Source: Mytilus edulis (taxonomy: Eukaryota). Taken from it: a stretch of 64,000 bases of DNA. Made by a program: the position numbers and the translations under genes. Location: positions 20,150,001 through 20,214,000 of the forward strand of contig NC_092348.1 of NCBI RefSeq assembly GCF_963676685.1, read 5' to 3'. Shown here piece by piece: positions 1 to 64,000 of this stretch. Numbering within the stretch: the stretch's first letter is position 1; the number at the start of each line of letters is the position of its first letter. A model generated the notes under the pieces. That model saw nothing but the letters and a program-made list of their open reading frames with translations. It was not told where the DNA came from and made no database searches.

Positions 1-3000
1 GAATTTAAAAAATCTTAATGATTTGAAATTGAAAGCTGAAAATGGTGTAAAAAGTTGTCCGCTGGTTGAATTATTAAAGTTAGAGAATGGTACAACGTTG
101 CACCAAAATTCATTATTTACTTTTGTATTTCCGCAAAAAGAAACGATAAAATTGTGGTACTATTTTTTGCAGAATGTTTTATATCCTTTTTTATTCACTC
201 TGATTTTGTCACGAGTTGAAAGTCAAATATAAATAGGTAAAAAAATCAATTTACTTTTGTGTTTATTTTCCTCACAAAAGGACGGAAATTAAAGAAATAA
301 ACATTGAAATGCTGTTTCCAAATAACATTTAATGAAAATCAAATAAAATTCTGATCAAAGTACCCAAAAAGGAAACCGATTTCAACGGTTTCTGAACACC
401 GGAAAAAGTAATTTCCCGAAACATACATACCGGGGATCATCATTCCAGTCAAGCCCGGAAAGCTACAAGTCCTATAGTAATCAGGTTTAATTCCCTGCAT
501 CGGAACTCTCTTGTAAAAAGAGTACAATAAATAGATTAGATCGGTTTTGTATTTACTTCAAAAGTTCAAATCGACACATCCAATTACTTCGTTTCTGTTC
601 GCGTTTCCGAAATGCGTCGACAACTATTTCCCAAACGGAACTAAGACGGAACTTGTACCACTGCCGGTTACAGCAATGCTTGTTTAAACTTTATAAAGGA
701 AACTCTCATACATGGTTTTTAAATAAGTTCCTGAAAGACCAGAAATAATGTGTACAAAAGCTTTATTGATTTATAGAATTCGATTTTTATACGAAAGTCA
801 TGTTTAATCATACAGTAATCAACGTATCCAATCAGAAATTCATTATGTAGGCGTGGTTTACATGATAGGCGTTACCTTGGTATCAATTGCATCTTGTCAC
901 GCGCTATCATCAGCCTCAGATACATTCTGCAGACGATTGACATAACAGTATATTTTCTTTTTATTTATCATTTATCACTGTAAAATATTATAATCTCTAG
1001 GATGATATTTTATGTATTAAGGAATAGCTAAAAAAAAACAAAATCATTTCGAATGAATATATTTGGTTAAAATGATTGATAAAGGACGAACAAATATGTC
1101 ATCTGATTGTAGTGCTTAGTGATGTAGTTGGTGTACTTATATTATAGTAACAGTAAATTAGAATATCAATTATATTACATAAAATCTAACATAGCAAAGC
1201 CCATATAATGGAATGGGTAGAACAGTCAATATTTGAGAAATATAACGATGTAAAATTTTAACTTAACTGTAACGCAGTGGAATTATCGATCAAAAGATTT
1301 GATAAAATGTTGTATTTACCTTGTTAATATCAAATATTTAACAATTTGCTTATTTGTTTAACATGAAACTGATTTTTCAAATTTATTTGTCTTTTTTACT
1401 TTATTTTATTTTTTTCACATATCAGCGGAAGAAATTACGTTTAATATGAATACGAAGAGACGTGTTTGAGAGCAGGATTGGAAAATGATAATAACAATTA
1501 AATAAAAAAAAATGATTTACCTTTAACACTGTTCTAGTTTTTTTCCTTCATAAGAAAGGAAGTCATCCTATAAACTAGCACTCAAAGACTGAAACAATGT
1601 AGTACGAGCATACAACAAATTTAAAATTTTCTTATTCCTTATTCAGGAGAAAAATCTCGGCAAAACATTTTCACTGAACTATATAGCTACTGCTAGTATA
1701 CATTTTTAAGTGGCCAGTTTATAATAAGCAGGCCTCCGGATTCTGGATTTTTCGCTGTGTTGAAGACCTAGTGGTGACCTAAGGCTGTTTTCTGTTCTTG
1801 CACCGGGGTTGTTGTTTATTTGACACTAGCGCTCCTTAAATGGGAGAATCTTAAGTAATGCTTTTACTCATGTTTAATTTCATCATAAAATATAAGCAAA
1901 GTAGCCAAAACGAAAGTCCTGTTTATTTATCAATAGAAGCATAAACAAATTTTTTCCTCACACGAAAATATGCAACTTAATCTAGGATTTATTATTTCTA
2001 CAGATAAGTATGTTTTACCAAAATATCATAGTATACAAATCATGCTTTTAAAACGACTTTCATTTTCTTATAAAAGTAATGAAATATAGAAAAGATAATT
2101 GTTTACATTTACGTAATATAAATGGTTTTCTTCTTTTTCGCAAATGCGTTCTATAACTCATAACTACATGTTCAAAATTTTCCGGACGCCGTCTAGAGTT
2201 TGTTTGACCGTTATGGGATATCTGTTTTATTACAGATGACGATTGGTATGATCCTAATGTCGTAACCACAATTCCGTCCTCTTTTCCTCTGATTAGACTT
2301 ACCGTATTATCCGCCAGTTTGTACTTACATGAGCAAAACGACGGGTTTGACTAATGAAGCAGAATCTGCTTACAATGTACCTGTCTTGAGCACCTACGAT
2401 TACCTACGAATTTTGATGGGATTTCTGTTGCTCTGTTTTAAGTTTTCTATGGAGTGTTTTGTGAACAGTTGTTTGTCGTTTTGTTGTTGTTGTTTTTTAG
2501 TTTTGCCATTGCTTGTTTAGATTAATTTGATTTATGAGTTTTAATGGTCTTTTGGTATATTTCGCCTGTCTTTTATGACAAACAATCAAATATAAATAAC
2601 AATGGTAATATATTTTAAGTAAAAAAAACACGAATTACATTACTGGATAAAATAGATTTTTTCGCTTGAAAAACTTATTCTTACCTGAAAAATGTAAAAT
2701 AAAATAAACAATTTAAGAAGCATTAATGGACATATCAGTTTCTTTTTTTTTTTTAACTTATGTTGATTCATGTTTGTTAACATCTTTCTATACTTCATGT
2801 GGGGGCTTTCTAAATCACATCGTTAGAGGTCACACACCAGTGGACCGATACCATGATATTCAATATGACAAAGTGTGTCTTTTTTCTTATCAATTTCCAG
2901 TCCATTTACATCACTTATTTTCAATAGTCTGATAATCTATAACATTGTGCTTTACTATATACATATTATTGCAGAAAAAGGATTTAGTCATAATTTGATA

Positions 3001-3104
3001 TTTTTTATATTTACCGAAATCATATTTGTATCATTTGCCAAGACAGAATTTTATATGTTTAGATTTTTAGTAATTGTTGTTGAAACACTGTATAGTCGTA
3101 TATA

Positions 3105-3576
3105 AGCTAATGCCTTCATCACTATGATCAGACCAACCCTTGAATACGCTTCCTCCGTATGGGACCCTTACCAACAAAACCTTGAAAAAGACCTAGAACA
3201 AGTACACAGAAGGGGAGCTAGGTTGGTGTTCAATGAATACCAAGACGTATCCCCAGGTTGTGTCAGCTCTTTAGTGCAGAGAATAAGATGGGAGCCTCTA
3301 AAAGATTTCCGTTGCAAAGACCGCCTCACCATTGCTTACTAGATCCACAATAGATTGGTAGATATTGACCCCTCAAACTATTACAAACCCGGAGATTCAC
3401 AGACCAGAGGAGGCCACCGCATACACCAACAGCGTACTCTAAAAGACCAGTACAGGTACTCCTTCTTCCCAAGATCAACCAGGGAATAGAACACCCTACC
3501 AGAAAAAGCCACAACAGCAGCTACACTAGAAGAATTCAAGGCCAGCCTTACCATCCTGCAAGAGGCCTTGTTGTAA
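3105..3576 (+). mobile_element. 3' fragment of a CR1/L2-group LINE ORF2 (post-RT C-terminal region), decayed
   Basis: Reads IRPTLEYASSVWDPY...LEQVHRRGAR...WEPL...R...AY*IHN...YRYSFFPRSTRE*NTLP...LEEFK in one frame through two TAG stops. These are typical LINE ORF2 C-terminal motifs (RP.LEY.S.VW.P; SFFPR....WN.LP). Confidence 0.85.
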
Positions 3577-6500
3577 TTTTTATGGAACGTGCCGACTAAC
3601 GACACTTTTCCATCCCCATTCATTATGTGTAAAACAGATTAAACTTTTTTCACTTTCAATAATGTATACCTCGTATTGTATACTTATAGTGACATTGCCT
3701 CGTGTCAATGCACCTGCATTACAGACACGTGTGTTTCATTTTCCGACTGTATGCGCATATAATTTGGCAAGTCACGTGAGCGCGTGCAAGGTTTCATTCG
3801 TATTTGTACGCCTGTTAAAGCGAGTCATGAATATCATGAAGAATGTATCGAATTTCATTATTTCTCATTTCGAATGCATCGCCCAAAATTTAAAGGAATT
3901 GAAAAGTAAAGATTAAAAGAGTAAAGATTAAATATGAATATTGATTTCTGTTAGAGACTAATGAATGAATTCAACTTTCTCTGGCTTACTTTTAATTTCA
4001 ATGCACGTGCTTTAACCTTCGATGTATAAAACCATTATCAAAAGATAAAGAAATAAAGACATTGAACAAAAGTTGTATTCACATAGTTATTCTATTTTCC
4101 CTTCTTCTAGATTGAATAACAGCTATAATTGGGCCCATTATAACAATTAAATGAAAACGTTTGTCTATTGGTTTGATCTGATGTTTTGATTTAATCAGAT
4201 TTTATTTGAATTTGGTAACAACAAGGTGACTGACTCACTTAGGTGGCATTTCAAAGTAAACATTATTTTAGTTTTTCAGTTTTTTTATTTAACGTTTATA
4301 TATTTTTTCTGATTAATCGATCAAAATGTTAGTTCACAAATTTCAGAAACCTGATAACAACAAAAGTCGACGCCGTTTAAACTGAAACTTTGTACATTTT
4401 TTTCAAAAATGCCTCATTAATTTGCATTGCTTCAGAGATGTCATAATTAATAGCTGTACCCATTTTTAATACATTATGTCCTAAAAATGGTTGAACGTGT
4501 TTTCATCCATACTCTTTAAGTGAAAAAAGAGAAAAAAAATCTGAGAGGTAATTGAATAAAAGACGCCAAACGTAGAATGGCTTAGATTTGGTTTTGCGGT
4601 AGTGTTATATGGTTGTTTTCTCAGACATTTTGTCTCGAATCTTCTGAATAATGATTTTTCAAACGCATGCGTCCTGTGCATAGAAATTGAAATTGCATAT
4701 ATTTTTTTTTAATTTGCGCATTACTCGCTTCTTTGTTTTTATCTTAATGTTTAGCTCCAATGCTTCAAATCAGTTTATCGATACATATAATAATCCGTTG
4801 ATCGAGTAGCGTACGGTCCATTTGGTGTATGTTGTAACAAATGCTACAAATTAGTAAAAACATGTTATTTTCTGGCAAATACCCTGTTTTTTTTTGTTTT
4901 TTTTTGCATGATACGATATCGTGGATTTAGCAAAATTGTTCGATATAACCAAGGATTTGTATAGTCTTACTATACAAATCCTTGATATAACAAAGCTCTT
5001 CATTCTTTTTATAAGCTTTGGATTTAAAATATTTTGGCCTCGAGCATGGCCGAAGAGACATAGATTGTCGAACAATGCGCATCGGTGCAGAAAAATTGGT
5101 ACCGTTTATGTTATAACAAAGACAACAATGATAGATGAAAATGTTCTAACCATAGCCATAAACACATTGCAATGAGATAAGTTCTGACCAAAACAATTTA
5201 GCACAAAAAAGACTAATATCGCAGCGAGATGTGGTGCATAGAAATAGGAAGATGTGGTATGAGTGGCAATGAGACAACTCTCCATCCAAGTCACAATTTA
5301 TAAAAGGAAACCATTATAGGTCAAGGTATGGCTAAATTAATCAGAGATCAAATGAGGTAAATGTAAGCAACTCTTTGTCCTCGTACAGACTTCAGCAATA
5401 AGCAAAATCCATTACATAAAGTAAGCTATAACAGTCACTGACATGACAAAATGTTAAAAATCCAAACGAGAAACGAAAAACCAATACTTAACATTTTAAT
5501 GCAAAATACAAAGTAATGAATAAAAGTCTTATTTCAATATTTTAATTCGTATCATGCACGATGCATTGCTTAAGTTTATGTGAATTCAAAACAGTCTAAT
5601 AGTCTATTTACAAATTCCCTGCACCAACCGACGAACCAAATTTTAAGATACCTCATCAATGTGAATTTTACGAAAGATAATTTGAATCAAAGTCCTATTA
5701 AACAAGTTTCTAAGGATAATTATCTTGATGGATTTATTGAACAGATACTAAACGTTTTTTAGTCATATTTATTACGAATTCGTAACGTATAATCGACAAA
5801 ATATTATTTCGTCTTTTCATTGTTGATTGAAAACTTTGGCTCCTAGTTAACTTTCGGGTTTTTTCTGCCGAATGTTACCGTTTGTGACCTTGATAAATCA
5901 TTAACACAAACATAAGTGATCTGAGAGAGTGAATTCTTTTTTTTGGTTTTTTTTTCTTGCGTTCTAATAAGTAATTCAAACTTTTTCATAGCAGTTGTCA
6001 AATAATTAAGTGTATTCAATTTAAACTTTCATTATGATCATATGACTTTCAGTATAATCTTTTTTTGAAAAAAATATTATTTCGAAGAAAAAACTTTGTT
6101 TATATTTTTATTTTTCAAAATGTTTTAATGAAAATCACTTATCTCAATTTTGACCTAATGTACTATGAAAGCGACATGCCTTTCGCATATTTCATAGTGA
6201 AAATGATTAACAAATGGTAAAATTGTACAATTTGCACCGGACCTATAGTTCTCAAATAAACGGACTTTTTTCAATGTAACTTTATACAAACGAAGATCAC
6301 CAATTCAAAGAATGATACCCTTGTCCATGGCTCTATGTATAAAGGGAGGGGGTAATATAAAGTATTTTAATTTGTTGATAGATTCTGAAATCAAAATAAA
6401 GTCATGTAGTAGCGACATCACCACTTTGCATGACCTGGTTTTGTAAAATATCTTTGGATTTACACTGGTTGATTTTAAAGTGTAAGATTCCGATATCAAG

Positions 6501-7159
6501 TCAATGGATTGAATGTGTTTGTCAAAGATTTTTTCACATGTTTTTATTTAGTGCTGCTTTTTTATGTACCACGGATTTTTGTGTGGTTATATCCTGTCTT
6601 ATGAGCACCTGAGATCACCAATAGTTTTTGGTGGGGTTCGTGTTGCTTATTCTTCAGTTTTCTATGTTGTGTCATGTGTTCTATTGTCTGTCTGTTTGTC
6701 TTCTTTCATTTTAGGCAAGCGTTGTCAGTTTGTTTTCGATTTATGAGTTTGACTGTCCCTCTGGTATCTTTCGTCCCTCTTTTATGCCGATGTTATCATG
6801 TTTTATATCATATAGAAATAAGAAGATGTTGAATGAGTGTCAATGAAGACAACTCTCCATCCAAGTCACACTATAGACTTGATCTTCCTATATCTATTGA
6901 TAGTTGATTTATCAATAGACCTAAGCTTTGATAAATTAATAACTGAAGAATGACGGGCACATCACATTGTGACCTGTTGCAGTAGATGAACTCTTTTTTT
7001 AGCTACTGTGTTGTACTTTATTGGCTTCAAAGTAAGTGGTCATTAGTCTTTTAATGGCGGTTTTATGATGTGCTTTCATCCCAAAACATAAAGAATATTC
7101 ATATTTTCTAAGAAAATCCTATATAATGGTAAACTTGCGTGTACTATACTTGTTAGAAA

Positions 7160-7404
7160 GGAAATGGCGGATACACGTGTCTACAAAAGGACGTAAAGCT
7201 ATGATTGATTATTTTCGAACTGCCTGTCATATAACATCACAAGCCATTAGCTACATTAAGGTTTTCAAACGTAATCAGCGCAACTTCCGGACACACAGGG
7301 AACTTCCTGTCATCACCGGCCATTAAAATATCCGCGACGTTTTCCTCGTCTTGTTTATAGATAAGAAGTAAGAGTAATTTTACCGTCAAAGAAATAAGGT
7401 AAGC
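7160..7404 (+). promoter_or_regulatory. Putative promoter and non-coding first exon ending at a splice donor
   Basis: Local cluster of YY1-like AAATGGCG, E-box CACGTG and ETS-like ACTTCCGG/ACTTCCTG, followed by a strong donor AAG|GTAAGC at ~7398. No downstream CDS was linked convincingly. Confidence 0.25.
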
Positions 7405-7788
7405 GACATATAATTGGCGTTTGGAAGATAGAATGATGTACAAAAAGAAATTAAAACTTAAAACAACGGAACCAGTTAAACTCCTGATGATATGTCTGCA
7501 GTAAAGTGATGTTTACCGGTGAACATAATAAATTTTAATGCGAAGTTAATATATTTAAGACATACAAGTTATTTAGACAGTAGAAGACTTACATGGAAAA
7601 TATTTGCATTTGTTGTCTTCTGGTCCGGAAATCTTTCATTACAATCAAAAGTCAAAATTGAATCGTTAGCATTTTAAAGATAAACTTAATGTGTTTCCAT
7701 GCTTTAAGATCGGTTGTATATAATACTATGTTTTACTTCAGTGGAATAAGAAGCACGTAGGTTGTGCTGGTTGTTTGAGACCTATCAA

Positions 7789-8106
7789 CATGTATAACAG
7801 TTCACCTGTATACATCGTGTATAAACGTACACCTGTGTACATCATGTATAACCGTGCACCTGTGCACATTATGTATAACCGCACACATGTGTACATCATG
7901 TATAACCGTATACCTGTGTTCATTATGTTTAACCATACAACTGTGGACATCATGTCTAGCCGCACACCTGTGGACATCGTGTATAACCGTACACCGTGTA
8001 CATTATGTATAACCGTGCACCTGTGTACATCATGTATAGCCGTACACATGTGTACATCGTGTATAACCGTACACCTAAATACATCATGAATAACTGTACA
8101 CCTGTA
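7789..8106. repeat. 27-bp minisatellite, ~11-12 degenerate copies
   Basis: Unit CATGTATAACCGTACACCTGTGTACAT. Explains the 9-aa periodic ORFs on both strands. Confidence 0.9.
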
Positions 8107-8570
8107 TTACATAGCTCGGCCAGCATTCGTTTTTGTTTTAAACATTAACAGCCCTTGTCAACTTAATTTGCACAAAACGAATTTTCTTTTAAAAAGTTCC
8201 TCGATTAAAGCCAATGGAAATGTGTATAGTTAAGAACGTTAATTATCGAATTATAAAAGTACATAATAAATAAAAGTCATTGCATGCTAGCAAAAAACTA
8301 GTCCCAGAATATCTCTTATCTTATTCAGTTGCCTTCTAATCGGGCAGACCCAAGAACAAAAAATTAAAAAAAGTTACGTTTGTTTTTATATTTTACTTTA
8401 TGGTTGATTACTAGTTTTGTTTTTTTGGCTCTGTGAATCAATGAACAGTTATTTATTGTCTTCAAGGCCCATCAGGAAAAGTTACATTATGTTTTACACT
8501 GTACTGACTTGTATAGTCTGAGAAAGTTACATAAAATTTCAACATAGCACACCTTTTAAAGACGATTCTA

Positions 8571-8740
8571 GGGCGTGCGTGGCCGAATAGGTTAAGAAGT
8601 TTCTCTACAGAACTCCCAATCTTGATTGACTTAGTTTTCCAGTTTTCATGCCAAAGCCCTTTTTGTGTACATATGAACTCCGGTTTCCTCTACCAATAAA
8701 AACTGATAAATGTGGCACTAACCACAAACAACCAATCAGT
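8571..8740 (+). mobile_element. Degenerate tRNA-derived SINE fragment
   Basis: Head GGGCGTGCGTGGCCGAATAGGTTAAG (A-box-like) and core ACTCCGGTTTCCTCTACCAATAAAA, a motif typical of mollusc SINE bodies. Confidence 0.4.
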
Positions 8741-9159
8741 AATCAATTTAAAGATTAAGAAACAGTAATAAAGTGATTGAGTCATAAAACATAATAACGA
8801 AGGAAACACATAAATACAAAAACAAATATTACTCGTTAGAACAGCAATCAAGTGCTGTCATCGGCTCGGTTTTCGTCGTAAAATAACTCATGGTGCACCA
8901 GTCAATTGGCTTTAGTGTCTTCAAAACCTTAACTGGTGGTTGGCTCACTTTGGTTCAGTTAATGTTTTATCAGGGAGCGCTTATCTGGATTTACATATAT
9001 CGGCAACAATCTAACCCACACATTTGAAAGCCAGGAATGTACGAATACGTAGACACGTTATGATCTAAATAACCAAAGGGGCAAAAAGAATTTAACCGAA
9101 TTCAGCCTAGGGTTTATCTAATGCCATCTATTACTGACTAGTTTGACAACTGAACATGC

Positions 9160-9790
9160 AATATCATCAGTCCAATATGCTACAAGTATCATGGTCCAAA
9201 TTATGCTCCAGATATCATCAGTCCAATATGCTACAAGTATCATGGTCCAAATTATGCTTCAAATATCATCAGTCCAATTATGCTACAAGTATCATGGTCC
9301 AAATTATGCTCCAGATATCATCAGTCCAATATGCTACAAGTATCATGGTCCAAATTATGCTCCAGATATCATAAGTCCAATATGCTACAAGTATTATGGT
9401 CCAAATTATGCTCCAGATATTATCAATCCAATATTCTACAAGTATCATGGTCCAAATTATGCTCCAGATATTATCAGTCCAATATTCTACAAGTATCATG
9501 GTCCAAATTATGCTCCAGATATTATCAGTCCAATATTCTACAAGTATCATGGTCCAAATTATGCTCCAGATATTATCAGTCCAATATGCTACAAGTATCA
9601 TGGTCTAAATTATGCTCCAGATATTATCAGTCCAACATGCTACAAGTATTATGGTCCAAATTATGCTCCAGATATCATCAGTCCAATATGATGCACGTAT
9701 CATGGTCCAGATTATGCTCCAGATATCATCAGTGCAATATGCTGCACGTATCATCGGTCTATAATGCTCCAGATATTATCAGTCATAGCT
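9160..9790. repeat. 51-bp minisatellite, ~12 copies
   Basis: Unit ATATCATCAGTCCAATATGCTACAAGTATCATGGTCCAAATTATGCTCCAG, itself made of two related ~25-bp halves. Degenerates toward the 3' end. Confidence 0.95.
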
Positions 9791-10340
9791 ACATGTACAC
9801 ATTATCAGTTCAAAACGCTTCAGATATCTTACAACATAAACGAGACAACAACATTAGAATGATAAGACATATTACACCTAGAGTTCCATATACGTCCAAT
9901 GTCAAGGGAAAAGTGCCAATGTCGTATTTAAATCGAGAAAATGGCGGGATTATAAAGATGTCTGACTTAGTAACGAATTTAAATTATTCTAAGATACCAA
10001 GGTGATAACTATTCTTTGAGTTCTCTTCAAAAACAAGCATAGAAGGCTCAGATAGAAGGTAATAGCTATTATAGAAAGGAACGCTTACCTCACTATCAAA
10101 AATGTATACTTAAATTTGTATTCAGAAAAGTAAACATATGACCCATGCGTATTTTTTATTATCATAAAGAAGACCAATTAGACCGAAACGAAAATAACGG
10201 AACACTCTTTAAACGACAGAATGGTTATATGTAAGTAAAATAATGTTACTGTATGTGTCAGCCTTTCGATTAAAAACACTTCACAAAATTAATATTAGTT
10301 CCCAGATACATGTTTTATGCAACACAAAATGCTATTTCGT

Positions 10341-10775
10341 TTTTTATGCCCCACCTATGATAGAAGAGGGGCATTATGTTTTCTGGTCTGTGCCTCCGTT
10401 CGTTCGTCCGGTTAAAGTTTTTGGTCGAGGTAGTTTTTGATGAAGCTGAAGTCCAATCAACTTGAAACTTAATACACATGTTTCCCATGATATGATCTTT
10501 CTAATTTCAATGCCAAATTATAGTTTTGGCCCCAATTTCATGGTCCACTGAACATAGAAAATGATAGTGCAAATTTCAGTTAAAGTTTTTGGTCAAGGTA
10601 GTTTTTGATGAAGTTAAAGTTACATCAACTTGAAACTTAGTACACATGTTCCCTATGATATGATCTTTCTAATTTTAATTCCAAATTAAAGTTTTGACCC
10701 CAATTTCACTGTCCACTGAACATAGACAATGATAGTGGGAGTGAGGCATCCGTGTACTATGGACACATTCTTGTT
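10341..10775 (+). mobile_element. Non-autonomous Helentron-associated (HINE/DINE-1-like) element with two ~168-bp internal repeats
   Basis: 5' T-run, TGCCCC...GGGGCA inverted repeat, (CGTT/CGTC) microsatellite, internal repeat starting GTTAAAGTTTTTGGTC at ~10411 and ~10579, and a 3' stem-loop GTGT-ACTATGG-ACAC before ATTCTTGTT. Confidence 0.7.
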
Positions 10776-11181
10776 AATTCATTCTTTGAATATGAAATAA
10801 ACACATTTATTCTAAAACCAGTTGTTGGCATGATTTTATTGGATAAACCGATTATAATACTGTATGGTTTTTACTCATAATTGTATGTAGTACGCTGACT
10901 TAGTGTTGTGTATATTTGTGTTCTTGGGTCTTTAGTCAAAAGCTGTTCATGGGTAAGCATAAAACATCTCAATATTTTAGACTTAAAATTAAATTAAAAC
11001 TATTTATTTTAGAAAATAAATGACAACATGTAAGTATGCGTATTAGAGTTTTACAACATAAGTAATCAAACATGATATACCGCATAATTGAAAGGAGTGT
11101 GAGTATTTACACCAATGAGACAGCAACCTAACGACAAAATAAAAAAAAACCCATATAGAAGCAAAAGGTAGTTTTCACAAG

Positions 11182-11446
11182 TAGTCAGGTGTTATACAAC
11201 ATGCCAAGGTCTGAATCTGAATCTATAGTCAGGTGTTATACAACATACCAAGGTCTGAATCTGAATCTATAGTCAGGTGTTATACAACATACCAAGGTCT
11301 GAATCTGAATCTATAGTCAGGTGTTATACAACATGCCAAGGTCTGAATCTGAATCTATAGTCAGGTGTTATAAAACATACCAAGTTATGAATCTGAATCT
11401 AAAGTCAGGTGTTATACAACATGCCAAGGTCTGAATCTGAATCTAT
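11182..11446. repeat. 44-bp minisatellite, 6 copies
   Basis: Unit TAGTCAGGTGTTATACAACATRCCAAGGTCTGAATCTGAATCTA, period 44. Confidence 0.95.
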
Positions 11447-11494
11447 AAATCTAGATACAGTAAAGAATCACTTTAAAATATACATGTACAATCT

Positions 11495-12185
11495 GTCGAT
11501 AGCTGTATCTTGGCTTTGCACATGTCATGTTTTTTCTCTTACTGTTTATGATGTCTTTACGCTAAATCCATTGGATGTTTGATGTGTACTGATTGATGAT
11601 TTAGTCTTAGATGCATGATTTTTTTAATTAGTTGTTTGTGGCTTTGAACTAGCTGTACGTAGTGTCGTTTTGTTGTTGGGATATACAAGTACCCGGCCAC
11701 TGCCACTCTGTGTTTATGTTAGATGCATTTCTTGTTAGTTGTATTTCTATTTGTATCCATTTGATGAGTTAAGCCTTTTTTTAACTGATTTTAATAGTTC
11801 GTTATTATGTTGTACTGGTACACCACTGTCTTATTGTAGGAGGAGGGTTGGGATCCCGCTTACATGTCTAACCCTGCCACATTCTGTATGTGTGTGCGGC
11901 GTGCCTGTCCCAAGGCAGGGGCATATAATTCAGTGGTTGTCGTTTGTTGGAGTGTTACATATTTGTTTTTCGTTTATTTTTTTGTACATGAATTAGGCCG
12001 TTAGTTTCTCGTTTGAATTGTATTTACATTTGTCATTTCGGGGCCTTTTATAGCTGACTATGCGGTATGGACTTTGTTCATTGTTGAAGGCCGTACGGTG
12101 ACCTATAGTTGATAATGTCTGTGTTATTTGGTCTCTTGTGGAGAGTTGTCTCATTGGCATACATACCACATCTTTTATCTTATAC
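11495..12185 (+). mobile_element. Interspersed repeat related to the 3' region of the Penelope-like element at 35.7-36.9 kb, with a decayed SECIS-like motif
   Basis: TTGGCTTTGCACATGTCATGTTTTTTCTC..ATGAT..CTAAA aligns by eye with TTGGCATGACACGGGTTATGTTCTTCTC..ATGAT..CTAAA at 36308-36363. The downstream GGAGGGTTG...CCTGTCCCAAG module is shared too. Confidence 0.55.
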
Positions 12186-14116
12186 GATATAAACTGGCTA
12201 AAATTATCAGTTTTAGTTATTTACTTTTCTAAGTTCGACTGAAAGAATTTTGTTCCCATTATGACAGTTGTCTCTCATCATTCAAATTATTCGTAAAATA
12301 GAAAGCTGCTTTCAACAATGGTATAGACTAATATCCGATTTTCAATATATCAATTCTCCGCCATTGGTGGAATTGTTATTTTCTGTTATGGACTGCATAC
12401 GTCCTTCCTCCACGAGGACAACCCATACCGTATAGCGAGCTATAAAAGACACCGAGATAACAAAATCTGAAACATTTATACAGGGAAAAAAACAACACAG
12501 TTTAGCCAATAGCATTTGAAGTATTTTTATTATAATATTCGACATAAAACGACAAGCAATTTTCCTTTTTTTTTAAACAAAATATAATAAATTCGTAAAC
12601 ATTAAATTATGAATGCACAAAATTTACTTAAAATGAATATTAGACTCTATTTGTCAATTATTTTAGAACATATGTTTATACGCATTTATAATTCTCGTAA
12701 CAAGGCCATTAAATCGAATTTGTTAAAGTTGCTTAATTGTGAAACAAATTATACATTCGCGTGTATCATTTACTTAGTTTTGTTATTTCATTTGGTTTAC
12801 AAAGTTAGCGTTTAATGGGTGATTAGAGTCTGGTCAAGGAATAAATATATCATTTGGAATTATGACGTTTTCGCCTCAGTTGCTATCTGTCTTATTAAGA
12901 ATCGAGTGCCATGAAGAGTTGTGATCACAATATAATGGACTCGGTGGTAATTATACCACTGTATAGTTCTGACATGTGACATGGACGCAGAATCACAAAT
13001 GATAAGTCATAGGTCACGCAATGGCGCGTGCCGTTTCAAAGACGAGGCTATTGACACTGAAATGAAAAAGAACACAGAAGTGCAAGGTGCAGAATTATTT
13101 TGTAAGTGAATACGAACTCTAATATAAATAATTGTAATATGAACAATTTTAATTTTGATGATAAATGATACTTCTAATAAATAAGATTTTATTGTGACCG
13201 ACACACTTCGTTCTAACTGATTTACGGGTCACCGCGGCTGCGAATGTGTAGAATTTATAATTTATATTAACAAGGTTGAGATCACCTTAATAAGTGAATG
13301 ATTATTAATGAAACTATTCTATCAAAACATTCAATTAATGGAATTTTTATTTATAATTAAAGTTCAAATGAATTCATACCTTTTTTTATTTGTCAGATAT
13401 TTCTCGTAATTTTATAATATCGAGCTGAAATTTTTGCATAATATAGGAAAGTTTTATACCAGGTATACGGGTTTAGTGGTATGTTAGACATGGCGTATTG
13501 CATATCATTAGAAGTGCCCCTATACGTTTTTATGCTCGTCAGCCTGCCCTAGCTACTTGCATATGTATTTAAAGTCCCATAAACCCTCTCGTGTTGACCT
13601 GGTACATAAGGAATACAATTTCAATAAAGCATAAGATCACATCACCTCCAATCTAATGCTTATTTTTCTGATCGTCATTTTACTTTTTTATAAAATGATA
13701 TTGTCTGTGTCTGTCTGTCTGTATTCAATTATAGGTTTGATTTCCCCTTGTTTCATAACAAATTATCTGTTTGACAGGTCGTATTTCATATCCATACTTA
13801 ATATAGGTTCAGAAACACTGTAGACTTCTGACTATTTTTTATGCAGAGCATTAAGCAAAAAACGTAAGTATTAAAATATTTGATTTCATTGCAGATTTTG
13901 TAAAATCCTGATGCGGAATAGCCGACTTGTTTTATCAAATCCTGCATGTGGTCCACATTAAATCTTTATAATTGTCATACAATTTAGTAATTAAGGGTTT
14001 GACTAATTTACGATATATATGGTATCCCTGTTGTAATGGTTTTTATATTGGTAGTGGAAAAAAATTACATTAATTAAAATTCAAGACTTGACTGCAAACA
14101 CGCGGACATCGAACCA

Positions 14117-14849
14117 GGCGGAGGACATTTGAGCGCATTGATAGGACATTTGAGCGAAAAAAATGGACGTTTAGCGCCAATGTAGAACCCATTTTAGTGC
14201 CTGATTTTTAACCCATTTTAGCGAAAATTAAAATTGTCAATGCCCATTTTAGCGAAAAAATTAAAACCCATTATAATATATAATAAATAAAAAAAAAACT
14301 TCAATAGAATCAAGACAGCACAATATAAAACATATGATGTCCATTCAAATACAGCACTAAATGCCTAATAGATTTTAATCAAATGTTAAAAGTTAGTTCG
14401 AGCCTGGAATTTATATCCTAGAGAACGTACGTAATGGGCTCTGGATAAACCCCCTGTACAATACTGTTGAATTGCATAAGTAACTGTTCTTTCTCTTTAT
14501 CTTGTCTAGATTGTGGGGCAGATTCTGCTATACTTCGTATTTTTATATATGTTGTTGTTTGCAATTTGATAATAGTATTAAGAAAAACGCAAATAGCTGG
14601 GTGACAACTATAACATTGCTCATTATAATGGGCAACGAACGACTCTAGACCATTATTTGATTGCTTGTAATTACACTGAACTTCTGCCCAAAGCTTAATG
14701 AATATACTTATTCAACCACGTAAGTTTTCGCTAAAATGGGCTATCGAAAATACAGGTGAACGGATTAATCCGGCGCTAAAATGGGCTCTAATGTCGGCGC
14801 TCAAATGTCCCCTAGTAGTTCCAAATTTTTCGCTAAATTGTCCAGCGCC
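14117..14849 (-). mobile_element. Non-autonomous Mutator-like (MULE) DNA transposon, internal deletion derivative
   Basis: Perfect 10-bp TSD CATCGAACCA (14107-14116 and 14850-14859). Imperfect TIRs GGCG..GGACA.TT.AGCG with reiterated CCCATTTTAGCG subterminal motifs. Minus-strand remnant KLWAEV...SNNGLESFVAHYNEQCYSCHPAICVFLNTIIKLQTTTYIKIRS (~14386-14696) resembles a MULE transposase C-terminus. Confidence 0.85.
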
Positions 14850-17779
14850 CATCGAACCAACTGAAAAAATATACAAATAAATATATATATATATATAAGA
14901 ACGAGCCAACGAGATTTTAACCATCAAGAAATGAAAAGTTTAAAAAGAAACGACTACCAATTTTTCATGTATCAATAAATCGAAAAGACATTCTACTTTA
15001 AACCACATTGTAGTGCCTATGTATACATTCCCACGCTGTTTTGCAATATGTAATGGCAAATGTATATTTTTAGAGTTCTGCATTGACTTCACACAAACAC
15101 ACTGTTACACACATATATTTCACCACATCAACTGCGGGAATTTAATCTATATTTGAATGTCTTGATTCCGAACATGTATATAAAGGCAACTTCCTGTTAT
15201 GTTTATTATAACGTCTTAGCAAGCCAGGAAGAGACGGCTGAAAAAATTACGAAGAACAATTTCAATTTTAATTCTAAACGAAAACTTAAAGTTTGGGCAT
15301 TATTCGTGTAGACCCATCGCTAGCAATTCCAATTATATAATTGGCATGTCTATTCTCTACTCTCTACTGTTGCCATATTGCACCCATTTATGCCGATGCA
15401 ATATAGAGTTCAATACACAGGCTAGTTGCACTAATTGTATGATGGCGTTAAGACGCTTATGATTTAGAATTGCTCCGTTAACAGGTTAAAGAATCGACTC
15501 AAAACAAAAGCTTATAATTCAAACATCCTTTTGTAGTTGATAATTGATTTGGAGTTTTATAAGGATTAATTTTCATTTTGATGTATCGATATTTTTTTCA
15601 TGCAATTTCTAAATTAGAAGAAAAGTTTAAATTTCTATAAAATTTCGGATGTAAAAAAATAAATAACGTTTCGAATTTTGTTTTTTAATAGCAGTTTCGA
15701 ATGTTTAAAATGCATGAGATGAAAACAACAATCAGTAAATAACCATTTCCTACGTTTGGATTTTCATTTGAAATGATCTGTTATTTATATAAAGTGGATT
15801 TATTATGGTTAAAACGGAATTTCAAGCTTAAATGAATTTGCATGAATAAAGATTAACTAAGTGGGAATAGGCAAGACGAAGAAAAAATCTAACCTTTTAT
15901 AATACTCAGCGGTCAAAACGTATGTCCAGTCAACCGATAACCACATGAAATCATTTATATGTAAAAACAGCATTAAAAAGATTGATTTTGAAAAGAATAA
16001 TGTTCAAAAGTCCTGCAGATTTGAATTTCACAGCGATTTTCTCCTTCGTGATGGCTCCCTTAGTGAAAAAGAGGACATTTCAAAATGGCCACGTGCCGGA
16101 GTAATGGCGGTCGCGTGGCAGACGACTGTCATAGCGTGCGATGTCCATTTTAAGTGTGGTGATAAGCTGTTTTAACAATCTTGTACAGACACTCATTCTG
16201 TTTATCCACTGAAGTGTAAATAGAGGAGTTTGTCATCTCTATTTGATTAAAGGTTATTTTGTTATTTTCCAATTTAGTCGTTGAAATTATTAACAATAAG
16301 ATCTCTACCTGCGCCTAGTTGTAAATAATTTCTCGACATAATCACTTTATTGAATTCTTGAGATTAAATCTACACGATATGTACCCACCTATTTTCCCAT
16401 GTGTATCATTTTCACAAAAGACAAAACGATTAGCATAATAGATGTCAAACATTCATATCAATAAGGTTATCTATGGTAAAATGATAATTCTATTATATTC
16501 TACATATTAGAGTGTTATGATTCAATTATTGGTCATAGATGTCAATAACGGTACATGTAACAATACAATGACATGTTACTGCCAGTTTTATATGTCAGAA
16601 AAAAATGTATTACGTAGATCCTCTCACTCTAAATTGTAACGAAAGTGAAAGTTTGAATTGAAAAAGAGTGAGGTGTATGTTATTCGATGATGAGTTAAAA
16701 CTTGTAAGCGACCTGGGTGCTAGATAAACATTTCTCAACACCAGAGATAGTATCTTAATCTGTGAAATTTTAGAAAAGAAGTGATGTTCTACATAGAATA
16801 ACTGCAATGATGATGGTAAATGATGGTTCATTTTACAGCGACAACGACTTTTCTCCTTCGTGATAGCTCCCATATAAAAAGGAGGACATTTCAAAATATA
16901 CACGTACAGATCTGTTCGTTTTCCTTATATCTTTTCTGATAAGTTTTTTTTTTTACCTTCTGACGGTTTTCCTGTGGTTGACCTATTGAAAGCTCCATAA
17001 TTACTTTAATTGCGAAACCCTATCAAATATGAATACGAATGAAACATCAAGTTGTCTTGATAAAAACTAAAAATAGGAAGTCATACTGTTGAGAATAAGT
17101 TATATCCTTATCGTTATCTCTTTATTTATAATAAAGTGTATTAATTTATCAAATTCTGTTCCTTCGATTTGTTTTGTTTTAAGAAATTAGCTGAGATTTT
17201 TATTTAAAGCTAAATAGACTCGATACACTTTAGAGCTTGACACAATGTTTTTTTTCCTGAAAAAGAGAACCAAAAGATACCAAAGGAACATTCAAACTCC
17301 TAAATCAAAACTAAACTGACAACGCCACGACAAAAAGAGGGAAAAGATAAAAAGACAAACAACAGTACACCATACACAACATAGAAAACAAGACTCAGGA
17401 CATTCTATTTATATTTCCCCCAATTTTGAATAGAATTGCTGTATCATTGATCTTGTTATCAAGAGTGCAGATATATACAGTTGTACTTGTTTTAATAATG
17501 GCAGTGCATCGTATCCTGTCGTATCATTTTAAAGCGTTGCTGCAAAATGTATGATGCATTTCTTTTTTTAAAGGCAACAGTATATCAATAATATTTCAAA
17601 CAGGAGCTACATGTATGTGGTTTTTTTTTTTATCTTAAATGTAAGATGAAAATAGATAAGACAAGAAAAATCTATTCATACTGTAATCTTGATGTCTTTC
17701 GGACTAATCATTGTTAAAATCAGAATGATGATAATCTATTTATTTATATTCATTTTGATTTTACGCCGATTAAAGGCTC

Positions 17780-18620
17780 AAAGACTCACCAAGGATAACA
17801 GGCTTATAACTTTGTAAACCAAAATCTATACCTGAGGACAGAAAACAACCATAGTGTTTCGAATATTTCAAAATCTTCGTAAAACGATATAAGGTGATAC
17901 GTCTATGGATGACACGTCCACCAGTAGTGGTGTCGATCCAGTCGTTGTAAATACCCTATCAACGATATCAGGCTCATAATTTTGTACAGCATATTCGCGT
18001 TTCGTCATATTTTATGAGGTATGATATGGTCAGGGTACGAAATGGTTTTTGGCAGGGTACGAAATGTTTATTGCCAGGGTACATTAAGTTTGGGGTACGA
18101 AATGACTATAATTCCTATATAATGCTAGTACTCATCAGTGATGCTCAAAACGAAACAATTGGAAGGTCAAATCGAATATGAAGTTGAAGAACATTAGTGC
18201 CTAATAAATTTAAAATCAAACTGTTTTAAAGCAAAGGGCAAAAGCAATTTGAATCTGGGTGTAGAAAAAACCGTAGCGTATCGAACCTTTTATAAATAGT
18301 AAATTTACAGCTAAATGAATCCATCAATGACATTACATTTAAAAACCAGAATAATAACTACTACACTTGTGATGTAATCGGTGATGAAGCGTCACCAGAG
18401 GTGGCATCTACCAAGTGGTTGTGAAAACTCATGAAGATTACCGGGCTTATAACTTTTTACACGAACGTAATTTATTGGTTTTACATTAAACAAGGTTATC
18501 AAAATCTTTAAGGCAAAAGACGAACAGCAATACATTAAAACAACAACAAGAAACTAGGGTAGAAACAACCTTAGTGGTTCGAATGATCCAACATTTTGTA
18601 AACAGTAAACTTACAGAAAA
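17780..18620 (-). repeat. Degenerate tandem copies of the ~350-bp hammerhead-containing repeat; HHR split by a short insertion
   Basis: Shares CCACCAG.AGTGG..TCGA.CCAGT, GAAGTTGAAGA.CATT and CTCATCAGTGA.GCTC modules with 24570-25040. The insert at ~18010-18120 has reiterated GGGTACGAAATG. Confidence 0.7.
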
Positions 18621-19439
18621 CTTCATTTCATGTTAACACAAATGCTGACAGCAAGTTTGGGTATCTAGGGTAAGTGGCGTCGAAAAGTTTGGATCCATAC
18701 GATGTTTCGTTGACCAAACTAGCTAAGGACATTTTTACCACATGGTAGATTGTGTTTTGTCATAATGTCGTCTAATCTTTTAATTACCAAACGTGACTTA
18801 TTCCCGATTGTGACTGTTTTGCCGAGTGTGAACTCGCATTACTATAAGACGTGGTACGGTACTTATACATCCCATATTCATGTATTTAGTTTAAATGTTT
18901 AATGTTATATTTGTAATTCTCATCGGATTTTGTCAAATGTGTTGATGTCTTTTCTATTATATTTCTGTGTTATGGTAAAGAAAATTAATCACCGCCTTCA
19001 TTTATCAGATTTGATTTCGTTCAAAGTAATCAGTACGATATTTTACGTTTGAAGTTAGATTCATAACAAACCTGACATAGTTTTATAATATAGTTAATTG
19101 CTACCTCAGTTTTATATTAATAAGAATTAAAATGTGCTTTGTTATTAAATGCAATATCAGTATTTAGTTCAAATATATAATCTTAAATTAATCCTAATTC
19201 TAATGACGTCATTTTTTCGTCATTTTTCATTTTTTGATGCTCTGTTTTACTAATTCTAATGACGTCATTTTTTCGTCATTTTTCAGTTTCAAATAGGACG
19301 TCACTTGGCGTAGAGGTTTATACGTATTCGGATGTGTCTACTTTTGTGTTTCAAATGTCTGGTTATGTAAATGTATTTCAGTTGTTTCCTGTAATTAGTT
19401 AATACTTCAGCTTTATCATGTACATCTTTTGAATATTCA

Positions 19440-20190
19440 TTTTATTAAATTTACTGTTTGCAAAAGTATAAATTACTCTATATTATAGGGATTTTCTGGT
19501 AACTTAACGGAAAACCCTTGCCGTTTTTGGCACAACCTTTTTGATCTTTTGGTCCTCGATGCTGTTCAACTTTGTACTCGTTTCGGCTTTCAAACTTTTG
19601 TATCTGTGCGTCACACATAGGTCTTGTGTGGACAAAATACACTTCTGGCGTATTAAAATTTTGAACTTGTTGCCTTTTGTTGGCTGTTGTTCGTGTGATT
19701 CTTTGTCTATTGTGTTCTCCAATTTATTTATATTGTAGTCCTGTGTTGTCATTTTGATGTTATATTTCACATGGCCATAAAAGTGCGAGGTTTGGCATGC
19801 CACAAAACCAGGTTCAACCCACCATTTTTTCCTTTAAAAATGCCCTGTACCAAGTCAGGAATATGGTCATTGTTATATTATAGTTCGTTTCTGTGTGTAT
19901 TACATTATAACGTTGTGTCGTTTGTTTTCTCTTATTTTTGAGTGTAAATTCACATTGTGATAAGACGTGTCACGGTACTTGTCTATCCCAAATTCATGTA
20001 TTTGGTTTTGATGTTATATTTGTTTTTCTCGTGGGATTTTGTCTATATGTGTTACATTTTAGTGTTATGTCGTTGTTCTCCTCTTATATTTAATGCGTTT
20101 CCCTCGGTTTTAGTTTGTTATCCCGATTTTGTTTTTTGTCCATGGATTTATGAGTTTTGAACAGCGGTATACTACTGTTGCCTTTATTTG
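19440..20190 (+). repeat. Composite repeat: degenerate retrozyme-like unit followed by a PLE-3'-like repeat
   Basis: 19480-19670 matches the retrozyme unit (TTTGGCACAAC..TTTTGGTCCTC.ATGCT.TTCAACTTTGTACT) with a decayed HHR. 19720-20190 shares GAGGTTT and GACGTG..CGGTACTT motifs with the region 3' of the PLE RT at 37280-37680. Confidence 0.55.
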
Positions 20191-21977
20191 TTGTAAAAGC
20201 CCATCAAAGAATAACAGGCCAATTATTTTGCACTACAAAGCGCGTTTCTTTTCTACATAAGAAAATGCCTGTACCAAGTCAGGTATATGACAGTTGTTAT
20301 CCATTCGTTTGATGTGTTTGAGCTTTTGACTTTGCTACTTGACTATGGACTTTCCGTTTTGAATTTTCCTCTGAGTTCGGAATTTTTGTTATTTTACTTT
20401 TTCGTCAACACACGATTCATCAGTGATGCTTGAAAAAAAAACCAGATTGAAGTCTAACTGAAATACGAAGTTGAAAAAAATTCGTCTCCCAAAATTTCGA
20501 ATATAGTTGTGGCAATCTGAACTTTGAGGTAGAAAAAACAGTGTTTAGAACATTTTATAAAGCGTAAATTTACAGTAAAATGCATCCACCGATGATATTG
20601 ATAGCAACACAAAAGTTATGACTACTGGGCTGGGAAAACCCTCAACATCAACTAGCAGTGGCAGCTAGCGGCCTGGTGGCTGTAAAATTCATCAAGGATA
20701 GAAGGCTTGGCTGGAGAGTTGTCTCATTGGCACTCATACAACATCTTCTTAAATCTATGATAACTTTGTTCGTCAAACGCGAATATAACTTATTGATTGT
20801 GCATTTGACGGCGTTGTAAACCAAAAGACAATCAGAGTGACATACAGCAGCCAATTCAAACATTACACAGAAACCAGCTGAAGTAATGAAGTTCATTAAA
20901 GAGGGACGAAAGACACAAGAGGGACAGTCAAAATCATAGATTGAAAACAAACTGACAACGCCAATGCCAAAAATAAAAAGACAAAAAGACAAAAGACATA
21001 ACATAGAAAACTAAAGATTAAGCAGCACGAACCCCACCAAAAACTGGGGGTGATCTCAGGTGCTCATGACCTTCTTTCAATTGATGCAAACCTTAATATA
21101 AATATCAAGTAGTTTCACTTTAAAATTTTATGATTTATAAATAATTATCTTTTAAAGCTTAACACCACCCCAACCCACCCCATCCCAATTTTAATTACTT
21201 AGATGTAAATTTAAGTAAGAAATCTTAAAGTGTAAAACCGTTGCTATTTTTTTATCTGAAAGATAACATGCATTTGCAACATGTATATGACATCATAATG
21301 ATTTCACATTGCGTGTCTAATATTAAAGGAAATTAACATATTATTTCAAAGATTTAATTTTCAGTTTTGAAAAACAATGAATCTCGTCATACTCTGTCCT
21401 TTGGCTTTGAAACGTACATGCATTAAAAGTGATTTTGTATTTTAAACACTTGTTCTTTAGCTAGTGTATTAAATTTTTTTGCCAGTTACACGTATTTTTT
21501 GCACTGGAATTGGTGACAAACGTTTGAAATATTTCGATTGTTTTTCTGGCTTCCTAAGTGTGTTAGCTTGACTATCATTCTATAAACTAGTCATGTGATC
21601 TTAATGTATTAAAATTTTTCCATTTTTTGTCATATTTTTATATTTATTAACATGAATATACTAAGAGGTCATCATAATTAAATATCGTATACCAGATACA
21701 AGTGGGATTTGTAGTGCACTATGTTGAAATTGTTTTTCACGTTTTGTGGACGGTTAGCTTTTTCGTTTTCCTTTTTATCCAAAGTGTTTTCTGTTGTTTT
21801 TTGTTTATTTTTATAAACCAATTTTATTGTTGTAACTCCTGTTACAAGGAATCTCATAACTGTTTTGATAACATCAAAGCATGGAGAAAAACAAAAGACG
21901 TAGAATCACACAAGTAAGTAAAGAAAAATAAAAACACCGTAAAACATAGCAGAAAACATCTTAGATAAGCGTAAGAT

Positions 21978-23666
21978 AAACAAGAAGTACTTGTAACAGG
22001 ATGCTGTTACGAAGTCTCCCAAACAAAGCTCCCATAACTCGCCATTCATATGGTCCCATGTTCATTTGATTTGATTTTTTGTCCCATACAAGAATATATA
22101 TGGCTTACGAGTAGCAATCTCCACTATTTACAAGTATTCAAACAGGAGGGGGTGGTGGTGACCCCCAGGAAATTTACCTTCATTTCATTTGATTTGTTTT
22201 ATTGTCCCCTACAAGAATGTATATGGTTTAAGGGTGGGGATCTGGACCGTTTACAAGATAATAGCATATTCTCAAATTGAACGGGGTGGGGCTACCCCAG
22301 GAACTTCCCTTTAATTTTATTTGATTAGCTTTATTGTCCCATACAAGAATATATATGGTTTAGGGGTGGGGATGTTGACCGTTTACAAGTTTTCAAAGAA
22401 GAGGGGATGGGGTGACCCCCTTGGGACTTCCCTCTTATTTCATTTCATTTGTTTTATTGTCCCCTACAAGAATATATATGGTTTAGGGGTGGGGATGTTG
22501 ACCGTTTACAAGTTTTCAAACAAGAGGGGGTAGGGTAATCCCCTCCGGACTTCCCTTTTATTTCATTTCATTTGTTTTATTGTTCCCTACAAGAATATAT
22601 ATGGTTTAGGGGTGGGGATGTTGACCGTTTGCAAGTTTTCAAATAAGAGGGGGTGGGGTAACCCCCTCCGGACTTCCCTTTTATTTCATTTCATCTGTTT
22701 TATTGTTCCCTACAAGAATATATATGGTTTAGGGGTGGGGATGTTGACCGTTTACAAGTTTTCAAATAAGAGGGGGTGGGGTGACCCCCTCCGGACTTCC
22801 CTTTTATTTCATTTCATTTGTTTTATTGTTCCCTACAAGAATATATATGGTTTAGGGGTGGGGATGATGACCGTTTACAAGTTTTCAAATAAGAGGGGGT
22901 GGGGTGACCCCCTAGGGACTTCCCTTTAATTTCATTTCATTTGTTTTATTGTCCCCTACAAGAATATATATGGTTTAGGGGTGGGGATTTGGACCGTTTA
23001 CAAGATAATAGCACATTCTCAAATTGAACGGGGTGGGGATGACCCCCGGGGACCTCCCTTTAATTTCATTTGATTTGTTTTATCGTCCCAATTAAGAATA
23101 TATATGGTTTAGGGATGGGGATCTGGACCATTTAAAAGATATAAGCATATTCTCAAATTGAAGGGGGTGGGGATGAACTCCCAGGGACTCCCCCTATATT
23201 TCATGTGATTTGTTTAATTGTCCTATAATCAATTCTGAAGACTGCATGTATCTATCACTTACAGTTTTCAAGTTATATTCATTTGAAAATTTTAGAAAAT
23301 AAAATCCCATAGGGTTCTATAGTAAACCCATTCCTCCTTTCTACCCCCCAAAATACCCCTTAATAGACTCCAATGCACAAACGAAAGTTTGATGGCTCAC
23401 CTAGACATATTAGTCTACCATTTTCTGAAATTCTAGGTCAATCTGACAAGCGGTTTTGGAGAAACGCTGCGGACAAGTTCNNNNNNNNNNNNNNNNNNNN
23501 NNNNNNNNNNNNNNNNNNNNNNNNNNNNNNNNNNNNNNNNNNNNNNNNNNNNNNNNNNNNNNNNNNNNNNNNNNNNNNNNNNNNNNNNNNNNNNNNNNNN
23601 NNNNNNNNNNNNNNNNNNNNNNNNNNAAACAATAAGTCTCCAAACTTTGTTTGGGAGACTTAATAA
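21978..23666 (-). mobile_element. HINE-like (Helentron-associated) element containing a 123-bp tandem array
   Basis: Perfect 17-bp inverted repeat AAGTCTCCCAAACAAAG (22012-22028 / 23645-23661). Terminal stem-loop GTAACAG-GATG-CTGTTAC (21993-22010). About 9 internal units of ~123-131 bp at 22060-23220. The N gap sits where a microsatellite is expected. Confidence 0.8.
23481..23626. other. Assembly gap (146 N)
   Basis: Run of N. Confidence 1.
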
Positions 23667-24569
23667 GTTGCTTCACTTCTTGTGAGTTAATTATAAAGTC
23701 AGCAATATTTACCAGGCAAGTATTTATCAAAATATTTATTAATCGATTACAAAATGAGACATTAAAAACTGTCACCTAAGTAATCGCTAGGAACATGTAA
23801 GACTGAATTGATACGCATATCTGAATTAAGTTTCATAATAAAACATAAGCACCAAACTTTGCAACAGGATTATACTAGAAACAATAATAACCAAAAGGGG
23901 ACTAAAAGAATAGCAAAAACCATCTGATCTTTTAGTCAATTATTTTTGGGGGATGCTCTGAACGTCTTAAAAAACATTCAAGCTTTTTAAAAGATATTGA
24001 GGAAAAATAAAAATAGGAAATCACAACCATTGCCAAAACCGAGCGGATGCCCTCATAAGAATAACTGCTGCTTTTGTAACTGTCAAACAGTAATTTTTGT
24101 ATCAATCCAATTGTATGAAATCAAAGAAGAATGCATTTGTATACTTACTACACAGGTGTTTTGTGTAAGAGTCAGAATTGGTTAAAGTTACTAGTAAGAT
24201 GAAGTAAGGTGAAAGATTAAGCTAACTATAAAACTATGTATAATCCACCATTTTTTACATATAGAGATGTTTGTACCAAGTCAAATAATATGGCGGTTGT
24301 TTTCCAATCGTTTGATTTGTTTGGGCTTTTGAATTTGCCATTTAACATTTCGATTTGAATTATTCGGTATTTTTGTTATTTTACTTTTTATGACTACGTT
24401 ATAACCGAAATGGCAATTCAAGACTAAACTCAATTATAAGTGAAGGTCACTTAGAACCTAAAACTGAGTAATTGTAATATGTATGTATACTCGGATAGCA
24501 AGCCCACAAAAAGGTGCTAGAAAAGCAGAACTGTTGCGGGTACAATTTAATGTGATTGTAACTTTAAAA

Positions 24570-25040
24570 ACTCTTCAAAGTTTTTTCATGTTTGGCTTTA
24601 TAACTTTTTTGATCTGAGCGTCACTGATGAGTCTTATGTAGACGAAACACGCGTCTGGCGTATTAAATTATAATCCTGGTACCTTTGAAAACTATTTACA
24701 CCATTGGGTCGATTCCACTGCTGGTGGACGTTTCGTCCTCGAGGGTATCACCAGCCTAGTAGCCGTCAGCACTTCGGTTTTGACATGAATATCAATTATA
24801 TGGTCAATTTTATAAATTTCCTGTTACAAAACTTTGAGTTTTTCGGAAAAATAAGGATTTTCTTATTCCAGGAATAGATTACCTTAGTCGTCTTTGGCAC
24901 AACTTTTTGGAATTTGGGTCTTCAATGCTCTTCAACTTTGTACTTGTTTGGCTTTATAACTTTTTTGATCTGAGGGTCACTGATGAGTCTTATGTAGACC
25001 AAACGCGCGTCTGGCGTATTAAATTATAATTCTGGTACCG
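24570..25040 (+). mobile_element. Non-LTR retrozyme-like repeat: one full 356-bp unit bounded by two type I hammerhead ribozyme motifs
   Basis: Direct repeat with CTGATGA cores at 24624 and 24980 (spacing 356). The first HHR core is intact; the second has GAAA->CAAA. Confidence 0.85.
24618..24661 (+). ncRNA. Minimal type I hammerhead ribozyme
   Basis: GCGTCA-CTGATGA-GTCT(tatgt)AGAC-GAAA-C(acgc)G-TC|TGGCGT: stem I GCGUCA/UGGCGU, stem II GUCU/AGAC, minimal stem III, GUC cleavage triplet. Confidence 0.8.
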
Positions 25041-26380
25041 ATATACATGCCTGTTTTTTTGAAAAATGTGAATGTTTCAAATAAGTCAATAATTTATTAA
25101 AAATGAATTAACAGAACAAAATACAGTTCAATACGTTAAACAATAAACTTCATCAAGAATTACACTATGTCAACTTATCCTTCGTGTGCATGTTTACTTA
25201 AAGGTTGAAGTCAGGCTCATGTCCTTACTAACTAATAAGTTTTTCTCCTTATAATACAGTTTTTTTTTTATTTTACATTAACTGTTTATTTATTCCCATT
25301 ATTTGAAAATAACTAATTACACTTGTTGAGTAAAGGGGAACAACTACTATATTAAAATTAAAAGCGACATTTTGATAAACGTCTTCATCTATATTTTACA
25401 ATTTTGGTTATTGAAGCAACCACTTAACTGATATACACAGTACTTTATTACGTCGATAGTGTTATTAATTGATTACATCTTCGAGGTTTCTTGTGTCGAA
25501 GATTTGGCTTAGATGTTTATCTTTAATTTCATATTCGAATATAGTTTTAAGAATATCCTTTCAGACAAAAAAATAAAAATCAAGTTTCCAGATTAGATTT
25601 AAATTCAGTCAACATGTCTTTTTTAAAAGTATGTTAATTATATACAGGCTCAAAGGAAGCAATCAACTGTGTCATTATTAACGGTCTTGCATGATCTTCT
25701 TTATTGTAGTTTGAATGTTAAGTTACTAGTAAGGTGTATGTTTTTCTATTAACTATTGAAAAAATATATACGTCATATCGTATTGTGTGATATTACTGTT
25801 TATATTGAAGGTTCAAATTATATGTCTCATATCATGTGTAACATTTGTGGAGATATACGATCATACAAACTGTTTTGTGTTATTCAAATGTAAAGGTCAA
25901 AATATTTTGACTTACCTCCCTTTCCTCACTCCAAATGACACAATGAGCAGTAAAAACAATACAAACGAAGTTTCGTTTTATAATTTGTAGTTTTAAACGT
26001 AAAGCACGAATTCAAAAAATGAATGTTCAAAATATCAAGTAAGGTAGATTCAAACAGCGGGTTCATCAAACCTGGAAAAAACTTTAGACTATATCAATCA
26101 ACAAATCTAATGGAAAACAACTGTCATATTGTTTACAGACATCTTTCAAAGAAAATTGTGAATAAATCCTAAATAATACTGAAAATATAACAAAAACTGT
26201 GTAAATTGTCGATAGTTATTCACAACGAACATTTCAGCATTGGAGTGTCCAGAGTTAGTTGTACTATTCAAATATGAATAGAATTGACATAATTCTGAAA
26301 TGGTTGTACAATTTAACGACTAGTAATTGTTTGGGGTTTCTATCACACCTACTACGATGACATGAAAGAATTAAATAGCT

Positions 26381-29300
26381 CTATACATAATCTAAGTTAC
26401 TGACTACACGTTCGTCGGGATCAACCGATCTGACATAGCTACGACCATGTGAACTGTTACGTGTAATAATGTCATCTCTTCCTAAGTCCTCAGGAACCAC
26501 AGATATCCTACTCTTGATAAACAAACCTCTGTTATCATTCGATATCCTCGGTTGTTCATTATTTGATACTGAAGGCATTATGTGTGAAGACACCCGAGAT
26601 TCATTGTTTACAGAATTCCTTGTTTCGGATTTGATTGAATTTCTGGAATTCTTATTTGTCACATTTCTTGTATCACTTATAGTTGGACTTTCCTTGTTCA
26701 TTTTAGTGCTTGTCCTTGAGTTTCGCATCGAAGGACTTTTTTCCTCAGGATGCATTGATAGTCTACTTACATTGTTTTGGTAAAATGAAAATTTGGTTGA
26801 CATTCTAGATTCAGGTTTTGATATTTCTCCTAAAGCATCTTCTTTGTCGTCTGATTCAAGGTCCTGAATCGTAAGAACACGCTGTTCATTGTGAATACGA
26901 CTATTATTTCTATTGTTAGAATTGTTAATTGCAACTAATCCTAATGGAATATCTGTATTTATTCTTGAGACAGAATTACTATTTCTGGAATTAGATTGCT
27001 GTATAGTTGGTGCCGTTGCGGGAGGTTGAATAGAAGTTGAAGGACTTTCAACGATTGTCACTTCTGGTTGTATTTCGTCTGTTTGAAAAGAACTGCGACT
27101 TTCCATTGTAGAATTTCGTGTCCTACTTGTATGTCTGTTCTCATGACGTGTACCTATTCTTGAGTAATATGCTGGTGGTGGAGAATTTGGATATGGGGGT
27201 GGAACATATCTGTTTTGTTGTGTAGGTGCCTGTCTTGGAGCGTGGGTTGGTGCCTGTGTAGATGGCGGTGGCTGCTGTGGTATATTTGTATCTGTTTCCT
27301 GACCATGGTAGTGTGGAGGCTGTGATGTACCTTCAACTTAAAATAATTAAAACAAGTCATTATCAACTTAAATGTTGTCCAAATTTATTCAATACCATCC
27401 GTTGTCGAAACTCTGCATTAATAACGTTTTCATGTTTTGTATAACATTTAGTTCTATGGATATCGTATATAAGAAAATGTCGATTGTCGACCATTGTCCA
27501 CGAGATCATTTGCTATAATCAACTTCATGTTTTACCTCGGCTGTATTTGACAAAACCTTTCAAAATCTCATCAATGCTCTTCAACTTCGTACTTATCTTG
27601 ACCTTTTAACTTTTTATTCGAGCGTATCTGATGAGTCATTAGTAGACGAAACGCATGTCTGGTGTACATAATTATGTGCCTGGTATATTTGATGACATTC
27701 TACATCATCATTCAATGTGTTTAAATAAACGTTAACCATACACTCCGATAGTTTACTTGCCTTGTTTTTTCCTCAAATGTGGTTTAGTGTGACACTGATT
27801 TTGGTGCTTGTTACTCATCATTCTTGAATGAGCATTGTCAGGTATATCGAGATCAATATTTTTGGAAACTAAACACTAGTACAATAAACATTCAAGATCA
27901 TCCTAACAAAAACTTACACTTTAACCAAAGAGAGATTTAAGATACAAAACCTATAAGTCGTAAACGAACTGATAATGGCATGGTAAAACACTTAAACGAT
28001 CAAAAGACAAACAATATACAAAACACGAACGACTGAGCAACACGAACCCCACCAAAAACTGAGGGCGATCCCACGTTTTAAATGGTAGGCAGACACTTTT
28101 ATATCAGAAAATAAATGAGTTTCTTTTAAAACGGAACATTCATATTTTGGTCTTACAATTCTGTTTAAAGTGATGTTGTCTTTCAATGTGTACATTTCGT
28201 TTTTTATTGTTTTTATATCAAATTTGTTTCTCTTTAATTGTTTTATTTCAAACCCATAATCATTATTTGGTTTGTGTTGTTTTCTCATTGCTGGTTATGT
28301 CACATCTTCGTATTTTGGCAAATGCTAATATGATTAACAAATTAAAGCTACCCTCTTGTCCTGTGGCTAGAAAAGGATCCCCATTTACAAAAGGATCCAT
28401 CATAAGTCTCCTCTGTCTTTCCTGATCTCTCTCCCTCTGTCGCCGACGCCTTTCGTCTAGTCTCTGTCGAAGTTTCCTTTTCTTTCGGTATCGACATATT
28501 ACACAACACAGAATTACCACAATGATAGTAACGATAGTACCTCCAATAAAGACAGATACCAATATAAGTGTCAATGTTGGTATACAACACCGTGTGTCAC
28601 CTGTACCGTCACTTGGTATGCAGCAGCCCCCGACAGCACATGATTCTGTATCATAGTGTCCATTTAATGCACCACTACATTCTTTACTAAAGCAAAAACC
28701 TACAAATTTTATTTGGAAATGAAATTAAAAAAAAGTAGCAAAGTAGTATAATAATATTGAAAATCAGCCTTCTCGGAAATTGTATCAATTTATTTTCATG
28801 ATTTACTGCTGAGGTCATAATCTAGACTTTTTTCTATTTTTTGTTTGTTTTTTGTGTTTTAAATAGATTGCAGGGAGTTGTTGTGGCCTGCTTCGGATTA
28901 TCAATTTTGATTTCCATATAAGTATTGATACTGTTTTTGTACTTTTTAAATGTTTACCAGGTTCCAACGTTTGCTTTATACTTGTTCATACCATATATTT
29001 TATTTTCACCTTCTCTCTTGTCCTGTAACTTAAAAGAGGGATACGACTATAGCCATTTTTTGTTTGTTTTACATATATTGAGCCTTGATTTTTATAATTA
29101 CATTCTTTGTTATGACATCAGAAAAGTATATATAATTCTGATATCATGAAATGAACAAATCGAATCCAAAGTCACTTTAAAAATGTGAAGCATTGTGGCT
29201 CGCATTTCATATTTGACGATATCAGTGGGAAGAAAACCAAACATTCTATATTTATCCTCACTGGATTTACAATTTTTTGGTTTGAGCATTCGTTATGATG

Positions 29301-30091
29301 TTAAATCTAGATAAGCGCTCCGTAAGCATGCATCTGATTAAGTATTATTTTATTATATAAATTAAATTTGCATCCTTTAAAGTAGCATTCAATATATTTT
29401 ATACCTATATTCAATCCTTCATTAAGAGTATGCAATTTATATAATATTTGCTGTTGTGTGGCAATAATATTCTATTATTGAGAAATTATAAAACAATGCA
29501 TAATCGATTTAAGTAACTTATAACCACGAATTATCATGTTTACAATGAAACCGGAAACCCCTATTGTAATACAAAGGATCAGCCAGACAATATTTTACCA
29601 AGTACTGTCAATATATGCGGTGCAGGAAATGCTGACCCTTCCGGAGCACCTGATTTCACTCCCGGTTTTTAGTGGAGTTCGTGTTGTTTCTTAATTATTA
29701 TTTACAACTGTTGATGTAAATGTTCTTTGGTTTTTGTGAGTCTTTGTTTACTCATTGGTTTTGATTGTTATTGTCTTATTATAACATGATTTTTATATGC
29801 TTCCCATTTGTTGACAAAACACACATTTACTACTCTTTACCATATGTCTTTTTTAGATACATTCCAATACATTAAAAAAACATTGTTGTATACCTTGACA
29901 ATAAGATATCTGGTTGGTTTTTTTTCTCAGACAGCAGACATGAAATTTGATATTTTGTTTTTGCTTTTTTTTTCAATTTTTTTTTGTCACAGGCAAATTA
30001 ACGACCTAAGTGATAACAACATACCTGTAAATAACAAGAGAAAACAAAATATAATTTCCAAAATATTTCTGAATCTATATGAATTATTCAT
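26381..30091 (-). CDS. Shisa-like/STMC6 (CYYR1/WBP1/VOPP1-type) single-pass membrane protein, 456 aa; complement(join(26381..27336,28352..28699,30025..30091))
   Basis: Three exons with GT-AG boundaries and matching phase-1 junctions; total 1371 nt. Signal peptide MNNSYRFRNILEIIFCFLLLFTGFCFS, ectodomain C-x12-C-x4-CC-x10-CC, TM helix LTLILVSVFIGGTIVTIIVVILCCVIC, basic/charged juxtamembrane run, PPPY and PPAY, long S/N/R-rich tail ending LDYV. An alternative in-frame acceptor exists at 27330. An acceptor at 30119/30120 implies an upstream 5'UTR exon. Confidence 0.85.
27525..27700 (+). repeat. Retrozyme-like fragment with a hammerhead core (27620-27665), intronic and antisense to the host gene
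   Basis: CTGATGA-GTC(attagta)GAC-GAAAC-GCAT-GTC-TGGTGT; stem I weakened. Confidence 0.7.
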
Positions 30092-31638
30092 AATATGTAT
30101 CCATTATATAATATAAATCTGTAAAAAAAAAATTAAAAAATCCAACCCGACTTTTAAAGAATTAACACTTTTTGTTTGGTTAATCTACCCAATAATAATC
30201 GTGAGTTAAAACAATAGGTCAAACGAAGCGAGAAAGTTAAACATATAGCGCTTCAAGACACCGTAAAAGTTTGTACTATTTATAAAATATGCTTTGAATT
30301 TATTTTTCAAAACAACATACAAATGTATAATGGCTTTTTACCCTAACCCGTGTCTTTATAAATTTGAATGTTATTCAAGGGATAGAATGAATACAAATCA
30401 AATACAGAATTCTACATTTTGACAAAAGTATTTTATTGAATGTCTTAAAAAATGAATTAAATTAATTGAAAGATTAAGTCAAATTTGAAAAGTTACGATA
30501 TACAACTCAAAAAGGGACAATTACGTCAACAGGTTTACAAACGCGTTATAAATAACACATAATAAATACACGATTCATATGCATGTCATATTGACTTCAT
30601 ACATAATTGAGTACTTAACTTTTTTTAAAAGAAGAGGTTTTTGCCAAAATACATTGCGATATTAAAACAGCGTCACAAGCCACACGTAAAAGACTTTTTC
30701 CGGAAAACCTGTTTTACCTATTAACATAAAATAAACTCATCATAGATACCAGGATTGAAAGATCGAAATAAAAAGAAGTTTTTCGACAAATACAAGCTTG
30801 TTTGTCGCATTTCCGTATTAAACTTATTTTGTTTTTGAAATGCAGGACTGAATTCTCATAACAGACCAGATGCAGTGTTGATGCCGGACCTGCAAACACT
30901 GGGGGGGTACCTCCATTTGTGGTGGGGTTGAAGTTGCGTATTAATTAAGTTTCTGTCTAACATTTTGTAGAATCAAGGTTTTTTTTTCTGCTATGGTTTG
31001 ATTGGGATTTTTAGCTCTCTCTTGTCCGAAATAAGAATATCATCCGCTATAAATTAAACAGTTTGTTTTCAACTCGTTGTCTGTAATACTGTAAAAAGAA
31101 ATGGACGGGAATCGATATATGTAAAATAAAATTGGAAAGTTCATTTTAGAAAATCGAAATATTCTCAACTTCATAAAGTTTACTTCAAAACCATTCCTTA
31201 CTGTCGTCCGTGTGGTTGTGTGTTTGTGTGTTTGTGTTTGTATGCTATTACGATATTGGATAAAATGCATAATTCCTATCTAGAGGTTTGTGCATCCAGC
31301 CTGGTATTAACCATCTGATACACTTTGCCATTATGATTTCGACAATATCATACCTTTATTGTGATAGTTGAATGGAAAGTATTAATTGGTAATATACACT
31401 ATAAAGAATGATTGCACCATTCTAACAGGTGGCACACTTGTATAACAAAATGATCTATGGATTGATATTGTTTGATAAATTCTGAAATATTTTATGGTCA
31501 AAAGATGATTTGATCTATCTAGTTGTTTCGTCAAGGCATTTTTTATTATTCATGTTTTTAAATGGTTTGTTTTATTGTAACTTTTCAATCCGTTGAGCTT
31601 ACCTGTTGGCAGGTAATTTTCATAAGCACACGGCCATA

Positions 31639-31845
31639 CTGTAAACCAACTTATTTTCGCGAGCGATTTATTTTCGTGACTTTCGCGAGTAGAAAAATAA
31701 CGCGAAAATAAATCGTCGCGAATAGGTAAATCGTTATTAATCTACATCAAGTAAATAAGAAAATCGCGAATTTTAAAAGGCGCAAAACGGACTAAAATTG
31801 GTAAAACTCGAAATAAAGTATCCGCGAAAATAAGTTGGTTTACAG
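31639..31845. mobile_element. Tc1/mariner-type MITE
   Basis: Perfect 23-bp TIR CTGTAAACCAACTTATTTTCGCG flanked by TA on both sides. Confidence 0.85.
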
Positions 31846-31859
31846 TAAACTTAAAATAG

Positions 31860-32200
31860 GTACTAGGCTTACAGTTTGGTAAGCCAGACGCGCGTTTCGT
31901 CCACAAATGACTTATTAAATAACCCCAAAATCAAAGAAAATAAAAGGTCAAAGAAAGTTAAAAGTTAAAAGTTGCAGAACGTTGAAGACACAAATCCCGT
32001 AAGGTTTTGCAAAATGTAGCCTGTGTATTATATTCTCAATGTAGAAAATCCTTTATGTTTCGAAAAGTTCAAAATTTTGTAAAACAGTTAATTTTAATTA
32101 TGACTATATCAATGATAATTTATAACAACACAGTAGTGATGACTACAAGGCTGGTGGTACACTCTTGCAAGAAACCGACATCGGCAATGATATAGACTCA
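31860..32200 (-). repeat. Degenerate retrozyme-like unit
   Basis: GCCAGACGCGCGTTTCGTC is retained, the CUGANGA box is decayed, and the remaining unit modules are recognisable. Confidence 0.65.
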
Positions 32201-33829
32201 GACGGCGCACTGAAATCAGTATAAGATGTTTAGAAATATTATCATAACTGTTTCGCTGCTAATGAGTTTCCAGTCCTTGATGCACAAAAAATTCGACAGG
32301 TTTCGTCAAATACAGCTCCGGTACTTTAGTAATCTATTCTACATTCTAGTTAGATAATGACATGATTTGAAGCTGACATGTTGTCATGTTTGACTGGAGG
32401 GATATAGAATACATTTATAGTTATTCTAAGGTTCATATTCAGTAAATTAAAATGATATATAAGTTAAACATGAAATTTTGGAAGAGACGTATCTCGCATA
32501 AATATTATGGATTTGCAACGATTTAATTGCGATTGGAATACGGGAGATAATCCAATCTGAGCAATGATCCATCTGAATTAAACACCTGATACTTGTGTAA
32601 AGTTTTCATTTATGTACGTGTATTAGCCTATTAATGATATGTCATAACTTCGATAACTTTAAAAGCGTCTACAAAAGAATATGTTGGTTGCCTAACTTAA
32701 AATTTGTGTTATCAAAGTATAAACAAAATAATGTAGTCTTAGAGATGGCAAACTACAATGATTTTCAATCATGCCGATAATAGAACATTTCTTGAGACAC
32801 AGACTTCAGAAAATTGACTTTCAGAGCAAACCCTTATAAAAATAAAGAAAAATTACTATGCTAAATTATTAAACCATACAATACAGGTTGGTTTGTTTTC
32901 CTCTAAGAAATTTCTAATTAAATCACTTGCTTATTAATTCTGCACATAAAAGTACACGTCTTGTCAAAGTTGCAAAAAGACTTCTGAGTTCAATACGCCC
33001 GAATTGAAAAATATGATATTGTCCTTAATTTAGTATAGGGGAGAGTTCACAAATTGTTCAGGTGTTCAAGACGACCATTCAGGATTTACAAGTTTTATAG
33101 ATGTCATCATAAATTGACTGACGAATTTGAAATATGTTTGTCTAAGATGGTTATCGAAGTGTTTGATTTTGTTGTAGCCAAACCATAATAATGGGGAGGC
33201 ATTTAAACATGTAAATCGTTTTTTGAGGTTTTTTTTTGTTATTTTTTGCTAATACTCTTTTACGTCTTTGAATTCGTGATGAGAGCTTGAAACACAAGTG
33301 GGGTAGTTGAAGGGGAAACAATCTGAAATGCAGAAACGACCATGATAATGCCAATGCTGGTGTGCTTTTTTGTCTGAATGCATGCCATCTTACTTTCAAC
33401 TTTCATCTGCAACACGATGACAATTCAATCGGAAGGGTTCTTGTATGCGAAAGACAAAAAAAGTAAACGATTTCGTAGTCACTAGTACATTTATTTTTTT
33501 TACTTGGACACTTCTTGAAGAAATAATTCTCTTGTGTACCGAAAAGATGATATCGATAAAAATATTCATTGTTATACATTGAATAGGTGTTACTTTAAAT
33601 TACATCCCAGTTCGTTTGTTCTACCAGGGGTGATCTGCGCCGGATTACCCCTACCAGATCACCCCAGCTGGAGTTTTCTATTTCTACCTGCTTTCCTTTG
33701 TTCTGTAACATTTTGGCGGGAATGATTCGAACTCAAGACCTTAAGCATATAAGTCAACAAATCAAACCCCTACACAAGGACGACTGGATAAGAACTCTCA
33801 GTAATTTAACATATTTAAAGGGAAAAATT

Positions 33830-34120
33830 AAGATAACTCGCCACACTGGAAAATCGCCCTAGACCTAATCGCACCACGTTTTAACCACCTCGCCCCACTT
33901 ACAACTTTCTTAGTGACTGTGTCTGTCGTCACGACTTAATTTCATCGTGGATTTTCTATTTTTCATAAGTGGGGAGATTTGGCAGACCTTTATTCAATGG
34001 GATTTCAAACCTTTTAATAAGTGGAGCGAGTTGGTAAACAAGAGTGGGTCGATTTATTAGAAAGTGGCGATATAGAATTGGGCCGTTTAGCCAGTAGGGC
34101 GAATTGACATCGTTTCATAA
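33830..34120. mobile_element. Degenerate MITE-like inverted-repeat element
   Basis: Reiterated CTCGCC(C)CACT motifs on the left are mirrored by AGTGG(A/G)GCGA motifs on the right. Confidence 0.4.
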
Positions 34121-34948
34121 TTAAACATCGTGTTCGGGGGTCATTAAGGGTATATATTTTATGGTAATATATAAAATATATTATAATGGTATGGTTTTTC
34201 ATATATCCTAGAACAGCTTGGATGTAAAATAGTTATCCCATTTGGACTCGGTGTGTCCGAATGGGATAACTATAACTGATTGACTACATATCCTGACATC
34301 ATTTGAAATCACTGTTGAAAACATATGACAAGATAACACATTGTTATCATATTTTTTTGTATACTAGCAAACAATTCCAAAGATTACGCAACTTTTGTCT
34401 CTGTTCAATAAAGGTTATGACAATGTTAATATTTTTTTACTGGAGATATAATTTTGAAATAATTAAGAAGTAGAAAATCGTTGAAATATTTCATATGCAA
34501 CTAAATTTTAGGATACACATTATGTTTTTAAAAATATTTTTCTTTTTATTTGATCCTAAATGAATTGCTATAATGATTTTATAATTATTTTTAGAATCAA
34601 TACAAACAAAGCTAAGTGTTAGTGGTCATTACATCAGCAGCACGGTAGAACATGTATGTTTTCGCCATCAACAAATGTTTAGTATTTTATGGCTTTCATC
34701 TTAAGGTCTTTTTCTGTTGATGATCTGTAACTAATGTCTTTTTTTTTTTGCAGTGAGATTCGTCTTTACATAGACTTTGTATATTGATTTCTAAATATTT
34801 ATTTTAACAACAAAACAAATTATGCAGAGAGTTTACAATTACTGGTACGTTGCTTCAATCGAATATACAACTTAGACTTAACTAACATGGAAATGATTTT
34901 GTAAACTGTAAATAACGACAACAATGTGTGAATAAAATATTGTGTTGA

Positions 34949-37900
34949 CTATTCCGTTACTCCAGGGAGCGATATATGTGTTTCGTAGGCTGGTGGCGGA
35001 TGAGATGGATAATTATAGTTTCGAGGTGAATACGCTGGTGGAGCAGGAAGTCGATAGGGTCTTCTAGTGTCTTCATCTGTTATATAAAAATATAGAAATA
35101 AAATTTACATTACATTTCAAACGGAAAAGTACCACAATTTTTAAACCGTGCTTTACTTCTTTTTGTCTTCACTTTTGTTTTAATTTTGCAGTAGGGTTGA
35201 TTGCCGTATCATTTACGTTTACTCTTGCCTCTGCCTTTCATATGATTTTACTCCATAAAGTGTTTGTAAAACCACTAAAAACAACACAAATTGTGCAAGA
35301 CAAAAGACATGAAACAAAAAGCAAAAAATATCATTTCATGTTATACTGAGAATTTAACATGAATGAATAAGAAACGATTGCAGTAATCTGCTATATACAT
35401 ATTTGGTAATATAAATAGCGTTACTTGTAGTGTGAGTTTCCTAACTAAAATGTATGGATTCGGTTTGTTCTATGTGTAGACATGTTATTTATAGCTAGTG
35501 CTGTCTACTTGAAATTTATTTGCGTTTTTCCTTTTTTTTGTGTGAGACGTTGTTAAAGTAACTTTTTTTGTCGAAGCGATCATATTTGATATCAGAATGC
35601 TCGGCGTGGAAATAGACTTAAATTAACACAGATATTGAATGTGTAAAGTAAATTCTGTAAACATTGCATAAAGTGTATTTTAGAGAACAGATCAACAGAC
35701 ACGGCTTACTTTAAATAAAGCTAATACTAACAATGACCACTGCCCTTTCCTCGATCTTGATATCTATATCACTAACGGAAAGCTTAATACTAAAATTTAT
35801 GATAAAAGAGATGATTTTTCATTTCCTATCGTTAATTATCCATTTTTAGATGGTGACGTTCCATTGTCACCATCTTACGGTGTTTATATATCTCAACTTG
35901 TACGATTCGCTCGTGTATGTAACAATGTTTTAGATTTTAACGAGAGAAATTAATGTATTACTGAAAAATTATTACACCAGGGTTTTCGATATCACAAACT
36001 AGTCAAAACATTTACTAAATTTTATCATCGGTATAAGGACATCATTCGTAAATATAGCTGAACATGCAGACTTCTTATACGTTCAGGTATTTCACATCCA
36101 ATTTTTTATGGAAATATTCTTTATAAAGCACAAAAATGTCAGTATTCACCTCAGAAACTGACAAAACCTTTAAATAGACTTATCAAGAAGGGATATAGTT
36201 ACGATACTGTTGTCAGGTCACTAAAGATTGCTTATTTTGGCGTTAATATTGATTCACTTATAGGGTCTTTGCATCGGAACTAAACACATTTATTAAAAAA
36301 CCAGTTGTTGGCATGACACGGGTTATGTTCTTCTCATATATGTTATGATGGTATGATACTAAACCCCTAACGGGAAGGATTGTGCCTGATATTCATATGA
36401 TGAAATCATAATCTTTCAATCAGTTTAATTGAAGTCTGGAGCTGGCATGTCAGTTAACTGCTAGTAGTCTGTTGTTATTTATGTATTATTGTCATTTTGT
36501 TTATTTTCTTTGGTTACATCTTCTGACATCAGACTCGGACTTTTCTTGAATTGAATTTTAAATGTGCGTATTGTAATGCATTTACTTTTCTACATTGGCT
36601 AGATGTATAGGGGGAGGGTTGAGATCTCATAAACATGTTTAACCCCGCCGCATTTTTGCGCCTGTCCCAAGTCAGGAGCCTCTGGCCTTTGTTAGTCTTG
36701 TATTTTTTTAATTTTAGTTTCTTGTGTACAATTCGGAAATTAGTATGGCGTTCATTATCACTAAAGTAGTATATATTTGTTTAGGGGCCAGCTGAAGGAC
36801 GCCTCCGGGTGCGGGAATGTATCGCTACATTGAAGACCTGTTAGTGACCTTCTGCTGTTGTTTTTTCTATGGTCGGGTTGTTGTCTCTTTGACACATTCC
36901 CCATTTCCATTCTCAATTTCATTCCTCAGCCTCATTTCGAAACTTATTCCTCGAATTTGACATACGCGGTAACCTAATTATCAGAATGTATGTCAAACGA
37001 GACGAATTTAATTTTAAAATTATCAATCTCCCCACCTACGAATCAGTATACCAATGTCATCTGCATATGAGCTATACATTTCCCAACTCATTCAGTATGC
37101 ACGATCTTGCAACTGCTACTCAGACTTGTAAATCGTGAATCAGTGTTTTAGCAGAAAGTTGATGAACCAGGTAAATGTTAAAGTTAGTCGTATCCTATTC
37201 TAAAAATATTCATCGGAAATTACCAATTCCTTGTTGATAAATATGACGTGTCGGCTTCACAAATAATACACGATGATTATATAGATTCTCAGTACAGACG
37301 TTGTGTAACATGGTGTTCTTTTATTTGTCCTCGTAAATTATTACTTTTACTGGTTAGTCTATTTATTGTAATAGATTCATTTGACGTTGCTCTGTACTTA
37401 TACATGCCGTCATTGTGTTATTGTGCTATTGTAAATTTTTGTATTCTTTCTTTCATTTTCACTAATGGTTTTTTTTCTATATTTCCCTTTTTTGTCCTAC
37501 ATTTTTGTTTGTTTATATAGTGATTAAGATTATAACACAATGTTGAATGCTGTATTCCTTTTTTTTACATGTTTACCTATTATGTCTATTTTGTTATTGT
37601 TCACATATTCTTGTCAAGATAACAGAGTTTTAAACGACTGTCATACAAGTGAGAGGTTTGATTAGATATAAAATCAGGCTTTTGATTTTGCCATTTGAAT
37701 AGGGCCTTTCCGTTTTGAATTAACTCGGAAGTTCAGTATTTTTGTTAGTTCACTGGATACATAAATTACAAATGAGTCCTGACAAACAACGTTAACGTTA
37801 TATCGCTAGGTCTTGTAAGTGGACGAAACTTCTTTCTTATGTTTTACGTCAATTTTTTTCAGCAATCAAAACCAGGTTTCATAGTTATTGTGAAACCACG

Positions 37901-40900
37901 CTCACTAGTGGTAGCAAGAATCCGATGTGGATATCAAAACAACCTAACGATCTTTTATAGAACATCTTTTCTGTTTCAATAATATCGAACATTTGCTAGT
38001 TAATCAAAAGTGTCAAGTGGAGAATTAAAATCATCACTTCAAAAATATACGGACGCTAGCACGAGTTGGTTGACTGTTATAGAATATCTCCGATGACAAC
38101 AGATGTGTTTTAACTGTTTTTCTCGAATGAAGCCTACCCACTTAGACTTATTAACGGGTTTTTACTTACATGAAAAACACTACAATGACATCTTTTGATC
38201 AGAATCTAATTACCCTTCCATTGCACACGATAACACCCCCAGATTATTATGGGGTTGTTGTTGCTCAGTCCTAAGTCGTCTTGTTAGTGTTTTGTGTATT
38301 AATGTTTGTCCTTTTGTCGTTTTCGTATTTTCCCATGGCGTTGTTCAAAATACACATATGACTACTTGTAAACAAATGACGCGATGCCTTTTCCGTTATC
38401 ATAATTTTGTTTTGTTTTGCATTTTAGTTTTTTGATTGTACATTTGAATTTAGTTTTATATGGAACACATTACACTTCTTGAAATTTCAATTGTTCAAGC
38501 AATAATATAAATTCTCTGCCGTCTTGTCAAGCATACGTATTATACGAATGTAATAATTTTTATAAATGAAAGCAGCTAAATACTTTTTTGCGGCGATTCT
38601 AACATACGTACATGATGGCGGACCACGTGCTCGTATATTTCGGACAGGTGTCTTTTTACACTTCAAACATACACATCGTACAATCAAAATAACAATCACC
38701 ATAAGAACCATTCCACCTGCTATGGAGGCAATAATAATTGTAACCCTGAAAAATAAAATAAAATCCCTCTTGAAAAAAAACACAGAGTTGAATGCCTTTT
38801 CACACTAATTTTTAAAATAACTTACCACTTCTTGCATAGACAATTGCAATTGCTGATCTAACACAACAGTAAATTGGATAAATATGGTTAACGCACTTTA
38901 AAAAGAAAGTCCTCATGTAAAGTAGCACCACATTCTGAAATTAACTTCTAATCAGTTATTCTGTGAAAGATATTTTCAATTAACCTTAGAGTGTAGATTA
39001 AACTTGATAAAAAAAGAAAAGTGAGGAATATGAGAGGGAATTTGTTTTAAGTCTCTAAACATCACCACTTATTCCAATATCTACAAAATGTTACACGAAT
39101 AACACACCTTATGTCGCTTTTTTCACGTAGAACAAAACTTTTGGGAAGCCTTATAAACTATATTCATTTTGTTATTAAAATGTGTTTTTTGTTTTTTTCT
39201 CTCAATGTTTTTGTAATAAAAATTAAACAACATTGGAAAGACATCCTTTCTTGTCTAACGAATAATGTAGAACAATACCAACAAAATTTCAGCTCATAAT
39301 ATAAGCTCGCCGAAATGTTTAATGAAACTTTTGTGGTTTGTGAAACATAATATTAATCAACTTGAACAACTGAATCCAAGTCAGATCTGAATCACCATGT
39401 TTTATTAAATTTTAAAATTTGCATCTGTTATTCGTTATATTTTATTTATTTTGGTTACGAGCTATATACTACGTGATATGCTTCAGATGTGTACAGCACA
39501 ACAAAAGATACAACTATTTGATATTTAAAATGCCTGATACATCCGAGATTTTACTATACAAATACTTGATACATGTAGCATGTGTTAGAAAAAGTAAAAT
39601 AACAAAAATACCGAGAAATATTGAAATCGAAAAGACCCTAATCATAGGCAAAATAAAAAGCCAAAAGACACATCACACGAATGGATAACAACTATATTCC
39701 TTACTTTGTACAGACATTTTCTGATGTAAACAATGGTGAATTAAACCTGCTTTTATTTATTTCTAAACCTCTCACTATTGTGACAGTCGTTAAAGATTCC
39801 ATTATATTGACAACAATGTGATAACAAAACAAAAACACATAATAGGTAAAATTTCAAAATTAGAGGTACAACAGTCCACATTGTATTAAAATCTTAATCA
39901 CAATAAAAACAACACTAAATACATTATAAAAATGAAACAGAATTTCACAATGAAATGAATATAAACACATTTAATTCGTATGAAGCGTAAAACATACACG
40001 TATAATCGTAGAGCAAGGTAATTAACAGACTAAATCTGAACTGTATAATCAAGATAGTATCTAAATCAAGTAATTAAAGTCTTGCCATAAGTATTTCCTT
40101 CTTTTGACATGTATGAATACCTAGTATAACCTCGTTTGACAAATTGACAAATTTGGAAATTAGAATAATTTATGTTTTTGAATACAATCACCTTTTAAGT
40201 TATCAGATAATACACAAAAATGATCGTGACGCATCTTGCAGGCGCTATGCCAGATGTAATAATTGATAGTTAAATGTATTTTCCGATTCTGTTTTGTACA
40301 ATTTTTGCCAAATACATGTTTAAATTCATTCTATTCTACTTAGTATCAGGTTAACAAGTCCCCAGACGACTTTTTGAATAAAGGATTAGTATAAACTGAA
40401 GTCGTCTTCCTATTGTCCGTTTTTTTCAAATATCTTTCATCCCGAATGCCCAATATGAAATCACGAGTAGAAAATTGATTTAACAAATCTGTAAAACAAA
40501 ATCTGTAAGAGACCTTACACTACCAAACTTTAAGACAATTATACAATTGACATCAAAGGTAAAAAAAAAAAAAAGGAGAAACAGAAGACTCAAGGAAAAA
40601 TTAAAAAAGCCTGTCTTCTAAAAACAGAACATTAAGTGACAATGACGTTGATGGTTGAGAAAAAGCGACAAGCCAACACAGCAACAAAATGAGTGTAATG
40701 GTTAAATTTCGTGTGCAGATTAAAAGAAGATTAAGTTACCGACAATCTCTGCTAACAGCCTATATTAAATTTCGGAAATACAATTTTGCAGTTTTATATC
40801 AAAATTTATAAGTCAGTTTTTTGTCTATTTTAATTGCTAGCTAAATGGCATTTCAAGTCTCTTACACAAACAACGATATTTTATTTTTGTTTTGTCTGTT

Positions 40901-43514
40901 AAACTGCTGGTAGGTTTTGTTAATTTAAATATCTGATCCAGTCATTTTGTTCTCTCGAATTAGCATATACATTTCGTTGATATGTACCTTTAATCATCTC
41001 GTATATGACCTGTTGCAAGGTATAATTTGTCCCCTAATCCAACACATCTTTTCTTGTTGGTATTGAAAATCCACTAAATAGTTTCTACCTATTATATTTA
41101 TTGTTAACTTAATCTAAATTTAAGTGAAATATTTGCCGCTGATCTTCAAAAGATATCTTGAAACGGATTTTTAAACAACAATTTTTTAAGATATTGTGAT
41201 TATAATTAAATCGACCTTACTAACAAAATAACAGCATGTTATCCTTTCATCAGACATTGCCGAATGGTGCGTTTGAAAGAAAATGGGAAGGTAGATAATT
41301 GTGAATTTTCTTGATTGTAACCGCTTACTTAGAAACATTGGTAATGTGGTTTATTTGATATGCAAGTGAACTGGACAATTTGAATATAAAATTGATATAG
41401 CATTTCTTCTAATAAAAAGATGTAAAACTGAATGTCAAGCTTGGTGATTTATAGACTACTATACAATCACTTGCTTGTCACATTTTGAGGTCTAGGTACT
41501 TTTACTCGTGATAAAAAATTACAAAAAACGGGTAACTTTTTTAATTCTGTATTTGCGCAGATAACTTACACGTAATCGACATCTTGTTGAGCAGTGGAAG
41601 AAGCTGCTTTTACACCTGTACTACCTGAAATAATATAAATACGTGTGTTAACTAACTTCAATAACATGCAAAGGGGATCAAATATCAACACATATGTATG
41701 TTATAACTCCAGTCGGTAAATTATTCAATTGGTACTCAATGTCTCTGGTCGTTTCTTTTTTTATAACAATTAAATACAAAATTAGTTCAATGATCTTTCA
41801 TTTTGATCAATGTTACAGTTTATACGGTACATGGGTTACACAGAAGAGTTGCAATAACATTTAGAAGTTTATCAAAATATTGTTGGACCATTAAGCAATG
41901 TTTAATCTAATATAAGAACCGCTGTTTATAGTGTGAGAAACTTTATGTCTTGGTCAGTTATAGTTATATTGGAGTAGTAGCTTGAAGTAACAAGTTGTAA
42001 TATAGATGAGAATGAAGTAACAAGTTAAATTAGAAATTATATTGTGAACCTTTATATTTATATGATACATGTACTGCTATATGAATATCTATACGAATAA
42101 ACATGTCAATATTAAACGGACTTCGTTACTAGTATATAGACAGTGGTGATGTTATATAAATGTATATTGTGACATTTTTAATAGCTAGTTCCCTATATTA
42201 ACGGGTGAGGTGGACAAGGTCACGGATACATAGATCCGAAATAATGAGCAGTCCGAAAAATACACAGAACAAATACCCGTTATTCGAAACAATGAAAGAG
42301 ACACAAAACATAAACGGAAGAAAGACCTGTTACATTTGATTGAGGTACCTGAAGTCATAATGCTATCCGAATGTGTAAAGGATGCAAAATTGGGACGATT
42401 GTGCCGAGTCATGGCGTGTGTGGAAAGCATAGACAATTTGCGTTTCCATTCAAGCGTAACAATAGAATAAATGAAGTGGAGAGTGTATGCCGCGGAGAAT
42501 TGAATTAGGATGACTTTGTTACGTATTTATGTAAGTGACTTGATGTAAATATTTGTGAACTTTTGTGTCAGTCAATTCTTGTCTTTGTTATTTGGAAACG
42601 CATTATATTCAAACTGTGAAGAACGCTCGTGCGAATTTTCAATGACTAGAAACCCGAGATGACTCTGAGATGTTACAAAAGACTAGCAGTAAACGTATAT
42701 ATCGAAACTTCTTTTGATGTCTATAAATGTCAAATAAGATGCCAAAAATGTGGACTTCTTTTGTTGGTTTCTTATTTGGCGTATGATTTTTTTCCTTTAT
42801 TTTCCTTTTTATAAAAGCTAGACTTAATCAATGTGACAGTACCCTAACAATACCTTCCCTCTTCTTAATATTAAAACAGATGTATCTTCCAGATCTGTAT
42901 GAACCCCTCAAAATATTTTTTTTTATTTAATAACAATAATAACTGTGCTATGGACAAAAAAGCAGGAAGTTAAAATGCAATGAGACAGCAACCAAAAGTA
43001 ACAGTTTATACTTTGTATTCAAACTATTTGACGTAGCAATCTAAGAGTTTCACTTTGGAATCCACATCAATTGAAATACTGTTTTCTATTCATTAGTCTC
43101 ATTGTGGGTCTTATATCACCACTTTACTTCACCGTGAGTAGACTAAGGCGATGACATGGTTTTTTTGTGTGGCGAAAAGGAGTACAGGATGGCATAATAC
43201 TTAGTCGTATAAAATGATCATTTTCATCTGTTGATATGACGGCTTATCTATTTTCACCATTGTACACAATAATATCTTTTACTTATTTTTTCAGAATATT
43301 GACCTTTATACTTTCTAGTGAAGATTGTATCGTTTTAGTTCTCAACAGGTCATGGTATTCTCCAGTTTGTGCCTTCCCCTACCATCATCCGAAAATCAAT
43401 TGTCGATTCCCTAACCTCGTTTACTAAAAAGATACACATAAATAATCACTTTTAAACTCCTTTATACTTACCTAAATGAAATAGAAATAACCATCCTAAA
43501 AAAATATATACCAT
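34949..43514 (-). CDS. Small type I membrane protein with three PPxY motifs, 119 aa; complement(join(34949..35076,38612..38745,41570..41624,43472..43514))
   Basis: Four exons of 43+55+134+128=360 nt. Donors GTAAGT, GTAAGT, GTACGT; acceptors TTTCAG, TTTCAG, TAACAG; phases 1, 2, 1 all compatible. Product MVYIFLGWLFLFHLGSTGVKAASSTAQQDVDYVVTIIIASIAGGMVLMVIVILIVRCVCLKCKKTPVRNIRARGPPSYEDTRRPYRLPAPPAYSPRNYNYPSHPPPAYETHISLPGVTE. Confidence 0.8.
35705..36920 (+). mobile_element. 5'-truncated Penelope-like retroelement (Naiad-type): RT C-terminus plus 3' region
   Basis: 35705-36283 translates LTLNKAN...PFLDLDI...KIYDKRDDFSFPIVNYPFLDGDVPLSPSYGVYISQLVRFARVC... in one frame, with internal TAA (35951) and TGA (36059). 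The ORF ends after the RT thumb with no C-terminal GIY-YIG, as in permuted-domain PLEs. Confidence 0.8.
36334..36400 (+). promoter_or_regulatory. SECIS element (type II) in the 3' UTR of the PLE
   Basis: Helix I TCATAT/ATATGA; core ATGAT(36345)...TGAT(36387); 11-bp helix II GGTATGATACT/AGGATTGTGCC (10 of 11 paired including G-U); unpaired AAA at 36361; apical mini-stem CCC/GGG. Lies ~60 nt after the ORF stop. Confidence 0.75.
36960..37680 (+). mobile_element. Second, more decayed PLE RT C-terminal fragment (different family) plus 3' region
   Basis: Reads MYVKRDEF/NFKIINLPHL...IP.SSAYELYISQLIQYARSC...LVDKYDVSASQIIHD with a frameshift and stops; homologous to the adjacent RT segment. Confidence 0.7.
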
Positions 43515-45244
43515 ATTACAACATGTACTACACAGTAGGCACCAGTTATTTAGAGTCTTCCATATTTAATCACGACTTCTATACAAATGTCATATATTTA
43601 AAGTATCTGAATATTCGTCTGCTTTGATATTATCATTTTATTTTTTGTGTATATGTATATTTTAATTATAGATTTAAATCTTAAACAGTATTGTCGAAGA
43701 ACAACTGTATATATATATATTTGAACCATATAATAAAATAAGTTGAAATAAGTATTTAAACTTTTGAGGCCACGAATTGGTTAACTTTGATGGTTCGTCT
43801 GATTAAGGTATTTACCCGAACATTTCTAATAAATGGGTTCACTAATGGTACCATGATCTTATGAAGAGAACTATAATAGATATCACTGAGGCTTGTCTAG
43901 TTTAGTCTAATTTCATTTACCGGACATGGAAATGTTTTAAACATTAACGTTCAAAGTGAAATAACTATGCAATACCTTCCAGATTTGACACCTTCGTGTC
44001 TGCTAACATCCAATCTAATTTTAATTTTAATTTATTAAAATTATTTCAGAGTTATTAGGCATACACAAATTGTCAATGAAATATTAACCTTTACATGATC
44101 AGTGACAATTGTAAGAAGTGAGCACTGAGACAGTGATGTATCTCCTTTTGTCTGTGTCGAACTTTTTTATAATGTCGACTGTTTTCTAATTACATTTTTT
44201 TTTTGTTCTTAGCATTAAGAGAGACATATATTATATAGTACGAAGCATAATCAGTGTCTGTCCTAAAAAAATTAAATTGATACACAAATTTTACATCACC
44301 CGGAAAATACCTTTTTGAGAAATTTTAAAGGAAAATTTTAGAAATTTGATTTCAAAATTGCTCCTTAATTTGTTGTTTAAATATAAGATAAGGTATATTA
44401 TTCAATGTTTAGTGCATTTGAATGATAAGATACTATTAAAAAAAAAACCTCTTGATCCGATCAGAAACCATGCTCTTTCAGTTTCGCTGTATAATCCTAA
44501 ACTAAAAGCTAAACAAAAGACGGTCAAAGTTCTGTTTTCTTTTTCATTGTAAAATAAAGTAATGTATACACGATGTAGACAGCTATTACTCTGTAAATTG
44601 TAACAGACACGGAATTATTCTATTTCGATTTATAAAACATTTGCCAATGAAATCACCTGGTTTTATTGGTAATTAACAATACAGGGAAGAACCTTAGTGA
44701 CATTGTTGTAACATTAAGGGGCTTTGTTAACAACTACTAGTGAAATAAAGTATCTGAAGTTGAAAAAAAATCACAATCAGTGCATCCCGAGATAGAGTTT
44801 GACTAGAGTTAACATACAGGGAGAAAAGATACAAGGAGGGCAATGGAACATCATGATCTCAACAACACGAACAGATGAAGGATGTTCGGCGCCTGACAGA
44901 GTGTAACATATACGACTAAGACAGTTAAAACAATAATGCTCATTAGTAACGCAAAATAGGACTTCATGATTTCCTTGTTGAGGGTTAAATCCATTCAAGG
45001 AAACCTTTGCATTGGATTCCAAATTGTTATATTTAATTTGTTCATTCAAGTGTTTGATGGACATCATTCATCACAAATCCTTAACAACTGAGTTCATTCC
45101 AGTTTTTGGTGAGATTTGGAGTCGTGTTGCACAATTTTTTTTTGTAATGTCTGTAATCGATGTTTGTTTTTTGTAGTCATGGCGTCGTCAGCTCTTATCA
45201 AATTTTTGAACTTATTTCTCGATACACTCATGAGTCAAGTCATC

Positions 45245-45475
45245 ACAAAACTTTTAAATTTTTGAAATACTAAGGAATTTCTACCTCAGGAACAGATTAC
45301 CTTAGCTGTATTTGGCAAAAATTTTAGGAATTTTGGCCTTCAATGCTTTTCAACTTCGTTCTTAATTTGGCCTGTTTAATTATTTTGGATTCGTCTCTGA
45401 TGAGTCTTCTATTGAGAAAAACGCTCGTCCTGGGGTAAATAAAAAATTAAATCCTGGTATCTGTGTTGAGTTTGT
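45245..45475 (+). repeat. Degenerate retrozyme-like fragment
   Basis: ATTACCTTAGCTGTATTTGGCAAAA...CTGATGAGTCTT; stem II and GAAA decayed. Confidence 0.65.
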
Positions 45476-45884
45476 TTCCAATTGATTTGTAATTGTTTTA
45501 CTGTTACATCGTTGTCCAGTGTAAGAAATGTGTTGAACGCTCACAATGAAATTGAGAATGCAAACATGAATAACTCACCAAAATGCTTTACAAATATGTT
45601 CAACAAACCAAATGCTTTACAAACATGTTTAACCAACGAAATGCTTTACAACCATGTTTAATTCCACCAATTTCGTTATATTACTGTCCGAATGCAGACG
45701 TTTTCTCACTGGTTGTCATTGGTTGCTGTATGATATTATATCTGTTTCTTGTTTATTTTGTGCCATGAATCAGGAGTTAATGTGTTTATTTTTTCGCGGT
45801 GGAATGTCATTTGCGTAATCTTACAATGTATCATGTCAGGGCCATTTAATAACTGACTTGTAGGTTTTTATCGCTATTGTATAT

Positions 45885-46085
45885 ATAAAAAAGAAGATGT
45901 GGTATGATTGCCAATGAGACAACTGTCCACAAGAGACCAAAATGACACAGACATTAACAATTATAGGTCACCGTACGGCCTTCAACAATGAGCAAAGCCA
46001 ATACCTCATAGTCAGCTATAAAAGGCCCCGATATGACAATGTAAAACAATTCAATCGAGAAAACTAACGGCCTTATTTAAATAAT
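45885..46085. repeat. Representative copy of a dispersed repeat family (also ~5245, 6820, 11990-12180, 20710, 52535-52800, 53400-53600, 58150-58360)
   Basis: Recurrent AAGATGTGGTATGA(T/G)TGCCAATGAGACAACT motif in both orientations. Confidence 0.7.
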
Positions 46086-46194
46086 TTTTGGTGACAATTA
46101 TTCATATCATGCTACCCGTTTGAGATTGAAAATTATAGTCAGAAACTAAGGGCGCACGCGGGTTTTCAATTTATACATAAACAACAAGCTGCGA

Positions 46195-47930
46195 ATAAAC
46201 TCATCATAGATACATGTACCAGGATTGAAATTTTGTATTTAATGCACCCGATGCGCGTTTTGTCTTCAAAAGACTTATCAGTGACCCTCGAATAAAAAAA
46301 GGCCAAATAATATACGAAGTTGAAGATCAGTTGGGAGCGAAAATTCCTTGAAGTTTTCTAAAATACAGCTTAGATAATCTATTCCTGGGGTAGAAAAAGT
46401 ATTTCAAAAATTCAAAGTTTAGTAAACAGTTAATTTAAACTTATGACCATATCAATGAAACATGAAACATGAAAACTTAATTAAACGCCTATTTCTACAT
46501 ATACAATATGTATTCAATGGCGTTGTACATAAATGACATATAAAATACAAAAATACTAAACAAAAATACAATATGTATGTACAATACCAAAAATTGAAAA
46601 TTTATACTGTGATACACAAGAAAAAAGTCAGAAAAGTTCAAAATAATTTTGGAAGTACAATGTTTTCAACCGACATTTAAAAATATCCAAAGATTCAGAG
46701 TTTCTTACATTTGTACCTAGTTCATTCCACCATTTTGGCCCAATAGTACTAAAGCTTCTATCTGAAAAAGTTTTCTTTTTGTTATATGGGACTGCATAAC
46801 AACCAATAGATGACTCTGACGACCTTAATGAACGTTTCGACACTTGAGGATTTAACAAATTGATCAAATATGACGGTGCATTACCTACATGACAGTTGTA
46901 CATATATGTTAAGATTTTAAATGTAATTCTGGCTTTGATCGGAAGCCAGTGTAAGTCAAACAATGCCTGCTTGGCACTGTCATACTTAGAACGGTTTAAC
47001 ACAAGTTTGGCACACATATTCTGTATACGTTGCAATTTATATAAATCAGTTTGTGAAACTCCAAAAAGTATAACATTGCAATAATCTAAATGTGAAATAA
47101 CCAAAGATAAGACCAAAGTTTCAGTTGCTTCTTTCGATAGATAGGATCTTATGCACTTTATTTTGTAGTAGTTCATCATTGCTGTCTTACATTTTTTAGT
47201 AATATGGTCTTTGAAGTTTAGAGTCTCATCCAGAAAAGCTCCTAAGTACCGTATACATGTTTTTGATTTTATAACATCTCCACAAATGATTTTTTCTTTT
47301 GTCTGACATTTAGAGAGTTGTTGTCAGCTGCCAAAGAGAATAAACTCTGTTTTCGCATTGTTCATTTTTAGTTTGTTACTGTTCATCCAGTTGTTTATAA
47401 GAACAGCGCAGTCCTGTAAGTCACGAATTGCATCCATCTCATTCGTTAATGTTGGCACGAAACGTTTATTAGCAGTATGGTCGTCGGCAAATCCGTACAC
47501 AGTAATAGATGGTGGAATAATGTCGAATAGGGTTCCGGCGTAGACTAAATAAAGCCAGGGACCTAAGCAACGATATCAATGATAGTTCGTGTCAGCACAG
47601 AAGTGTTGACTACATAGCTGGTGATACCCTCGAGGAAAAAAACCCACCAGCAGTGGCATCGACCCAGTGGTAGTAAATAAACTCATCAGTCAGATACCAG
47701 GGTTGACATTTTCTATTTTCACCAGACGCGCGTTTTGTCTTCAAAAGGCTAATCAGTGACGCTCACAAACGCTTAACAAAAGTTAAAAAAAAGCCACTTA
47801 AAGTAAAATGTCGAAGAGCATTGAGGACAAACTATTCCAAATACTAGTATTTTTGTCAAATACAGCTAAGGTAATCTATTCCTGAAGTAGAAGGCCTAAT
47901 ATTTCCAAAATCTAAAGTTTTGTAAACAGA
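46195..47930 (-). repeat. Retrozyme-like tandem array (~350-bp period) interrupted by an L2 LINE
   Basis: Degenerate HHRs at ~46250 and ~47725. Their spacing is ~351 bp once the LINE and one TSD copy are removed. Confidence 0.75.
46459..47572 (-). mobile_element. 5'-truncated L2-clade LINE (RT and C-terminus)
   Basis: LGPWLYLVY...YGFADDH...WMNSNKLKMNNAKTEFILFGS*...YLGAFLD...LDYCN...LQRIQN...LHWLPI...RSFS..GPKWWN. One TGA at 47324-47326, stop at 46628, 3' tail (TTTCATG)n, 10-bp TSD ATATCAATGA (46449-46458, 47573-47582). Confidence 0.9.
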
Positions 47931-48537
47931 AACACCCTCGATAATCTATAACAGTTCTATGAAATGCAAAGGATTTCATGCCTTAATCCAAATATCTCAC
48001 ACACAAAATATAACTTTAAAACATCAGAAGGATATTAATTCATAAATTTATAATAATTTCGATTTCAACTTTAATTGGCTTCATTAGATATTTTTAAATA
48101 TTATGCAACAATAAAAATCATTAGATACAATGGCGGCTATATTTCACACGCAAAATATGAAATCCATATAAAAGTTATGGAAAAATTTCCTGAATTTTCC
48201 TGAAAACGTGTTGCTTTTAAAATATGGAAGATATATCGATATGAGTGTGCACTATATTTTAAAAAAATACACTTAAGCTGGTACGATTTTTAAAAACAAA
48301 CTAAATTCTGCTTTAACATGAAGATACATAATGTTTGAAATTCATATTTTCTTGTTGTACGTGTCAAATTGTGTATGAACGGTGATAATTTTGCAAAACA
48401 TCCAACCTGATCATTTTTCATATAAGTGAATTAATATGTGTATACTGACAATTAACGAATTAAAGTGTCGTGCTAATACACTGGCTATGATGTAGTTAGA
48501 TGTGTCACTCTTTGCACAATTTTTAGGGGAAATTCCA

Positions 48538-48870
48538 AGGAGGGACGAAAGATACCAGAGGAACAGTCAAACGCATAGATTGAAAATTAACTAAACGCCA
48601 TGGTTAAAAATAAAAAAGACAAACAGAGAAATAATAGTACAGAAGACACAACATATCAAACTTAAGACTTAGCTTCATAAACCTCATCAAAAACTGGGGT
48701 GATCTAAGGGGCTCCCCGGAATGGTTAGCAGATCCTTCTTCACATGTGGTACCCGTCGTGTTGCTGATGTTATTACAAATCTGGTAAAAAGTATAATTCA
48801 GTAGATCACATTCGTGAAAGGGGAATTGTATTGTAGTTACCACATGTACACATATTCGATATCATCTATG
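48538..48870. repeat. Representative copy of a second dispersed repeat family (also ~2240-2575, 6600-6785, 17265-17400, 20900-21066, 27930-28070, 38050-38340)
   Basis: Recurrent GAGGGACGAAAGATACCAGAGG.ACAGTCAAA and CCCCACCAAAAACT.GGG.TGATC motifs. Confidence 0.7.
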
Positions 48871-49484
48871 AAAAGGTCAACTAAACATACGATGTAGCCA
48901 ACAATTTGTTAAAATAAACAAAAACAAAACAACAAAAGACTGAAATTATTTATAAAGTATTTATTTTTGTAATTGTTTGCTTTTTATTTTCGTATCGTAT
49001 AAACCTCTCATACTATGATGAAATATAAGTTGAAGTTTCGAAAGTTCTACTATGAAATTCAATGCAGATATGATTTTGTGACCATAATCGATTAAAACAA
49101 TGTGCTTTTTAATTGCCATAATGTATTTTTATTATTTTCTCCAATTCATCGTACTTTTAAAACTGTGGTCAACATTGCACAAAGAACTTTGATTTGCCAT
49201 TTCTACAAATATGTCTGTAACAGCAGCGTCACATTAGAGTCACACTATTTTCTACATAAGAATATGACTGTACCAAGTCATGAATATGACACTTGTTGTC
49301 CATTCGTTTGATGTGTTTGAGCTTTTGATTTTACCATTTGATAAGGGACTTTTCTTTTTTTTTAATTTTCCTCGGAGTTCAGTCTTTTTGTGATTTTACT
49401 TTTTTCTAGGGAAAAACAGGTTACTTTAAATAAGTATGACCATATATTTTTGGATACACCTAAACTAAATTTACGACAAATATT

Positions 49485-49960
49485 ACAAACTTCATCCCGG
49501 ATGCTTTGTTCTTGCTGTTTCAAATAAGTTTTGGATGTGTTTTCTCCCTGCTCCTGGTATTTAGCGAAGTTTTGACTCGTGCTTCGAATTTCGGTTTCAA
49601 GATCTGCTAGTGCAGTAGAAGTTTTAGATCCTTTTGCAACTTCGGACAGCTTAGATATTGTGCACTTACTGTGATGCTCTTGTAAACATTTAAGGCAAAG
49701 GATTCCGTCATGTTGTGAACAGAAAAAAAATCATATGGTTCTTTGTGATGCTCACACTTTTCATCAATGAACAGTTCTGTACTTTTCAAGTAGTCAGTTA
49801 TTGATATCAAGCGGTGGGATCGTAGTATTTTTGTCCTTTTACGATCGTTGATACATTCGTGACAGAAGCCCTCGCCACAACCATTGCACCAAACCTGAGC
49901 GGACCTTGAAAAACCATTATATCCACAAGGTTCACAACTAACTAGAGTACCCTCTGCCAT
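49485..49960 (-). pseudogene. Truncated, frameshifted paralogue of the B-box/coiled-coil/propeller gene
   Basis: High similarity to 56205-56673. +2 insertion in an A-run at ~49723. B-box His->Arg (CINDRKR vs CVKDHKR). Homology stops within the coiled coil and jumps to sequence matching the 3' flank at ~53620-53780. Confidence 0.9.
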
Positions 49961-50499
49961 ACTATACCTGTCGAACAACAAAATTGATTATGATCATGCT
50001 ATTTCAATGTATGAGTTCTATTGCAAAGAAGTCATTTCTTCCTATTGGCTTTTACCTAGAAAAGACATGAGAAATCCCAATAGCGTGGAGGTTTATTTCA
50101 TAGTTGCTTTTAATTGAGCAGTAAATACAGATTAAATGATACGCGCTATGCTATATTTATTTGTAACGGACATATTAGAACTGTGTATTTGTATGTACTA
50201 TATGCCAAATTTTAATTAATTCGAACGGACATTTCAATATGATACACAACAAAACAAAAAATCAGGTGTTTCAAACTTCAATGTAACCAGGAAGTAAGTG
50301 TAAAAGCTGACACAGAAAAGCGCCTCAAACGCACTGAATTTATAAGGTGGAAATTTCATTTCCACTATCATTAAATTATTCTGTAAATATTTTAAACATT
50401 GTATTTGCTATAGCTCTATTAAACAGTTTATCTTTCAAATCGAGAATCTTTCCACAATCAATCACTCGTTACCTGATAAAATTTGTGTATACTGGTACA

Positions 50500-51003
50500 G
50501 ATAAAATTTGTAAGGATGGAATTGAAGATGAGTTCCATTTCCTCATTCAATGTAAAGCGTTAGAACTTAATAGAAATGTACTCTTTTTTAATTTAAGCGA
50601 TATAGTTTCATCTTTTGTTAATATGTGTGAACAAGATAAGTTTAGTTTCATTTTGAAAAGTAATGATACGAACATTAGTACTGTAAGTGTAGCTGGAATA
50701 AGCGATATGTATGATTTGAACATTCATTCAAAGCAAACATAATGTTTTTAAGAGCTTTTATAGTATTAAAGCTGATTGCAATAGCTTGAATTAATAATAT
50801 TGTATGAATAACACCTCCACGCAATGTAAATATAAAATATGTATCTCTTATCATTATCATTGAGAAAATATGTTTGGTTGGGTTTTTTTTGTTTGTTTGT
50901 TTGTTTGTTTATTTTTGTCTTTGTATTTTGTTAATGTCGGCTGGTCTCATTTCTGTATAGGAATTTACACCAATAAAATTATTTGATTTGATTTGATTTG
51001 ATA
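50500..51003 (+). mobile_element. 3' end of a non-LTR retrotransposon (C-terminal Zn-knuckle-like region, 3'UTR, (ATTTG)n tail)
   Basis: KICKDGIEDEFHFLIQC motif, AATAAA then an ATTTG repeat tail. Absent at the paralogous site ~57980; GATAA microhomology at the ends. Confidence 0.75.
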
Positions 51004-51473
51004 ATAAAATCACGTGACAAATGAAAAAGTATGAATATTTAATGATAAAAGGTACACTAACTCTATCATATCATATATGATAAATTATATTTTTAAACAT
51101 GTATAGTTATAAAAATTAAATGACCAGATTTGATTTATATTCATATTCTCCTGTCATGAGATTTGATTTTAAAGGGTAAATAAAATTCAGTGTGATACTG
51201 TTCCAAAACTTATAGACAAGGTTGTATGTACATTATTGTTAATAACTGTACTGTTAGATACAAGAAGCAATGCTCATATGAAGAAACCTGGTCATACTGT
51301 TAATTGTTTGAAAATGCATTCACATCTGTTGATTTGACTGTGCTTACACCTACCAAATATACCAGGCTTATAGTTGTGAAAGCCAGACCTGCGTTTTGTC
51401 TACAAACGACCCTTCAGATGAACATTAAATTAATTCAATTTAGAATGAAGCTTGCATGAAATTAAATTGTCAA

Positions 51474-52159
51474 AGGGGCACTAGCTACGAGATGTATAAA
51501 AAATCTAATAACTTTTTTTTGCTCAATCAATAATGAAATGCAAATAGTAAAATAATTATTAGCTTTTAGAAGCCAATACGGTTCAATTTTGTCAAAATAA
51601 GCTAACAAAAACATTGATTACGAATTATTCACTTGAAATGAATAATAATCCATTTCAAGAAATCGGTATTCATGTAAACATCAATACAACCGCTTAGCTT
51701 GAGATTAATACGCGTGAACTGTATGTGTAAAGTTATTTAAAGGAAAAGAATGTCAACATTGAAAGTGAAACAAAGATAAATCATTTGATTGACTGATTCG
51801 ACCTACAAAAATTCATTCTTAAACAGGTAGAAACGACGATAAGCATTTATTTTTCATCTATTATATGAAATTAAATAGACCTAGAATAATCACGAGTGTG
51901 CTTAATCCATTTATATATTTATTTATGTTTACATCGCTTGTATGGTCATCGCATGACTTTAGAGGTCAACTCGATAACTAATTAGATGGCGTCTGAACTA
52001 AAATACACACGAAACGAAGCTACGTATCTTTATGCTCGTGCCCTAATTATTATTTATTTTAGACTTTTAATAGTTTGGATAAATGTTTTACATTGTTATC
52101 AATAAAATATGAGCATTTGATTAAAATAAATGAACATGAATTTGACAGCTAGTGCCCCT
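51474..52159. mobile_element. TTAA-specific (Kolobok-like) MITE
   Basis: 13-bp TIR AGGGGCACTAGCT; flanks TCAA/TTAA. The paralogous empty site at ~58613 has a single TTAA. Confidence 0.8.
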
Positions 52160-52197
52160 TTAATTAGTTATCATAAGTACCAGGATTATAATTTTAT

Positions 52198-52241
52198 ACG
52201 CCAGACGCGCGTTTCGTCTACATAAGACTCATCAGTGACGT
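52198..52241 (-). ncRNA. Minimal type I hammerhead ribozyme (best-preserved copy) within a retrozyme-like fragment 52165-52357
   Basis: Reverse complement ACGTCA-CTGATGA-GTCT(tatgt)AGAC-GAAA-C(gcgc)G-TC|TGGCGT. All core nucleotides are intact, stem I is 6/6 paired, and stem III is the palindrome ACGCGCGT. Confidence 0.85.
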
Positions 52242-54978
52242 TCAGATCAAAATAGTTAAAAAAGCCAAATAAATACAAAGTTGAAGAGAGCATTGAGGAC
52301 CCAAAATTCCAAAAAGTTGTGCCAAATACGGCTAAGGTAATCTACTCCTGGGGTAAAACATTCTTGACTAGTAACTTATTTTTATACGTTTAAAATTCAA
52401 TGATTTTAATATACCGGTATAATTTACCTAAGAGCTTTTTCTATCTATTTGATCAAGATTAAAGAGTTACCTTGTTCAACGTCGTTTAAGATGTGCGATA
52501 TAACTTGTTATGGATGGATTATAATGTTTTGTAGATATAGGAAGATGTGGTATGAGTGCCAATGAGACAACTCTCCATTCAAGTAACAATTCATAAAAGT
52601 AAACTATTATAGGTTAATGTACAGCCTTCAACACGGAGCCTTGGCTCACACCGAACAGCAAGCTATAAAGGGCCCCAACATTTAATAGTTTAAAACCATT
52701 CAAACGGGAAAACCAACGGTCTAATCTATATACAAACGAGAGATGAGAAACACGTATGAACTACATAGACAGACCACAACCACTGTACATCAGATTCCTG
52801 TTGATGAAAAATTAGTTATAGGCTCTGTTTGGTTTATTTGCAACTTTTTAGTTTGACAATTTGTATCAAGAATCATGTGATCTAGAGTACAAGTTTATCT
52901 GGACTTTTTGAAAGATCCAAATATCTTATTTTGTATAGTCATTCAGTTGTAGCCCGTTGATACAAAGGTTACATTTCCCTTCATTGATATAAAAATAAGA
53001 AAATTTTGTATGATTACCAAAGGGAAAACTTTCTACAATCGACCAAATGACAATGAAATTAACAAATACAGTTCACCGTATGGTTTGGAAGAACCAATAC
53101 CACATAGTCAGTTGTAAAAGATCCCGAAATGGCTGTTGAAAAAAAAACGTCCTCTATACGTAACAAATATGTTGTTAATCAAGAAATCAAGCTTCTTTAT
53201 AGTGTCAGTTTCAAAGAATTTTTGTGATTCTTTACAAAGTAGGATTTATTCCTTCCTAAGACAAGTACTTGTATCTGCGCTAACATGTTTAACTCAGCCA
53301 TATTCTATATATATATGTGCATGTGCCAAGTCAGGAGCCTGTAATTCATTGATTGTCGTTTGTTGCTGTGTTACATATTTGGTTTTTGTTCATTTTTTTG
53401 GGTACATTAATAAGACTGATAGTTTTTCCGTTTGCTTTGTTTTACATTTGTAATTGTGGAGCCTTTTATATGTGAAAATGTGGTATAAGCTTTTCTCATT
53501 GTTGAAGGCCATATGTTGACCTAAAATTGTTGATTTCTGTGCCAATTTTTTTCTCTTCGGAAGAGTTATCTCATTGGCAATCAAACCACATCTTCTTTTA
53601 TATATTATAACTATATGTTTTGTTGAATTCATCATACTTTCAAAAGCCGTGGTCAACATTGCACAAAAAACTAAAATTTTTCCTTTTTGACAAATATGTC
53701 TGTAACAGCGTCTTCTCATTACAGTCACACTTGTTTACTAGTGAAAAAAACGGGTTACCTAAAATAAGTATGATAGTGTTGGTATCTTCCTCACGTAGCA
53801 ACCATATCTCTTTTGGTAAAATTTAGCTAGTCCGTTCGTGAATTTAAAAAAAAAATTGTGTCACCATTTGGAACCACTTTAAACTTTTAACTTTCCTTAC
53901 CATCTTCTGTCGCCACAACCTCAAACGGATAATCGGTTTATTCACACAAATTTCTATAAGGACATGATTTAGCCATTCTTCTCGTGTTTATTATCAAAAT
54001 GCTATGTGTGATTTCCATTATTCAATTATCCGTCGTCAGTTTTGTTAATTTAATTAAAAACTGATAATAGACGACATAAGATGTATTGGCCGATTATTAA
54101 AAATGTTGCGTTTTTGTTTATTCTCTTGAAAACTATAATGTATATAGATTCTATGGACACGTATTTTTGTTGTAAGATGTTTTGCAAAACTAAGTTCAAT
54201 TTTGTATATAAGTAAATTCAATCAATAAAATGTTGCACATTAAAAGAAGAAATGTAATTTGAGATATCTGGTTTCAAGTTGCATTCCCAACCAGCTTTGA
54301 ACTTAACTAAACGATACCAACATAATTCTTGTCTCATACAGAAAACTCTTCTGTGGAAAGCGAGGGTTCGAAACAGCTTAGTTGCTTAAAAATAAAAGAA
54401 AGAGAAATTTATAGTCAAAGTCAATAAAAAAAATTCCTTTAACTATATAATGCTAAAAGACTGCTAGAGGTCAACATTAAGTTGTTTTCCACGCCAAATG
54501 TATTTGATGAACCTTGTCAAAAGTTTTCTTGTGTATTATATACATTTTTTCATTATTTGGCGAATTACTGTTTGTTCCTATTGTCTTTAATGAATTTATT
54601 CAGTCTTGTGTTGGAGGCAATGTTGCCTTTAAACATCTTTTGTTGTTTATGGGTTACTGTCTCATTTACTCGAAACGTCAAAATCAAAATCTTAAACACA
54701 CCAGACGAATGGACAACAACTGTCATATAACTAACTTGGTACATGTATTTTCTTATATAGAAAATTGTGGATTATAAACTGGTTTTATAGGTAGCTAAAC
54801 CTCTCACTTGTATGACAGTCGCGTAAAATTGCATTATAATGACAACGATGTGTGAACAATACAAACAGACATAATAGGTAAAAATGTCAAAAATAGGGAG
54901 ACAGCAGTCACTAAATGTTTTTTAATATTATTTAAAAGGCATGACAACAATGTGAACTATAATGACCTGAAATGAATT

Positions 54979-56673
54979 TCAAACTTTGATGTCGTAAATT
55001 GTCGCCCTTTCGTCGCTAACGTTACAAACTAACAGTTGATCGGTTTCTCGACAAAAAGAGATACCGCTTGGACCTTTAAGACTATTTGATTTGTCCAGAA
55101 TAACACGATGTTGTTGTCCGTCACTAGAAACTACTATAACCTTATCATAATCTGGTAGTACAATAAAAACGTTACCATGGTTATCTACATCTAATGAGGA
55201 AGAATAATTGTGCAGAAAAACTGTTGAGCAATGTAACCGATTGTCATCAAATGTCCATAACTGTTTACCAGAATGGTCAATAGCATAGACAGTTTGTGTC
55301 GTTAAGCTAATAAAATAAATATGATCTTTGAGTACTGCCAGGTTATAAACATTACTATATTCAACAGGAATATATTTCGGATCAGTTCCATCTAAATCAA
55401 AGATACTGATATTTCTGTCATGCATGCAGTATAGTTTTTCGTTTTCATAGCATATTCCCCATACACTCGAACCGGAATCAATAATAGTCTTAACTATAAC
55501 CTTTGTAGTGATATCCACTATTTTAACCTTGCCATCCGTAACAACTGCTATCTTACTACTACCAATAGGCGTAATATCAAATATATCATTTAGTCTCATG
55601 TCCCCGATAAATTTCCCGTCTTCATCATGAATTACAAGTTCGCCATTTTGATTGTCAACAAACACACTGTGCATTGTAGGAAGAATAGCACAAGAAGTCA
55701 ATGACATTTTCGGGCCTCGTGAATTTACGATCTGGATTGCATTGTGAAGCTTTAGTTTGATTTCATCGATCGTGTAATGTTTCTGAATGTTGAGTTGTGC
55801 TTGTTTTTTGAAACGGTCTATGAACTTAACAGTTTCTGAACTTTCCCGAACGACAACATCGCCGAAAGATTTGAGGTCTAGAAGTAAAGACAATAAATTA
55901 TCATTCACCTTTAGTTCTAGGCTATACCTTTTTTGTTTCGACAAGTTTTTCCGAACTTCTTGTTTTTGTTTAAAAAATATACTTCCTATTTGTCGGATTC
56001 CAATGAAGGCTTGTTTCTCAGAGGCATACTTCTTCATGTTAGAAATACGGTTGTGTAACGCGATTGCTGTATTACAGTGACTCTTAAAAGCAGACTTATT
56101 CTCGTTAACTTTTTTGGTGCAATTGTTGTATTTCATCTCAAGGTCCTTTAAGGCTTTTTGCTGTAATCGATCTAAGTGTTTGTTGAATTGAGAACGAATA
56201 TTGTAAACTTCATCCCGGATATTTTTTTCTTGTTGTTTCAAATCAGTAATATAATTGTCTTCCTCCTTGTGATATTCAGCGAAGTTTTGACTTGTGCTTT
56301 CAATCTCGGTTTCAAGATCTGCTAGTGCAGTAGATGTTTTAGATCCTTTTGCAACTTCGGACAGCTTAGATATTTTGCACTTACTGTGATGCTCTTGTAA
56401 ACATTTAAGGCAAAGGATTCCGTCATGTTGTGAACAGAAAAATTCATATGGCTCCTTGTGATGCACACAGTTTTCATCAATGAACAGTTCTGTACTTTTT
56501 AAGTAGTCAGTTATTGATATCAAGTGGTGAGATCGTAGTAGTTTTGTCCTTTTGTGATCTTTGACACATTCGTCACAGAAACCCTCTCCACAGTCATTAC
56601 ACCATGAATTGGCGGACTTTGATAAACCATCATATCCACAAGGTTCACAGCTAACTGTAGGACCCTCAGCCAT
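54979..56673 (-). CDS. RING-less TRIM-like protein: two B-boxes, coiled coil, C-terminal NHL/beta-propeller, 564 aa, single coding exon
   Basis: CEPC..WCNDC..FCDECVKDH..H (B-box 1), CVHH..FFCSQHDGILCLKCLQEHH (B-box 2), heptad-rich middle, propeller-type repeats (LDVDNHGNVFI, LKGPSGISFC). ATG at 56673 follows the acceptor TTTTACAG (56681/2), so a 5'UTR intron is present. Confidence 0.92.
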   Translation of the reverse strand: MAEGPTVSCEPCGYDGLSKSANSWCNDCGEGFCDECVKDHKRTKLLRSHHLISITDYLKSTELFIDENCVHHKEPYEFFCSQHDGILCLKCLQEHHSKCKISKLSEVAKGSKTSTALADLETEIESTSQNFAEYHKEEDNYITDLKQQEKNIRDEVYNIRSQFNKHLDRLQQKALKDLEMKYNNCTKKVNENKSAFKSHCNTAIALHNRISNMKKYASEKQAFIGIRQIGSIFFKQKQEVRKNLSKQKRYSLELKVNDNLLSLLLDLKSFGDVVVRESSETVKFIDRFKKQAQLNIQKHYTIDEIKLKLHNAIQIVNSRGPKMSLTSCAILPTMHSVFVDNQNGELVIHDEDGKFIGDMRLNDIFDITPIGSSKIAVVTDGKVKIVDITTKVIVKTIIDSGSSVWGICYENEKLYCMHDRNISIFDLDGTDPKYIPVEYSNVYNLAVLKDHIYFISLTTQTVYAIDHSGKQLWTFDDNRLHCSTVFLHNYSSSLDVDNHGNVFIVLPDYDKVIVVSSDGQQHRVILDKSNSLKGPSGISFCRETDQLLVCNVSDERATIYDIKV

Positions 56674-56772
56674 GCTATTCCTGTAAAACAACATAATAGA
56701 TAATGATCATGGTATTTAAATGTATGAGTTCTATTTTAGTGGTGTCAATTGTAATCCCTAACTTATACTTAA

Positions 56773-57489
56773 AGTAGCACAATACAAAGGTTTTTTCACA
56801 TCCAATCGGACAACTTTAATCTGATATAATAATTCAATCATCCTTCTTTGAATTTTATAAATGAGGTACTAAAAGAATGTGGAAAGATTAATCTTTCAAA
56901 TTGTGATAATTTCATTATGACATAATTATTACATAATTAATTGTTATGTAATCAGTTGATATATTGTGATGTCCACACTTGCATGAATTTAGCTTTTTTG
57001 TTATTCATAGCAGCCCAAAATATTTTATAGATTCTTGTACAACACAGCTTGACCTCCAAAACCGTGTCTCAGATTTCCAAAAAACATCAATAAAACAATT
57101 TTTATACCCAATTAAGTTTAGTGATCTCTTGTGAATTGATGTTGCAAACTTCATTTGAGGTTTATGAGAGAATGAAATACAATAGGAAAAATCGGAGACA
57201 CGGTTGTGGAGGTCAAACTGTGTTGTACAAGAATTTATAAAATATTTTGAAATGCTATGAATAACAACGAAGCTAAATTCATTCAAGTGTGGACAACACA
57301 ATATATCCACTAATTACGTAACAATTACTTATGTAATAATTAGGTCATAATGAAATTATCACAATTTGAAAGATTAATCTTTCCTCTTTCTTTTGGTACC
57401 TCATTTATAAAATTCAAAGAAGGATGAAATGAATAAATCAGTTGAAAGTTGTCTGATTGGAAGTGAAAAATTCTTTGTATTGTGCTACC
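56773..57489. mobile_element. Foldback MITE with ~310-bp imperfect TIRs and TTAA TSD (Kolobok-like)
   Basis: TTAA|AGTAGCACAATACAAAG ... CTTTGTATTGTGCTACC|TTAA. The arms are complementary over ~310 bp. Absent from the paralogous region near 50020. Confidence 0.9.
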
Positions 57490-60234
57490 TTAAACAAGGT
57501 ATTGAACATCATTGTCGAATTCGATCTACATGAGAAATCCAAATAGCATGAAGGTTTATTTCATAATTGCGTTTAATGGAAAAGTAAATAAAGAATATTT
57601 GATATGCACTATGCTTTATTCATTTGTAACGGACATCGTAATCTAATAAAAGCCTTCAGATATTTCTTTATATTATTACGTAGTATATGTCAAAATTTAC
57701 TTCATTCGAACGGAAATTTCAATATGATACCCAATAAGAAGTAGTTTTTCAAACTTCAATGTAACCAGGAAGTATGTATTAAAGCTGCCACAGAAAAACG
57801 CTTCAAACGCAATCAGTTTATAAAGTGGTAATTTCATTTCCCATTTCTTTAAATTATTCTGTAAATCTTCTAAAACTTCTAATTGCTATAGAGTTATTAA
57901 ACAGTTTACCTTTCAAATCGAGAATTTTTCCACAATCAATCACTCGTAACCGGATAAAATATGGCAATACTAGCAAAGATAATAAAATCACGTGACAAAT
58001 GAAACAGTATGAATATTCAATAATAAAAGGAACACTAACTCTATATAGATATAATAAATTATGATTAAAGTTTTTAATTTCGCTGCAATTGTTTGCACCA
58101 ATCTGATGTTAAGTGGTTGTCGTTTGTTTATGTTGTTCATAAGTGTTTCTGGTTTGTTTTTTTATAGATTAGACCGTTGGTTTTCCCGTTTAAACGGTTT
58201 TACACTAGTAGTTTGTGGGTCCTTTATAGCTTGCTGTTTGGTGTGAGGTTAGACTCCGTGTTGAAGACCTTACTTTGACCTATAATGGTTTATTTTTATT
58301 CATTGTTACTTGGATGAAGAGTTTTCTGATTGACACTCATACCGCATCTTCCTATACCGATAAAGCTACATCAATTAAATGACCAGGTTTCTTTTTGTAT
58401 TTGATATTCTCCTGTCATGCGATTTGATTTATAAAGGTAAATCAAATACAATGTGATACATTCACAATTTTTTACATTGACTGTGCTTACACTCACCAAA
58501 TATACCAAGGTAATAGTTGTGTAAGCCAGACCCGCGTTTCGCCTTCAAACGACCCATCAGATGAATATTAAATTAAATTAATTTTGAATAAAGGTTGTAT
58601 GAAATTAAATTGTTAAAATATTCTTGACTAGTTATTGATTTATGTACGTTTATAATTCAATACTATCTAATTTACCGGTGTGATATAGCTTAAAGCCTTT
58701 CTTTATTCATTTGATCGAGATTGAAAGAGTAATCTTATTCAACTTCGTTAAAGATGTAAGTTATATTTTCGTTACGGATGGATTATAATGCTGTGCACTG
58801 TTATGAAATTTGTTTTGATGACAATCTTTTATAGGTTCTGTTGAGTTTATTCGCAACTTTTCAGTTTAGATCTTCAATATGTAGACCCAATAGCACAAAG
58901 TCAGCTATAAAAGTCCCCAAAATGGCAAATTTTAAACTGTCGGCCTGATTTATATCCAAACACTAGGAACGAAAAAACAAATTTGATATACAAAAACAAA
59001 CGAAAACCACTGAACTACACACAACTGACAGTTGACAGGCACAAATAGAATGTGATGGGGTTAAACTAGCTTGATGGTGCCAAACCATCACTAACAGTAT
59101 AAAATAAGAATACTATATACTACCTCATCAGGTGGTTACAAAGGAGAAATGGAGAAATTAATATTACAAAAACGCTTGGTTAACGTGGCAATTTACTTAT
59201 ATATCTAAATAAAATTAACTTAACAAATCGTAAAGCTTAGACGATGGTTTATTAATTTTCAACATTTGGTTGGTAATGTTCAACAGATATATATTTTATA
59301 TGAGTTTTTGATATAGAATATCTCAGACATTGTTAATGTTTTATATGATGTAAAAATACCTTTTATGAAATTTATTAACAGTAGACAAAGGAATTTGTTC
59401 CAACGAATATAATTGATCTTTGTCGTGTCTTTTAAAGTCAATAAAAAATGACAAAAATCAAATGTTAGTCTTTGTCAACCAATGAGACTAATGGAAAGCA
59501 ACTGTCATATTCCTGCTTTGGTACATGTATTCACCAAAGAAAACGGTGGGTGAACTATGAATAGTAGTATTCAAGTGTCCAATCTGACATCGATTTATTC
59601 ATCTATCCGCAAAACAAACACTATGTAATTGACGCAACGTTTTACATAACTGAAGTAATCAAGCCTTGCCTCTGTTATCGAGCTTTAAAGGAAAAGCGCA
59701 CTTTTATAAAAGTCATTATATTTGATAAATAGTTTCGTCATACTTGTATCACCATACAAAGATTGAACACAGTAAATTTAATTAGCGTACAAATCTGAGA
59801 TCACCTTCTACCGTATGATTTGTAGTCGTACTCAAACTCCGAATCTGACCGTTATTGTCAATCTTTAATAAGAGCGATTACCTATGAGAAAAACTGTACA
59901 CAGAAAAATAATTAGCAATACCAGATCAACAAAAAAGAGATGGGTACCATGGATAAAATTTTAGTTGGCAAAGATAGAGTGTCCTAAAAATAACATTGAA
60001 TAATTATACTTTTTAATTGCCTTTACCAAAAACTAGTCCATAAAATTTCCTTTAAGAAATTATTCTTTCTGGGCTTTTTTAATGACTGTTTGATAGCATT
60101 AGTTTTTGTCCTGTCTGGACCCTTTCTTTTCAGTCCGAAATGCGATACCGAGTATGCCATAAAGATGTATAGCTGTCGGTTACCTAACATCAATCAAGTT
60201 TATGTAGTTTGCCTATATTGATTGACTTCATCAA

Positions 60235-60803
60235 AGGAGTAGGTCCGGTAAGGACCGATTTTGGCCTCAAATTTCAGGTTCATCTGACGAAAGATTTTGA
60301 CCACTCTAGTGTCTATTTCATCTGATTAAATTAGTTTATGTGAAAGATTTTAACTGATTTAGTCATTAAAAACGATCCGATTCAAGCTCAAATATGAAAA
60401 ATCTACCAAATATGCCGAAAAATGTCACTTTACAGATGGTTTTTGTCAAAAATGAAAGTGGCCGCATCCGTGTTCATCCAGAACCTTTATATATGTTATG
60501 TATTATCATCAAATACAACTTACCTTTCAATATTAAGGACGAACACGAATGCGTCCACTTTTGTTTTACACGGAAACCGTCTAAAATTTAACTAAAATGC
60601 TAGAATTTTGAAGATTTCAATAATTTAGCATGACTCAATAGTGCTACAACCCGATATATGTGCATTGTATTGTCTAAAAGAGCCCATATTTATGTAGCAG
60701 AAGCATTCTTCTGTCCAATAAATAACTAAAAATTTATATTTTAACAATTTTGTAAAACTGTTATATTTTGGGGCCAAAAAGTGGTCTTACCGGACCTACT
60801 CCT
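60235..60803. mobile_element. MITE (Kolobok-like)
   Basis: Perfect 18-bp TIR AGGAGTAGGTCCGGTAAG extending imperfectly to TTTTGGCC.CAAA; TSD degenerate. Confidence 0.75.
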
Positions 60804-61056
60804 CTGTTTTGCACAAAATATGAAGAAACATAAAGAGTGCAAAGCATCAACATATTATATACCCCTGTCAATCCGTGTGGTGCAGGGCCAAATGGAAGTA
60901 TTTTTAAAGACCGTAAGATGACCTTTAAAAAATCCGTTCCTTTGACATTATTAAGATATGTGTCCTTCCATACACAAATGTATATAACAACTTTTTCAAA
61001 GGAATATTTAGGGAAATCGACTGAAATCGACGCTACATTATTTGTTCGATCACTAT

Positions 61057-61230
61057 CACGATTTGGTTGACTCATACGATTTGGTTGACTCGAACGATTT
61101 GGTTGACTCATACGATTTGGTTGACTCGAACGATTTGGAAAACTCGAACGATGTGGTTGACTCGAACGAACGATTTGGTTGACTCGAACGATTTGGTTGA
61201 CTAGAACGATTTGGTTGACTCGAACGATTT
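61057..61230. repeat. 18-bp minisatellite, ~9-10 copies
   Basis: Unit ACGATTTGGTTGACTCGA / ...CTCAT. Confidence 0.9.
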
Positions 61231-61912
61231 GTCGGTGTCTCAACTAGCTAGCAACATAATATAAAGTCTTATTTTTTTATACCAGATATCATATAACCAA
61301 TCTTGACATGTTGACTTATTGTGGGTTCGTTTGGCGGATAATGCATGCAAAGCCGAAGACGCTGTCTCACTACTTTTAGAATTTTAGGAAATCGATGCTC
61401 TAATCTTGTTAATCAATAATCAATTGACTTTGTTTCTTAATAAATGATTTATTATGTTTGAGTATCGGTAATCCTTTGTTTCCGTAAGTTACGACAAAAC
61501 GAAACCGGGTGCGCCGACAGAGTTGATGTAACCTGCTATGCATGAATGGCCTGCCATACGAACACACACCCAATCAAAATATCATAGGATTGAGTTTAAA
61601 ACATACTACGTAAAAGTTCTATGATCAATTCAGTGTTTTGTAACCTTCAATTTGGCTGCCCGTCAAATCTTTAGTGATTTATTATCATCCCGATGTAAAC
61701 AGTCTATTGTGTCGTAGAATGTAAATACAATCTGTGTTATGTAAAAAAAAAAATACACACATGCAATTCAATAAGAAGCTATTCAACTATAATTTGATAT
61801 TAATTAAAGATAAAGTAAATTGTGCCTTAAATTACCTTTCCTTACTTATAGTTGAATACGATGACAACCTTGTGATAAAATAAACTGAGACCAATGTGTT
61901 CTGCGATCACTG

Positions 61913-63370
61913 TTATTTTATTTCGTAAATGAACGCCCCGCCATTGCTAACGTTACAAATCAACAGTTGATCGGTTTCTCGACAATAAGAAATCCCACTT
62001 GGACTTTTAAGATTGTTCGTTTTGTCCAGAATGACACGGTGTTGTTTTCCGTCGCTAGATACTACTATACCTTATCATAGTCTGGAAGTATAATAAAAAC
62101 GTTACCATGGTTATCTACATCTAAAGAAAAACTCATGAATTTCAGAAAACATTTGGGTAGTTACAAACGTTCATCATGAAATGTCCATGAGATATTGCCT
62201 GTATTGCCTGAGTTTCTGTAGCAACGTTTATAAAATAAAGCAAATCGTTGTGTACTGTCACATTACATACAATGCCGATATGTAAAGGAAGAGATTTCAA
62301 AACGGTTCCATCCAAATCAACCATTGTTACCGAGTTGTTATCTATGTTATACAGTTTTCTGTTGCCATTGGATGTTCCCAATTTCGTAATATTGCTTTAA
62401 TATATAGTAATAGGTAATTTCTTTGTATTTAAATTTGTTATTAGAAACATAAGCTATAAACAGGAGTGAGATCAAATATGCAGAAGAATTTTCCAACTAG
62501 ATAAATCGCATCGGTTAAAGTCATATGAAACGAGTGAGTGGTGAAAAATAATGTTTATCCAATTCTTGAACCAATGCATGTATATATCATAAACTTAGTC
62601 CTCTGTGCACGATTTTATCATTATTTTCGCAAATATATCATATAATCTTCAATTTTTTTCTCTCTGTTTGTTATGATTTAACAAATATGGCTGCTCATTA
62701 AATGCCGTGTTTTGAAGCCGAGTTTTACCGATTGTCACCTTATAGTAAACAAATCACAAAAAGCATGGGTATTGAGCACGTGTTTAACATGAAAAATCAG
62801 ATATTTGTTTATTTCAGTGACAGATCCATGCGTATTGCGATCACCGGAATTTTACGAGGAGGGTTACTCTCGGGTCACTATGAATACGGAAAATATGTCG
62901 GCGAATTGCTTCCTGGAAGCAAGCAATTAAAAATAAGTAAACTTCTTCTAAATGTGGACAAATTAAAGAATTTTCCTCAGAAAAAAGTGTATGTACATAA
63001 GTTGTATAATGAAAACTATCCATATAGTTATAAAAAACATATGCATATTTTTTTTTAATTTGAGGTTTCTTATGACTTTAAGCTCCCATCTTCATTATGA
63101 AATGTTAGTCTGTTGTTGTTATTGTCCGCACACACAAGCTGCTTTGTAGGAAGAATAGCACATACCGTCAGTGACATTGTCTTACCCGGAAGATTGCTTA
63201 AGTTGTAACAGTAGATGTATTTCATCAATTGAGTGATGTTTCTGAATATTGACGCAATGAGTTGTGCTTGTTCCTTTGAATTTTCTGCGAACTTAAAAGT
63301 TTCAGACTCTTCTCGGTCAAAAATATCCTCGAACGATTTGAGGTCTGAAAGTAAGTACTGTACATTTGAT
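61913..63370 (-). pseudogene. Third, diverged paralogue of the TRIM-like gene (propeller half), disrupted
   Basis: DLKSFED..ESETFKF..KEQAQL, MSLTVCAILPT, IFDLTP, LDVDNHGNVFIILPDYDK and SPSGISYCRETDQLLICNVS match the intact gene. Several frameshifts and stops plus a MITE insertion; the 5' part is replaced by repeat sequence. Confidence 0.88.
62519..63077. mobile_element. TTAA-flanked MITE inserted in the pseudogene
   Basis: TIR AGTCATA(T/A)GAAAC; TTAA at 62515-62518 and 63078-63081. Removing it rejoins the frame EDGSL|TDAIYLVGKFFCIFDLTP. Confidence 0.85.
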
Positions 63371-63469
63371 TTTAATTCCCCGAATGCATACCCAGCCCAG
63401 TAGTCAGTACTTCTGTGTTGACTTACGTTATCATTCATATGTTCATATATAATTGTTAATTAACTGTTA

Positions 63470-63670
63470 ACAAAACTTAAATTTTTTGAAATACTAAGGG
63501 TTTTCTACCTCAGTTAAATTACCTTAGCTGTATTTATCAAAACTTTTAGAAATTTTTGGTCCTCAATGTATGTTTTTATTCGAGCGTACCTGATGAGTCT
63601 TTTGTAGACGAAACGCGCGTCTGGCGTAAATATAAAATTTTAATCCTGATATCTATGATGAGTTTATTTG
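63470..63670 (+). repeat. Retrozyme-like fragment with hammerhead core at 63583-63627
   Basis: GCGTAC-CTGATGA-GTCT(tttgt)AGAC-GAAACGCGCGTC-TGGCGT; core intact, two stem I mismatches. Confidence 0.75.
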
Positions 63671-64000
63671 CAAACATGGGAACATAATATGCATACATGA
63701 GAAATGTTCCTTATATATTATAACAGTTAATCACATTTACGGAACATGTTCTCCCTACAAACGCCAATCAATCAATCCTTACATTTGAACATTGTTTTCG
63801 TACGCGGAACATTGTCTTTTAATGTTAGAACATATCTCCATACGTGAGAACATTTTAAACACACATTGGACCTTTCCTCAATAAATTGGAATAGTATGCA
63901 CATCAAATAGTATTAGTTACAGTGTGCTAGTGACCAAATACGGTATATATGGGGTCAGTAAATTCCATATGGGGATTCGAGCTTCGAGCTTCGCTCTCAT

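Follow-up and report, generated by a model that had tools for sequence, protein, structure and literature searches.

A decayed hammerhead retrozyme insertion in a mussel genome, likely copied by a Naiad reverse transcriptase

Comparing a pair of hammerhead motifs with the rest of a Mytilus edulis genome, we found that positions 24571 to 25039 of the window, the whole 64-kb stretch of DNA analyzed here, most likely hold a decayed member of the mussel non-LTR retrozyme family, a class match that draws on size, hammerhead type, copy number and genus. We read the element as an insertion of about 1.3 units whose RNA, as a circle or a multimer, was likely copied by a Naiad reverse transcriptase starting just before a motif common to retrozymes and Naiads, and give this reading a probability of roughly 0.7. 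The kind of element is already known, and this copy is a decaying member among thousands. What we did not find in print are the register of insertion ends across the family and the link to the Naiad motif. The features of the copy are the following.

24571-25039, + strand: whole insertion, about 1.3 units of a ~355-bp family, delimited by its match to the family; 5' edge degraded (24571-24590)
24571-24697, + strand: 5'-truncated partial unit, putative equivalent of a Penelope-like pseudo-LTR
24618-24661, + strand: upstream hammerhead (type I) with undamaged core residues, 6 bp in helix I and 4 bp in helix II, cut predicted after 24655
24656-25011, + strand: cut-to-cut monomer, 356 nt, 38% GC
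24703-24760, + strand: Naiad-type motif, with outer helix 24703-24709/24754-24760, inner helix 24711-24716/24744-24749 and a conserved core between
24974-25017, + strand: downstream hammerhead (type I), damaged by G12C (25000) and by a G-G mismatch in helix I (24975), its predicted cut site (after 25011) preserved
About 28 nt past the second cut site (+28), + strand: insertion 3' end, some 12-15 nt before the point where family copies usually stop

The original prediction had called two type I hammerheads in direct orientation 356 bp apart, and this holds: the motif boxes were located, with CUGAUGA at 24624 and 24980 at a spacing of exactly 356, and Rfam Hammerhead_1 matches both motifs. The search with type I models that it had proposed thus returns the pair, with both scores under the gathering score of 34 (29.3 bits, E 0.004 upstream; 26.0 bits, E 0.048 downstream), while an undamaged family copy at 52198-52241 (-) exceeds it at 36.1 bits. 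Both cut triplets are GUC, and the predicted cuts fall 3' of 24655, as had been proposed, and 3' of 25011. The upstream motif has every type I feature (core CUGANGA, GAAA, NUH; helices I to III; helix I open), and the downstream one departs from them at G12 and at one helix I pair. Of the damage, the change of GAAA to CAAA at 25000 (G12C) had been correctly seen; overlooked were, in the upstream motif, an A at 24649 that disrupts the palindrome of helix III and, in the downstream motif, the G-G mismatch at 24975 that costs helix I one pair. The label "minimal" did not survive. Minimal hammerheads of Penelope-like elements have a helix II of 7-8 bp, a helix I of 4-5 bp, an unpaired base before stem II and an absent or vestigial helix III (PMC4209133), whereas the motifs here have 6 bp in helix I, 4 bp in helix II, 1-2 bp in helix III with a palindromic loop and no extra base, the canonical type of that paper.

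A repeat is present, as claimed, but it is one unit plus a repeat of its end (106-113 nt) rather than a full tandem, and a 106-nt stretch recurs at 92% identity. Tandem Repeats Finder made no call on the repeat in 24571-25039. The longest open reading frame in the insertion has 34 codons and its GC content is 38%, in keeping with the low GC (< 50%) and lack of coding capacity of non-LTR retrozymes, and the monomer of the window copy folds no better than its shuffles (z 0.95). Over the cut-to-cut unit the copy is 91.9% identical to the family majority, three of its substitutions (~8%) lying in the hammerheads; bases private to this copy stand at 24714, 24779, 24975 and 25000.

The family is large. 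In the genome searched, which has 1.37 Gb and 14 large contigs, a 32-nt family core has 8118 exact copies and its reversed control 0, which argues that the hammerhead family is not due to chance. A 462-bp query gave 7966 candidate matches, and many of the 40 that were scored lie in arrays; arrays with 352-356-bp steps occur on many contigs. Among 56 distinct cut-to-cut units, taken from 60 loci selected because they resemble the window copy or contain an exact core, 34 are 355 bp long (range 318-367), within the 150-450-bp head-to-tail units, in dimers to multimers, that define retrozymes. The median identity of units to the column majority is 96.6%, compared with 91.9% for the window unit, and only 6 of 55 units are as far from the majority or farther. 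The exact G12C core occurs at 19 places versus 8118 for the normal core, so we rejected G12C as a subfamily trait; G12 is kept in 48 of 48 hammerheads of the motif-selected loci, 41 of which keep all core residues. G12C is decay. Fifteen further pieces of the same family, at 67-95% identity, lie within the window, among them 52161-52365 (-), 63377-63659 (+), 47570-47932 (-) and 27532-27707 (+), and the first of these, whose 3' end is at +43, keeps its hammerhead undamaged.

Elsewhere in the window, a long inverted repeat at 57002-57263 with weak matches to plant microRNA models is probably a miniature inverted-repeat element, 22061-23223 is a 123-134-bp tandem repeat with G-rich/C-rich hairpin arms, and open frames at 54979-56706 (-) and 49607-49987 (-) give weak matches to B-box zinc fingers, the longer frame having a beta-propeller-like end.

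The insertions of the family have a common 3' end. From 60 loci, the first 30 matches on contig 1 to each of two exact patterns, we delimited 46 insertions, 45 of them uncut by the locus edge. Their 3' ends fall at +36 to +46 past a cut site in 37 of these 45, or in 36 of 44 when one pair with common flanks is counted once, and their 5' ends are scattered over the whole unit, from phase 8 to phase 354. In the window copy the start is at phase 272, and the end, near +28, falls outside the family peak. An end some 40 nt past the ribozyme junction suggests that the template was continuous across that junction, as a ligated circle or an uncut multimer would be. No target-site duplication was accepted in the 46 insertions; AT-rich matches of 6-8 nt, counted without a control, occur at 10 of them, the best at the window copy being 7 nt. 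Reads on its right flank in four contig runs, examined for an empty-site allele, contain no loose ends or joints, with two of the four runs covering the flank only from 25055 and two giving no coverage.

Just past this common end point in the unit lies the motif that links the family to Naiad elements. It is the best local match between the unit and a 4.3-kb Naiad insertion, a score reached by 1 of 200 shuffles of the window unit and 0 of 200 of an array unit. The 26-nt Naiad version of the motif occurs 23 times in the genome, and in the supplement of PMC8557442 its 10-nt core word stands at the start of Naiad consensus sequences in 11 of 12 occurrences, two of them Mytilus. The passages of that paper on stem-loops, hairpins, UTRs and secondary structure do not mention the motif. 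Among thirty loci collected by a looser pattern, a Naiad frame follows the motif in 14, a family hammerhead is nearby in 14, and none has both. Of the two with neither, one is a family copy that has diverged and the other belongs to a second family with hammerhead-like motifs. This second family, at one locus (L130, - strand; contig C6, ~3718900-3719500), has cores 351 bp apart and a different palindrome; only the Naiad-type motif is common to it and the retrozyme family, at +47 from its predicted cut versus +48.

A second, decayed Naiad family, whose start lies at locus L125, 1483-1545 (+), is 56% identical in protein to the first. Over 63 nt its motif is 86% identical to that of the retrozyme (E 1.7e-16), a closer likeness than the motif of the first Naiad family has. 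This copy is interrupted by a young ~325-bp repeat, and a search with the start of the family returned only that unrelated repeat and no intact family copy. In a comparison of one retrozyme family with one Naiad family (32 and 15 copies), three of the seven outer-helix pairs change on both sides, and 391 of 416 and 181 of 195 cells are paired. Pairs were counted by fixed offsets; the first Naiad family has a 24-nt hairpin inside the motif, which automatic alignment misplaced. In the second Naiad family, represented by a single copy, two outer-helix pairs are mismatched. In the window motif, 24703-24760, 12 of 13 pairs are kept, with one of four substitutions relative to the family majority breaking a pair.

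Full Naiad insertions have the same register. They end 2-6 nt before the outer helix of the motif in four of four cases, and retrozymes mostly stop 2-8 nt ahead of this helix, with ends from +39 to +45. All four whole Naiad insertions also have a truncated copy of their own 3' end upstream. Three of the four fetched insertions have an open frame of 1053 codons, so a helper that may be active is present in this genome. By eye, the first 40 residues of the frame agree with the published Naiad_Mgal, and Pfam finds an N-terminal GIY-YIG domain and, at E 0.01, no reverse-transcriptase family. The motif and the insertion register in common are what is expected of a non-autonomous partner of Naiad elements, from which we infer the action of the protein itself; they do not prove which protein acts.

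The window also contains remnants of Naiads. An old, 5'-truncated Naiad 3' end lies 180 bp upstream of the insertion at 24226-24390 (+), 70% identical over 182 nt, and seven more such ends are found in the window. At 35600-36400 (+) there is the end of a decayed Naiad-like frame, 40% identical to the protein of an open-frame Naiad locus (L103), with a SECIS-like element at 36335-36399, about 50 nt past the stop, that scores 31.7 bits, under the gathering score of 35. Selenoprotein Naiads have reportedly been described for clams and spiders, and a mussel family of this kind may exist.

Taken together, the motif and the end register suggest how retrozymes could be moved. Intact arrays would be transcribed, neighbouring hammerheads would pair via an 8-nt palindrome, and monomers of ~355 nt would be cut out and then ligated to circles. 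A Naiad protein would bind the motif on a circle or multimer and nick AT-rich DNA, and copying would start internally, ~40 nt past the ribozyme junction and a few bases before the motif. The enzyme would run back through one full unit and drop off at a random point, leaving a partial unit followed by a unit, the same layout as the pseudo-LTR and body of Naiads. Two hammerheads 356 bp apart would then simply be what copying through more than one turn normally yields, and the window copy would since have collected its ~8% substitutions. A precedent for such a start is Poseidon_Ac, in which reverse transcription begins internally and needs the RNA 3' of the start, and hammerhead cleavage is dispensable (PMC11167929). 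A more general model, which we hold with less assurance and still rate above an even bet, is that the Naiad enzyme, itself without a hammerhead, inserts mussel ribozyme circles starting 2-8 nt before the base-paired motif, and that at least two unrelated hammerhead families captured the motif at the same distance from the cut site. The motif would then serve as a transferable tag by which any small circle could be inserted, and as an element like a template boundary for a telomerase-related enzyme.

Alternatively, as has been put forward for frogs, the mover of the retrozyme could be a Penelope-like element that bears hammerheads (Penelope/Poseidon, Neptune or Nematis type); the Naiad motif would then be a relic of origin or serve in transcription or RNA stability. 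Retrozymes have been tied to Penelope-like elements through their hammerheads and through pseudo-LTR homology (PMC7229834; 10.64898/2026.07.22.740005), Naiads have no canonical hammerheads (PMC8557442), and the motif directly precedes the Naiad start codon, where a promoter or a translation signal could sit. Against it, among the Naiad and retrozyme families compared here, the distance from insertion end to motif is the same in retrozymes and full Naiads, and the second hammerhead-like family keeps only the motif, one nucleotide from the position it has in the first; we consider this alternative unlikely. Copying by a Naiad enzyme would have consequences beyond this locus. So far the mover of animal retrozymes has been guessed from co-occurrence only. 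Once a helper is named whose frames are open in this genome, together with a candidate signal of 58 nt and the base at which copying should begin, the guess can be tested in vitro, as was done for Poseidon_Ac. If true, it suggests why Naiads need no hammerhead and supports the view of hammerhead RNAs as parasites of Naiads.

RNA of the family is abundant. Three RNA runs, matched to the stretch at 88% likeness, placed 5329 of 8,710,588, 6104 of 8,252,136 and 2803 of 12,728,340 records on it, so that all three runs show at family level the abundant RNA typical of retrozymes. In two runs the depth in the middle of the unit (24742-24775) differs by mate direction, 825 versus 127 and 1013 versus 126, and the third is unbiased; under the usual library convention, the favored strand is that of the hammerheads. 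Reads at least 99% alike to the window copy number only 8, 14 and 1 in the three runs, and at the private site 24714 the family base is found in 895 of 912 reads of one run, which may come from another species than the window. These two observations indicate that the RNA stems from other copies. No pile-up of read ends at the cut sites was seen in any of the three runs. Joints stepping back 355-357 nt are present in RNA runs and also in a contig run of unrecorded kind, and since tandem DNA gives the same joints equally well, the reads do not separate circles from tandem transcripts. RNA depth is 0 on both flanks, which is uninformative, the organism label of these runs differing from that of the runs with the flank and both contig runs of the same label missing it; none of the matching runs that the run search listed is recorded as RNA. 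Mussel repeats are known to self-cleave, to accumulate as circles and to be ligated by RtcB in vitro (PMC7229834).

Whether the window copy itself still acts as a ribozyme is a separate matter. By nearest-neighbour energies, which leave aside tertiary contacts and proteins, an intact natural pair has -98.9 kcal/mol in the double-hammerhead fold, -101.5 unconstrained and -88.0 as two single motifs, compared with -82.5, -97.0 and -80.4 for the window copy, so the predicted cost of the active fold is ~14.5 kcal/mol in the window copy versus 2.6 in the intact pair. The family's 8-nt palindrome favors a double hammerhead in these calculations. By the pairing, each core in a double hammerhead would act on the site of its partner. 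The hybrid of upstream core and downstream site is intact save for one A-C mismatch in helix III, and G12C alone would thus not block monomer release, since cleavage at the downstream site would be the work of the upstream core. The original prediction doubted that this copy could release a monomer; that is likely correct, but the explanation offered, the downstream G12C, is incomplete on the same grounds. Given the energy cost and the age of the copy, its activity is unlikely; it is probably inactive and no longer a source of circles. In the terms of one preprint (10.64898/2026.07.22.740005), in which an active copy has two consecutive complete hammerheads, the downstream motif is incomplete through G12C and the helix I mismatch.

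The opposite case would be that the upstream core still cuts the downstream site and then its own, releasing a 356-nt monomer whose circle would carry a dead G12C ribozyme. In the double fold the upstream core and helices I and II are undamaged, both triplets are GUC, dimeric folds of such motifs have been described (PMC4209133), and a cloned single mussel repeat self-cleaved at ~0.1 per min (PMC7229834). With the monomer-releasing fold so far above the minimum, the copy among the most diverged of its family and the family base prevailing at 24714 in a run that is perhaps from another species, we give this case little credence. Less probable still is that duplication of DNA at the locus, or expansion in the manner of a satellite, produced the two hammerheads and that the window insertion did not pass through RNA: long head-to-tail arrays of the family exist, no target-site duplication was accepted and array growth by unequal crossover has been invoked (10.64898/2026.07.22.740005), but the copies are dispersed over large contigs on both strands with one fixed 3' end and random 5' ends, and the two 106-nt parts differ by 8%, about as much as the copy differs from the family majority. 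A decayed insertion copied from RNA, likely by a Naiad enzyme, remains our reading of the element.

Among known systems, the family is closest to the non-LTR retrozymes of Mytilus galloprovincialis (Cervera and de la Pena 2020, PMC7229834), with which it has in common a type I hammerhead, ~350-390-bp repeats, GC < 50%, thousands of copies, no protein and abundant RNA; that mussel family comprises ~5000 hammerheads in repeats of this size, and a 353-nt construct and circles were reported for it. The original prediction, which had named a circle-forming non-LTR retrozyme of a class reported in mussels and thought to be mobilized by Penelope-like elements, is supported at this class level. The likeness is one of class features and not of sequence to the published clones, and the window copy differs in having 1.3 units and three hammerhead lesions. 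A link between retrozymes and Penelope-like elements is a hypothesis in PMC7229834, and the main text of that paper, as far as covered here, does not describe a fixed insertion end or a motif common with Naiads for mussel retrozymes. Our literature search found no paper that names Naiads or the motif for retrozymes; Repbase, subscription journals and supplements, outside its range, may bear on this point.

For vertebrates, too, non-LTR retrozymes have been described as hammerhead repeats that are non-autonomous and have a link to Penelope-like elements (Li, Clavereau, Pollet 2026, 10.64898/2026.07.22.740005). There, in frogs, the homology is to pseudo-LTRs, and here it is to the start of the Naiad main unit; a term search of the whole text for Mytilus, mussel and mollus- gave 0 matches, and no mollusc is included. 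Poseidon_Ac (Frangieh et al. 2024, PMC11167929) resembles the window family in its internal initiation, with a start inside the RNA downstream of the hammerhead, a requirement for RNA 3' of the start and genomic ends that match the starts. Poseidon_Ac belongs to a different clade, its signal lies inside the ORF and its initiation was demonstrated in vitro, whereas for the mussel family such a start is deduced from insertion ends, and the two are likened by process and not by sequence. In layout, there is a parallel with the Naiad elements themselves (Craig et al. 2021, PMC8557442), which have a partial-tandem insertion, a 5'-truncated upstream copy, the motif at the start of the main unit and the same distance from end to motif. 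Unlike the retrozyme, Naiads encode an N-terminal GIY-YIG domain and a reverse transcriptase, and they do so without canonical hammerheads.

Follow-up and report, generated by a model that had tools for sequence, protein, structure and literature searches.

The gene and its transcripts

In the window, which is the whole 64,000-nucleotide stretch of Mytilus edulis DNA (contig NC_092348.1) analysed in this study, a real spliced four-exon mussel gene lies on the minus strand and codes for a 119-residue membrane protein (Table 1). Every intron has a GT donor and an AG acceptor, the phases are 1/2/1, and the coding parts of the exons sum to 360 nt, that is, 119 amino acids and a stop. Thus, the four small phase-compatible exons of the preliminary description were recovered. 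An in-frame stop codon closes the frame upstream of the ATG, where short uORFs are out of frame. As was also claimed, the first PPxY motif (PPSY, aa 75-78) forms only when exons 3 and 4 are spliced together; without splicing, the frame gives PPSC instead.

Table 1. Features of the 119-aa gene and of its downstream neighbour (positions in the window)
Feature	Position	Strand	Content or evidence
5′ UTR portion of exon 1	43515..43570, upper end approximate	-	X1 contig covers ~100 nt of exon 1
Coding exon 1	43472..43514, 43 nt	-	start codon and predicted signal-peptide hydrophobic core, aa 1-14
Exon 2	41570..41624, 55 nt	-	predicted signal-peptide end and acidic ectodomain
Predicted signal-peptide end within exon 2	up to aa 21, 41605	-	
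Acidic 11-aa ectodomain within exon 2	aa 22-32, 41604-41572	-	
Exon 3	38612..38745, 134 nt	-	TM, CxCxxC, basic juxtamembrane stretch, start of PPxY-1
TM helix within exon 3	aa 33-55, to 38679	-	
CxCxxC in exon 3	38675-38658	-	
PPxY-1, initial three residues, exon 3	38621-38612	-	
Coding exon 4	34949..35076, 128 nt	-	Tyr of PPxY-1, PPxY-2, PPxY-3, stop; lysine-free
PPxY-2 in exon 4	35041-35030	-	
PPxY-3 in exon 4	34996-34985	-	
3′ UTR	34458..34948	-	AATAAA at 34803 and 34550
Shisa-like/WBP1-type neighbour gene, downstream	26381..30091	-	exons 30091-30025, 28699-28352, 27336-26381

Logan contigs from seven runs, presumed to be RNA, were compared with the locus, and a junction was counted as bridged if at least 31 letters lay on its shorter side. 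An 849-nt contig of run X1 (record 4) bridges all three junctions proposed earlier (43472/41624, 41570/38745 and 38612/35076) with at least 53 letters on the shorter side. The contigs of X3 bridge e2/e3 and e3/e4, and their e1/e2 joint has 25 letters on one side, which is below the bar. A contig of X18 bridges e3/e4, and contigs of X2 and X7, which are of the copy-A type (the 119-aa gene), bridge e2/e3. No junction of the gene was found among the joints listed for X16 and X4. In summary, at least one junction is bridged in five of the seven presumed RNA runs and all three at the bar in one of them. The X1 contig runs from exon 1 into the 3′ UTR past AATAAA; the contig 3′ ends lie at 34514 (X1) and 34458 (X3). 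According to the X1 bin depths, the 154 nt preceding exon 3 are filled by exon 1 (about 100 nt) and exon 2 (53 nt). Thus, record 4 contains no extra exon, and the additional exon with a full ectodomain, which had been named as a possible refutation, is absent from this contig.

Layout and relatives of the protein

Hydropathy analysis gave two hydrophobic segments, an N-terminal one and a transmembrane (TM) one. Signal peptidase sites have small residues at positions -3 and -1, and the predicted cleavage after VKA fits both this rule and the hydropathy. The remaining ectodomain (11 residues, against the approximately 12 first described) lacks Cys, as does the mature ectodomain of the distant relative P0002, and an invariant DVDY directly precedes the TM. 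The net charge, -2 before the TM and +5 after it, is consistent with a cytosolic tail. The TM has no charged residue inside and two invariant small-xxx-small motifs. Three Cys residues (CxCxxC) and a basic stretch adjoin it on the C-terminal side, and three PPxY motifs follow at 15-residue spacing in a 55-aa tail, so that the layout of the preliminary description was found in full. Three PPxY motifs arose in 0.18% of 200,000 shuffles of this tail (P = 0.002), and those of P0002 are likewise above chance (P = 0.0005, tail shuffles). PPxY-1 reads GPPSY and is followed by two acidic residues. The tail has neither a YxxPhi nor a dileucine sorting signal. After K64 it contains no Lys and seven Arg, and all seven full-length relatives also have no Lys there. 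In the AlphaFold model, which is weak (mean pLDDT 59), residues 2-24 and 30-63 are helical and the remainder is coil.

The protein is identical to RefSeq XP_071176829.1 of M. edulis, and RefSeq has 119-aa models for three further Mytilus species, four in all; the gene is therefore not hidden, as had been supposed. That it would be easily missed by annotation was half right. Each of the seven submitter (non-RefSeq) models retrieved is cut short, extended into an intron or fused to a neighbour, which makes "easily mis-annotated" a fair wording. The database labels are "uncharacterized", "T-cell surface antigen CD2-like" or those of fused B-box models. Four of the submitter models (P0008, P0011, P0016 and P0037) are fusions, and the 119-aa form might accordingly come from a longer receptor, as a truncated model or a remnant, or belong to a fusion that takes in the B-box genes upstream or the Shisa-like gene downstream. 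This is very unlikely. The X1 contig spans exon 1 to the 3′ UTR past AATAAA, the neighbour has its own separate contig, and a stop closes the frame before the ATG; on these grounds, the fusion models were rejected. Moreover, the four RefSeq models have 119 residues and the Logan relatives 114, and a search among longer proteins, weak by its own note, turned up no related protein with a true ectodomain.

Seven of seven full-tail relatives, at identities down to ~65%, retain all three PPxY motifs, so the lack of motif conservation named earlier as a possible refutation was not observed. Both exon-4 motifs are also present in all six exon-4-only fragments. In comparison with P0002, the PPxY residues are identical at 9/9 positions versus 24/36 for the other tail positions (one-sided Fisher p = 0.044), a marginal sign of preferential conservation that comes from this one distant pair. 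Identity to P0002 is 4/21 in the signal peptide, 4/11 in the ectodomain, 17/24 in the TM and 16/18 in the juxtamembrane part. Thus, the signal peptide and ectodomain drift while the TM and the juxtamembrane part stay conserved. Three juxtamembrane Lys residues (K61/K63/K64) are invariant among the relatives.

A profile search of 1.84 billion representatives returned seven proteins, namely five family members and two TM-only chance matches; it gave no homologue outside Mytilus and unnamed records, and none with a known function. The chance matches, P0020 (Mactra) and P0021 (a fish protocadherin), resemble the family in the TM and Cys residues and lack the PPxY tail. A PDB profile search gave three matches, in the TM only (best E 0.017), and Atlas clusters without a name reached a top score of 0.85 and are leads only. 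The gene is conserved, restricted to the mussel lineage and uncharacterised in databases.

A Pfam scan of the 119-aa protein (P0001) gave seven weak matches, none reaching the cut-off. The best, Orthoreo_P10 (E 0.0008-0.003 in five Mytilus sequences, 18-20 bits against a cut-off of 21.4), raises the idea of a cellular FAST-like small fusogen, with which the protein would share a TM, membrane-proximal Cys and basic residues (excerpt of PMC12945298), features generic to many single-pass proteins. This idea is extremely improbable: there is no ectodomain cystine loop or hydrophobic patch, residue 2 is never the Gly that N-terminal myristoylation requires, the match in P0002 falls to E 0.043 and covers only the TM and basic stretch, and it is the PPxY motifs that are the conserved feature of the tail.

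A putative membrane anchor for NEDD4-family ligases

The 119-aa protein is likely a membrane anchor for NEDD4-family (C2-WW-HECT) ubiquitin ligases. As the best reading, I infer a palmitoylated anchor that would recruit and activate such a ligase, working like WBP1L or CYYR1 but outside their family. After cleavage of the signal peptide, about 11 residues would remain outside, with the tail in the cytosol. The CxCxxC cluster may be palmitoylated, and the three PPxY motifs, 15 residues apart, could bind the tandem WW domains of a ligase, bringing it to the plasma or endosomal membrane and relieving its autoinhibition. The ligase would then ubiquitinate a neighbouring membrane client, which the 119-aa protein would have to recognise by its conserved TM and juxtamembrane part; both client and ligase would end in the lysosome. 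This reading assigns a likely role to a conserved, lineage-restricted mussel gene that is uncharacterised and either mislabelled or unlabelled in databases. If it is right, the protein offers a compact test case for the targeting of a NEDD4-family ligase to a membrane client by means of an adaptor that is almost devoid of ectodomain. This kind of system is already familiar from vertebrates, flies and yeast and would hold little surprise for a specialist.

The better analogues are single-pass proteins. According to excerpts of the cited papers, the palmitoylated WBP1L uses three PY motifs to bind and activate NEDD4-family ligases and promotes the ubiquitination of CXCR4 (PMC6991692). CYYR1, with three PPxY motifs, recruits WWP1 to late endosomes and degrades it (PMC11399591), and its gene has four small exons and three PPPY motifs, with the exon 3/4 junction just before the first (PMC1863428). 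WBP1L/OPAL1, WBP1, VOPP1, TMEM92 and CYYR1 share with the 119-aa protein a single TM, a very short luminal part and juxtamembrane Cys residues, and the STMC6/Shisa-like adaptors likewise have three PY motifs in a cytosolic Pro-rich tail. CYYR1 also shares the signal peptide, the four small exons and the exon 3/4 junction at the first PY motif, although the junction lies inside PPxY-1 in the mussel gene. In contrast, the 119-aa protein lacks the luminal six-Cys domain of these adaptors, whose pattern is C*C*CC*CC (excerpts of PMC5578492 and PMC6991692), and their aromatic W/Y-W/F/I-W motif before the TM. The WBP-1 Pfam model gave no match at E <= 10, and the Atlas look-alike WBP1-like (score 0.85) is a lead only.

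Four loci of this genome (C2, C4, C5 and C9) have WW exons followed by HECT exons, and the WW of C4 is nearest to NEDD4L. Their positions are C2:89.06-89.07, C4:25.28-25.30, C5:11.62-11.64 and C9:15.19-15.21 Mb. The adaptor idea is plausible because such genes exist here. In a predicted complex, one WW domain of a NEDD4-like locus and the tail (aa 66-119) scored 0.01 against a mark of 0.34, which speaks neither for nor against binding. Most of the 33 WW matches in the genome lie outside the four loci, so other WW partners are possible. The PPxY motifs may instead bind WW proteins that are not ligases (YAP/Yorkie, WWOX, MAGI, KIBRA or Salvador), and the protein would tether these at a membrane, as is reported for TMEM207 and VOPP1. 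Through its PPxY, TMEM207 reportedly binds WWOX; binding to YAP and not to NEDD4 is also reported (excerpt of PMC12757530). Thus, PPxY alone does not name the partner. TMEM207 also resembles the 119-aa protein in its single TM, C-terminal PPxY and lack of a canonical Cys-rich domain, but has a WY/WF/IW juxtamembrane motif that the latter lacks. It is a vertebrate protein, and the profile search of the 119-aa family returned no vertebrate member; as an Atlas look-alike (0.90) it is a lead only, and the TMEM52 Pfam model PF14979 gave E 6.8. I consider non-ligase partners unlikely, since three spaced PPxY motifs with juxtamembrane Cys residues match WBP1L and CYYR1, reported binders of WWP1/WWP2/ITCH (excerpts of PMC6991692 and PMC11399591). 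Lysine avoidance occurs in ubiquitin-system proteins that escape self-ubiquitination (PMC10169902), and the lysine-free tail would fit closeness to a ligase, if weakly, as the stretch is short (55 aa) and Pro-rich.

Another possibility is a sink or activator of a NEDD4-family ligase without any client (by auto-ubiquitination and lysosomal loss of the ligase, as is reported for CYYR1), or a protein that may be its own substrate via K61/K63/K64. The 11-aa ectodomain offers little client surface, the three Lys are invariant, and CYYR1, with a similar exon layout and three PPPY (PMC1863428, in part), degrades WWP1 (PMC11399591, in part). This possibility seems quite improbable, as the TM is conserved beyond the need of a plain anchor, and its two invariant small-xxx-small motifs suggest an in-membrane partner.

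The preliminary description had named PMEPA1, NDFIP and Commissureless as analogues. NDFIP1/2 and PMEPA1 likewise have PPxY motifs, by which they bring NEDD4-family ligases to membranes (for NDFIP, PMC11399591). NDFIP has three TMs and N-terminal PY motifs, a layout absent from the 119-aa protein with its one TM, short N-terminal hydrophobic segment and C-terminal PY motifs; PMEPA1 has a Smad-interaction motif and is not known to have a cleaved signal peptide. Commissureless holds as an analogue, while NDFIP is better replaced by the single-pass STMC6-type proteins (WBP1L, CYYR1, TMEM207). Drosophila Commissureless, vertebrate PRRG4 and yeast Rcr1/2 are short single-pass proteins whose PY motifs bind Nedd4/Rsp5, with no sequence homology to the 119-aa protein detected. 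PRRG4 has a Gla domain, for which the 119-aa protein has no match. Comm uses LPxY and has no signal sequence, unlike the mussel protein with its N-terminal hydrophobic segment. PRR7 (a palmitoylated transmembrane adaptor) and Melan-A/MLANA share the short extracellular part, one TM and a motif-bearing tail; they are not known to have a cleaved signal peptide, and the 119-aa protein has no SH2-type YxxPhi or PDZ end. MLANA ranks first among the Atlas look-alikes (0.90, 165 shared features), with a flag that the family is probably wrong. ITAM adaptors (CD3zeta, FcRgamma, DAP12) have a charged TM residue and paired YxxL/I motifs; the 119-aa protein has no charged TM residue and no YxxPhi in its tail. 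PPxY-1 with its two acidic residues resembles the extended Comm motif, GLPSYDEAL (excerpt of PMC5578492), but is PPxY rather than LPxY and lacks the final hydrophobic pair.

The adjacent gene and the tandem copy

The Shisa-like neighbour encodes a 456-aa protein (RefSeq XP_071173081.1) with a six-Cys ectodomain, a TM and three PPxY motifs. In every assembly showing both, the two genes lie side by side in the same orientation and in synteny, and each has three PPxY motifs in a lysine-free stretch after a phase-1 intron. Profile comparison of the two families gave probabilities of 8.7% and 34.5%, in the TM region only. A PF11669 profile search of the genome gave no match anywhere and is uninformative because the neighbour was also unmatched. 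It is a tentative and rather doubtful idea that the 119-aa protein is a mussel-lineage adaptor derived from this STMC6/Shisa-like gene by loss of the ectodomain, choosing its client via the TM helix alone and activating a NEDD4-family ligase by its PPxY motifs. If true, the protein would be a minimal natural device by which a membrane protein is singled out for degradation.

No third paralogue was found in the same genome; the weak matches L003 and L004 cover the TM only and were rejected, and a six-Cys-like frame in L013 lies antisense to an ETS exon. An intact tandem copy of the 119-aa gene lies 38 kb away. Its exon 1 had no cover in four of four runs, from which silence does not follow, and the contigs on its exons 2-3 are of the copy-A type. 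One X3 contig on exon 1 has two of the five listed differences in common with the tandem copy. The dN/dS between the two copies is 0.20 (p = 6e-5), which shows that the tandem copy is under purifying selection.

The four-exon gene and its records

The preliminary description had proposed a minus-strand gene of four exons encoding a 119-aa membrane protein with three PPxY motifs and virtually no ectodomain. It was found that the three introns are all GT-AG, in phases 1, 2, and 1, and that the exons give 360 nt, or 119 amino acids plus a stop codon, with the reading frame closed 5′ of the ATG. Comparison of the spliced and unspliced frames confirmed that the first PPxY motif is formed only through the exon 3/4 splice.

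Contigs of public sequencing runs were placed on window positions 25800-45700, with 31 letters required for bridging. One 849-nt contig of run X1 spans all three junctions, every cut lying at the predicted GT-AG. Run X3 bridges two junctions and has the third with 25 letters; run X18 bridges one and run X16 none. In a second contig placement, contigs of runs X2 and X7 with the sequence of this copy join exons 2 and 3, and no joint is listed for run X4. At least one junction is bridged in five of the seven runs, whose RNA nature is a guess. By arithmetic from bin depths, exon 1 accounts for about 100 nt of the X1 contig and exon 2 for 53 nt, which fills the 154 nt that precede exon 3. Thus, the X1 contig contains no extra ectodomain exon, in agreement with the proposed protein. 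Contig 3′ ends lie 36 to 92 nt beyond an AATAAA at 34550.

The protein is identical to RefSeq XP_071176829.1 (P0001), an 'uncharacterized protein' of Mytilus edulis. RefSeq also holds 119-aa models for M. trossulus and M. galloprovincialis (97.5% identity) and for M. californianus (91.6%, labelled 'T-cell surface antigen CD2-like'). All seven submitter models retrieved are faulty at one end: two are partial, one is intron-extended, three are fused to B-box genes, and one, from M. coruscus, is fused to the downstream neighbour. B-box genes sit between both copies of the gene, which explains the fused models. Since RefSeq has the 119-aa models and the submitter models are all faulty, the gene is not hidden, contrary to the preliminary description, yet it is frequently mis-modelled, so that 'easily mis-annotated' would be a fair description. 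That the 119-aa model is itself truncated or fused is very improbable. The literature, supplements aside, yielded no paper naming these accessions with Mytilus; searches for Mytilus with NEDD4 and PPxY, or for mussel WW domain with transmembrane and PY motif, gave only off-topic reviews, judged by title. The gene is real and already annotated, and it is the function that the annotation is missing.

A two-codon upstream ORF stops one base short of the main ATG. The tandem copy keeps this arrangement with a different second codon, and the ORF could tune translation. Intron 3 contains a repeat of high copy number under very deep contig coverage from four of four runs; part of it resembles a retroelement fragment and has no Pfam match.

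Features of the gene and its surroundings (plain numbers are window positions; C5 is the contig carrying the window in the source assembly, G000)
Feature	Position	Strand	Remarks
Coding exon 1	43514-43472	minus	preliminary exon; GT-AG intron next
Exon 2	41624-41570	minus	preliminary exon; GT-AG introns
Exon 3	38745-38612	minus	preliminary exon; GT-AG introns
Coding exon 4	35076-34949	minus	preliminary exon; AG acceptor, stop
Upstream ORF	43516-43524	minus	two codons
Intron 3 repeat	35700-36920		
Tandem paralogue (stretches L007/L008)	G000:C5:20222919-20230449	minus	intact, four exons, 121 aa
Neighbour gene	30091-26381	minus	three exons, 456 aa, RefSeq XP_071173081.1
B-box cluster	54979-56706, 49362-49987, 61979-63459, G000:C5 ~20237500-20239600	minus	single-exon
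ETS-domain exon	L013:1966-2538 (G000:C5:20141966-20142538)	minus	8 kb below window
PNT exon	C5:20062130		opposite strand to ETS exon
Adjoining open frames	46628-47575	minus	two frames
Tandem-repeat arrays	7700-8100, 9120-9700, 22300-22930, 60850-61250		repetitive open frames

Conservation and the tandem copy

Outside the named Mytilus set, two 114-aa relatives (P0002 and P0012) are 65-66% identical over the alignment. A profile search of 1.84 billion representatives returned seven proteins, five of this family and two matched over the transmembrane segment only, which were rejected as chance. Since only five family members were returned, the family looks lineage-restricted at the sensitivity of the six-sequence profile. 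All three PPxY motifs are kept in seven of seven relatives with a full tail, and both exon-4 motifs in six of six fragments, so the expected conservation was borne out. Single-exon fragments of relatives end at the same point within the first motif; therefore, the position of the exon 3/4 intron is conserved.

Against P0002, identity is 4/21 in the signal peptide, 4/11 in the ectodomain, 17/24 in the transmembrane segment, 16/18 in the juxtamembrane part, and 33/45 in the tail, where motif residues are identical at 9/9 positions and the others at 24/36 (p = 0.044). Only 0.18% of tail shuffles yield three PPxY motifs. The tandem paralogue, 9-16 kb past the upper end of the window, has PPSY, PPTY, and PPAY, a two-residue insertion in the transmembrane segment, and a weak-looking exon 1 donor. 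The two copies differ by 18.5 synonymous changes per 96 sites and 11.5 replacements per 261 sites (dN/dS 0.20, p = 6e-5). No third copy was found in the genome.

Protein anatomy and predicted role

Hydropathy gives a short hydrophobic segment at about residues 3-14 and a long one at 33-55; the low-confidence predicted structure (mean pLDDT 59) places helices at residues 2-24 and 30-63, the tail being random coil. Signal peptides are cleaved after small residues, and the candidate sites VKA and, in P0002, TDA both fit this rule. Since the net charge is -2 before the transmembrane segment and +5 after it, the tail should be cytosolic, and the same would hold for an uncleaved hairpin. C57, C59, C62, K61, K63, and K64 are invariant, as are two small-xxx-small motifs in the transmembrane segment. 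After K64 there are seven arginines and no lysine. The mature chain was scanned for sequons, YxxPhi, and dileucine signals, and none was found. The best Pfam match, though below the cut-off, is to a FAST-like fusogen; the ectodomain features described for these proteins in PMC12945298 are absent, and such an identity is extremely improbable.

PPxY motifs bind group-I WW domains, and four genome loci have WW exons followed by HECT exons, one of them nearest NEDD4L. Ligase adaptors with a comparable layout are documented. WBP1L is described as palmitoylated, as activating NEDD4-family ligases via three PY motifs, and as promoting CXCR4 ubiquitination (PMC6991692), CYYR1 as bringing WWP1 to late endosomes and causing its loss in the lysosome (PMC11399591), and Comm and PRRG4 as taking Robo off the cell surface (PMC5578492). 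Lysine-poor stretches are reported to be common in ubiquitin-system proteins (PMC10169902). For these reasons, the protein is probably a membrane-anchored ligase adaptor, whose PPxY motifs would engage the WW domains of a ligase acting on a putative client. That the mussel protein is a ligase sink without a client is quite unlikely. Against the adaptor reading, most of the 33 WW matches in the genome lie outside the ligase loci, and TMEM207 bound YAP, not NEDD4, in one study (PMC12757530). It is rather unlikely that the protein instead tethers non-ligase WW proteins.

As a ligase adaptor, it is predicted to work like the Comm-type or STMC6-type (Shisa-like) PY adaptors, the latter including WBP1, WBP1L, VOPP1, TMEM92, and CYYR1. 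Since it lacks the six-Cys domain and the aromatic motif of STMC6 and has no homology to it, it should not be filed there; filing under NDFIP, PMEPA1, TMEM207, or FAST was also rejected. TMEM207, as described in PMC6125347, likewise has no Cys domain. The layout of CYYR1, with four small exons, three PPPY motifs, and a junction just before the first (PMC1863428), recalls that of the mussel gene. Short-ectodomain adaptors are a known class, for example PRR7 (PMC5033326).

The Shisa-like neighbour and other surroundings

The neighbour gene lies 4.9 kb downstream in the same orientation and has a spliced contig of its own. Its protein has a signal peptide, a C*C*CC*CC ectodomain, a transmembrane segment, juxtamembrane cysteines, and PPHY, PPPY, and PPAY, a pattern that fits the Shisa-like/STMC6 descriptions in PMC5578492 and PMC6991692. 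Pfam WBP-1 matches one of five family members scanned, below the cut-off (E 1.8e-5). The RefSeq labels 'probable serine/threonine-protein kinase tsuA' and 'integrator complex subunit 6 homolog' are unsupported by this anatomy. The 162 residues around its PPxY motifs contain 20 arginines and no lysine. In the records for M. trossulus, M. galloprovincialis, M. edulis, and M. californianus, relatives of both genes are on contigs of equal length, and relatives of both are also on one 270,188-bp contig, which points to kept synteny. On the latter contig, identity to the genes of the window is about 81% for the exons of the four-exon gene and about 51% for the neighbour fragments. Since comparing the profiles of both families yields probabilities of only 8.7% and 34.5%, over the transmembrane segment, common descent is a lead and not a result.

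In the B-box cluster (B-box plus beta-propeller, TRIM-like, with Pfam matches below the cut-off), a single open frame reaches 575 aa and several copies are broken; the cluster lies between and beyond both gene copies. The two adjoining open frames resemble the terminal part of a LINE reverse transcriptase; the longer has no Pfam match. The ETS-domain exon is of the ERG/FLI1/FEV class. Human ERG lies on chromosome 21. Human CYYR1 is placed on chromosome 21 in PMC1863428, and an old linkage of CYYR1-type and ERG genes is possible.
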